The translations under genes and the position numbers were made by a program. DNA of 45,929 bases. Source: a bacterium. GTDB taxonomy: Bacteria; UBP6; JAFGXH01. Below the pieces are notes generated by a model that made no database searches, was not told the DNA's origin, and was given only the letters and a program-made list of their open reading frames with translations. Within the stretch, counting starts at the first letter, position 1. Each line of letters begins with the position of its first letter. The stretch lies in assembly GCA_016936735.1 (NCBI GenBank), contig JAFGXH010000267.1, forward strand, positions 1 to 45,929, in the 5' to 3' direction. Positions 1 to 45,929 of the stretch are shown piece after piece.

Positions 1-244
1 AATAGAGGGGGAAACCATGTTTTTCATGACATTAGACCATATTTTTGAACAAGAGAATAAAAAGGGAAAAGAAGAGGGAAAGATTGAAGGTAAAATTGAA
101 GGAAAGATTGAGGGTGAAAAACAAAAAGCAATTAAAATAGCAAAAAAAATGTTAAAAAAAGGCTCCTCTATTGAAGATGTTTCAGAAATAACAGAGCTTT
201 CAATTGAGGAGATTGAAAAACTAAAAAAAGAGATGGAGAGTTAA
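1..244 (+). CDS. Rpn family (YhgA-like, PD-(D/E)XK) recombination-promoting nuclease/putative transposase, 3' part; 17..244 corresponds to the internally initiated small C-terminal product
   Basis: Frame open to the window edge (IEGET-M); EGKI repeats and the IAKKMLKKG...ITELSIEEIEKL HTH-like tail typical of Rpn C-termini; GAGGGG just upstream of ATG 17. Confidence 0.85.
   Translation, partial: IEGETMFFMTLDHIFEQENKKGKEEGKIEGKIEGKIEGEKQKAIKIAKKMLKKGSSIEDVSEITELSIEEIEKLKKEMES
195..244 (+). repeat. 50-bp direct repeat, copy 1 (3' end of rpn gene)
   Basis: AGCTTTCAATTGAGGAGATTGAAAAACTAAAAAAAGAGATGGAGAGTTAA is identical to 11466..11515. Confidence 0.95.
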
Positions 245-303
245 AACTATTTAGTTTTTAAAAATATCAATAGAATCATATCTCAAAATATTCACCAGAT
301 TTA

Positions 304-332
304 TTGACAAAAAAATAGGTTTTATGTATAAC
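304..332 (+). promoter_or_regulatory. Sigma70-type promoter for the Cys-rich lipoprotein operon
   Basis: TTGACA-17 nt-TATAAC; AGGAG RBS before ATG 396. Confidence 0.6.
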
Positions 333-395
333 ATTTTTAGAGTTACATATACATGTTAATTCTATTAGAATTTAATTATATTAATAGGAGAAATT

Positions 396-2225
396 ATGAA
401 CTATTTTTTATTTGCTATTTTTATTTTTCTGTTTTCATGTTCAAATAGCTCAATAACATCTGAAGATAGTTGTAAAAATGTTAATTGTGAAGATTATCAA
501 AGTTGTGAAGAGGGTGTTTGTGTTGTAAAAGATGGATTTTGCTCTAAAAATTCAGATTGTCTTGGAAATAAATATTGTGATCCAACATCTCATACATGCA
601 AAACTGCTGGTAGTTGTGATGGCATTGTTTGTGAAGAGTTTGAGATATGCCAAGATGGAGATTGTGTTGTAAAAGAGGGATATTGTTCTAAAAATTCCGA
701 TTGTTTATTAGAAAATGGTTATTGTAACTCTATAACACATATTTGTGAAACAGATATCATATCATCTTGCGAGGGAATTAGTTGTATTAATGGTGAGTGT
801 GTTGTTATTGAAAATGTTGCAAAATGTGTTTGCAATAGTGGATATTTTAATAAAACATCTTTTCAGTGTGTTGAGGATACCTGTTTAAATAGAAATGAGA
901 TAGGTATAGATGAAAGTAGTGCAACAGTTCTCAATAGAAATAGAGAGGAGATTAAATGTTATGGAAAAAATGATATATATGTTGCAAATAAAAAAAATAT
1001 GATAATATCAATTAGTGAAAGTTTTACACTTACAGTTTATAAAAACTCTATCTCTCCAGAAAATGCACAATATATTAATCAAGAGAGTGTTTTTATTGAG
1101 AATAAAACAGAGGAGAACTATTTTATTGTTGTTAATAGAGATAACTATTATCGAGATGATGAATATACCATTTATTATAGAGAGGGATGTTCTGAAGATA
1201 GTAATTGTCCTGAAACATATCCATCATGTGTTGATTCAATTTGTGTTTTACCTTGTGAAAACAGTGAATGCCCCGATTTTTATGAGTGTGTAAATGGAAA
1301 ATGTGAAGAGATAATTTGTGAATCTCACAATGATTGTCCAGATAGTTTATGTATGTCTAATCATAGATGTGGATATACAAAATTCTGTAGTGAATATTAT
1401 GGTGGCTCATCTAATTGCTTTGATTTAGAGTCATTTGATGGGGATAAATTTTTATGTGATCCTATCTCTTATGGATCTCCAATGTGTATTCCATATAAAA
1501 GAGTAACAGATGCTACTTTTTCTATAACAGAGGAGTTTTTTGCTAATCCAAGATTTGCATTTTGGTATAGAATTAGAACAACAGAACCTAAAAATCATAA
1601 AATAGTGGTAACAGCAGACTATAATGGAAACCAATTAAGAGATAAACAGTTGATATATCAAGAGTATTGGTTAAGTGATGGTAATCTATATGTTGAACAG
1701 AGAGATGCTAATTCAATAGATTTTCAAGCAAAATATATGCCTACTGGAGAGTATTATATCTATCTTTTACCATACTCTATTTGCACAGGTAGTAGTTGTG
1801 AAAACATGAATGTTACACTATCTTTTGATGCAACAGAAAACTCCACATGTTCAAATGATGATGTTTGTAAAGATGAGATTGTTGAACGTTCTCAATGCTA
1901 CTCAAATGGATGTGTTTTTAGTTTTGCAAATAATGTATCTGTTGGTGATAGATGTGATCTTCATGAAAACTGTACAAACTTTGATCTTAATTATGTTGAT
2001 GGAGTATGTTTTGTTAAACCAACTGGAGGAGTCTGTTCAATTGAGTGTGGAACACATGAGGGATGTGAATTTGAAAATATGAATGGATATGACTACTGTG
2101 TTGATATTGGTGGGCAGGGATACTGTATGAATGAGTGTTTTTCTGATAGTGATTGTATTATTGGAACATTTGTTGGTGTTTGTGAGTTGGATGAGAGTTT
2201 AAATGTTAATCTTTGTAGATTTTAG
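396..2225 (+). CDS. Cys-rich modular lipoprotein (EGF/EB-like Cys repeats alternating with two Cys-poor beta-sandwich, PPC-like domains)
   Basis: Lipobox LFSC; CxxxxC/CxxxxDC repeats; CVCNSGY EGF motif; paralog of 5515..7452. Confidence 0.8.
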   Translation: MNYFLFAIFIFLFSCSNSSITSEDSCKNVNCEDYQSCEEGVCVVKDGFCSKNSDCLGNKYCDPTSHTCKTAGSCDGIVCEEFEICQDGDCVVKEGYCSKNSDCLLENGYCNSITHICETDIISSCEGISCINGECVVIENVAKCVCNSGYFNKTSFQCVEDTCLNRNEIGIDESSATVLNRNREEIKCYGKNDIYVANKKNMIISISESFTLTVYKNSISPENAQYINQESVFIENKTEENYFIVVNRDNYYRDDEYTIYYREGCSEDSNCPETYPSCVDSICVLPCENSECPDFYECVNGKCEEIICESHNDCPDSLCMSNHRCGYTKFCSEYYGGSSNCFDLESFDGDKFLCDPISYGSPMCIPYKRVTDATFSITEEFFANPRFAFWYRIRTTEPKNHKIVVTADYNGNQLRDKQLIYQEYWLSDGNLYVEQRDANSIDFQAKYMPTGEYYIYLLPYSICTGSSCENMNVTLSFDATENSTCSNDDVCKDEIVERSQCYSNGCVFSFANNVSVGDRCDLHENCTNFDLNYVDGVCFVKPTGGVCSIECGTHEGCEFENMNGYDYCVDIGGQGYCMNECFSDSDCIIGTFVGVCELDESLNVNLCRF

Positions 2226-2233
2226 AGGTTGAG

Positions 2234-4870
2234 ATGAAATATATAGTTATATTAAGTTTAATTTTATTACTATTCTCCTGTGGTGATGAGACTATTCACT
2301 CAAATTATACAGAAAACAATGATATTAATAGAGAGATGATCTCCAAAAATGGAAATCAAAGTGAGTATACTTCCGATTATCCAGAGATTGTTAATGTTGA
2401 TAGTTTTGATGAGATTCCTATTGATAAAAAAGAGGAGATTCCCAAAATTAAATCAATGTCTGATGATTTTTATGCAGGAAATGAGATAGAGAGATTAAAT
2501 ATTTGTAAAGACTCCAGTTATGATGGTTTTTTATTTGACTATATGGGATTTTTAATCAATGGCTATGTTGGAAAATCATTTTTACATTTTGAAATAAATG
2601 AACCATTAAAAGCTATAGATATTGAGGAAATGGATTCACTTTTACCATTCACTCCTCAAATGACAGAGTATTATGATAAAAAAACAAGAGAGAATTTTCT
2701 TTGGGATTTTAGTAGTTATGTTTCAATTGGAGATAATGTGAATCCATTCTCAACCGGTTTTAACTATATGGAGGAGTTTAAATCATTTAATAGTACTATG
2801 GATAAAGTTGATGTAAAACTTTATAAAACATCAGATGAATTAGTTCAATGTCTCTCTCCTAAATGGTCAGATTTTGAAACATATTCTGATGGTGATTTTG
2901 GTTTTGGAATTTTAAATAATCCTTATCCAACAGAGGTTGCACCAAAATTTGTAACATCATACTCATTTAATTTTAATTTTGAAAGTGGTGGATTTTGTAC
3001 ACTTACCAATTACTCTCCATCTTTTGATAGTTGTTCTGATAGTCATAATTGTTATAGCAATGATACTTGGGGACATAACTCTTGTACAGGATGTTTTTTA
3101 AATTTTTGTTATTGGGATATGGAGTATGAGATATATCCTAGAGAGATTACATCAAATATTGATGGGCAAGATTTTACTGGTAGTTGTTACTACTATGATA
3201 ATAATAAAAATGAGTTTGTACATTATAATAATGATTTTTGCAATCAAAAAAGATTTAATCTAATTGTTAAAGATAATAATGTTTTGACAGCAAATAATCC
3301 AAATTCTAAAAATATACATTTTCCAATGAAAACTTTTTATTTAAAAAATAAACCTGATGAATTAGAATTTACTAGTACAAATTCAATCTCTTTAATATAT
3401 TTACCAGGAGGAATTGATTTTACAATAAATCCAAATTTGACAGATATAGTCCAATCTTCAAAGGTGGAGGAGCTTTTTCACCAAATTGTAAAACAGGATT
3501 TTGAAATATTGGTTGATTATTGTAATGAAGAGGGACACAATAAATGTCCTGATAAAACAGAGCTTAACTCTTTTTATTTACTTGACAATGATTGTTATAA
3601 AACTATCAAAGATTTTAGTGAAGAGGAGTTGGTATCATTTTTTCAATATTTTTCAGATAATCCAACAATTAATCCATTAAATAGTATATTTACAACTATT
3701 GAGAGTTATAAAAAATGTGTTTATCAAGTTTGGAATATTTATAATAAAGGATCTTTAAAATTTGTTGATTCTGAATACTCTTGGAATTATGGTTTAATGA
3801 GAGATAACTATAATAAAACATTAAATACAAATTGCAAAAGCTATAAAAACTGCTCTTTTGGTCAATATTGTATGTCAAATGGTGTTCATCCTGTTGGAGA
3901 TATTCCTTGTGCAAAAGATGAAGAGAATTGCACTTGTGCAACAAAAAAATGTGAAGATATAAATGATTGTTTGTGTAGAGAGGATGGTATTTGCATTGCA
4001 GATAAAGAGGGATTTGGTTTAGAATGTAAACTTGAGACTACACATTACTCAGGAAGTTGTCAATTAGAAACTGAAATTGTTATAAATGAAAGAGTTGATA
4101 ATATAGATATAAATTACTCTCAAACTATTAATAGTGATGAGATTGATTATTATATTGATATAACTCCTGAAAAATTAGGTTCTGAAATATTCTATTTTGG
4201 TGGAGGTTTTAGCAGTGTTAAAAAATTAATCGCTTTTAACTATTATCGAAACCTTCGATATTCAGAATCTACTAACGAATTTATTGATAGTTGTCATAGT
4301 AATTCAGAATGTTTACCATTAAATAGTGATAAAATTAAATACTATTGTGAATATAGAAAATGTAGTACACTATTAGAAACATCATCTTTTGAAGTTAAAA
4401 CAGTAAGAGCAAATCCACTTAAAATATGGTTAAAATGGGGATTTTCTTTAGTTCCTGGTAATACAAGTAGTGAAGATTGGGGAGAGTCCCCATCAGAGGT
4501 GAATATTAATATAAATACAGTTTTATATCTTCTTCCAAGACAAAATAATAAAAAACTGTTTATTGATTTTGTTCCTCTTAACTCCAATAATTTCCATTTC
4601 TCTATTGATGCAAATGGAGAGTTAGATTATTTTAGTGAAGATGATATTTATTCAAATATCAATGATAAAATAGAGGATAAAATTGTTAAATTAATTATTG
4701 AAAATCCAGTTATTCCTATTGATACTGATTTTAGTATATTTAATGAATTGGGGGATATTTTTGAAAAAGTAAGAGGGGATATTAGAGATAAAATTAATGA
4801 ACTGCTTCCTGAAAATAGATTACCAAAATTTGATAATGTTGATTCAATTTTAGAAAGTTTAGATTTGTAA
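2234..4870 (+). CDS. Large lipoprotein of unknown function with Cys-rich segments
   Basis: Lipobox LFSC; 878-aa ORF; GAGG RBS; 8 nt after the previous gene. Confidence 0.75.
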   Translation: MKYIVILSLILLLFSCGDETIHSNYTENNDINREMISKNGNQSEYTSDYPEIVNVDSFDEIPIDKKEEIPKIKSMSDDFYAGNEIERLNICKDSSYDGFLFDYMGFLINGYVGKSFLHFEINEPLKAIDIEEMDSLLPFTPQMTEYYDKKTRENFLWDFSSYVSIGDNVNPFSTGFNYMEEFKSFNSTMDKVDVKLYKTSDELVQCLSPKWSDFETYSDGDFGFGILNNPYPTEVAPKFVTSYSFNFNFESGGFCTLTNYSPSFDSCSDSHNCYSNDTWGHNSCTGCFLNFCYWDMEYEIYPREITSNIDGQDFTGSCYYYDNNKNEFVHYNNDFCNQKRFNLIVKDNNVLTANNPNSKNIHFPMKTFYLKNKPDELEFTSTNSISLIYLPGGIDFTINPNLTDIVQSSKVEELFHQIVKQDFEILVDYCNEEGHNKCPDKTELNSFYLLDNDCYKTIKDFSEEELVSFFQYFSDNPTINPLNSIFTTIESYKKCVYQVWNIYNKGSLKFVDSEYSWNYGLMRDNYNKTLNTNCKSYKNCSFGQYCMSNGVHPVGDIPCAKDEENCTCATKKCEDINDCLCREDGICIADKEGFGLECKLETTHYSGSCQLETEIVINERVDNIDINYSQTINSDEIDYYIDITPEKLGSEIFYFGGGFSSVKKLIAFNYYRNLRYSESTNEFIDSCHSNSECLPLNSDKIKYYCEYRKCSTLLETSSFEVKTVRANPLKIWLKWGFSLVPGNTSSEDWGESPSEVNININTVLYLLPRQNNKKLFIDFVPLNSNNFHFSIDANGELDYFSEDDIYSNINDKIEDKIVKLIIENPVIPIDTDFSIFNELGDIFEKVRGDIRDKINELLPENRLPKFDNVDSILESLDL

Positions 4871-4884
4871 TTAAAGGAGAATCA

Positions 4885-5499
4885 ATGAGATATATTTTTG
4901 TAATAATAACACTATTAGGATTATCATCCTGTATTTCAACAAATAGCTCCTCAATGTATCCAATTGAAAAAGGGAAATCTGAACATGGTTTAACAATGTT
5001 AGGATTATCTAATTTTGTCTCATATACATTTAGAGAGGGAATAACAGATGATTTAGAGATTGATGGTCATATTGGATTGATTTCAATAGGAGCAAATCTA
5101 AAATATCATCTTTATAAAGATAACAACAATATTCTAAGTTTTAATATTGGACTACTAGATCTATTTATATTTGAAACAGCTTTAAGTTATACGATATTGA
5201 AATCAAAATATTTTGGAGTTAGATTTAGTGGTAAATATCAATATTTTTATAATACCTTATCAAATCGCTATGAAGATTCTGATGGTAAATATTATGATAT
5301 AACCGATTTTCAACGTGCTGGTGGAACTATAACTATTGGTGGGACAAGATTGTGGATAGAGGTTGGATATCTTTTTGTAATAGATAAAAATATAAAAAGA
5401 TATGATGATGATGGAATGGTTTTAAACTTGAATCCTTTTGACTATAATATAACAGAAAAAGAGAATCAGATTATTCTTAAAATTGGCATAGCTTTTTAA
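4885..5499 (+). CDS. Putative lipidated small outer-membrane beta-barrel protein
   Basis: LSSC lipobox; alternating hydrophobic strands; C-terminal ...LKIGIAF (terminal Phe, BAM-type signal); AAGGAG RBS. Confidence 0.65.
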   Translation: MRYIFVIITLLGLSSCISTNSSSMYPIEKGKSEHGLTMLGLSNFVSYTFREGITDDLEIDGHIGLISIGANLKYHLYKDNNNILSFNIGLLDLFIFETALSYTILKSKYFGVRFSGKYQYFYNTLSNRYEDSDGKYYDITDFQRAGGTITIGGTRLWIEVGYLFVIDKNIKRYDDDGMVLNLNPFDYNITEKENQIILKIGIAF

Positions 5500-5514
5500 A
5501 TTAGAGGAGGATAT

Positions 5515-7452
5515 ATGAGATATCTACTATTTATTATTACTATTATGGTAACACTATTTATTGGTTGTGGAAAAGATGAGAAAGAACCAACAACAGATTT
5601 ATGTAAAAACAAAGTTTGTGAAGAGTGGGCAGAGTGTAATTCAACAAATGGAGTTTGTGAAGCAAAAGCAGGATTTTGTTCTGAAAATGGGGATTGTGTA
5701 GGATTAAATGTATATTGTGATGAAGCAACACACACCTGTATAGAGGAAAATTTATGTAAAGATGTTGTTTGTGCAGATTGGGAGGAGTGCAATTCAACAA
5801 ATGGTGTTTGTGAACTAAAAGAGGGAAATTGTGAAGAGAATGGAGATTGTGTTGGATTAAATCAATATTGCAATTTAACAACACATATTTGTGAAGAGAA
5901 ACTGTCTGTTTGTGATGGAATTAGTTGTGGTGGAACAGATGCAGGAAGTTGTGGTGTTGTTAATGAGAATCCAGTTTGTGTTTGCAATAGTGGATATTTT
6001 AAAAAATCTGAATTTGAATGTGTTGAGGATAATTGTGCAAATAGATCTCCAATAGGACACACAAAAGAGAGTGCAACATCATTTGAAAGCTCTGTTTTTA
6101 CTGTTTACGAGGATACAACCGCATTTGTAACAGAACAAGATTCATGTCAGGGGGTAGAGGATATCTATTTAATAACAGATGAGAGTGTTGTTATTGTATT
6201 TAGAACAAGTGATAAATATGTAAAGAGATTTGAAGTTGAGCTTTATAAAGATGAGATAGATTTAGAGCATAAAGTTTTTTATAAAAACTATGTAGATCAT
6301 ATGAATGATGTAAAAACATTAATAAAGAATCCAGAGAGAGCAAACTACTATCTTGTGATTAGAAATATATCATCAAGAGTTAGTGAAGATTACCATCTAT
6401 TTTATGATGAATTCTGTGTAATTTGTGATGGTGAATTAGATTGTATTGAAAATATCTGTTATGACAAATGTGAAAGTGATAGTGAGTGTGGACTTGGCTT
6501 TAAGTGTGATGAAACAACAAATGAGTGTTCTGCTATCACTTGCACAATGGATCAGGAGTGTTCTATTGATGATTGGTATGATTTTAATTACTGTATAAAT
6601 GGAAAATGTGTTGAAAGAGTTGATTGTCATGCAGATAGTGATTGTTCTGAACTAAATTATGATGATGTATATTTTTTCTGTTATCATAATAAATGTAAAC
6701 CATCAGATATTGTTAATTTTGGAGAATCTATTACAAAAGAAATCTATTTAAAAAAATTAAGCCACCATTTCAAAATAGACTCAATGGGAGATATATATAA
6801 TTTTGAAGTAAAAGTTAAAGGGCTTGAGATATTAGAAAAAACCTCTATAGAAATTATTTTTTATCAATACGATAATGTTTATAATTATAGTTGTTTTGGA
6901 GGTAAAAGAGATAATAGTATTGCGGAATTTAGTTGTAAAATACCTCCATATCAAGCAGGAGAACCTATTTTTGTCTCATTATTATTAGATTATGAAAACT
7001 GTTTAAACAATTGTGATAATGTTGAGGTTACTATTGAGTTTGGAGAAAATAATCCTATTGGATGTTCAAATGATGATGTCTGTATTTTGGAGTCAGAAAA
7101 AGAAAATACATATTATACAAGAAGTATTTGTGATATAGAGAGAGCTGTTTGTGTTGAAAATCAACAAGAGAATATCTCAGAATTAGGTGAAAGTTGTGAT
7201 AATGATGCAAATTGTATAGAATTTGATACCATTTGTATTAGTGTTTGTATGCAAGAAGAGTGTATTTCTGATGAGGAATGTTTACCTTTACCAGATGGTA
7301 GTGAAACATATTGTGATAATGAGAATCAGTTCTATATTCCTCTTTGCAGAAAATTTTGTCAAACAGATAATGATTGTATTTTCTTCCCAAATTTATATAA
7401 CAGTCATTGTGATGAAATAACAAATCGTTGTGTTTATGAGGAGTTAAGATGA
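5515..7452 (+). CDS. Cys-rich modular lipoprotein, paralog of 396..2225
   Basis: FIGC lipobox; two tandem ~51-aa repeats (LCKxxVCxxWxECNSTNGVCExKxGxCxENGDCVGLNxYC); shares CVCNSGYF and CSNDDVC with 396..2225. Confidence 0.8.
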   Translation: MRYLLFIITIMVTLFIGCGKDEKEPTTDLCKNKVCEEWAECNSTNGVCEAKAGFCSENGDCVGLNVYCDEATHTCIEENLCKDVVCADWEECNSTNGVCELKEGNCEENGDCVGLNQYCNLTTHICEEKLSVCDGISCGGTDAGSCGVVNENPVCVCNSGYFKKSEFECVEDNCANRSPIGHTKESATSFESSVFTVYEDTTAFVTEQDSCQGVEDIYLITDESVVIVFRTSDKYVKRFEVELYKDEIDLEHKVFYKNYVDHMNDVKTLIKNPERANYYLVIRNISSRVSEDYHLFYDEFCVICDGELDCIENICYDKCESDSECGLGFKCDETTNECSAITCTMDQECSIDDWYDFNYCINGKCVERVDCHADSDCSELNYDDVYFFCYHNKCKPSDIVNFGESITKEIYLKKLSHHFKIDSMGDIYNFEVKVKGLEILEKTSIEIIFYQYDNVYNYSCFGGKRDNSIAEFSCKIPPYQAGEPIFVSLLLDYENCLNNCDNVEVTIEFGENNPIGCSNDDVCILESEKENTYYTRSICDIERAVCVENQQENISELGESCDNDANCIEFDTICISVCMQEECISDEECLPLPDGSETYCDNENQFYIPLCRKFCQTDNDCIFFPNLYNSHCDEITNRCVYEELR

Positions 7453-10409
7453 GATATCTACTATTTATTATTCTATTTTTAATAAACTTCTCCCTCTTCT
7501 CTTGGAATGGGAAAACACATGTCTCTCTTGGTAGAGAGGTATTAAATAGTATTGTTGATAAAACAGGTACTGCAAATGGTGTACATATTGATGGTTATGA
7601 TATCACTCTCAATGGTGGTCAAAAAGTTATAAGTGATTTTGAGATATTAAATTCAATAAAAAGCTATCCATCCTATTTTCTTGCAGGTAATATAGGTCCA
7701 GATGGTTTTCCTGATGTATTTACTGGTCAAATGGCAACACATGAAGAGAATACTAAAAATGTTGTTGATAGAAAAAATCAGATAGATTTTAAAAAGCTTA
7801 TGAAATACACTTGTGAAAAATTTGGAGAGGAGTCAATTAAATATAGTGAGTGCAAAGAGGATATTAAAAAAATTCTTTGTGAACAGTTTGGAAAAGATGA
7901 GTATGTTAGAAACTGTTATGAATCTATACGATATATGGAGGAGTCTCAAACTATTCCAACATTTCCAAACACAAACCACTCAAAAGGAACTGTTTTAGGT
8001 AAAAGTCTTCTAAAAAAAATCCCATACAAATATAGAACCCCATATTTTTGGAGAATGATTGATTGGGGACAATATCTATTAGAGTCTGCACTTCAACCAC
8101 TTTACTATAGACAAACTAGTGATGGTGCTATTATAAAAAGCTCTCATCCTGTTTGGAAAGCTGTGAGTAATAGAGAGGCATCTCATATTAATGAAAAATA
8201 TTTAGAGAAAAATAGTAATGGTGACTATATTATTAGTGATAGAGAGTTGGCAAAAGATTTAAGATCTCAGGCAATTGCCTTCTCTTATGGCTATTTAAAT
8301 CATATTGCATCTGATGCTTTTGGTCATGAATATATTAATAAATTTGTTGGAAACTACTTTGATTTAGAGGATTTATCAGATTTAACACAAGAGACAACAC
8401 ATCTTGCTCTTGAGGAGTATGTTGCTTTTATTATAAGACCTTGGTTATTTCAAACAGTGATTAATGGATATACAAAAAAAAGTATTAATAATGGTCAAAC
8501 AAAAATAGAAGCTTGTGAAATAACAGATCCTTTTAAAAAAATTCCAGCAGGTTGTGAAAAAAATAGTGGAGGAACTATTGTTCCTTTTGAATTAAAGCAG
8601 AATATCCCATTAAACAATTTGGATATTCCTGTTGTTTTTTTAGCAGAAACAATGATGTCAAAAGATATAGAGAAGGCATCTCCATTAAGTTATCACATAA
8701 AACTATTTCAAGAGATTATTAGTTTTGTTGATGATTTTGAGGATAAACTTGCATTTGGTTATAAATGTTCAGATAGCTCTGAATGTGAATCTTTTGGAGA
8801 AAACTCTTTTTGTGGTGAAAATGGATACTGTTCTGGATCATTCTCTTTATCATACAAAGTATTGAATGATAGTTGTTCTGAACCAATAACTCCATCACTT
8901 TCAGCCTACTTTTTTAATGAGTGTGTCACTATTGGAAGATTAGGTGATATGAGTGGATTAGAGAGATGTTTAGGTGATTTAAAGAATTTTCTTCTATTCT
9001 CCTATTTAAAAGGTGTTCGAGAGAGAACAAAAGAGGGTGTTTATAGATGGGTTACTAAAAGTCGTGATATAATGAAGTATGGAATTATTGCTGATGAGGA
9101 GTTGAATGATTATCGAGTTGAGAAAAAAGAGTGTGGTGTATCAACACCAATTTCAGATGAGTATGGCTATTTGATTAATCCAGATTGCTCTTTTTCTGAT
9201 ATTGATTATGATGAAAATACTCTTGGTGATTACTACTCAGATGGAAGAGCATTTGAGTGTCAACTTGATGAAAGTAGAAATAAACATTATTGCAAACCAA
9301 GAGGTGGAAGATTAAATGCAATAAATCATGTAAAAAGCTATGTTGATATTTTAAACTATATTCTAAAACCAGATGAAAACTCCGATTTAATACAGCTTTT
9401 TGAACATGCCTGTGATAATATAAATAGATATAACTATGTTGATATCTGTGAATATAGTAAAGGATTACTAAAAGATGAGGTAAAAACTCTTATTAATGAG
9501 ACTCAATCACTGCTTATTCAAAGAGTAAAAAACTATATGAAACCATTAAGCAAAATGATTACAAAAATAAATGAGATTATTTATAAAATTCCAAGAGATC
9601 CTGAAAAAATCTTTAACATGGCATTCTGCACATCAAAAGAGGATATCTCAAACTGTATAAAATCTTGTGATATAGGAATATTTGATGGAACTGTTCCAGA
9701 CTCTCTATTTTTTGAAACAAATATAAAAGTTAGAGGTGGTGTTTGTAATCAATGTAATTTTAGTTATGATGAGTGTCCAAATGCAAAAAAAGCAAAAGAG
9801 AGAGTTTTTTATGAGATGGGATTGTTAATCCCAAAAGTGGCATTTGGTCTTAATATTTACTCTCTTTATGGAGAAAATGAGATAGAGTTAGATAAACCAT
9901 GTGCTCAAAATGAGGGAAGATTCTCATGCTACATGAAAAAAATGCTTGTTGCTGGAAAAAGGGCAAGTGCAATGAGAGATCCAAAAGATAGTGATTTTTA
10001 TCAGCATTCACCATTTTTAAATATGGCTCCACTGCATAACAGTTTGCAACTTAATAAACTCTCTTTGATTACTAAATCAAATATGGATGATCTATTTATT
10101 GATTTTGGTAAAAATATTAATGAATCATCCTGTTCAACTGTAGATAATTTTATATATGAATCAAAAAATGCAAGATTTTGTTTAAGTCAACCTCTTAATA
10201 AAACATGTATTGATAGAGGAGTTGAGTTAGCACATTGCACTAAAGATGATAGTGATTTATATTCAGAGCTTTTTATAGAGGATAAAGATGATTTTATTAA
10301 AGAAAAAGAGTTTGGAAGAGTCTCAACTGTAGGTGGTTCTGTATCTGTTATCACAATTCTCTGTCCAAAATGTCCTAAAAATATCTCTCAATATCTTGTA
10401 AAAGAGTAA
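7449..10409 (+). CDS. Secreted Zn-dependent phospholipase C / S1-P1 nuclease superfamily protein with large Cys-containing extensions
   Basis: Signal peptide ending SLFS followed by mature N-terminal WNGKTH; GNIGPD; YGYLNHIASDAFGH; HLALE, matching the W..H / D / HxxxD..H / HxxxE trinuclear-Zn ligand pattern. Confidence 0.75.
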   Translation: MRYLLFIILFLINFSLFSWNGKTHVSLGREVLNSIVDKTGTANGVHIDGYDITLNGGQKVISDFEILNSIKSYPSYFLAGNIGPDGFPDVFTGQMATHEENTKNVVDRKNQIDFKKLMKYTCEKFGEESIKYSECKEDIKKILCEQFGKDEYVRNCYESIRYMEESQTIPTFPNTNHSKGTVLGKSLLKKIPYKYRTPYFWRMIDWGQYLLESALQPLYYRQTSDGAIIKSSHPVWKAVSNREASHINEKYLEKNSNGDYIISDRELAKDLRSQAIAFSYGYLNHIASDAFGHEYINKFVGNYFDLEDLSDLTQETTHLALEEYVAFIIRPWLFQTVINGYTKKSINNGQTKIEACEITDPFKKIPAGCEKNSGGTIVPFELKQNIPLNNLDIPVVFLAETMMSKDIEKASPLSYHIKLFQEIISFVDDFEDKLAFGYKCSDSSECESFGENSFCGENGYCSGSFSLSYKVLNDSCSEPITPSLSAYFFNECVTIGRLGDMSGLERCLGDLKNFLLFSYLKGVRERTKEGVYRWVTKSRDIMKYGIIADEELNDYRVEKKECGVSTPISDEYGYLINPDCSFSDIDYDENTLGDYYSDGRAFECQLDESRNKHYCKPRGGRLNAINHVKSYVDILNYILKPDENSDLIQLFEHACDNINRYNYVDICEYSKGLLKDEVKTLINETQSLLIQRVKNYMKPLSKMITKINEIIYKIPRDPEKIFNMAFCTSKEDISNCIKSCDIGIFDGTVPDSLFFETNIKVRGGVCNQCNFSYDECPNAKKAKERVFYEMGLLIPKVAFGLNIYSLYGENEIELDKPCAQNEGRFSCYMKKMLVAGKRASAMRDPKDSDFYQHSPFLNMAPLHNSLQLNKLSLITKSNMDDLFIDFGKNINESSCSTVDNFIYESKNARFCLSQPLNKTCIDRGVELAHCTKDDSDLYSELFIEDKDDFIKEKEFGRVSTVGGSVSVITILCPKCPKNISQYLVKE

Positions 10410-10523
10410 TAATAAAAAACTATTCAGCAGAGTTTAAATTTTAAATAAAAAATAAAACAACATTCAGATATAAATTCATGAGACTATCCGATTTTAAGAA
10501 AAATAATTGCAAAAATCCAGATA

Positions 10524-10548
10524 TATAATATAATATAATATAATATAA
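10524..10548 (+). repeat. (TATAA)5 microsatellite in the rpn upstream region
   Basis: Five tandem TATAA units giving several TATAAT boxes downstream of TTGCAA (10507..10512). Confidence 0.7.
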
Positions 10549-11323
10549 ACAGTTGTATTTATGGATTTAATAATGCCAACAAAAAGAAAACCTATTGTTC
10601 ATCAAACAGAGGATAAGATATTAAAAAGACTATTCTCAAATGAGATAATCGTAAAAGAGTTTATTCAAGATTTTGTAAAAGAGGATTTTGTAAAAGATTT
10701 AAATCTGGATAGTATGAAACTACTTCCAAATGAATTTTATAACAGAGGAGTTAAAAAGCTACTCATCAGATTGTTTATGGGAGATTAAATATAAAAAAAC
10801 GAAAGTATATTTAATAATATTAATTGAGTTTCAATCAGCAGTTCATAACTTCATGCAACTTAGATTTTTGAACTATATAACACAAATATATTTAAAATTA
10901 GTAAAACAGAATAAACCAATGAAAAGTTTACCATTTATATTTCCTGTTCTGTTTTATACAGGAAATAAAGAGTGGAAAAAATCAAATAGATTTCATGATT
11001 TGATAGATATAAATTATGAAAGTGTTAAAAAATATATTCCTAATTTTGAGTATTTTAATTTTAATGTTTCAAAACAGAATTTAAACAATTTAAAAGAGAT
11101 GGATTCAATCCTAAGTCAACTTCTGGCAATTGATTTGGAGGAGAATATTGAGGAGTATAATGATTTTCTGCAAAAAATAAGGGTGATTTCAGAAAAATTG
11201 CTGAAAAAAGAGCAAAGAGATGTTTTGTTTAAAGAGATATCACTTTATTTACAACATAAAGCAGAAAACTATTTAGATCTTAATGTTGAAGAGATTGAGG
11301 ATATATTAAATGGAGGAGATACA

Positions 11324-11515
11324 ATGATAGCAAAAGGTTTAAAAAAAGTTATTGAAAGAAGTAAAAAGGAGGGATTTGAGGAGGGAGCCTATTTGGAAAA
11401 AATACAGATAGCAAAAGAGCTTCTTTTAAATGGAACAAATACTGTTTTTGTTGCAAAAATCACAAAGCTTTCAATTGAGGAGATTGAAAAACTAAAAAAA
11501 GAGATGGAGAGTTAA
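11324..11515 (+). CDS. Internal small Rpn C-terminal protein (RpnS-type, 63 aa)
   Basis: In-frame GGAGGAGATACA-ATG inside the rpn gene; product MIAKGLKK...LSIEEIEKLKKEMES. Confidence 0.65.
   Translation: MIAKGLKKVIERSKKEGFEEGAYLEKIQIAKELLLNGTNTVFVAKITKLSIEEIEKLKKEMES
11466..11515 (+). repeat. 50-bp direct repeat, copy 2
   Basis: Identical to 195..244. Confidence 0.95.
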
Positions 11516-11636
11516 TATCTCCCTATCTTTAGAATAATATTTTTATAAACCAAAGCACTTTTAATAAAAATAAAACATTAGCTTGTTATTATTATACAGA
11601 TTATTTATTTGTTAAAAATATTTGAAAAAATTCGGA

Positions 11637-11679
11637 AAAGAATGTCACACTTTCTATCCTATAAATTGTGACATTCTTT
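11637..11679. promoter_or_regulatory. Perfect 13-bp inverted repeat (protein-binding site or hairpin)
   Basis: AAAGAATGTCACA-17 nt-TGTGACATTCTTT. Confidence 0.55.
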
Positions 11680-11834
11680 ATAAAAATAGAGATTATTATA
11701 AATATTTTCATTTTTTTGTAATAATTTTTTTTATTTTTCTTAATTTTTATTTATTTAAAAAACTCTTCTTTTATTCTAAAATATAAAAAATATAGCAATT
11801 ATCTTTTTAAATGAACAAAAATATATATCAATTT

Positions 11835-11860
11835 CAGCGGGTTAAAACCACGCTGTTCAT
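11835..11860. repeat. REP-like palindrome, copy 1
   Basis: CAGCGGGTTAAAACCACGCTGTTCAT, similar to 28413..28437. Confidence 0.6.
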
Positions 11861-11957
11861 TTATTTTAATGAACAGGGTATTTTAATTCCCTACAAGAAT
11901 AAAAAAAAATTTATTCATGTGGATGCGAGTAACTTAATTTTATGATTTAATAAAAAC

Positions 11958-11974
11958 TTGGAAAATTAGTTGCT
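11958..11974 (+). promoter_or_regulatory. Candidate sigma54 (-24/-12) promoter
   Basis: TTGGAAAATTAGTTGCT = GG-N10-GC, about 33 nt before ATG 12008; the CACG part of the consensus is not matched. Confidence 0.4.
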
Positions 11975-12007
11975 AAAACCTACTCAGTTTTTATTATGGA
12001 GATTTTT

Positions 12008-13402
12008 ATGAAAAAGTTAGTTTTACTTATTGTATTATCATTAACAATTTTGGTTAGTGGTTGTGAAGAGACAACAACATCTCGTAATCCAGAGGAGGCT
12101 CAAAAAAAAGTTACACTAGGAAATGAGTTTATGGAGACAAAAATTAATGAGGTGATTAATATTGAGTCTAAAACCAAAGGAGAGATGGATAAAATCGATT
12201 TTAGAGCTGCAAATGAGCTCTATAAAGAGGCTATTGAAGAGGATGATGAAAATCTTGATGCACATTTGGGTGCTGCAGTTACTGAAGTGTTAACTATTTT
12301 TCAAAAAGATGAGTTTAAAAAATTGAGAGATGCATGGTTTGATTTTGATGATATTTATGATGGTGAACTTGTAAATGCAGAGATGAATAAAAAAGTTTTT
12401 AATGTTTTACCATTTATTAACACTGAACTTCTTCCAGTTGTAGATTACTCTTTAGAGAGACTTCAAATAGTTGAAAAAAAATCTGATTATACTTTTACAA
12501 TCACTTCAAGAATGATGGGAGGTGATAGTAATCCAGAGAGTTATAACTATGAAACACCAAGAGAGATTGATGTTACAGATATTAAATTTGCAATTGCCTC
12601 TTTACATCTACTAAAGGGCTTTATTGCAATATCAAATGCCTATGAGATAACTCTTCCATCATATAGTATTAATGATATTGCAACAGCATTAAACAAAGAT
12701 GGTGCCCTATTAAAACTTAAAAATGGTGCAAAAATGGGTGAGGCTTTAGCTCAATTTCGTCTTGCTGTTGATAAAGCTTTAGATGGAATTGACTCTCTTT
12801 TGGGTGAAACAGATGTGCAATCAAATGATTTAATTAGTAATCATCATTTAGATGAGATTAATCAAGTTAAAGAGACTCTTCAAAAAATTAAATCAGTTCT
12901 TACAGAACCATATAGATTAGCTTTTGCTGGTAACAAAGAACTTTTAATTGATTTAGTATCTTTTATGCAAAACCCTCCAGTAAATCTAAAAGCACTTTTA
13001 CCTCAATATAGTGTTACTGTTGGTGAGTATAGTAATTTAGAATTCGAATTTATTAAACCTATTGAAATTCCAGATTTCACTTTTGGTTCACTTTTTCCAC
13101 AACAAACAACACAAGAGGCTTGGGAAGATTTTGGAAAAGCTTTAGTTTGTGATGATGAGTTTGGTTTAGTTTGTGAAGAGAGTTGCTATAACCATACTGG
13201 CTCATATAAATTTTGTGATGAATCATGGGGTGAAGAGTGTTCATTAGAGTATTGCCAAGATTATGCAAGTTATGATGAAAATTGTGACTGTTTTGAAAAT
13301 GGTGATAATACAGTTTGTTATGTTGAGTATAATGATTGGGATTGTGAAGAGAGTGGAGATGTTTGTATACCAACAAGATTTGCAAATGAGTGTGGTGAAT
13401 AA
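12008..13402 (+). CDS. Lipoprotein with N-terminal TPR-like motif, helical core and Cys/acidic C-terminal tail
   Basis: GGAG RBS then MKKLV...LVSGC lipobox (start 12008 preferred over 11996); ANELYKEAIEEDDENLDAHLGAA TPR-like motif. Confidence 0.75.
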   Translation: MKKLVLLIVLSLTILVSGCEETTTSRNPEEAQKKVTLGNEFMETKINEVINIESKTKGEMDKIDFRAANELYKEAIEEDDENLDAHLGAAVTEVLTIFQKDEFKKLRDAWFDFDDIYDGELVNAEMNKKVFNVLPFINTELLPVVDYSLERLQIVEKKSDYTFTITSRMMGGDSNPESYNYETPREIDVTDIKFAIASLHLLKGFIAISNAYEITLPSYSINDIATALNKDGALLKLKNGAKMGEALAQFRLAVDKALDGIDSLLGETDVQSNDLISNHHLDEINQVKETLQKIKSVLTEPYRLAFAGNKELLIDLVSFMQNPPVNLKALLPQYSVTVGEYSNLEFEFIKPIEIPDFTFGSLFPQQTTQEAWEDFGKALVCDDEFGLVCEESCYNHTGSYKFCDESWGEECSLEYCQDYASYDENCDCFENGDNTVCYVEYNDWDCEESGDVCIPTRFANECGE

Positions 13403-13413
13403 AATAGGATTTT

Positions 13414-14679
13414 GTGATACTATATCTTTTACTTCTTTTTAATATTCAATTAAGTAGTGATAACTCTTTTTACTCAAATATAGAGTATCTACCAATTAGC
13501 AACAAAAAAAACTATCTCTATTTTTATAAAAGTGAATTTGGATTAACTTATAAAAAATCAGAAAATCAGAGCATCTTTTTATCTTATCAATATAACTCTA
13601 TAAATAGCCTACTATCTGATAAAAATTGGAATTTTTCATGTAATTTTAATCATAATAAAATCAAATTTGGCTCTGTTTTAAAGAAAAGTTACTATAAAAC
13701 CCCAATATATTTTATATATTCAGATAGTGGTGTTGGTTTTGGAACTGGTTTGATAGTTGAGAAGATAAATTATAAGCTATCTATGTTTTATGAAAGATTT
13801 CAAAATGCTGAAACTGGTGAATTTAACTATCAATTAGATAAAATTCCACATAGATTAAGTAGTCTAAATTCAGTTTTCGAGATATCTTTTGAGTTTCAAG
13901 ATGTTTTAAAACTTTATTGGAAACGAATAGAGTTAAGTAATAAAAATAGTGAACAAAACAGTTTCTATTATAAAAACTCAAATTTTTTTGAGTTTGGTTA
14001 TATAAAATTTAGTAATTTAGATCTATTTTTGAAAAAGAGTGATTATAAAAGCTTTTTTAGCTCTATCTATTTTGATTTTTTATTAGGTTATGCTTCAACT
14101 AAAAATAGATTATTAAGTGAAATGGATACTATTCCCACTCTTTTACTATCTCAAAAAGATAGTTCGGAGCTTTTTTTTGGATACTCTCTTTTAGGATACA
14201 ATTTTATTTCTGTTTTTGCAGGTTTTTTAAATGGAAGTGATATCGATTTTTTTGGTTATATTGACTCTTGGCCATTTGAAAACTCTATTCAGCAGTTTAT
14301 AAGTGGAAAACTAAGATTTGAAGGGGTTGGAGAGTTAAATCTATATTTATATGGTTTATTTTTAAGTTTTAAAAATATTGATATAACTCTTTTAAAAGGA
14401 GATATTAATATTAATTTTGACTATAGTTACTTTTCAAAAGGAGTTTGGGGAGTTGGAGAGATTCCTATAACAAATAAATTTTTCAAAAAAACTCTCTCTT
14501 TTTATCTTTTAGGTATTAACTATAAAAATATTTTAAAATTTGGTAGATATGAGATATCATTTTACCAATTGATTCCCAGTAAGAGTACAAACTCCACCCA
14601 AAATATAAGTGAACAAGATTTCAACAATAGTAAATCGGGTGGATATTATATCAAATTCAGTTACTTTATTGATTTCTAG
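13414..14679 (+). CDS. Putative outer-membrane beta-barrel protein
   Basis: Aromatic-rich amphipathic strands, ends GGYYIKFSYFIDF; GTG start with AGGA RBS, 11 nt after the lipoprotein gene. Confidence 0.6.
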   Translation: MILYLLLLFNIQLSSDNSFYSNIEYLPISNKKNYLYFYKSEFGLTYKKSENQSIFLSYQYNSINSLLSDKNWNFSCNFNHNKIKFGSVLKKSYYKTPIYFIYSDSGVGFGTGLIVEKINYKLSMFYERFQNAETGEFNYQLDKIPHRLSSLNSVFEISFEFQDVLKLYWKRIELSNKNSEQNSFYYKNSNFFEFGYIKFSNLDLFLKKSDYKSFFSSIYFDFLLGYASTKNRLLSEMDTIPTLLLSQKDSSELFFGYSLLGYNFISVFAGFLNGSDIDFFGYIDSWPFENSIQQFISGKLRFEGVGELNLYLYGLFLSFKNIDITLLKGDININFDYSYFSKGVWGVGEIPITNKFFKKTLSFYLLGINYKNILKFGRYEISFYQLIPSKSTNSTQNISEQDFNNSKSGGYYIKFSYFIDF

Positions 14680-14830
14680 TAAAATAATTTTATATTTTTT
14701 TTGATCTTTAAAATAAAGTTTAGAGTGAAAAAAGAAAATATAAATATAATGTTGACAAAAAATAGATTTATATTGTTTTTAATAGTTGATTTGTGATAAA
14801 TAGATTTGTTTTTCTTTTGTAGAGTAAACA

Positions 14831-16018
14831 ATGGTTATTGTATTTATTTTAACTTTTGGGGTGATTTTCTTTTTTTGGCTTGAGTACTTTCTTCATGTAA
14901 AACATCTAAAATCCATAAAAATTAGAGTTCATGTTAATGGCACTCGAGGAAAATCATCAGTAACTCGTCTTATTGCTGCTGCTTTAAGAGAGAATGGTAT
15001 TAAAACTTTTGCAAAAACAACTGGAACTTTGCCAAGAATGATTCTTGATGATGAGAAGGAGTATCCAATATATCGTCCATCAAAAGCAAATATTATTGAG
15101 CAGGTTAGAATTGTTACTTTTGCTTCGTTAAACAGTGCAGAGGCCTTAGTAATTGAGTGTATGGCTTTACAACCAAGACTACAATCTTTGGCTGAACTAA
15201 AATTAGTAAAAGCAACTCATGGTGTTATTACAAATGCAAGACCTGACCATCTGGATGTAATGGGACCAGAGGAGAAAGATGTTGCACTTGCACTACTTGC
15301 AACAACACCAAAACAGGGTAAGCTGTTTACTGCAGAAAGAGATTACCGTGAAACATTTAAAATGGCCTGTGATGACAGAAAAACAGCTCTTAATATTGTT
15401 GAGGAGAGTGAATTAGATGAAATTACAGATGAAGAGTTACTAGGATTCTCTTATGTTGAGCATAAAGAGAATATTGCTCTTGCTCTTAAAGTTTGCAAAG
15501 ATATTGGTCTACCAAGAGATATCTCTTTAAGAGGTATGACTAAAGTTAAACCAGACCCTGGAGCTATGACAGAGCATAAAGTTAACTTTTTTGGAAGAGA
15601 TATTGTTTTTGTTAATGGTTTTGCTGCAAATGATCCTGAATCAACAGAGAGAATTTGGAATATGGCAGTTACAAAACATTCAGAATATGCTAAAAAGATA
15701 ATGATTGTTAATTGTCGTTCAGATAGACCTGATAGAACTAGACAATTGGCAGAGGTTGTAACTCAATGGAGTCCTGCAGATAACTATGTTCTTGTTGGTT
15801 CTGGAACATATATTTTTGTAAAAATAGCGGTTAAACTTGGTGTGGATCCTCGAATAATTATTAATGGTGAGGATATGAGTACTGAGAAGGTTGTTGAGGA
15901 GATTTTAGGATTAATTAGAAAAAGTGCAATGGTTATGGGAATTGCAAATATTGCTGGTCCAGGTCTTGAATTAACAGCCTATTTTAAAAATAGAGCCATA
16001 ATTGAGGATGAAGAGTAA
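14831..16018 (+). CDS. pgsB: Poly-gamma-glutamate synthase PgsB/CapB
   Basis: N-terminal TM; RVHVNGTRGKSSVTRLI, KTTGT, IECMALQP, TNARPDHLDVMGP, FAANDPEST. Confidence 0.95.
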   Translation: MVIVFILTFGVIFFFWLEYFLHVKHLKSIKIRVHVNGTRGKSSVTRLIAAALRENGIKTFAKTTGTLPRMILDDEKEYPIYRPSKANIIEQVRIVTFASLNSAEALVIECMALQPRLQSLAELKLVKATHGVITNARPDHLDVMGPEEKDVALALLATTPKQGKLFTAERDYRETFKMACDDRKTALNIVEESELDEITDEELLGFSYVEHKENIALALKVCKDIGLPRDISLRGMTKVKPDPGAMTEHKVNFFGRDIVFVNGFAANDPESTERIWNMAVTKHSEYAKKIMIVNCRSDRPDRTRQLAEVVTQWSPADNYVLVGSGTYIFVKIAVKLGVDPRIIINGEDMSTEKVVEEILGLIRKSAMVMGIANIAGPGLELTAYFKNRAIIEDEE

Positions 16019-16059
16019 AATTTTTTAAATGAACATTTCCCTATTTTTAAGGAGGAATT

Positions 16060-16533
16060 GTGGATGATGTTTTAATGATTACCAATATTGTGACATTGTC
16101 AATAACAATAGGGCTTATTGTAAGTCTTATTTTTTCTGAATTTTTCGGAATTGCAGCTGGTGGAATGGTTGTTCCTGGTTATATGGCTCTTTTTATAAAT
16201 AAGCCAACAGTGATTGTTTTAACTCTATTAATAAGTTTTCTTACCTATTTTATTGTTCACTCTCTTAGCTCATTTATGATTATTTATGGAAGAAGAAGAA
16301 CTGTTTTAATGATTTTAATTGGATTTATTCTTGGTTGGTTTATAAAAACTATTGGTACAATACCTCTAGGAACTGCATCAATTGATTTAAATGTTGTTGG
16401 ATATATTATTCCAGGTCTCATTGCTATTTGGATTGATCGTCAAGGTGCAATTGAGACATATTCAGCACTTATAACATCAAGTATTGTTGTAAGATTAATT
16501 CTTCTATTAGTTGTTGGTGCGGAGGTGTTATGA
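16060..16533 (+). CDS. pgsC: Poly-gamma-glutamate biosynthesis membrane protein PgsC/CapC
   Basis: GGMVVPGYMAL, IYGRRR, GYIIPGLIA motifs; multiple TM helices. Confidence 0.93.
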   Translation: MDDVLMITNIVTLSITIGLIVSLIFSEFFGIAAGGMVVPGYMALFINKPTVIVLTLLISFLTYFIVHSLSSFMIIYGRRRTVLMILIGFILGWFIKTIGTIPLGTASIDLNVVGYIIPGLIAIWIDRQGAIETYSALITSSIVVRLILLLVVGAEVL

Positions 16534-17672
16534 AAAAACTATACTGGAAACCAGGAAAAATATCTTGGAAAATACATTTTATAATTGCAATTGTTGCAGT
16601 TGTTGGAATGTTATCTGTTGAACTTTTTAAAAATAAAATAAATACTCCATATCATAATAGAAAAGTTAAGGCTGCAAGAGTTATGAAAAACGGTATGGAT
16701 GTTTTAAAAGAGTATAGATTAAAAAATATTGGTCCAATTGATTTAGAGATGGATCCAGCAGCATCTGGAATTATTGGAATGTTATTATCTCCAATAACAA
16801 GTAATACAGGCTATCACTCCGCAAAATTAACAACAGTTAACCCAAATTGGGCTGCTGCTATGGTTGATATGTTGATAAAAGCAGGTGTTAGAGAGGGAGA
16901 TACTATTGCAGCAGCCTTTTCAGGCTCTTTTCCTCTCATGAATCTTGCTCTTTTATCTGCTGCTGAGGTTATGAAACTTAAGGTAGTTATTATAACAAGT
17001 AGTGCTGGTTCAACTTGGGGTGCAAATATTCCAGGTTTCTCTTGGTTAGATATGGAGCATATTTTGTATGAAAAAAGAGTTATCACAAACCACTCTATTG
17101 CGGCATCTATTGGTGGCTCTAAAGATAGAGGTCTTGGAATGAGTAAAGAGGGACGTGATATTCTTAAAAACACAATACAAAAATATGGAATCAGATTTAT
17201 TGATACAAAAGAGGAGATAGAGAATGTTGATTTAAGAATGGATATCTATAAGTCATATATGGATGATTCAAGATATGCAGCATTTGTAAATGTTGGTGGT
17301 GGAACAATCTCTGTTGGAAGTAGTGTTGGTAAAAAACTATTTAAACCAGGAGTTACTCTAAATCCAACACATAAAGCACTAAGTATTGATAGTGTCATGA
17401 GCCGTTTTGGTAAAGAGGGAGTTCCTATTATTCATATCACATCAATTGAGACTCTTGCTGCAAAATATAAATTTCCTGTTGCACCAACAAAAATACAGAG
17501 TGTTGGAGAGGGTGAGTTTTTTGTGAAATTTGAGTATGATAAAAAGATTATTATATTTACTCTTTTAGCCCTTATAACACTATTGATTATTTTTATTAAA
17601 ATGGATATTGGATATAGAATATTCAATACAAAAAAGGTATCAAAATCAAGTACTCCTGGACAAATGGTTTAA
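16530..17672 (+). CDS. pgsW: Poly-gamma-glutamate system protein PgsW
   Basis: SPITSNTG, KLTTVNPNWAA, SGSFP, STWGAN, NVGGG; N- and C-terminal TM; ATGA overlap with pgsC. Confidence 0.85.
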   Translation: MKKLYWKPGKISWKIHFIIAIVAVVGMLSVELFKNKINTPYHNRKVKAARVMKNGMDVLKEYRLKNIGPIDLEMDPAASGIIGMLLSPITSNTGYHSAKLTTVNPNWAAAMVDMLIKAGVREGDTIAAAFSGSFPLMNLALLSAAEVMKLKVVIITSSAGSTWGANIPGFSWLDMEHILYEKRVITNHSIAASIGGSKDRGLGMSKEGRDILKNTIQKYGIRFIDTKEEIENVDLRMDIYKSYMDDSRYAAFVNVGGGTISVGSSVGKKLFKPGVTLNPTHKALSIDSVMSRFGKEGVPIIHITSIETLAAKYKFPVAPTKIQSVGEGEFFVKFEYDKKIIIFTLLALITLLIIFIKMDIGYRIFNTKKVSKSSTPGQMV

Positions 17673-17675
17673 TTT

Positions 17676-17698
17676 TTCCCCCAAAGGGGGAAGTTTTT
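17676..17698 (+). terminator. Intrinsic terminator after pgsW
   Basis: TTCCCCC-AAA-GGGGGAA followed by GTTTTT. Confidence 0.7.
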
Positions 17699-17701
17699 AA
17701 A

Positions 17702-17758
17702 CTATTTTTTCATCCATTCCCAAAAACCAAGAAATGATGACCAAAAATTTGAACTCAT
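17702..17758 (-). CDS. Putative 18-aa peptide MSSNFWSSFLGFWEWMKK
   Basis: AAGGAGGAG immediately upstream of ATG; candidate promoter TTGACA-16 nt-TATATT with TG extension at 17861..17834. Confidence 0.45.
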   Translation of the reverse strand: MSSNFWSSFLGFWEWMKK

Positions 17759-18019
17759 TTCTCCTCCTTAAAAAAATTAATTGTGAACATTTTAGAAAAA
17801 TAATGTGATATTTTTATAAACACTCACATATTGAATATAACATATTTTTTATTTTTGTCAAGTTTTATAGAGTTTAGGTTTTGAAAAGAGAGTCTATTAT
17901 ATCTATTAAGTGGTATATTTTTATGATTTTTAAAAAATTAAATTGCTAAATAGTATATTTTCTTGTTTTTTTAGAAAATTAATTTAATAATATTTAGGTT
18001 TTTATTTTATGGAACATAA

Positions 18020-19672
18020 ATGTTAGAGAATAGTATAAAAATAGGTTTTTTAGGTGGTGTTGGTCAGTTTGGAATGAATTTAACTTTTTATGAAACCCCA
18101 AACTGTGGCTTTATTATTGATAGTGGTTCTCTTTTTGCAACAGAGGATTGGCCAGGAGTTGAGTATCTTTATCCAGATTTCTCATATTTGGTTGAAAATA
18201 AAGAAAAATTCTCTCTTCTAATAATAACACATGCTCATGAAGATCACATTGGTTCTATTGTTCATCTTATAAAAGTTCTTCAATTAAAAATTTTATCAAC
18301 AGAGTTTACTATCTCTCTCATAAAAGAGAAGATAAATGAGGAAGAGGATTATATTGAGCCTGAATTTATTGTAATTAAGTCAACAGATAGTTTTGAATAT
18401 AACTCTTTTATTTTTGAATTCATACCAGTTACACACTCAATAATAGACTCATTAGGAATTATTATTCATTCAGATGCAGGTGTAATTTTTCATATATCCG
18501 ATTTTAGGATAGATAATGAGAATAAAGAGATTCTTAAAGGAAAAATATTAGATATAAAAAATATTTATGGAGAGATATCTTTATTACTTCTTGATAGCAG
18601 TAACTCTGAAAGTAAAAAAGGGGCCTCTGAAAAAGATGTTTATTTAAGATTAAAGGATATTGTTCCAAATTCTCCTCAAAAGATATTTATAACAATGTTT
18701 GCATCAAATGTTGAAAGATTTAGAAATATACTAAAAATTGCTGAGGAGAATAATAGAAAAGTCATTCTTTTAGGAAGATCCCTTTATAGATATTTTTCTG
18801 TTGCTCAAAAAATTGGATATATTTCAGAAAATACACCTATTGTTCCTGTTGAAAACTATTTTGCTCATAGAGATGAGAAATATATTTTTATAACAACAGG
18901 AAGTCAGGGTGAACCATTTAGTGCATTATCAAATCTTGCATTCTCAAATTTTCAAAAAATAGAGCTTGAAATGGGAGATTTGGTTATTTTTTCAAGTAGA
19001 CCAATTCCTGGAAATGAGAAATCTGTTTATAAAATAATTAATCAAATAGCAAAAAAGGGGGGGGAGTTGCTATATTGGAGACACTTTAGTGATCTTCATG
19101 CATCTGGTCATGCTTCAGCCGATGAACTTTCTGAGTTTATATCAATAATATCTCCTAAATGTTTTATTCCAATTCATGGAGAGTATAGGCATCTTATTGA
19201 AAATAGAGCTTTAGCAATAAAATCAGGAGTTAATTTAGATAATTGTGTAATTCCAGAGGTTGGTTCTCAATTTATACTTAATAGTAATAGATTAGAGTCT
19301 GGAGATATTATTCCAACCAACATAAAAATAATGGATAAAACAGGTATTGATGATGTAGACCCATTAATAATAAAAGAGAGAGACTCTATGGAGTTTGGTT
19401 GTATTGTTATATCTGTTATACTATTAGAAAATGATGGTAGAGTATTAAAAGATCCTTTAATAATAAGTCGTGGATTTGTTTTTGAAGAGCATTTTGAGGA
19501 GCTTATTTTAGCTCTTTCTCAGCTTGTTAGAAGAGAGGTAGAATCTATTAAATTTCCAGAATCTCTTGATTATGCCTACACTAGTATGGTAATAAAAAAG
19601 GGGGTTAAAAGATTTTTAAAAAAAAGATTTCTGGCAATCCCATTTATTTTTCCAATTGTTCAGTATCTGTAG
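18020..19672 (+). CDS. rnj: Ribonuclease J
   Basis: GGVGQFGMN, THAHEDHIG, VTHSIID, FASNVER, TTGSQGEP, HASGHA, PIHGEYRH. Confidence 0.93.
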   Translation: MLENSIKIGFLGGVGQFGMNLTFYETPNCGFIIDSGSLFATEDWPGVEYLYPDFSYLVENKEKFSLLIITHAHEDHIGSIVHLIKVLQLKILSTEFTISLIKEKINEEEDYIEPEFIVIKSTDSFEYNSFIFEFIPVTHSIIDSLGIIIHSDAGVIFHISDFRIDNENKEILKGKILDIKNIYGEISLLLLDSSNSESKKGASEKDVYLRLKDIVPNSPQKIFITMFASNVERFRNILKIAEENNRKVILLGRSLYRYFSVAQKIGYISENTPIVPVENYFAHRDEKYIFITTGSQGEPFSALSNLAFSNFQKIELEMGDLVIFSSRPIPGNEKSVYKIINQIAKKGGELLYWRHFSDLHASGHASADELSEFISIISPKCFIPIHGEYRHLIENRALAIKSGVNLDNCVIPEVGSQFILNSNRLESGDIIPTNIKIMDKTGIDDVDPLIIKERDSMEFGCIVISVILLENDGRVLKDPLIISRGFVFEEHFEELILALSQLVRREVESIKFPESLDYAYTSMVIKKGVKRFLKKRFLAIPFIFPIVQYL

Positions 19673-19681
19673 GGGGCTAAC

Positions 19682-20266
19682 TTGTTAAATATAATAAAAA
19701 CATCTCTTTTTTTCACATTTTTTTTTAGTATATTAATTTTATCAAGTTGTGATAAAATTAAAGATAGTTCTCAAAAAACTATAAATCAGGCTCCACCAGC
19801 AGGAAAAACTCAAAAAGATACTAAAATAGTATCAATTAATAGGCCCAAAAATATTGATGGAACAAAATATAGTTTTAAAAATTTAACATTCTATCTTGAT
19901 AACTCATTTATAAAAAAAGATGAAAAAAACTATTTTGGTGAACAGGGAATAAATATATCTATTGATATAGACTCAACATCTCTATCAGCTAAAGATTATT
20001 CTGAATTTGTTTTTAATACAATTCAAAAAGAGTATCCAAGATATGTTCTTTTTGAAGAGGAGAGTTTCATTTTAAATGGAGTTAACTCTTTTAAAGTGAC
20101 TCATATTTTTGATAAAATAAAATATTTAATTCAACAGGAGACTATTATTATCCCAAATAATAGTGATATCTATATTTTTACAATAACAGGTAAAAAACAG
20201 GATATAGAGCAAAATAAAGATAAAATTAATCTAATTTTCTCAACAATTGAGATTCAAAACATCTAA
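19682..20266 (+). CDS. Lipoprotein, PsbP/DcrB-like fold suspected
   Basis: LSSC lipobox; TTG start with GGGGG RBS; alpha/beta pattern ending IYIFTIT...IFSTIEI. Confidence 0.6.
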   Translation: MLNIIKTSLFFTFFFSILILSSCDKIKDSSQKTINQAPPAGKTQKDTKIVSINRPKNIDGTKYSFKNLTFYLDNSFIKKDEKNYFGEQGINISIDIDSTSLSAKDYSEFVFNTIQKEYPRYVLFEEESFILNGVNSFKVTHIFDKIKYLIQQETIIIPNNSDIYIFTITGKKQDIEQNKDKINLIFSTIEIQNI

Positions 20267-20346
20267 ATATAATTATTTTCTTGAATATTTTTCAGAATTT
20301 TAGTAACAAATAGTCTGAGTTTTTTTCTTGTTTTTATGGAGTTTCT

Positions 20347-21009
20347 ATGGATTTAGATCAAATATATGGCTATTTAGCAACAAAATATGGTGCTCTTCCA
20401 GATAATGAAGAGGATTTATCTATTTGGTGTGAAAATATTTTCAATAATGGTAATGAAGAGGATCAAAAAGCAATTGTGACACTCTATTTATATAATTCAA
20501 TACCAATAAAAAATGAGAATGATTTTTTTAAATGGAAAATAAGAGCTGCAAAATTAAATTTTATTAATAATTTAAAGGAGCTAAGAATAGAGTTTTATCA
20601 AGGCTTTGGTAATGAAGATGATAGAGTTTTCTTTGTTGAATGGATGACTGAATTAGCAACAGTTGGAGATATTGAGGCTCAAATATTTTTAGGACATATC
20701 TATAGTGCTGGTATAGGTGTTTTAAAAGATGAAGATTCAGCCTTTGTTTGGTATGAAAAAGCTGCAAATCAGAATCATGGAGGGGCTCAACTAAAAGTTG
20801 GAGATACATTTTTTTCTAAAAATATGTATGAGGAGGCTTTTATTTGGTATGAAAAAGCTGCATCTAATGGTATAAAAACCTCCTATTTACGTTTGAGTAA
20901 AATGTATAAAATGGGAATGGGAACACCTCAAAATGATGAAAAGTCAAAAGAGTGGTATCAAAAAGCATTAAAATCAATTGTTCCAACAGCAAAAAAATCT
21001 ACTAAATAG
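20347..21009 (+). CDS. Sel1-repeat (SLR) protein
   Basis: AQIFLGHIYSAGIGVLKDEDSAFVWYEKAANQ and LSKMYKMGMGTPQNDEKSKEWYQKA repeats. Confidence 0.9.
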   Translation: MDLDQIYGYLATKYGALPDNEEDLSIWCENIFNNGNEEDQKAIVTLYLYNSIPIKNENDFFKWKIRAAKLNFINNLKELRIEFYQGFGNEDDRVFFVEWMTELATVGDIEAQIFLGHIYSAGIGVLKDEDSAFVWYEKAANQNHGGAQLKVGDTFFSKNMYEEAFIWYEKAASNGIKTSYLRLSKMYKMGMGTPQNDEKSKEWYQKALKSIVPTAKKSTK

Positions 21010-21302
21010 ACAACAAATAGACATGAATTTAAGAGTTTAGATTTTAAGAAAAATCTACACTTAAAATAGTAGTTTTAAATGTTTAAGTTATATAATCAAT
21101 TAAAACAGTATAGAATAAACTATATTTTTAAAATTTTGACCTTTAATCCCCTTTTTGATAGAATAAATACAACAAAAACTATGACTTTTTGTTAAAAATA
21201 TAACAAATCATATAAAATTATTATCTTTTTATTTAGTTTTATATCTATTTTATTCAAAATATATCAAATTAGTGATATTTCTGTTTTAAAGGAGAGAATT
21301 TT

Positions 21303-22715
21303 ATGCTTTATCTTATAACATTTTTTGTTTTATTTTCTAATTCACAAACAACAATTGATAAATTTTTTCTTGATGAAGCATTTAAAGATACAGAGATAAG
21401 CTTTTCAGTAATAGATAAAAAGGGAGATAAATTAGTTGGAATAAATCCAGAAAAATCTTTAAATCAGGCAAGTGTTTCCAAATTAATAATAACATTAGCA
21501 GCTTTAAAAGAGTTAACTTTAGGTTTTAGATTTAAAACAGATTTCTATACATCTGTTGAGTTACCTAAAAATGGGATTTTAGATGGTGATTTAATTATAA
21601 AATCCTATGGAGACCCTAATTTAGAGACAGAGGATTTATATAAAATTGTTGATGATTTAAAATTAAGAGGATTAAAAGAGATAAAGGGTAAAATTATATT
21701 TGATTTTAGCTTTTTTGATAAAAATCAAAATATATATACACTAAAATATGAGGATGACTCAAGATCCTATGCTGCTTTAAACTCTGTTGCTCCACTAAAC
21801 TATAATGCTTTTAAATTCTCAATTACTCCAGCTGAAAAAGAGGATGAGTTAGCAAATATAACACTTCTCCATCCAATTAGTAGATTAATTGATATTAAAA
21901 ATGAGCTTAAAACAACAAATAAAAGATCATCTTTTAAAATTGAGACAGATCCTCTTAAAAATGGAAAGACAGAGCTTAAAATAGTTGGAAGAGTTAATAT
22001 AAATTCAAAACCTATGGTTTTTTATAGAAAAATACACAATCCAGATGCAGTTTTTACCTCAACATTAAGATATATTCTTATTACCTCAGGAATAAAAGTT
22101 AAGAAAAAAAATCAAATAGTTTATGATAACACTTTAAATTATGATAATTTTACTGAATTTTATACTTTTTATACAAGAAATATTCTTGATACACTAATAT
22201 TAATGAATCGCTATAGCAATAATTTTATTGCAGAACAGCTCCTAAAAATTATTGGAAAAACAGATGAAAAATCTGCAAGTTGGGAGGAGGGGATAAAAAA
22301 AGTAAAAAATATTTTAAATAATGATGTAAAATTAAAAGAGAATTCATACAATTATGTAAATGCCTCTGGACTAAATGATGCAAATTTTTTTAGTTCTGAA
22401 CAGATGACAAAAATTCTACAGTATATATATAATAATTTTGACTATAAATGGTATGTTTTATCAACTCTTCCTAAAATGGGAATATCAGGAACAATGAGGA
22501 GATATTGCTTAAGTAATGATTGTAAAGGGAATATCATTGCAAAAACAGGCTCTTTACGCTCAACAGTCTCTCTTGCAGGTTTTTTAAAAGGGGAAAAAGA
22601 TATATATATATTCTCCTTATCAGTAGCTTTTGAACCATCCAAAAAACGATTTAAGGAGATTTTACAAAAAACAAAAGAGATATTTAATGATGTTATTGAT
22701 AATGGTGAGTTATAA
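21303..22715 (+). CDS. dacB: D-alanyl-D-alanine carboxypeptidase/endopeptidase PBP4 (peptidase S13)
   Basis: ASVSK (SxxK), GDP, SNNFIAE (SxN), NASGL, AKTGSL. Confidence 0.92.
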   Translation: MLYLITFFVLFSNSQTTIDKFFLDEAFKDTEISFSVIDKKGDKLVGINPEKSLNQASVSKLIITLAALKELTLGFRFKTDFYTSVELPKNGILDGDLIIKSYGDPNLETEDLYKIVDDLKLRGLKEIKGKIIFDFSFFDKNQNIYTLKYEDDSRSYAALNSVAPLNYNAFKFSITPAEKEDELANITLLHPISRLIDIKNELKTTNKRSSFKIETDPLKNGKTELKIVGRVNINSKPMVFYRKIHNPDAVFTSTLRYILITSGIKVKKKNQIVYDNTLNYDNFTEFYTFYTRNILDTLILMNRYSNNFIAEQLLKIIGKTDEKSASWEEGIKKVKNILNNDVKLKENSYNYVNASGLNDANFFSSEQMTKILQYIYNNFDYKWYVLSTLPKMGISGTMRRYCLSNDCKGNIIAKTGSLRSTVSLAGFLKGEKDIYIFSLSVAFEPSKKRFKEILQKTKEIFNDVIDNGEL

Positions 22716-22864
22716 AATATATGAAATTCTAAATATAAATTGAAATAATTTATTTGATTAATAGTTTGATTAATGTTTTTCATAAAAATAAAATTGCTAT
22801 TTTTATGAAAATTTGATAAAAAAAGGGGTGGATTTTTTTCCTATTATTTTTTTTAAGGAGTTAA

Positions 22865-23446
22865 ATGAAAGTTTCATTAGACAAAGTCGTTTCAATTGAT
22901 TATACCCTTACAAATCTTGAGGGAACAGTTATTGACTCATCTGAGGGTCATGGTCCTTTATCATATCTTCATGGTCATGGAAATATTATTCCAGGACTTG
23001 AAAGAGAGCTTGAAGAGAAAGTTGTTGGAGATCAACTTAAAGTTACTGTTGAGCCAAAAGATGGTTATGGTGAAAAAAGTGATGAACTTGTTTTCTCTAT
23101 TCCTAAAGAGAATTTTGATGTAGAGGATGGAGGAATTGAGATTGGTATGCAATTTCATGCACACACTCATCATGGAGTTCAAGTATTAACTGTTGTTGGT
23201 GTTGAGGGTGAAGAGGTTGTTGTTGATGCAAATCATCCTTTAGCAGGTGTTACACTTGTTTTTGATGTAAAAGTTGTTGAGCTTCGTGATGCAACAGAAG
23301 AGGAGTTGGCTCATGGTCATGTTCATGGTGAAGAGTATGAAGATGATGAAGAGTATGAACATCATGGCTGTGGTTGTGGTTGCGAAGGTGATGACTGTGA
23401 TTGTGATTGTGATGATGAAAATTGTGACTGTGGTTGTGATTGCTAA
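22865..23446 (+). CDS. slyD: FKBP-type peptidyl-prolyl isomerase SlyD with His/Cys/acidic tail
   Basis: IIPGLE, DGYGE, DANHPLAGVTLVFDVKV, RDATEEELAHGHVH. Confidence 0.95.
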   Translation: MKVSLDKVVSIDYTLTNLEGTVIDSSEGHGPLSYLHGHGNIIPGLERELEEKVVGDQLKVTVEPKDGYGEKSDELVFSIPKENFDVEDGGIEIGMQFHAHTHHGVQVLTVVGVEGEEVVVDANHPLAGVTLVFDVKVVELRDATEEELAHGHVHGEEYEDDEEYEHHGCGCGCEGDDCDCDCDDENCDCGCDC

Positions 23447-23474
23447 TTTTAATATAAAATATTAAATTCCAGAT

Positions 23475-23503
23475 AAAAGGCAAGAGATAACTCTTGCCTT
23501 TTT
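23475..23503. terminator. Intrinsic terminator after slyD
   Basis: AAAAGGCAAGAG-ATAA-CTCTTGCCTTTTT. Confidence 0.85.
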
Positions 23504-23519
23504 AAATTATAGGGTTACA

Positions 23520-24530
23520 ATGAAAAAAATCTTTGCTTTATGGGAGTGGTATAGACTCAAAACAAAAGGAAAAAAGTTTCACAATGGTAAAAGAAAATAT
23601 ATTAAAAGATATAAAAAAAGATTATCTGAAGAGGCTATTATTGAACTTAACAACTCTTTTGATGAGTTAAAAAAGGGCTTAAAGTTAAAAATGGCTCAAA
23701 AAGAGGAGTTTGAAGTAATTTTTCAAAATACAAAAGATGTTTTGAAAAAACATCTTCCAGATACAGTTAGTAGGCCAATTAGAGAGTTTATTGAGATTCT
23801 TATATCTGCTTTTATAATTGTGTTTATTTTAAGGGCTTTGATTGTAGATACATACCATATTCCAACAGGAAGTATGATTCCAACAATAATGCCAGGAGAT
23901 AGAATATTTGCATCTAAATTTATTTATGGCTTTTCAATTCCATTTACAAATATAAAATTTGCCTATTGGAATAAACCAAGTAAAGGTGATATTATTATAT
24001 TTGAACCACCATCAAATGTAAAAGAGGAGTTTCCAGGAGCTCCTGGAACATTGGATAATTTTGTAAAAAGAGTTTTTGCTTTTGGTGGAGACTCTATTGA
24101 AATAAAAGATCAGCAAATATATGTAAATGGAGAGGCTGTAAAAAGAGAGCTTGTAAAGGAGCATTTTATATTTAAAGATCAGCATAATTCAGAGTGGTTC
24201 AATTATCATGCAAAACTTTATAAAGAGCAATTTGGGGATAATACATACTATACTGTAAATAAAATTCCAAATGTTTATGATAGAGCAAATTTTGGAGTTG
24301 ATAAAGCAGGAAAAATATCATTTGATAAAGAGACTATTGTAGGACCATATATTGTTCCTAAAGATCATTTTTTTGTTATTGGGGATAATAGAGATGGTAG
24401 TAATGATAGTCGTTATTGGGGACCTGTTCCAATGGATAACATAAAAGGTGCTCCAATGATAACTTGGTTGTCAATTATTGATGATGAGATTGCATTTAAA
24501 AGAATTCTTAATATCTTCTATAATAAATAG
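23520..24530 (+). CDS. lepB: Signal peptidase I with basic N-terminal extension
   Basis: IPTGSMIPT, GDRIF, FVKR, GDNRDGSNDSRYWG. Confidence 0.93.
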   Translation: MKKIFALWEWYRLKTKGKKFHNGKRKYIKRYKKRLSEEAIIELNNSFDELKKGLKLKMAQKEEFEVIFQNTKDVLKKHLPDTVSRPIREFIEILISAFIIVFILRALIVDTYHIPTGSMIPTIMPGDRIFASKFIYGFSIPFTNIKFAYWNKPSKGDIIIFEPPSNVKEEFPGAPGTLDNFVKRVFAFGGDSIEIKDQQIYVNGEAVKRELVKEHFIFKDQHNSEWFNYHAKLYKEQFGDNTYYTVNKIPNVYDRANFGVDKAGKISFDKETIVGPYIVPKDHFFVIGDNRDGSNDSRYWGPVPMDNIKGAPMITWLSIIDDEIAFKRILNIFYNK

Positions 24531-24546
24531 TAGTTTTTTTTAATAT

Positions 24547-25245
24547 TTAAAGAGATTTTTTTATTTGGAAAAATATCAATATTGATAAACTTAGAGTTAT
24601 AAATAGAATAAATCTTCCCCAAACACCCCAAAGTGTTTTATTTATAAATCTGATGTAATATTTTGTTATATAATTATTACTCTCCCAAGTTATTGAGAGT
24701 GGATCCTCTTTTGATATTGATAGATTATATTTAGGATAGTTTTTAAAAATCCACTGTTTATATAATTTTTTACTATTTGGATAGCTATAACTAATCTCTC
24801 TTGCTTCACCTAAATTTTTATAGTTTTTTGAATAATCTGTCATAACTATTTTCGTTTCAGATGAATCAAAATTCTCATAATTTAAAATTCCCATTGGATA
24901 TATATCAATAATGGAGTCATTAAATTTGCTAAATGGCTTATTTTTAAATCTATTATTTTCTCTTATTTTTAAAGAGATGCTTGCAGTATCAACTCTCTCT
25001 TTTTTATCAATTATTATATTTTTATTTAATTTTTGTTGAATCTCACCGTTTAAAAAAAATAGTGTTTCATTATTACTCTCTTTAAAAGAGATTTTACCAA
25101 TTGGTAAAATAGTAGACTCTCCCTCAAAAACTATAATTTTTTGTTGAGTACTATTTTTTGCAAAAAATATAGCCAAAATAATAATAGATAAGGGAATTAT
25201 GAAAATAGAGTATATTTTAAGAGTTTTATTGTTATGAGTATTCAT
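24547..25245 (-). CDS. Hypothetical membrane protein (N- and C-terminal TM)
   Basis: Start reassigned to ATG 25245 (MNTHNNK), right after the cytochrome stop; hydrophobic segments at both ends. Confidence 0.6.
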   Translation of the reverse strand: MNTHNNKTLKIYSIFIIPLSIIILAIFFAKNSTQQKIIVFEGESTILPIGKISFKESNNETLFFLNGEIQQKLNKNIIIDKKERVDTASISLKIRENNRFKNKPFSKFNDSIIDIYPMGILNYENFDSSETKIVMTDYSKNYKNLGEAREISYSYPNSKKLYKQWIFKNYPKYNLSISKEDPLSITWESNNYITKYYIRFINKTLWGVWGRFILFITLSLSILIFFQIKKSL

Positions 25246-25246
25246 T

Positions 25247-25666
25247 CTATTTTGTACAAACAGACTCTTTTTTAGGGTCTTTTTCTGAACCATGAAGTGA
25301 GTATTTATTATGACATTTCGAACAACTATTTTTTGTAATAGATTTAAGGCCAAGCTTTTTAGCTAACTCTTTATCCTTCATAACATAACTTTTCGCATAA
25401 TATTTTCCATCTCCATGACAGGATTCACAACTAACCCCAACATCAGAACTATCTGGCTTATGACAAGAGTAACATTTTGCCTCTTTTTTTTGTACATCAG
25501 TTAAAGAGTTTTCTGCATTAAAATGAGCTGTTTTTTTCCAATATTCATACTGTTTTTGATGACATTGAGCACAATTCTCAGAACCAAAATGGGTCGTATC
25601 TGAATAAATAGAGAGAGGTATTAGTGTTAATATTATAAAAACTACTAATTTCAAAAAATCCTCCAT
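25247..25666 (-). CDS. Small tetraheme cytochrome c (c554-like family)
   Basis: Signal peptide; four CxxCH motifs (CAQCH, CYSCH, CESCH, CSKCH); WKKTAH motif. Confidence 0.85.
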   Translation of the reverse strand: MEDFLKLVVFIILTLIPLSIYSDTTHFGSENCAQCHQKQYEYWKKTAHFNAENSLTDVQKKEAKCYSCHKPDSSDVGVSCESCHGDGKYYAKSYVMKDKELAKKLGLKSITKNSCSKCHNKYSLHGSEKDPKKESVCTK

Positions 25667-25761
25667 AAACTAATGCAAGCAGAGATTAACACATTAAATT
25701 AAAAAAATCAACCTCTTTCAAAATTATAGATCGAGAACACTATTTTATAATTTTTATTAGC

Positions 25762-25790
25762 TTGACAATTTTTAACATCTAAAATAGTAT
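25762..25790 (+). promoter_or_regulatory. Sigma70-type promoter for murA
   Basis: TTGACA-17 nt-TAGTAT. Confidence 0.55.
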
Positions 25791-25821
25791 ATCACAGTTA
25801 ACTATGTTAGGAGTTGTTTGC

Positions 25822-27102
25822 ATGGAGAGATTTGTTATACAGGGTGGTAATCCCTTAAATGGTTCAATAACCCCATCAGGTAATAAAAATGAGGTATTAC
25901 CTGTTCTTGCTGCTACCATTTTAACTGATGAAAAAATTATTCTTAGAAATATACCTAAAATAAAAGATGTTGAGGTTGTCATTGAGATTATGAAAGATTT
26001 AGGATCTATTATTGAGTGGATTGATGAAACAACACTATATATTGTTAATAAAGAGATAAATAAAATAGAGTTATCAAAAACACTATGTCAAAAAATAAGA
26101 GCCTCAATACTTTTTTTAGGACCAATGGTTGCAAAACATAAAAGAGTTATTTTACCACCTCCTGGTGGAGATGTTATCGGTAGAAGACGATTAGACACCC
26201 ATTTCATTGGTTTAGAAAAATTGGGTGCAAAAATTGAGATTAGTGATGTTTTTGATGTTTCTGCTGATAAATTACTAGGAAAAGAGATTTTTTTAGATGA
26301 ACCATCTGTTACTGCAACAGAGAATATAATAATGGCAGCTGTTATGGCATCTGGGGTAACAATAATAAGGAATGCTGCAAGAGAGCCACATGTTGTTAAT
26401 TTAACAAAATTTTTGAGTAGTATTGGTGCAAGAATAGAGGGAATTGGAGGTAGTACACTCTATATTACTGGAGTTGATAGACTTTATGGTGGTGAATTTA
26501 CTATATCTCCAGACTATTTAGAGGTTGGTTCTTTTATTGGTCTTGCGGCTCTTACAAATGGCTCAATAAGAATTAAAGATTGCAAAAAAGAGGATATGCA
26601 TATGATTCTTATGAATTTTGAAAAACTTGGTATTTTTGTTGAGTGGGAAGGGAATGATATTATTGTAAAAGAGAACCAGCCACTTATTATAAAAGATGAT
26701 TTTATGGGTGCTGTTCCAAAAATTGATGATGGTCCTTGGCCACATTTTCCAACAGATTTAATGTCTATTGCAATTACTGTAGCAACAAAAGCAAAAGGGA
26801 CTATAATATTTTTTGAAAAAATGTTTGAGGGAAGAATGTATTTTGTTGATAATCTAATTGGAATGGGGGCTAGAATAATACCTTGTGACCCTCATAGAGT
26901 TGTTATTGTTGGTCCATCTGCTTTATATGGAGCAACACTTGATTCGCCAGATGTTCGTGCTGGAATGTCTCTATTAATTGCAGCTCTTGCTGCAAAAGGG
27001 GAATCTAAAATATATAATATTAGACAAATTGATAGAGGTTATGCCTTTATAGAGAGAAAACTTCAATCTCTTGGTGCCTCTATTGTTAGAGAATCCATAT
27101 AA
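25822..27102 (+). CDS. murA: UDP-N-acetylglucosamine 1-carboxyvinyltransferase
   Basis: SGNKN, RASIL, PGGDVIGRRRLDTH, SVTATEN, NAAREPH, WPHFPTDL, DVRAG, IDRGY; start at AGGAG-ATG 25822. Confidence 0.95.
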   Translation: MERFVIQGGNPLNGSITPSGNKNEVLPVLAATILTDEKIILRNIPKIKDVEVVIEIMKDLGSIIEWIDETTLYIVNKEINKIELSKTLCQKIRASILFLGPMVAKHKRVILPPPGGDVIGRRRLDTHFIGLEKLGAKIEISDVFDVSADKLLGKEIFLDEPSVTATENIIMAAVMASGVTIIRNAAREPHVVNLTKFLSSIGARIEGIGGSTLYITGVDRLYGGEFTISPDYLEVGSFIGLAALTNGSIRIKDCKKEDMHMILMNFEKLGIFVEWEGNDIIVKENQPLIIKDDFMGAVPKIDDGPWPHFPTDLMSIAITVATKAKGTIIFFEKMFEGRMYFVDNLIGMGARIIPCDPHRVVIVGPSALYGATLDSPDVRAGMSLLIAALAAKGESKIYNIRQIDRGYAFIERKLQSLGASIVRESI

Positions 27103-27386
27103 TTGATTAGAATTTTCACTTTTTTATAAATAATTTTAATTGTCCAAAAAATAGTAATTGAGAAGAGTGTAGCTCTTTTAACATCAATAGCCTAAAAAAG
27201 ATATTAATAGATTGTTAAATGAGCAAAGTTATAATAAAAAAATCATAGTTTAGTTGAATAATTTAACTATAAATAAGAAAAAAGAGTGAATTTGTAATTT
27301 TCTTGTGACTAATAGATAAGCTCTTGATTAACTAATTTGATTTATAGTAAATTATATATCCTATCTTTTGGTGCAAGGAGAATTTT

Positions 27387-28346
27387 ATGGCTAGAAAGAC
27401 AATTGTTATCGCTCTTGGAGGCAATGCAATTAAACAGGCAAATGAACAGGGAACTTATGAAGAACAGATGAGAAATGTTCTTATCACATCTAAAGAGATT
27501 GTTAAACTACTTAAAGCTGGTTATCGTCTTGTTATAACTCATGGAAATGGACCTCAAGCTGGTTCTCTTTTAATCCAACAAGAGGCTGGGAATAAAGAGG
27601 TTCCAGCTCAACCACTTGATGCTGTTGGTGGAATGACACAGGGACAAATTGGTTATATGATGCAACAATGTCTTACAAATCTTATTGGAGATGAAAGACT
27701 TCAAATTCCAGTTGTATCAATTGTTAATCAAGTTCGTGTATCTGCTGATGACCCAGATTTCAATAATCCATCTAAACCTGTTGGTCCATTCTACTCAAAA
27801 GATGAGGCAGAACAGCTTAAAGTCATAAAACCAGATTGGATTATGAAAGAGGTAAAACCTCAAACAGTTGAAAAAAGATTCCGCAGAGTTGTTGCATCTC
27901 CAGACCCAATTCAAAATATGGAGGCTATTGCAATTAGAAGAATGCTTGATAGTGGTCTTCTTGTTATTGCATCTGGTGGTGGTGGTATTCCTGTTGTTTA
28001 TGATGAAAATAGACATTTAAAAGGTATTGCTGCTGTTATTGATAAAGATTTAGCTGGTGCAAAACTTGCAGAGGTTGTTGGTGCAGATATCTTTTTAATT
28101 CTTACTGATGTTTCAAATGCATGTATTCAATATGGAAAACCAGATGAGAAAAAACTAGGAGTTCTCTCTTATGATGAGATGAAAAAATATTCTCAAGAGG
28201 GGCATTTTGGTTCTGGAAGTATGGGACCAAAAGTTAATGCAGCTCTTCGTTTTGTTGAGTATGGTGGTGAACGTGCTATCATTACATCACTTGACCAAGC
28301 TTTTGAAGCAATAACAAAATCAGCAGGAACTCAAATTTTAAAATAG
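27387..28346 (+). CDS. arcC: Carbamate kinase (ArcC/YqeA family)
   Basis: IALGGNA, THGNGPQ, PSKPVGPFY, RRVVASP, GGGGIPV, AVIDKD, GSMGPKV. Confidence 0.93.
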   Translation: MARKTIVIALGGNAIKQANEQGTYEEQMRNVLITSKEIVKLLKAGYRLVITHGNGPQAGSLLIQQEAGNKEVPAQPLDAVGGMTQGQIGYMMQQCLTNLIGDERLQIPVVSIVNQVRVSADDPDFNNPSKPVGPFYSKDEAEQLKVIKPDWIMKEVKPQTVEKRFRRVVASPDPIQNMEAIAIRRMLDSGLLVIASGGGGIPVVYDENRHLKGIAAVIDKDLAGAKLAEVVGADIFLILTDVSNACIQYGKPDEKKLGVLSYDEMKKYSQEGHFGSGSMGPKVNAALRFVEYGGERAIITSLDQAFEAITKSAGTQILK

Positions 28347-28412
28347 TGGTTGTTTCAGTTATATCAAATATTTTAATAAAAAAATATTAATGATATTAAA
28401 TTTTATATCTTG

Positions 28413-28437
28413 CAGTGGGTTAAAACCCACTGTTCAT
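28413..28437. repeat. REP-like palindrome, copy 2
   Basis: CAGTGGGTT-AA-AACCCACTG perfect hairpin followed by TTCAT; resembles 11835..11860. Confidence 0.6.
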
Positions 28438-28503
28438 TCATATATTTTTTTGTTTAAACAGAAAAATGCTATAATCGGTTTTTAATATCAAAGGAGTAGT
28501 AGA

Positions 28504-31500
28504 ATGAGTGACAGATTTTCATTAGTTCCAATAAAACAGCTTGTGAAATGGATTTTAAATGAGTATGAAACAAAAGGGGAGATATTTGGAATATCTAAAG
28601 AGCTTTTCTTTACACCAAAAAAAGATGATAGTTTTAGATTAAAAAGATTTGGACAGCTTCTTGAAACACCTCTTGGAGTTGCTGCTGGACCACATACACA
28701 AATGGCTCAAAATATTGTTGCTGCTTGGTTAGTAGGAGCAAGATATATTGAGTTAAAAACTGTTCAAACTCTTGATGAGATTGCTGTTTCTAAACCATGT
28801 ATTGATATGGAGGATGAGGGATATAACTGCGAATGGTCACAAGAGCTTCGTCTTACAGAATCATTTGAAGAGTATCTTAAAGCTTGGATTATTATTCATC
28901 TTTTACGCCATAAATTTGGCTGGAAAAATGAGAATAGTGAACTTGGAACTATTTTTAATATGAGTGTTGGTTATAGTTATGATGGAATTTTAAATGAGAA
29001 TGTTCAAAAATTCCTTAATAACATGCAAAATGCAGAGGAGTTAAAAAAACAGTATATTGATGAGATTAGAGAGCTTTATAGTGAGATTGATAACATCAAT
29101 ATACCTAATATTTTATCAGATAATTTAACACTCTCAACAATGCACGGATGCCCACCAGAGGAGATTGAGAAAATCGCTAACTATTTGATAACAGAGAGAA
29201 AACTTCATACAACAATTAAATTAAATCCAACACTTCTTGGAAGTGAAAAATTAAGATATATTCTTAATGATAAACTTGGATTTAGCACTGTTGTTCCTGA
29301 TATCGCATTTGAGCATGATTTAAAATATCCTGATGCAGTTGCAATGATTAGAAGATTAACAACTCTTGCTGATAAAGAGGGACTATTTTTTGGTTTGAAA
29401 CTCACAAATACTCTTGAGAGTGTTAATATAAAATCTGTTTTCCCTGAAAATGAAAAAATGATGTATATGTCTGGAAGAGCTCTTCATGCAGTAAGTGTTC
29501 ATGTTGCTGAAAGAGTTCAAATTGAGTTTGGTGGAAAACTTGATATCTCTTTTTCTGCTGGAGCAGATGCTTTTAATATTGGAAAAATATTGGCTCTTAA
29601 TATCAGACCAGTTACAGTTTGCTCAGACCTTTTAAAACCAGGTGGTTATGGTCGTATGGCTCAATATATTAAAACAATAAGTCATACTATGAGAGAGGCA
29701 TCTGCAAAATCTATTGAGGAGTTAACACTAAAAAAAGCAGGAAAAGAGTCACTTGAAGAGGCTATTGTTAATAATTTAAAAAAATATGCTGTTGAGGTCT
29801 TAGAGGATAAAAGATATCACTCTGAAGAGCATCCCTGGGAACCAATTAAAACAGATAGAGTGCTTAATAGTTTTGATTGTATTAAAGCACCTTGTGAAAC
29901 AACATGCCCAACACATCAAAACATTCCTCAATATATGTATTTAACATCTATTGGTGAGTTTGAAAAGGCTTTAGAGGTTATTAGATCTAGCAACCCATTC
30001 CCAAATTCAACAGGAATGGCTTGTGATCACACTTGTGAATTCAAATGTACACGTATTAATTATGATAATCCTCTTATGATTAGAGAGATAAAAAGATTTG
30101 TTGCCTCTGTTGAGAAAACAGCAAAAACTCCAGAGAAAAACTCAAGTAATGGTAAAAAAGTATCCATTATTGGTGCTGGACCATCTGGGTTATCTGCAGC
30201 ATACTATCTTGCTCAAAAAGGTTTTTCTGTTAAAGTTTTTGAAGCTAAAACTCCTGCTGGTGGTATGTTAACTCATGCACTTCCAGATTTTAGAGCATTA
30301 AATGAAAAAGTTGATAGTGATATTGAACTGATTCGCTCTCTTGGTGTTGAGATAGTTGAAAATCATCCAGTAAAAACAAAAGAGGCTTTTGAAAACATTA
30401 AAAATAGCTCCGATTACCTTTATATATCAACTGGTGCAGCTAAAGCTAAAAATATGGATATTGAGGGTGAAAATAGTGATGGAGTTTGGGATTTCTTAAC
30501 ATTTTTAGATCAATCAAAATATGGTAAAATAGAGAATGTTCCAACAGAGATTCTTGTTATTGGTGGTGGAAACTCCGCAATAGATGCTGCAAGAAGTGCT
30601 AAACGTCTTGTTGGTGATAAAGGCTCTGTAAAACTTGTATATAGAAGAACTCGTAAAGAGATGCCAGCAGATAGAGAGGAGATAAAAGATTTAATTGAGG
30701 AGAATATCCCAATTGTTGAACTTAAAGCTCCTGTTAGAGTTGTAACAGAGAATGGAAAAACTGTTGGATTAGAGTGTATTACAATGAAATTAAGTGATCC
30801 TGATGAGAGTGGTCGTCGTCGTCCTGTTCCTGTTGAGGGTTCAAATGAGATTATTCCTGCAGGTTGGATTATTAAAGCGATTGGACAGGATACTGTTCTC
30901 CCATTTTTAGAGGATAGTGGAGTTGAATTAACAAAATGGAAAACAGTTAAAACAGACCCATATACACATGAAACAACACTGAAATCTGTTTTTGCTGGTG
31001 GAGATGTTTCAAGAGGTCCAGCATCTATTATCAAAGCTGTTGCAGATGGTAAAGAGGTTGCATTCCAAATTGCAAAAGAGAATGAACTTTCATTTAAAGA
31101 GACACCAAAAACAGAGAAAAATATCTCTAGAACTCAACTAAAAGTTAAAAAATCTGAAAGAGTTAACTCTATGGGATTACCAATTATTGAGGATGCAAAT
31201 AGAGATAAATTTGAGATAATTGTTAGAAACCTAACAGAAGAAGAGGCTATAAAAGAGGCATCTCGTTGTTTATATTGTGATGAGATTTGTGATGTTTGCG
31301 TATCTGTTTGTCCTAATAGAGCAAATGTATCATATAAATCAACTCCAAAAAAATATGTTTTTAATGAGTTATCTATTGTTAATGGTTCTATTCAAGAGAG
31401 AGATGTTAAAACATTTGAAACAAAACAGAGATATCAAGTATTAAATGTTGGTGACTTTTGTAATGAGTGTGGAAACTGTTCAACATTCTGCCCAACAAAT

Positions 31501-31815
31501 GGTAGACCATATGAGGATAAACCTAAATTCTATTTAACAGAAGCTAGTTTTAATCCTGAGAAAAATGGATATTTTCATGCTATTGAGAGTGGTGTTCACT
31601 CAATCACAGCAAAATTTAATGGAGTTGAATATAAACTTACATCAAATGGAGAGTTTTATCTTTATGAGAACTCTGTTGCATCTGTAAAACTTAATAGAGA
31701 TAATCTCTCTGTTGTGAATATTGATGTAAAATCTGATGGAGATATCTCTCTTGAAAACTGTGCAAAAATGAGTCTTCTTCTTGATGCTTTTGAATCCGAT
31801 TTAGTTTATATCTAA
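28504..31815 (+). CDS. ygfK: YgfK-family Fe-S flavo-oxidoreductase ('putative selenate reductase', purine/urate catabolism associated)
   Basis: GVAAGPHTQMAQNI, ELKTVQ, KPCIDMEDEGYNCEWS, TLSTMHGCPPEEIE, KLNPTLLG, GLKLTNT, MYMSGRAL; GltD-like FAD/NADPH domain; C-terminal CDVCVSVCPNRAN and CNECGNCSTFCP. Confidence 0.93.
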   Translation: MSDRFSLVPIKQLVKWILNEYETKGEIFGISKELFFTPKKDDSFRLKRFGQLLETPLGVAAGPHTQMAQNIVAAWLVGARYIELKTVQTLDEIAVSKPCIDMEDEGYNCEWSQELRLTESFEEYLKAWIIIHLLRHKFGWKNENSELGTIFNMSVGYSYDGILNENVQKFLNNMQNAEELKKQYIDEIRELYSEIDNINIPNILSDNLTLSTMHGCPPEEIEKIANYLITERKLHTTIKLNPTLLGSEKLRYILNDKLGFSTVVPDIAFEHDLKYPDAVAMIRRLTTLADKEGLFFGLKLTNTLESVNIKSVFPENEKMMYMSGRALHAVSVHVAERVQIEFGGKLDISFSAGADAFNIGKILALNIRPVTVCSDLLKPGGYGRMAQYIKTISHTMREASAKSIEELTLKKAGKESLEEAIVNNLKKYAVEVLEDKRYHSEEHPWEPIKTDRVLNSFDCIKAPCETTCPTHQNIPQYMYLTSIGEFEKALEVIRSSNPFPNSTGMACDHTCEFKCTRINYDNPLMIREIKRFVASVEKTAKTPEKNSSNGKKVSIIGAGPSGLSAAYYLAQKGFSVKVFEAKTPAGGMLTHALPDFRALNEKVDSDIELIRSLGVEIVENHPVKTKEAFENIKNSSDYLYISTGAAKAKNMDIEGENSDGVWDFLTFLDQSKYGKIENVPTEILVIGGGNSAIDAARSAKRLVGDKGSVKLVYRRTRKEMPADREEIKDLIEENIPIVELKAPVRVVTENGKTVGLECITMKLSDPDESGRRRPVPVEGSNEIIPAGWIIKAIGQDTVLPFLEDSGVELTKWKTVKTDPYTHETTLKSVFAGGDVSRGPASIIKAVADGKEVAFQIAKENELSFKETPKTEKNISRTQLKVKKSERVNSMGLPIIEDANRDKFEIIVRNLTEEEAIKEASRCLYCDEICDVCVSVCPNRANVSYKSTPKKYVFNELSIVNGSIQERDVKTFETKQRYQVLNVGDFCNECGNCSTFCPTNGRPYEDKPKFYLTEASFNPEKNGYFHAIESGVHSITAKFNGVEYKLTSNGEFYLYENSVASVKLNRDNLSVVNIDVKSDGDISLENCAKMSLLLDAFESDLVYI

Positions 31816-32014
31816 TATCTAATTGCAATTCTTGATAATTAAATAGTCATTTTTATAATATAGTTTCAGTAAAATTATTATCTTTCCTTAACTCTCTAAC
31901 AAACTCTTTTAAAATTTTAAAAAAATAACCAAAATCACTTTCTATTGAATAATATTAATTTTGTATAATTGATTTGAATATCTATTAGATTCTTTTATAT
32001 CTGATTCTAAAAAT

Positions 32015-32623
32015 TTATAAGAAGTTTTTTTTGATAGTTTCAATAGTCTCTTTAAGTGAACGATCTCTTGTTGGTTCTCCTAAAGCCTCCACTTTCCACT
32101 CTCCATTATGTTTATATATTTTTCCAAGAACCATTGATACAGAACCAGAGAATTTTGGATCTGATGCAATATTATAGCTTGCAAAAACATTGACAACTTT
32201 TTTAGGAGTTCCCTCATAAAGTCTTAATCTTGCAAATGGAATAGATGCAAAATCCTGTCCTTTAAAACTATTTAGTATAAAAAACATTTTATCTGCATTC
32301 TCTGTTATTTGCTTAAGATTAATAGTGATAACCTCATTATCTAATCCATCATCACCACCACTATCACCACTTCTATCATCACCACTATGTTTTATTGCTC
32401 CATCTCTTGATTTTAAACTTCCATAATAGACTGTATCAAGAATAAAACCTTTACTATCAAACAAAACAACAGATGAGTCTAAATCAACAGTCTCTGTTTT
32501 TGTTCCAAAAAATCCTTTTTTCTGGATAGAACCCCAATTTAGACCAATACAAATCTCTGTTAATTTTGTACCATTATCCTTCTCGAGTTTTATTTTTTCA
32601 CCCTTCACTAAATTGATAGGCAT
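32015..32623 (-). CDS. TerD-family protein (TerZ-like)
   Basis: INLVKGE, GLNWG, DLDSS, HSGDDRSGD..GDDGLDNE, FILNSFKGQDF. Confidence 0.88.
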   Translation of the reverse strand: MPINLVKGEKIKLEKDNGTKLTEICIGLNWGSIQKKGFFGTKTETVDLDSSVVLFDSKGFILDTVYYGSLKSRDGAIKHSGDDRSGDSGGDDGLDNEVITINLKQITENADKMFFILNSFKGQDFASIPFARLRLYEGTPKKVVNVFASYNIASDPKFSGSVSMVLGKIYKHNGEWKVEALGEPTRDRSLKETIETIKKNFL

Positions 32624-32631
32624 TACTCCCC

Positions 32632-33201
32632 CTATTTAGAATATTTATTTAATACATCCTCTAAACCATTTTTAGATGTTCCAACACGCTCACCAACAGC
32701 ATTGAATTTCCACTCATTATTATGTTTATAAAAACGAACCATCTCCATTGATGTTGCATTACTCATATCTTCAGAAAGGTCAAATGTGTATAAAACCTCA
32801 TTTGTATCTGCATCATATAGCTTTACAGTTGCATTTTTGATACGACCAAAAACAACAGCCTCCTGATTTGGGTCTGCATAGGATGTGATAACAGCTAAAA
32901 TCTCTTGAGCCTGTGTTTTTTTCAAATCAACAGAGATAACCTCATCATCTCCATCCCCATCTCCACTTCTATTATCTCCAGAGTGAACAATTGCTCCATC
33001 AAAAGAGGTTGTCTGATTATAAAAAACAATAGAGTCCTCTCTTATCATTTTTCCATCCTCTCCAAGCATAAACACAGAGGCATCTAAATCTGCTGTTAAA
33101 CCTGGTTTCATATCCCAAGACAAACCTATTTTCAATTTTTGAAGTCCTGGATTCTGTTTTGTTAAGCTTATTTTTTCACCTTTTACTAAACTAATTGGCA
33201 T
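32632..33201 (-). CDS. terD: TerD-family protein
   Basis: ISLVKGE, GLSWD, DLDAS, HSGDNRSGDGDGDDE, EWKFNAVG. Confidence 0.88.
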   Translation of the reverse strand: MPISLVKGEKISLTKQNPGLQKLKIGLSWDMKPGLTADLDASVFMLGEDGKMIREDSIVFYNQTTSFDGAIVHSGDNRSGDGDGDDEVISVDLKKTQAQEILAVITSYADPNQEAVVFGRIKNATVKLYDADTNEVLYTFDLSEDMSNATSMEMVRFYKHNNEWKFNAVGERVGTSKNGLEDVLNKYSK

Positions 33202-33213
33202 ACTATCCTCCTA

Positions 33214-33783
33214 TTATTTTGAATATTTATTAACAACATCTTCTAAACCATTTTTGGAGCTTCCAACCCTCTCTCCAATTGCATTAAATTTCCACTCTCC
33301 ATTATGTTTATAAAGACGAACCATCTCCATTGATGTGGCATTACTCATATCTTCAGTGAGGTCAAAAACATATAAAACCTCATTTGTTTCTGCATCATAT
33401 AGTTTTACAGTTGCATTTTTAATACGTCCAAAAACAACAGCCTCTTGATTTGGGTCTGCATAGGATGTAATAACAGCTAAAATCTCTTGAGACTGTGTTT
33501 TTTTTAAATCAACAGAGATAACCTCATCATCTCCATCTCCATCTCCAGTTCTATTATCTCCAGAGTGAACAACAGCTCCATCAAAAGAGGTCAGCTGATT
33601 ATAAAAAACAATAGAGTCCTCTCTTATCATTTTTCCATCATCTCCAAGTAATAATATAGAGGCATCTAAATCTGCTGTTAACCCTGGTTTCATATCCCAA
33701 GATAAACCTATTTTAAGCTTTTGAAGTCCAGGATTTTCTTTAGTTAAGTTAATACGTTCTCCCTTTACTAAACTTATAGGCAT
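33214..33783 (-). CDS. terD: TerD-family protein, near-identical tandem paralog of 32632..33201
   Basis: Same motifs (HSGDNRTGDGDGDDE) and same length (189 aa). Confidence 0.88.
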   Translation of the reverse strand: MPISLVKGERINLTKENPGLQKLKIGLSWDMKPGLTADLDASILLLGDDGKMIREDSIVFYNQLTSFDGAVVHSGDNRTGDGDGDDEVISVDLKKTQSQEILAVITSYADPNQEAVVFGRIKNATVKLYDAETNEVLYVFDLTEDMSNATSMEMVRLYKHNGEWKFNAIGERVGSSKNGLEDVVNKYSK

Positions 33784-33870
33784 AACTTCTCCTTAAATTA
33801 CAAACTGTTAAATTTTTAACATAAAAATTAAATTTTTGTCAAGGATTGGATATTTTTAAGAATAATTAGA

Positions 33871-34317
33871 TTAAAAATGACCAATGAATAGATAAACAAT
33901 AACTCCACTAACATAAAAAAAGAGTCCTCCCATAAGAGTAATTAATTGAAGATGAAATAGTTTTGTTCGTTTATTCCTTCGATCAATAAGTGAAATAAGT
34001 ATATCAATTGGTTCTTCAACACCATTTTGAGTCAACCATCTTATTTTAAGAGTTGATAGTAAAATTATTATTGTAGAAAGAAGAACTGTTGATAGACCTA
34101 ATATTAGAAAAACCCTAGATATAGTATTGTCAGATGCTATTTTGGGACCAGAAAATCCAGTAATAGTTAAAGTTAATGTTGACAATGTTAACATCATTTG
34201 ATTTCTTGATTGTAAAACATCAAAATGATGATTGATTATTTTATAACATTCAGTCCAATTAGGAAAAAGCCTCATCATTAAATTGGCCTCCTCTTTTGAA
34301 GATAGATATTTACCCAT
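33871..34317 (-). CDS. Hypothetical membrane protein (about 3 TM)
   Basis: GAGG RBS; hydrophobic segments LSTLTLTITGFSG, FLILGL..., LITLMGGLFFY. Confidence 0.7.
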   Translation of the reverse strand: MGKYLSSKEEANLMMRLFPNWTECYKIINHHFDVLQSRNQMMLTLSTLTLTITGFSGPKIASDNTISRVFLILGLSTVLLSTIIILLSTLKIRWLTQNGVEEPIDILISLIDRRNKRTKLFHLQLITLMGGLFFYVSGVIVYLFIGHF

Positions 34318-34429
34318 TATTTATTCCTCATTTTTTTATAATTAAAATAAAAATATCCTTAAATAACTAAAAACATAACTTAATTTTTAAACAACAAACA
34401 ATTATTAATTAAATTTAATTTAAAGTCAA

Positions 34430-35536
34430 TTATATTTGACCCAATTTTGTTGAAAATATAAGATTTCTTATACCACTTGAGTATAAAAATGGAGACTTTA
34501 TTGTTTTAAAAAAAACTCTTCTCTTTATATGAGTTGTTTTTTTTATATATGTAGATAATAGATTTTTTGTTGATTTATTAAAAAGTTCTGCTAATATCAC
34601 TCCTGTCTCTAGTGCAAAACTTATCCCCTCTGCAGAGCTTGGACTAATCCAACCAGCAGCCTCTCCAATAAGAAAAATATTTTCGTTCCCTAAAAAAATC
34701 TCTTTTAAAGAGTTAGGTCTAAAATGAATACTACCTTTTCTTAAAAATTTTTTATTTTCTAAAAATGGATAATATTTTACCATCTTCTCTTTCATAAAAG
34801 ATACTCTTGCATCTATTGAATTAAAATATTCTACACTTTTTTTATTTAAATTGTGTTGAGTTTTTTCTTTAAAAGATAATCCAATAATATTATGGCTCTC
34901 TTTTGGAATAATCCATCCATAAAAATCTGTTAATTGAGGATGAAAAAAAGCAACAAAATGATTTAATTTTAAATCTGCTTTGTAATAATCCTGAATAGTT
35001 GAATATATTGATGGATTCTGTTCCGGCTTTAGATATTTCCTAACTTTAGAAAATGCTCCATCTGCTCCAATCAAATATTTACAACTATGTTGCTCATATA
35101 CCCCATTTTTTCTAATTGTGAAATTTATAGAGTTATCTATTTTCTCTATTTTTTCAAGATAATACCCAATTTTCTTATCAATACTCTTAGGAATAAGTGA
35201 AAATAGCCATTTATCAAAAGCGACTCTATTAATATTTAAATAATCTCTGGGATATATTGCCTTTTTCCCATGATAAAGATCAATTGCATGAATTGAAAAT
35301 AGTTGATTTGAATCCAATACATAAGAGGGAATAACCAAACCCATCTTTTTTAACATCTCCTGTGCATCAGAAGTGAGAAGCCCCCCACAGGATTTCTCGA
35401 TATCAAATAAATTACTATTTTCTACCATTAAATCACGCTTTTCAATAATGACTACATTAAATTTAGAGGAGACTATTTTTGCAAATGTAGAACCAGCCGG
35501 ACCAGCACCTATAATAGCAATATCATAATTAGACAT
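34430..35536 (-). CDS. cbrA: CbrA-like FAD-dependent oxidoreductase (geranylgeranyl reductase family)
   Basis: IIGAGPAGS, KSCGGLL..DAQ, QLFS, YLNINRVAFD, GADGA, LIGEAAGWISPSSAEGISFAL closely follow E. coli CbrA as recalled. Confidence 0.8.
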   Translation of the reverse strand: MSNYDIAIIGAGPAGSTFAKIVSSKFNVVIIEKRDLMVENSNLFDIEKSCGGLLTSDAQEMLKKMGLVIPSYVLDSNQLFSIHAIDLYHGKKAIYPRDYLNINRVAFDKWLFSLIPKSIDKKIGYYLEKIEKIDNSINFTIRKNGVYEQHSCKYLIGADGAFSKVRKYLKPEQNPSIYSTIQDYYKADLKLNHFVAFFHPQLTDFYGWIIPKESHNIIGLSFKEKTQHNLNKKSVEYFNSIDARVSFMKEKMVKYYPFLENKKFLRKGSIHFRPNSLKEIFLGNENIFLIGEAAGWISPSSAEGISFALETGVILAELFNKSTKNLLSTYIKKTTHIKRRVFFKTIKSPFLYSSGIRNLIFSTKLGQI

Positions 35537-35542
35537 AAATAA

Positions 35543-35776
35543 CTATAATATTGTTTTATCTTGAAAAGAGCTACTTCCATTATTAATAATCTCTTTTTTA
35601 TCTTTAACATAATTCAAAAGATATGGAATAAAAAGTATTGAATATATGATAACATAAAAAGAGGCAGAAACAATTGTTATTAATTTTATCTCCCAATTTA
35701 GAATAAATGCAGCAAAAACCATCAATAGCAAAATTACTGTATTTATGATAAATTCCGAATTAATCATCCCTTTCAT
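35543..35776 (-). CDS. Small two-TM hypothetical protein
   Basis: GGAGG RBS before ATG 35776; ends 6 nt before the cbrA start. Confidence 0.6.
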   Translation of the reverse strand: MKGMINSEFIINTVILLLMVFAAFILNWEIKLITIVSASFYVIIYSILFIPYLLNYVKDKKEIINNGSSSFQDKTIL

Positions 35777-35885
35777 GACAACCTCCATATAACACATTTA
35801 TTAATAAGCAATATTATTTCCAATAATCATATTAAAAAAATATACTTTAATAATAGTATGTTAAGATATTTTTTTTAATTTATAT

Positions 35886-35931
35886 GACATAAATGTCGCT
35901 AAATAGTAGATATAAATAAGACATTTATGTA
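35886..35931. promoter_or_regulatory. Paired operator-like palindromes
   Basis: GACATAAATGTC (35886..35897) and GACATTTATGTA (35920..35931), inverted relative to each other. Confidence 0.45.
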
Positions 35932-36117
35932 TCTTTTTTTTTATTTTTTGCAATTTTATTTTATGTAATAGATCTTGCTTGTTTTGTAAAAAAATGAATT
36001 TATAGAATTACAAGAAAAAATAGCTAATTTTATCTTTAAATACTATTAATTTCAGTTAAACTTGATTTTTTAAGATTTTTTCAATAGAATAAGTGATAAG
36101 TTATTTTTGAGGTAAAG

Positions 36118-36297
36118 ATGATTGGAAAAATAAAAGAGGTTTTTTTTTGGATTGCAATTATTGCAGTTGCATTTTTGATATATTGGTTTATGAAAAAACT
36201 AATAGCACTAATCTTTTTTGGAATAGCAGTCTTGATTGCCTATTTTCTTGTTAAAAAAGTTTTTAAGAAAAAAGATACTAAAGATGATTCTTATTAA
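36118..36297 (+). CDS. 59-aa two-TM membrane protein not in the ORF track
   Basis: GAGGT RBS; MIGKIKEVFFWIAIIAVAFLIYWFMKKLIALIFFGIAVLIAYFLVKKVFKKKDTKDDSY. Confidence 0.7.
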   Translation: MIGKIKEVFFWIAIIAVAFLIYWFMKKLIALIFFGIAVLIAYFLVKKVFKKKDTKDDSY

Positions 36298-36303
36298 TCA
36301 AAC

Positions 36304-36332
36304 TTGACAAGCATTTAATGCTTTGATACAAT
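36304..36332 (+). promoter_or_regulatory. Sigma70-type promoter with palindromic spacer
   Basis: TTGACA-17 nt-TACAAT with TG extension; AAGCATT-T-AATGCTT at 36309..36323. Confidence 0.65.
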
Positions 36333-36358
36333 AACAAGTATTTTACCTAGGAGGGAGC

Positions 36359-36805
36359 GTGAATCGTAGCATTCTCTTATTACTATCTTTGCTTATATTT
36401 CTCTTTAGTGGATGTGGTCCTATTCAATCAACACTAGAGATTAATCAAGCAACAGTAGAGATTCAGTCAGCATATCGTGTTGGAGCACATAAAACAGCTC
36501 CATACCATTACTACAAGGCTAAAGCATATCTTTATAAAGCAAAAGATGAGCGTGCCTATTCAGATTTTCAAGAGGCAAAAGATTTAGCTGAGAAAGCTAG
36601 AAAACTTGCTGCTGAAGCAAAAGCGATTGCCTCAGAAGATAAATCATATCTATTGGAAGAGGGAGATCTCAAACTTGAAAAGGATGCAACTGCAAATGTA
36701 GATGCATCTGAAAATATTGAGATCAAAAATATTGCAGACCAAAAAAAAGATGCAGCAACTAAAGAGACAAATACAGAGGTAGGAGAGGATGATGATTTGG
36801 ACTAA
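36359..36805 (+). CDS. DUF4398-type lipoprotein
   Basis: FSGC lipobox; GAHKTAPYHYYKAKAYLYKA...AKDLAEKA helical pattern; AGGAGG RBS. Confidence 0.8.
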   Translation: MNRSILLLLSLLIFLFSGCGPIQSTLEINQATVEIQSAYRVGAHKTAPYHYYKAKAYLYKAKDERAYSDFQEAKDLAEKARKLAAEAKAIASEDKSYLLEEGDLKLEKDATANVDASENIEIKNIADQKKDAATKETNTEVGEDDDLD

Positions 36806-38207
36806 AATAAAAAATCATAAAAAAAATACCAAAAATTGGTCTCTTGTTCTAATCTCTATATTTTTCTCTTTTTTTAGTGTTGGTTGTGCAACCTCCACAC
36901 AAATTAGAGAAGAGATTCAGATAATTAATGAGAGAATTGAGAAAGCAAAAAAGCAAAATGCAATGAAACTAAATTGTGGTCCAAAAGATCTTGCTTTAGC
37001 AGAGGCAAATAAAGAGTTTGCAGAGATAGAGCTTTCTCAGGGGGACTGGAGACAAGCTAAATACCATATTTCAAAGGCTAGAAAACATGTTAATGCAGCT
37101 TTGATACTATCAAAACCTTGTGAAATTGTTGATCGAGATGGTGATGGTATATTAGATCAACATGATAAATGTCCTGACGATCCAGAGGATAAAGATGGAT
37201 TTGAGGATGATGATGGTTGTCCTGAAGTGGATAATGACAAAGATGGTATTTGTGATCCTTGGGTTTCTGAATTAGGTGAAGAAAAAACCTATATAGATCA
37301 ATGTAAAGGTGTTGATAAATGTCCAAATAGTCCTGAAAGTTTTAATGGATATCAGGATGAAGATGGCTGTTCTGAACAGGATACTGATGGTGATGGAATT
37401 TATGATGATCAGGATAAATGTCCAAAAGACCCAGAGGATTTTGATGGATTTGAGGATGAAGATGGTTGTCCAGATCCTGATAATGATAAAGATAGTATTC
37501 TTGATGAATTTGATAAATGTCCAATGATATCTGAAGATATTGATAGTTTTCAGGATGAAGATGGTTGTCCAGATCCTGATAATGATGCTGATGGTCTTCT
37601 TGATATGAATGATAAATGTCCAAATGATCCAGAGGATTTTGATGGATTTGAGGATGAAGATGGCTGTTCTGAACCAGATAATGATCAGGATGGGGTTTGT
37701 GATCCTTGGGTTTCTGAACAGAATTTACTGGCAAAATATAAAGATCTTTGTCAAGGAAATGATAAATGTCCTGCTGAACCAGAGACTAAAAATAGTTTTG
37801 AAGATGAGGATGGTTGTCCAGATGAAGAGCCTAAGAAATATACATTGATAGAGGTAAAAGAGGATAAAATTGAGCTTAAACAGAAAGTATTCTTTGCTTT
37901 TGGAAAAGCGAAAATTGATAAAAAATCTTTTGCAATGCTAGATCAAATTGTTGATGCTCTTCTATCAAGAAAAAATGCAAAAGTTATTATTGAAGGGCAT
38001 ACAGATAATAAAGGTAATGCTAAGTTTAATAAAAAACTATCTCAACAACGTGCAGATGCAGTTAAAAACTATCTTGTTAATAAGGGTGTTGATGAAAGTA
38101 GACTTGAATCTGTTGGTTATGGCATGGAAAAACCAATTGCATCAAATAAAACAGAAAAAGGTCGTGAAATGAATCGTAGAGTTGAATTTAATATTAAAAA
38201 GGATTAG
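36789..38207 (+). CDS. OmpA-family lipoprotein with DUF4398-like helix and thrombospondin type-3 Ca-binding repeats
   Basis: SVGC lipobox; DxDxDGxxDxxDKCPxxPEDxDGFEDEDGCP repeats; IEGHTD, LSQQRA, GYG, NRRVEF. Confidence 0.92.
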   Translation: MMIWTKIKNHKKNTKNWSLVLISIFFSFFSVGCATSTQIREEIQIINERIEKAKKQNAMKLNCGPKDLALAEANKEFAEIELSQGDWRQAKYHISKARKHVNAALILSKPCEIVDRDGDGILDQHDKCPDDPEDKDGFEDDDGCPEVDNDKDGICDPWVSELGEEKTYIDQCKGVDKCPNSPESFNGYQDEDGCSEQDTDGDGIYDDQDKCPKDPEDFDGFEDEDGCPDPDNDKDSILDEFDKCPMISEDIDSFQDEDGCPDPDNDADGLLDMNDKCPNDPEDFDGFEDEDGCSEPDNDQDGVCDPWVSEQNLLAKYKDLCQGNDKCPAEPETKNSFEDEDGCPDEEPKKYTLIEVKEDKIELKQKVFFAFGKAKIDKKSFAMLDQIVDALLSRKNAKVIIEGHTDNKGNAKFNKKLSQQRADAVKNYLVNKGVDESRLESVGYGMEKPIASNKTEKGREMNRRVEFNIKKD

Positions 38208-38210
38208 TTC

Positions 38211-39494
38211 ATGCGAATATCTCTTTTTATGATTATGATGCTTATCTCCATATTTATTATGGGGAAAGCATCTCCTAAAATAATCTCATCTGTTCAGCTA
38301 TATCAAAAAAATGCTGAGAGGGCAATTAATGAGCTTGATACAGATGTTGCAAAAACCAACATATTAAAAGCAATCTCAATGATAGAGAGTTATAAATTAA
38401 CAGAACCTGAGTTTGCAAATATCTATATTCTTGCAGCTGTTCTTAATCTAATGGTTGAGGATGGAGTTGAGGCACCTGAATATATAAAAAAGGCTTTGAA
38501 GCTTAATAAAGATGTTCAAATTCCTGAAAATTTTTCAACAGATGAGATTAATGAGATTTTTAATAAAGCAAAAGAGGATTTAGAGTCAGAAACTCAAAAT
38601 ACATTTGTTTTAGATTCTGTTAAATATGAGATAACATTTACTCCTATTGAGAAACATGTAATTGGAAACTCCTATAAGATTAATTTAAAGGTGAATCCAC
38701 TCCCTCCCGCTGGATATGAAGTAAATGTTTTTTATGTTTCTCAAAGTGATGAATATGAGTCATTAAAATTAACAAAATTAAATGATGAATATGTTGGAGA
38801 GATACCTGCATCAACAATTAAAGAGCCTGAATTAAAGCTATATGTAATGCTTATTGATGCAGAACTAAATCCAGTTACTAATTCAGGTTCACCTTTAGAA
38901 CCACATATCATTAAAGTTGTTTCTCAAAATGATATTGTAGTAAAAAAAGATACATCCAATGAAAAAAAAGAGAAAAAACAAAAGGAGAAAGAGAAAAAAT
39001 CTCCATCAATTATCTCTTTACAAATAGAGGCTGGAACTGGGTTGGGAATACCATCTGGAAAAACAGAGATTTTAAAACAAGAGGTATCATCTGGTTTTGC
39101 ATGGTCTCCATTATGGTTTGGTGGAGATCTATCTTTTTTCATAAAAGAAAAATTATCTATTGGTGCATTCACAAGAATTCAAACAATAGAGAAAGATTTT
39201 CTTGCAGGTGCTAGAGTAAAGCTTTATCTTGCAAAAGAGAATGCCTACTCACTTTCAACTTTTCTTGGTGTTGCTTATGGGAATCTTCGTTATCAAGTAT
39301 CAACAACAACAACAAGTACTATTCAAGATAAAGATGTTGTAAAGGCAGGATTTTTAGCATTAAATGTTGGAGGAAGTGCACACTTTATGCTTTCAAACAA
39401 TTTTGGTTTTATTGTTTCCGCAAACAGTTTTATATTAGCTCCAGATTTTGCAATTCATTTTGATTTCTCATCTGGAATATATTTGGAGTTTTAA
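38211..39494 (+). CDS. Secreted protein with helical (TPR-like) N-terminus, Ig-like middle and C-terminal beta-barrel
   Basis: Signal peptide; Lys-rich linker; C-terminal amphipathic strands ending SGIYLEF. Confidence 0.65.
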   Translation: MRISLFMIMMLISIFIMGKASPKIISSVQLYQKNAERAINELDTDVAKTNILKAISMIESYKLTEPEFANIYILAAVLNLMVEDGVEAPEYIKKALKLNKDVQIPENFSTDEINEIFNKAKEDLESETQNTFVLDSVKYEITFTPIEKHVIGNSYKINLKVNPLPPAGYEVNVFYVSQSDEYESLKLTKLNDEYVGEIPASTIKEPELKLYVMLIDAELNPVTNSGSPLEPHIIKVVSQNDIVVKKDTSNEKKEKKQKEKEKKSPSIISLQIEAGTGLGIPSGKTEILKQEVSSGFAWSPLWFGGDLSFFIKEKLSIGAFTRIQTIEKDFLAGARVKLYLAKENAYSLSTFLGVAYGNLRYQVSTTTTSTIQDKDVVKAGFLALNVGGSAHFMLSNNFGFIVSANSFILAPDFAIHFDFSSGIYLEF

Positions 39495-39595
39495 TGGATA
39501 AGAAAACAAAAAAATCGATTACAATTGTTTTATTATTGCTTTTTCTCTATGGTTCTATTACACTTACAATATCTATGATTCAACAGGTTTTTTAG
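39494..39595 (+). CDS. Possible 33-aa single-TM microprotein
   Basis: TAATG stop/start overlap with GGAG upstream; MDKKTKKSITIVLLLLFLYGSITLTISMIQQVF; stop directly before the next gene's GGAG. Confidence 0.3.
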   Translation: MDKKTKKSITIVLLLLFLYGSITLTISMIQQVF

Positions 39596-39605
39596 TGGAG
39601 ATGAT

Positions 39606-40478
39606 ATGAGAGTATTTCTTGTTGTTTGTCTATTTCTTTTATCAATATCTCTTTTTTCAGAAGAGGTAAAAAAAATTAAAGTCTCTGTAATGGATTTGAA
39701 GGCTGAAATTGGTGTAGATGAAAGGGTTGTAAACCTTTTATATGAGGTTATTCTATCTGAATTTCAAAAATATAGTAACTTATCTATTATATCAAAAACC
39801 GATATCACATCAATGATTCAACATGAAGCCCAAAAAGAGATATTAGGTTGTAATGAAGACTCCTGTATGGCAGAGATTGGTGGTGCTTTAGGTGTTGATA
39901 AAATTGTTTTAGGAAATGTTGGACAAATAGGAAACTCATTCATCATTACACTAAAATTAGCAGATGTTAAAAATGCAATGGTTGAAAATAGAGTATCAAA
40001 AACAATTACAATGGATGAAAATAAACTAGTACCACTTGTTAAAATCCTAGCCAATGAGCTTTTTAACTCATTTAAACAGTTTAGAACAGAGCCATTAGAG
40101 GATCTCTCTCTTGATGATAATAAAGGGAAAAAAGAGAGTTCTCCATCAAAAATATTCACTTGGATTACACTTGGAACAAGTGTTGTTCTATTTGGTATTG
40201 GAGGCTACTTTTATCTTGATGCAAATAGTATTCAGGATGATCTTAATAGTGGAAAATATGCTGGAGAGGATATTGAAAAAACAGCACAAGAGGATTATGA
40301 AAGTAGTGTTTTAATGAAGCAGGTTTTTTTATCACTTGGAGCAGTAACACTTATTGGAAGTGGAATTCTTTTCTTTTTTGAAGGAGAGGGATCTAAACCT
40401 GAGTCAAAAAGCAGTTTTAAAATTTCACCAGTAATAACTTCCGATAATTTCTTTGTTTTTACCTCATTCTCTTTTTAA
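39606..40478 (+). CDS. Secreted protein with CsgG/TolB_N-like domain and hydrophobic C-terminal hairpin
   Basis: VSVMDL, LGCNEDSCMAEIGGALGVDKIVLGNVGQIG motif; C-terminal TWITLG...GGYFY and terminal FSF. Confidence 0.7.
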   Translation: MRVFLVVCLFLLSISLFSEEVKKIKVSVMDLKAEIGVDERVVNLLYEVILSEFQKYSNLSIISKTDITSMIQHEAQKEILGCNEDSCMAEIGGALGVDKIVLGNVGQIGNSFIITLKLADVKNAMVENRVSKTITMDENKLVPLVKILANELFNSFKQFRTEPLEDLSLDDNKGKKESSPSKIFTWITLGTSVVLFGIGGYFYLDANSIQDDLNSGKYAGEDIEKTAQEDYESSVLMKQVFLSLGAVTLIGSGILFFFEGEGSKPESKSSFKISPVITSDNFFVFTSFSF

Positions 40479-42043
40479 AACCAAAACTGTCTATTTGATT
40501 CCTCTCGAATCCACTCTGCAACCTCAATAAAACCATTTTGAAAAGCATAATCATATGGTGTCATTCCTTTTATATCTTTGAATTTTAGATTTCCATTTCT
40601 TTTAGATAAAGCAATTAATGCATCTAAATCCCCTTTTTTTGCAGCATATAAAACAGCATTACCATCCCAAATATCTAAAGAATTAATATCTCCACCATTT
40701 AATACCAAAAGGTCTACTATATCCCATTGCTTAAATTGTGATGCAAAATATATTGCTGTTCTTGAAAATAGGTCTCTATCAGAAGCATTTGAGCCATATT
40801 TTATCAATAAATTTACAATATTCCATTTTTTCTCTTGTGCAGCAAACAATAAAGGAGTAATTGTTGGTTTAGAGTCAAACATATGAAGTTTTGCTTTTGA
40901 ATGTATATTTGCACCTCTGTTTACTAAAAGAGATACAACATTTTCAAAGCCATTTTTAGCAGCAAATATTAATGGAGTGATTAATTTATCTTTTGTTTTT
41001 GAGTTAATCTCAGCACCAAAGTTAAGTAATTTTTCAACATTATTATAACAACCTTTTTCACAAGCAAACATTAAACCATTAAAACCTAGATAGTCTGAAT
41101 CATTAATATTAGCACCACAAGTAATTAGAAAATCTAATATTTTTCCATCTTCAATAGAGGAGGCCCAAATTATGGATGTTTTTCCAAGTGTTCCCACTCT
41201 ATTTATATCTTGAGGAGTTTTTTCTAAAATAGCTTTAACTTTTGTTAAATTATTATCCCTAACTGCTTTTATAATATCTGGATCCTGATTTAAATCATAA
41301 TCTTTAAGATAGGCATTTTGAGTATAATCAATAATAAAATTAATTATATCATCTCTTCGTGATAATCCAGCAAATGTTGTAATAGTTCTATTTTGAGCAT
41401 CAAATGCCCTTAAATCTGCACCAGCAGATATTAGGAGTTTTGCAATATCCCAATAATCATTTTCTGCAGCAATTATTAATGCTGTTTTATAGCTTTCTGA
41501 GGTTGTTTTTTCTGTTTCATTAAGTGGAATATTATTAGCAATTAAGTACTCTACAATATGTTTATGTCCCTCCCTAACAGCAAACATGAGAGGCGTAAAA
41601 TGATAATCAACAGTTTTAGCATTAATATCTGCACCATTTTGATGAAGATATTTAAAAATTTCAATATTACCCTTCTCTGCTGCAAACATAAGAGGAGTAA
41701 AACCTAAATCATCTTTTGCATTAACATTTGCCCCATTTTGAATTAAAAAATTAATAACATCTAAATTATCACTAGCAGCAGCCCATATTAAAGGAGTTTT
41801 TCCATAAAAATCTTTTGATTCAATAGGAACATTTGTTGTTATAAGCTCTCTCATTCTTTGTAAATCACCATGTCTAGTTGCTTTTATTAACTCTATTCCA
41901 AACTGTTTAATCTCAAAAAAAGAGTCTATCTCTACCAAAACCTCTTGAAAAAACATAAACTTTTTTTTCACATCCTTTCCATCTCTGTTTTCAGTTAAAA
42001 TAAAATCTGCTTTTACAGAGTCATACTCAATTAAAACTTTCAT
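40475..42043 (-). CDS. Ankyrin-repeat protein (about a dozen repeats)
   Basis: Repeated GxTPLxxAA...LLxxGAxIN motifs; no signal peptide. Confidence 0.93.
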   Translation of the reverse strand: MKVLIEYDSVKADFILTENRDGKDVKKKFMFFQEVLVEIDSFFEIKQFGIELIKATRHGDLQRMRELITTNVPIESKDFYGKTPLIWAAASDNLDVINFLIQNGANVNAKDDLGFTPLMFAAEKGNIEIFKYLHQNGADINAKTVDYHFTPLMFAVREGHKHIVEYLIANNIPLNETEKTTSESYKTALIIAAENDYWDIAKLLISAGADLRAFDAQNRTITTFAGLSRRDDIINFIIDYTQNAYLKDYDLNQDPDIIKAVRDNNLTKVKAILEKTPQDINRVGTLGKTSIIWASSIEDGKILDFLITCGANINDSDYLGFNGLMFACEKGCYNNVEKLLNFGAEINSKTKDKLITPLIFAAKNGFENVVSLLVNRGANIHSKAKLHMFDSKPTITPLLFAAQEKKWNIVNLLIKYGSNASDRDLFSRTAIYFASQFKQWDIVDLLVLNGGDINSLDIWDGNAVLYAAKKGDLDALIALSKRNGNLKFKDIKGMTPYDYAFQNGFIEVAEWIREESNRQFWF

Positions 42044-42272
42044 AAAATCCCCTTTTTAATTCAATAATATAATTTTCTATAGAAAAAATATAACTCTTAT
42101 TTTATATCAAAATTGATATCTCCTTAATATCGGAATGATTTATATATTTTTTAATGAATTTATAAATCAATATAGAGATAATTATGACTAAATATGTTAA
42201 AAATAGCAAATTATTATTGATTTTAAATTTTAAAAAATGATAGAATTGGCCACTTTTTACTTAGGAGTTATA

Positions 42273-43619
42273 ATGAAAAAATTAGTTTTCTTTTTTATTT
42301 TTTTCTCAGTTGTTGCTTTTGGACAAACTTCAAGAGTTGATTCTCTTGGTGGAGCAATCTCTGGAACAGACCCTAACTTTGCAAGAGCATCAATTTATGA
42401 TCCTGCAGATGTTATAATGTTTCCACATCTTTCAAACCAATATAAAGATTTTTTAAATGTAGCATATTTTGGTGGAGATTATTTTAATGGATTTGGAACA
42501 TTTGGTTTCTCTGATGATATTACTATTGGATTTGCAGATTACTCAAGTGTGATAACTGTTGAGGGAATAGATCTTGATGCAGAACATACTTACTCTATTT
42601 TTGGTGCATATGGTATGGGAAATATGAGTTTAGGTCTATTTCTTAACTATTGGGGAGATAGTGCAGAAACAGAGAGTAAAGATAGTTTAGCTGAAACCTC
42701 TGGTAGTACAACAAAATCTGTTCAGGCATTTGATATTGGTCTCTCATTAGGAATGATTCTTGGTGAAAAAACAGGTTTTGATGCATTATTAAAACTCCGT
42801 TTTGGCTCTTATGATGATGAAGTTTATAGCTCAGCAGGAAATCCTAAAACTATTTTAAATAGTGAATCAGATGGAATTCTTCAGTTTGTATTAGGTGGTC
42901 GCTATTTTATGCCTCTTGGTGAAAGAGCCATTTTAACTGCTTGGGGATTTTTTGACTACTCATCTGAGGGATATTTTGATCTTGATTACTCAGCAGAGAA
43001 TGCAAAAGTTCAAACACTAAAACATGAATTCTCTATGATGACTTTTAACATTGGAACATCACTAAAAATAACAAGTCCTAATGGAAAAATGGATGTAACA
43101 CCATATATTGGAATGCAATACAAATCTGATTATGATAAAACAAGCAGCTTAACAGGTACAGATAAAGGAACTTATGAAGAAACAACAGATGGTACTTTAG
43201 TACTTCCTTTTGCAGGAATCTCTCTTGAGTATCGTTTTAAAGAGTGGCTTACATTTTTTAGTGGCTATACTAAATATGTTAATTTTAATACAACAGAAAC
43301 TAAAGAATATGATAAAAATAATGATACTGTTGTTATAAATAGAACAAACACAGAAAAAGCTAGTGATAATCACTCATCATTTGCTTTTGGATTCTCTCTT
43401 CATAATGAGGATATGGCTCTTCAATTTAATATGAATAAAGAGTTTTTTACAAATGGACCAAATTTTATTTCAGGAAATACAACAGGTGGTTTTATGGCAT
43501 CTGTAACATTCCAATATAATTTTGGATATATTCCTGTTAAAAAAGCTCCAGTAGCTCCAGAACAGATTCAAAAAGTTGAAACAAAAAAAGCAGAAACAGA
43601 TGAGTCTGAAATAGAGTAA
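42273..43619 (+). CDS. Outer-membrane beta-barrel with N-terminal plug (FadL/PorV/PopA-like superfamily suspected)
   Basis: AGGAG RBS then MKKLVFF...AFG signal peptide; SRVDSLGG...D..V.MFP plug-like motif; long amphipathic strands. Confidence 0.65.
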   Translation: MKKLVFFFIFFSVVAFGQTSRVDSLGGAISGTDPNFARASIYDPADVIMFPHLSNQYKDFLNVAYFGGDYFNGFGTFGFSDDITIGFADYSSVITVEGIDLDAEHTYSIFGAYGMGNMSLGLFLNYWGDSAETESKDSLAETSGSTTKSVQAFDIGLSLGMILGEKTGFDALLKLRFGSYDDEVYSSAGNPKTILNSESDGILQFVLGGRYFMPLGERAILTAWGFFDYSSEGYFDLDYSAENAKVQTLKHEFSMMTFNIGTSLKITSPNGKMDVTPYIGMQYKSDYDKTSSLTGTDKGTYEETTDGTLVLPFAGISLEYRFKEWLTFFSGYTKYVNFNTTETKEYDKNNDTVVINRTNTEKASDNHSSFAFGFSLHNEDMALQFNMNKEFFTNGPNFISGNTTGGFMASVTFQYNFGYIPVKKAPVAPEQIQKVETKKAETDESEIE

Positions 43620-43771
43620 TCAAATAAAATCCCCCTTAAAAAACATAAATAATAAAAATATTTTACAATCTGGATAAAAATTAACTCTCTTCTAACATTC
43701 TGTTTTTTCAATAAAATATTATAGTTATAATATTTTATTATAATGAAATATAGATTTATTAAAAAAAGGAA

Positions 43772-43800
43772 TTGACAAAGTGCGTTATAATAATTATGAT
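43772..43800 (+). promoter_or_regulatory. Sigma70-type promoter for the acyl-CoA dehydrogenase gene
   Basis: TTGACA-17 nt-TATGAT. Confidence 0.75.
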
Positions 43801-43822
43801 AATGAATGAGAGTTCATTCATT
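43801..43822. promoter_or_regulatory. TetR-family FadR(YsiA)-type operator
   Basis: AATGAATGA-GAGT-TCATTCATT; arms match the Bacillus FadR box TGAATGA-N4-TCATTCA; lies over the expected transcription start. Confidence 0.75.
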
Positions 43823-43836
43823 TTTTAGGAGGATTA

Positions 43837-45621
43837 ATGTCTGGAGCATTTTTATTAGTAAAAAAGGAGCTTCCTCAATTTATTACACCCGAGGAGTTTT
43901 CAAGTGATGTGCAAAATTTTGCAAAGGCTGCAAAAAAATTTTTTGATAATGAAATTATCCCCAGAGCAACAGATATACAAAAAGATGAGTTTAAAGAGAA
44001 GTTAAATCTTGAACTTATGAAAAAAGCGGGTGAACAGGGTTTTTTAATGCTTGAAATTCCTGAAAGATTTGATGGTTTAGGAATGGATGTTACATCAACA
44101 ATGAGAGTTTTAGAGATGATGACAGCAGAGGCATCCTTTGCAACAACAATGATGGCTCATATGGGTATAGGAACACTTCCACTTCTATTTTTTGGAACAG
44201 AGGAGCAGAAAAAAAAGTATATTCCTAAACTTGCAACAGGAGAGTGGATTGCTGCTTATGGTCTTACTGAAACTGGTTATGGCTCAGATGCACTTGGGGC
44301 AAAAACTAAAGCTATTTTAAATGAGACAAAAACACACTACATAATTAATGGTGCAAAACAGTTTATATCTAATGCAGGTTTTGCAGACCTATTTACTGTT
44401 TATGCAAAAATTGATGGGGAACATTTTACCGCTTTTTTAATTGAAAAAGGAACTCCTGGTTTGATTATTGGAAAAGAGGAGAATAAATTGGGAATTCATG
44501 GCTCTTCAACCTGCCCAATTATTTTTGAAAATTGTGAAATTCCTGTTGAAAATCTTCTTGGTAAGGCTGGAGAGGGACATCGTTCTGCTCTTGGTATTTT
44601 AAATTTAGGTCGTTTAAAGCTTGCAACAGCAGCTGTTGGTGGAATAAAAAGAGTTATTCAATTAAGCACAACTTATGCAAATGAAAGAAAACAGTTTGGC
44701 TCTACAATTGGCTCTTTTGGAATGATTAGACATAAAATAGCATCAATGGGTGCAATGGCTTTTGCATCAGAATCCTCAATATATCGAGTTAGTGATGCAA
44801 TTGATAAGGCGATTCATGGTGTTAAAGATAGTGATCCTGATTTTACACAAAAAATAGGTAAGCTTTTAAAAGAGGTAGATGTTGAGACTGCAATTGTTAA
44901 AGTTATGGGTTCTGAATTTGCAGCAATAGCCATTGATGAAGGAGTTCAAATTCATGGTGGATATGGATTTACAGAGGAGTATGAGGTTGCAAGACTTTAT
45001 AGAGATAGTAGAATTAATAGAATTTATGAAGGAACAAACGAAATAAATAGACTTTTAATTCCTGTTCAAATCCTAACTGGTGCAATGAAAGGTAAAATAG
45101 ACCTTCTTGGTGAACTAAATAGAGTTTTAGATGAGATCAAAAAAGATAATGTTGATAAATCATTTGATGAACAACCTCTTTCAAGAGAGTTAAAAGTTGC
45201 AGATTTATCTAAAAAAATGGTTGTATATACTGCTGGTACATTTATTCAAAAATATATGGCTAAATTAGCAGATAAAAATTTCACATTCACTGAGGGTGAA
45301 TATTTTTATGAACCACTTGCAAATATGTTAATAGATCTATTTGCAATGGAGAGTGCAGCTGTAAGAGGTCATAAAATATTATCATCTGGAACGAAAAACA
45401 GATTAACAAAAGAGTATGTTGAACTATTTGTTTTTGAAGCATATACAAGAATTAGAAGTGCTGCGATGAAAATGCTTTCAGATTTATCAAAAGATGAAAA
45501 AACTCTGGAGAAAAATATAAAAGGACTTTGGAGATTAACATTTGATTATCCAATAGATACAGTTGCATTAAAAGAGAAAATTGCAACAGAACTTCTTGAA
45601 CAGCAAAAGTATGTTATTTAA
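43837..45621 (+). CDS. fadE: Long-form acyl-CoA dehydrogenase (Bacillus FadE-like)
   Basis: AYGLTETGYGSDA, NGAKQFISNA, KLGIHGSST, LNLGR, RKQFG, VQIHGGYGF, RINRIYEGTNEINR; 594 aa. Confidence 0.9.
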   Translation: MSGAFLLVKKELPQFITPEEFSSDVQNFAKAAKKFFDNEIIPRATDIQKDEFKEKLNLELMKKAGEQGFLMLEIPERFDGLGMDVTSTMRVLEMMTAEASFATTMMAHMGIGTLPLLFFGTEEQKKKYIPKLATGEWIAAYGLTETGYGSDALGAKTKAILNETKTHYIINGAKQFISNAGFADLFTVYAKIDGEHFTAFLIEKGTPGLIIGKEENKLGIHGSSTCPIIFENCEIPVENLLGKAGEGHRSALGILNLGRLKLATAAVGGIKRVIQLSTTYANERKQFGSTIGSFGMIRHKIASMGAMAFASESSIYRVSDAIDKAIHGVKDSDPDFTQKIGKLLKEVDVETAIVKVMGSEFAAIAIDEGVQIHGGYGFTEEYEVARLYRDSRINRIYEGTNEINRLLIPVQILTGAMKGKIDLLGELNRVLDEIKKDNVDKSFDEQPLSRELKVADLSKKMVVYTAGTFIQKYMAKLADKNFTFTEGEYFYEPLANMLIDLFAMESAAVRGHKILSSGTKNRLTKEYVELFVFEAYTRIRSAAMKMLSDLSKDEKTLEKNIKGLWRLTFDYPIDTVALKEKIATELLEQQKYVI

Positions 45622-45624
45622 CTA

Positions 45625-45900
45625 TTAATAACCACTTAAATCTCTTGAAAGTTTTCCATTTTCATCAACACATTTTCCTGAATTACTATGACAAGATGAT
45701 GAGTAACTAGAGACATTTCCACAATCACTTCCTTTAGCTTTTGAACAGTTCTCTTTTGCAACTTTTCTATCAGAAAAAGAGTCCCCTTTTACACAAGCTT
45801 TATATTCACCACCACTACTAAAAGTATAACACTTTGCCATTAAATTAACAGATCCCATTAAAAAAATAACAGTTGATAACAATAAAACAGTTTTTTTCAT
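45625..45900 (-). CDS. Small secreted six-Cys protein
   Basis: AAGGA RBS; signal peptide ending NLMA; mature ~69 aa with 6 Cys. Confidence 0.75.
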   Translation of the reverse strand: MKKTVLLLSTVIFLMGSVNLMAKCYTFSSGGEYKACVKGDSFSDRKVAKENCSKAKGSDCGNVSSYSSSCHSNSGKCVDENGKLSRDLSGY

Positions 45901-45929
45901 AATATCCTCTTAAAATAGTTGATTACTAA

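Follow-up and report, generated by a model that had tools for sequence, protein, structure and literature searches.

A tight run of genes for exported proteins lying between two rpn genes raises the questions of whether the products act together in the cell envelope and whether the rpn genes are the ends of an exchangeable cassette. The locus was analysed within a window of 45,929 nucleotides, which is one whole contig of an uncultured low-GC freshwater bacterium. Overall, the operon is real and almost unique; four of its genes encode lipoproteins and the fifth a secreted Zn-PLC-family enzyme of very large size. We lean, at somewhat better than even chance, towards a lineage-specific envelope operon centred on ORF5, which would be an exported three-metal phosphodiesterase accompanied by lipoproteins made from the same transcript.

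Layout of the operon and its lipoproteins

The five genes, termed ORF1 to ORF5, occupy positions 396-10409 and are all on the plus strand.

304-332, plus strand: candidate promoter (TTGACA at 304-309, 17-nt spacer, TATAAC at 327-332)
396-2225, plus strand: ORF1, 609 aa, lipobox LFSC, 59 Cys
2234-4870, plus strand: ORF2, 878 aa, lipobox LFSC, 31 Cys
4885-5499, plus strand: ORF3, 204 aa, lipobox LSSC, 1 Cys
5515-7452, plus strand: ORF4, 645 aa, lipobox FIGC, 61 Cys
7449-10409, plus strand: ORF5, 986 aa, signal peptide, 33 Cys

It can be seen from the coordinates that the genes are separated by gaps of 8, 14 and 15 nt, followed by a 4-nt overlap of ORF4 and ORF5, in agreement with the co-directional cluster given in a preliminary description of this DNA. 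Owing to the 8-15 nt distances and the ATGA overlap, there is no room for separate promoters. The same description had assigned export signals to all five products and lipoboxes to four, and both assignments were recovered: ORF1-4 carry a lipobox and ORF5 has a hydrophobic N-terminus without Cys. The lipoboxes were called with a simple regular expression and not with a trained predictor, and all four fall within the first 18 residues. The first 23 nt of ORF4 and ORF5 are identical, and the GC content of the operon (0.26-0.30) is like that of the rest of the contig. As for the sigma70-like promoter proposed upstream, its two boxes are present in the 151-nt gap before ORF1, but the site is not statistically distinguishable, since promoter-like sites (99 observed against 83.5 +/- 8.8 in shuffles) are no commoner than chance.

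ORF1 and ORF4 are full-length paralogs (30% identity over 588 aa, E 4e-54), and their C-terminal parts alone align with 25% identity over 379 aa (E 5e-14). In ORF1, two Cys repeats in tandem and an EGF-like module (CVCNSGYF) are followed by Cys-linked beta-rich modules. The paralogy proposed earlier is thus upheld, but the PPC-like character attributed to the two proteins is not supported, as neither ORF1 nor ORF4 matched a Pfam family at E <= 0.1. More generally, neither Pfam nor NCBIfam gave a match for ORF1-4 at this threshold, and comparison of ORF1 and ORF4 with the PDB gave nothing beyond an EGF-like stretch at E 0.21. In the three genomes of the family the Cys-repeat module has 40 (the present genome), 43 (G001) and 28 (G002) sequence matches, which makes it a trait expanded throughout the family and not special to this operon. 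The N-terminal module of ORF4 was found in 36 of 41 genomes and its C-terminal part in 1 of 41. The next genes downstream of the locus (11996-13402 and 13414-14679) again encode a Cys-rich lipoprotein and then a protein ending in F.

Myxobacterial TraA is a Cys-rich-repeat surface protein in which a disulfide-rich repeat stalk is combined with a more variable domain and anchored in the envelope. By analogy, ORF1 and ORF4 may resemble it in all three respects, whereas the anchor would be an N-terminal lipid here and is a C-terminal sorting tag in TraA; neither Pfam nor NCBIfam gave a sequence family match.

The ORF2 family is very rare, being represented by P0006 (56% identity) and 3 further matches in 1.84 billion representatives, and ORF2 had no match in Pfam, PDB or Atlas. 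ORF3 is a candidate small outer-membrane beta-barrel, as suggested by its sequence pattern of alternating hydrophobic segments with the C-terminus ...GIAF and by an Atlas feature score of 0.97 against clusters named 'outer membrane protein beta-barrel domain', which is a language-model lead only; it had no Pfam match and was present in 1 of 41 genomes. ORF2, ORF3 and ORF5 are each single-copy within this genome.

ORF5 as a putative exported member of the Zn-PLC family

PF00882 (Zn_dep_PLPC) comprises the Zn-PLCs exemplified by B. cereus PC-PLC, the N-domain of clostridial alpha-toxin and Listeria PC-PLC, and several lines of sequence comparison support the placement of ORF5 in this family. The whole protein matches PF00882 with 29.4 bits against a cut-off of 26.8 and its N-domain alone with 33.3 bits; the N-domains of all 22 relatives examined in the subfamily (22/22) match as well. 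An hhalign comparison of the ORF5 subfamily with a compact 305-aa PF00882 protein gave a probability of 97.6% (E 4.2e-12). Eight candidate metal ligands (H24, D85, H98, H285, D289, H293, H318, E322) do not vary among 25 sequences; they form the pattern H/D/H/H-x3-D/H/H-x3-E and presumably map onto the ligand residues of B. cereus PLC. These candidates, with the PF00882 match, bear out the Zn-PLC/S1-P1 ligand set that had been read in the last gene.

Residues 1-18 form a hydrophobic signal peptide, and the predicted mature N-terminus is W19. Cleavage after residue 18 to give a free W19 is most likely, as judged from the residues themselves and not from a dedicated predictor. On reading the alignment, 22 of the 25 sequences were seen to carry W or F at the position five residues ahead of the first His. 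For Listeria PC-PLC, W1 is described as having to sit exactly in place: W1F keeps activity and one added N-terminal residue abolishes it (PMC10576769).

The Zn-PLC-family domain of ORF5 ends at about residue 335 and contains two insertions of about 95 and 55 aa. Beyond the catalytic core lie ~650 residues that are Cys-rich and mostly helical, and the stretch from about residue 440 onwards (the last ~540 aa) is common only to P0002 and P0003, with no detectable relative outside these two. In view of the two insertions and the disulfide-rich C-terminal region, ORF5 is ~4x the size of the classical enzymes, and it is without the C2/PLAT-like domain of alpha-toxins. Only 3 homologs were found in billions of proteins; 21 Cys are invariant among the three close homologs, which fits an oxidising, extracytoplasmic location.

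Two structure models of ORF5 were poor (pLDDT 62.5 and 54) and helical. A VIA search of 48,161 chains with the N-domain model listed the Zn-PLC chains 1olp_A at rank 1 (Z 4.9, 132 aligned), 1ah7_A at rank 2 (Z 4.5, 150 aligned) and 8cqm_B at rank 5 (Z 4.1, 149 aligned), and another fold search placed a PLC at rank 18 (Z 6.7), all of these PLC matches lying below Z 7, in the range that the tool calls common for helical models. Foldseek searches with the ORF5 models and sequence searches of the PDB found no PLC. Taken side by side, ORF5 resembles the Zn-PLCs in its HMM match above cut-off, invariant ligand pattern, all-helical model and predicted aromatic mature N-terminus, with Zn-PLCs as its top weak fold matches. 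It departs from them in its size, insertions and C-terminal region, in having no sequence match in the PDB, and in the place of its gene after those of four lipoproteins, in an organism of diderm type.

The distant relatives of ORF5 (loci L003-L042 and P0004) are uncharacterised PF00882 proteins of ~630-1290 aa from Sulfurimonas, gammaproteobacterial and Bacteroidota MAGs. They have in common with ORF5 the motifs GN(I/V)GPDxxPD and YGYLxHxxxDxFxH, a signal peptide, the W/F-x4-H start and all the ligand candidates, but they are without either catalytic-domain insertion, and their C-terminal regions have no detectable homology to that of ORF5 (hhalign probability 11.8%).

The flanking rpn genes and the distribution of the region

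The rpn features on the two sides of the operon are as follows.

2-244, plus strand: 3' end of the upstream rpn, last 80 codons (TIGR01784, E 2.2e-8, 34.3 bits)
195-244, plus strand: rpn 3' motif, 50 nt identical to 11466-11515
10574-11515, plus strand: downstream rpn, frameshifted (PF04754, 83.3 bits over 10730-11515)

Only the last 80 codons of the upstream gene are seen because the contig starts inside it, and as only this tail is present its 34.3 bits fall below the TIGR01784 cut-off of 52.1; the downstream gene scores 53.9 bits against the same model. The latter is split between one frame (10574-10786) and another (10730-11515), with the shift near 10735-10745, and upstream of it TRF reported a perfect (ATATA)x5.2 repeat at 10523-10548. 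Of the preliminary picture of two same-strand rpn genes with identical last 50 bp, the identity remains (50 nt read from the sequence, with a 49-nt pattern confirmed by search), but one gene is an 80-codon stub and the other is frameshifted. The identity is not peculiar to this pair. The motif was also found on contigs C157 and C291 with 3 mismatches each, and contig C248 ends inside it; it is a family-wide motif with at least five copies, and it breaks the assembly. Given that the genome of 3.59 Mb contains 7 or more rpn-like loci, 0.13 pairs within 11.3 kb would be expected by chance, or 0.07 on the same strand, which makes the flanking suggestive but not compelling.

Both genes are like Rpn (YhgA-like) genes with intragenic RpnS antitoxins in having an internal Shine-Dalgarno-like sequence and ATG ~65-76 codons before the stop, namely GAGGGGG with ATG at 17 in the upstream gene and GGAGGAG with ATG at 11324 in the downstream one. 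The upstream gene has three GKIE repeats (TRF period 12 at 83-119) and the C291 copy has 4; these four-residue repeats begin 17 residues after the internal Met, as in the RpnS pattern set out in PMC10400941. The two flanking genes are unlike intact Rpn genes in that one is truncated by the assembly and the other frameshifted. The best reading makes them putative toxin-antitoxin defence genes of the Rpn kind in a variable region and not the ends of a mobile cassette.

Searches of 40 relatives did not find ORF2, ORF3 or ORF5, and neither these three nor the C-terminal part of ORF4 were found in the two other genomes of the family (G001 and G002), while the Cys-repeat module is in both. On this ground the region counts as accessory, as had been proposed.

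It is highly improbable that the operon is a cassette gained, lost or exchanged through recombination between the identical 50-nt rpn ends. The same-strand rpn genes on both sides do have 50 identical terminal nt despite last 80 residues that are ~45% identical, only 0.07-0.13 such pairs are expected by chance, and a search of G001, a genome of the same genus, did not find the region; yet at least five rpn copies have the motif, one flanking gene is frameshifted and the other a stub, and the GC content does not differ from that of the rest of the contig. Moreover, the window contains no tRNA gene, and the window ORFs scanned against Pfam gave no integrase family and no conventional transposase family. 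G001 offers no empty site for comparison, as it shares a single block with the contig and this block has different sequence on either side. Overexpressed RpnA is reported to promote RecA-independent recombination (PMC5350276). Since the Rpn genes are described as toxin-antitoxin systems of phage defence without autonomous mobility (PMC10400941), cassette swapping is speculation.

Readings of the operon and their significance

The tight spacing and the translational coupling of the genes speak for the envelope-operon reading that we favour. In it, Sec would export ORF5, and a cut after residue 18 would most likely leave Trp19 as the free N-terminus. Trp19 and the eight ligand candidates would then build a three-metal site of the Zn-PLC type, with which ORF5 may hydrolyse a phosphodiester outside the cytoplasm; a phospholipid head group is the most likely substrate and nucleic acid a less likely one. 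The upstream products of the same transcript, namely two Cys-repeat paralogs, the large orphan ORF2 and, in ORF3, what is probably a small outer-membrane barrel, could plausibly hold, aim or restrain ORF5 at the envelope. This reading starts from what was observed, namely the gene structure, the export signals, the membership in the family and the conservation of the ligands; the cleavage site, the substrate and any protein-protein contact are what we infer.

A rather unlikely alternative is that the genes lie side by side but do not work together, ORF1-4 being ordinary members of the lineage's large lipoprotein repertoire that by chance lie upstream of a secreted enzyme gene. The adjacency could be incidental because Cys-repeat lipoprotein genes are so common (the 40 matches here, beside those in G001 and G002), and the pair at 11996-13402 and 13414-14679 repeats the pattern; the tight spacing and ATGA overlap without space for separate promoters speak against it, as do ORF2, ORF3 and ORF5, which are unique in the genome and were not found in the same relatives. 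Contrary to the association that had been anticipated between ORF5 relatives and Cys-rich lipoproteins, all 42 distant loci (42/42) were without an ORF1-4 homolog, the relatives standing alone among unrelated neighbours as judged by eye, and no conserved neighbourhood links ORF5 functionally to ORF1-4. This finding also weighs on the opposite proposal, an improbable one, that the five proteins form one outer-membrane apparatus, in which variable Cys-repeat lipoproteins would recognise a target surface, be it of prey, a competitor or a host, and present the lytic enzyme, with the small barrel as anchor of the assembly. In its tethered form, which we hold to be equally doubtful, the two paralogs, whose heads would vary on stalks of disulfide-rich repeats, and the 878-aa orphan would tether ORF5 to the outer membrane through the small lipidated barrel and aim it at foreign membranes or polymers, with the ~540-aa C-terminal region docking or regulating it. 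The operon structure with its 4-nt overlap, the predicted lipidation of ORF1-4 beside an ORF5 without its own lipid anchor, and the joining of a conserved Cys-repeat N-terminal module to diverged C-terminal parts in ORF1 and ORF4 are consistent with an apparatus. One homolog each for ORF2 (56%) and ORF5 (60%) comes from the same source collection, but P0002 and P0006 are on different short contigs, and no known surface-complex family was matched.

A further alternative concerns the chemistry of ORF5, as S1/P1 nucleases have a metal site of the same superfamily as the Zn-PLCs. We consider it unlikely that ORF5 is an extracellular S1/P1-type nuclease or a nucleotide-scavenging phosphodiesterase and not a phospholipase. 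Its W-x4-H spacing, as in the compact 305-aa relative (WGPATH), is one that we take to be the W1...H6 spacing of P1 nuclease and not that of B. cereus PLC, and the ORF5 subfamily is far in sequence from all solved PLCs. The S1/P1-type nuclease SmNuc1 also aligned with the N-domain model over 155 residues in the VIA search (rank 18, Z 3.5), but PLCs rank above it. The last ligand of ORF5 is Glu, which is presumably PLC-like, the P1 equivalent being Asp, and at E <= 0.1 Pfam lists PF00882 only for ORF5 and no S1-P1 nuclease family.

At present, the finding is an annotation-level curiosity from a phylum that is barely sampled (39 species genomes). Its flanks show that Rpn genes whose internal starts are accompanied by varying four-residue repeats exist in nature beyond the model organisms. 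An active ORF5 would exceed every other zinc phospholipase C in size by a wide margin and would be the first of the family to be tied to a lipoprotein set in a diderm bacterium. It would also open a way into a broad branch of PF00882, uncharacterised throughout, to which the proteins from Sulfurimonas, gammaproteobacterial and Bacteroidota MAGs belong as well.

Operon layout and genomic setting

The five co-directional genes are carried by contig C122, whose complete 45,929 nt make up the window, in a genome of 3.59 Mb and 380 contigs that is 93% complete. GC content is about 28%. The features of the operon are as follows.

304-332: TTGACA-17-TATAAC site, candidate promoter
396-10409, plus strand: five ORFs (ORF1 to ORF5) of 609, 878, 204, 645 and 986 codons

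Consecutive genes are separated by gaps of 8, 14 and 15 nt, and ORF4 and ORF5 overlap by 4 nt. Signal peptides ending in a lipobox were found in ORF1 (LFSC), ORF2 (LFSC), ORF3 (LSSC) and ORF4 (FIGC), while the leader of ORF5 is hydrophobic and without cysteine. Cysteines number 59 in ORF1, 61 in ORF4, 31 in ORF2 and 33 in ORF5. This layout, together with the lipoboxes, the paralogy within the operon and the flanking rpn genes, had been given in the preliminary description, which proved largely right in what it observed. The site at 304-332 is retained only as a candidate promoter because comparison with shuffles revealed such sites to be equally frequent in shuffled sequence.

The first 23 nt of ORF4 (5515-5537) and ORF5 (7449-7471) are identical and encode MRYLLFII, these being the sole two exact copies genome-wide, and the start of ORF3 (MRYIFVII) resembles them. 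As read from the sequence, the shared 5' ends suggest local duplication or conversion.

The window or portions of it were present in four sequencing runs; a freshwater-metagenome run containing 0.93 of the sampled words is probably the source of the contig, and the other three contained shares of 0.06-0.11. There was no RNA run containing the window among the runs listed, no Rfam match in window 1-15000 and no PADLOC match for the 8 proteins scanned. A limited literature search found no account of such an operon.

The rpn flanks and the surrounding genes

Rpn family matches (Pfam, NCBIfam) are clear for the flanking genes, with the upstream tail scoring below the NCBIfam cut-off. Only the last 80 codons of the upstream copy are present because the contig starts inside the gene, and the downstream copy has its reading split over two frames. 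The 50 nt at 195-244 and 11466-11515 are identical and close a recurrent rpn motif. Since this 3' motif recurs on contigs C157 and C291 with three mismatches and contig C248 terminates within it, it is an assembly-fragmenting repeat. Internal Shine-Dalgarno-like sites followed by ATG, about 65-76 codons ahead of the stop in both flanking copies, were located in the following rpn tails.

17-244 of the window: upstream rpn tail
11324-11515 of the window: downstream rpn tail
9461-10426 of C291: rpn paralog

These tails match the RpnS intragenic antitoxin signature described in PMC10400941. Three GKIE repeats begin 17 residues past the internal Met of the upstream copy and four are found in the C291 copy, so that the number of this four-residue repeat varies between rpn paralogs. 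A perfect (ATATA)x5.2 tandem repeat at 10523-10548, some 25 nt ahead of where the frameshifted downstream rpn begins, is a possible slippage-prone promoter element.

It had been proposed that the operon is a cassette gained, lost or swapped by recombination between the rpn ends. RpnA is a non-specific endonuclease whose overproduction raises RecA-independent recombination, according to PMC5350276; PMC10400941 reports Rpn genes to be toxin-antitoxin pairs that act in phage defence and are without autonomous mobility. The genome has at least seven rpn-like loci, and by our own arithmetic about 0.13 pairs within 11.3 kb would be expected by chance. The GC content of the region is unremarkable and no tRNA genes were found in the window. 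In the same-genus genome G001 the only shared segment is a cap-like block (window 14759-17863, 86% identity) and both of its flanks differ there, which marks the region as variable; an empty-site check in G001 accordingly yielded no comparable site. The proposed rpn-bounded cassette is unsupported where it was testable here.

The conserved block holds, at 14831-17672, three genes resembling a poly-gamma-glutamate/capsule operon (Mur-ligase-like, CapC and a third gene), and nothing else in the first 20 kb is conserved in G001. Ahead of it, 11996-14679 encodes a 468-aa lipoprotein with lipobox VSGC and a Cys-rich C-terminus, followed by a 421-aa protein ending in YFIDF, neither having a family match or a DNA-level match in G001. 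Two further features of the window were recorded.

32015-33783, minus strand: three TerD-sized genes, with a TerD match shown for 32015-32623
40475-42043: ankyrin-repeat protein, 522 aa

Proteins encoded by ORF1 to ORF4

ORF4 is a collinear paralog of ORF1, with 30% identity across 588 aa (E 4e-54), and the relationship is retained when the N-terminal repeats are removed (25% over 379 aa, E 5e-14). Their Cys-repeat module, at about residues 20-180, is present in 36 of 41 related genomes and is strongly expanded in the family comprising the source genome (40 matches), G001 (43) and the same-family genome G002 (28), with 0-5 matches elsewhere in the phylum. In these three genomes the module lies mostly within open frames of about 1100 aa. 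The PPC-like character earlier ascribed to ORF1 and ORF4 was not borne out, as no PPC or other domain model in Pfam or NCBIfam matched.

For ORF2 a single close homolog was found, P0006 (56%), along with three remote homologs in 1.84 billion representatives, and no match in Pfam, PDB or Atlas. ORF3, which has no family match in Pfam, was placed by a language-model search, with a score of 0.97, beside clusters labelled as outer-membrane beta-barrel proteins; its hydrophobic segments alternate and its C-terminus reads GIAF, making an outer-membrane beta-barrel candidate a reasonable lead.

ORF5 and its relatives

Among the five proteins ORF5 alone returned a family match, to PF00882 (Zn_dep_PLPC), with 29.4 bits where the cut-off is 26.8; its N-domain by itself scored 33.3 bits, and all 22 subfamily N-domains tested matched the same model. 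The earlier assignment to the Zn-PLC family is sound at family level. A search of 5.8 billion clustered proteins yielded three relatives, P0002 (60% identity, 97% coverage), P0003 (35%, 85%) and P0004 (N-domain only). Scans with ORF5 alignments added 16 loci from genome collections and 26 from metagenome collections, all of them distant N-domain relatives. They encode secreted proteins that measure 629-1288 aa where complete and share only the N-domain with ORF5; their sources are MAGs of Sulfurimonas, gammaproteobacteria, Bacteroidota and other groups.

Of these 42 loci, alignment A3 left out L006, L013, L019, L020, L025 and L031 (ORFs running off the contig), L002 and L009 (uncertain start), L034 (near-duplicate), L038 (no ORF found by the script) and eleven short loci (L023, L028-L030, L033, L035-L037, L040, L041 and L043). 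Loci L003-L042 (e.g. L014, 9989-12076) represent a widespread, uncharacterised PF00882 branch of secreted proteins of about 630-1290 aa, with invariant GN(I/V)GPD and YGYLxHxxxDxFxH motifs and a predicted mature N-terminus that is mostly Phe.

A 25-sequence alignment shows no variation at H24, D85, H98, H285, D289, H293, H318 and E322, or at W201 and W206, and the subfamily profile aligned at 97.6% probability with the compact PF00882 protein (305 aa) of a further genome, G039. Reading by eye, W or F stands five positions ahead of the first His in 22 of the 25 sequences, directly after the leader, which fits the free aromatic N-terminus used by the Zn-PLC family. For Listeria PC-PLC, PMC10576769 reports that the W1 position is critical, that W1F retains activity and that one added N-terminal residue abolishes it. 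In contrast to its distant relatives, ORF5 carries two insertions (about 95 and 55 aa), and its C-terminal 540 aa or so have no detectable kinship to theirs (hhalign probability 11.8%). A GlyGly-CTERM-like tail was considered and rejected by eye, lacking conservation in P0003 and having too short a hydrophobic run.

The full-length ORF5 model was mostly helical (pLDDT 62.5); Foldseek gave no PDB match at E <= 0.001, and VIA filled its list for this low-confidence model with generic helical bundles on residues 450-694 (Z up to 8.9). The N-domain modelled worse alone (pLDDT 54) and Foldseek found nothing with it. Neither Foldseek nor PDB sequence searches recovered a PLC; PDB sequence searches with A3, A5, ORF4, A4 and the G039 protein gave nothing significant. 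A Foldseek-independent VIA search of 48,161 chains with this pLDDT 54 N-domain model was headed by the alpha-toxin of C. absonum (Z 4.9 over 132 aligned residues, rmsd 4.6) and the PLC of B. cereus (Z 4.5 over 150), with Listeria PC-PLC in fifth place (Z 4.1 over 149) and an S1/P1-type nuclease at rank 18 (Z 3.5). Though structural support is weak and these scores are low, their order accords with Pfam.

The proposal that the five products form a surface apparatus was confronted with their distribution. Among 39-41 genomes, including G001 (82% complete) and G002 (94% complete), the source genome was the only one in which ORF5, ORF3, the family of ORF2 or the C-terminal portion of ORF4 was found. 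None of ORF1-4 gave a hit in any of the 42 loci with distant ORF5 relatives, and 16 of these loci had no common neighbours as judged by eye. Complex prediction for the ORF5 N-domain with ORF4 residues 180-645 scored 0.00 and carries no weight either way. The proposed apparatus is unsupported where testable here, and ORF5 is placed in the Zn-PLC family as a large new variant, encoded within a lineage-specific lipoprotein operon.
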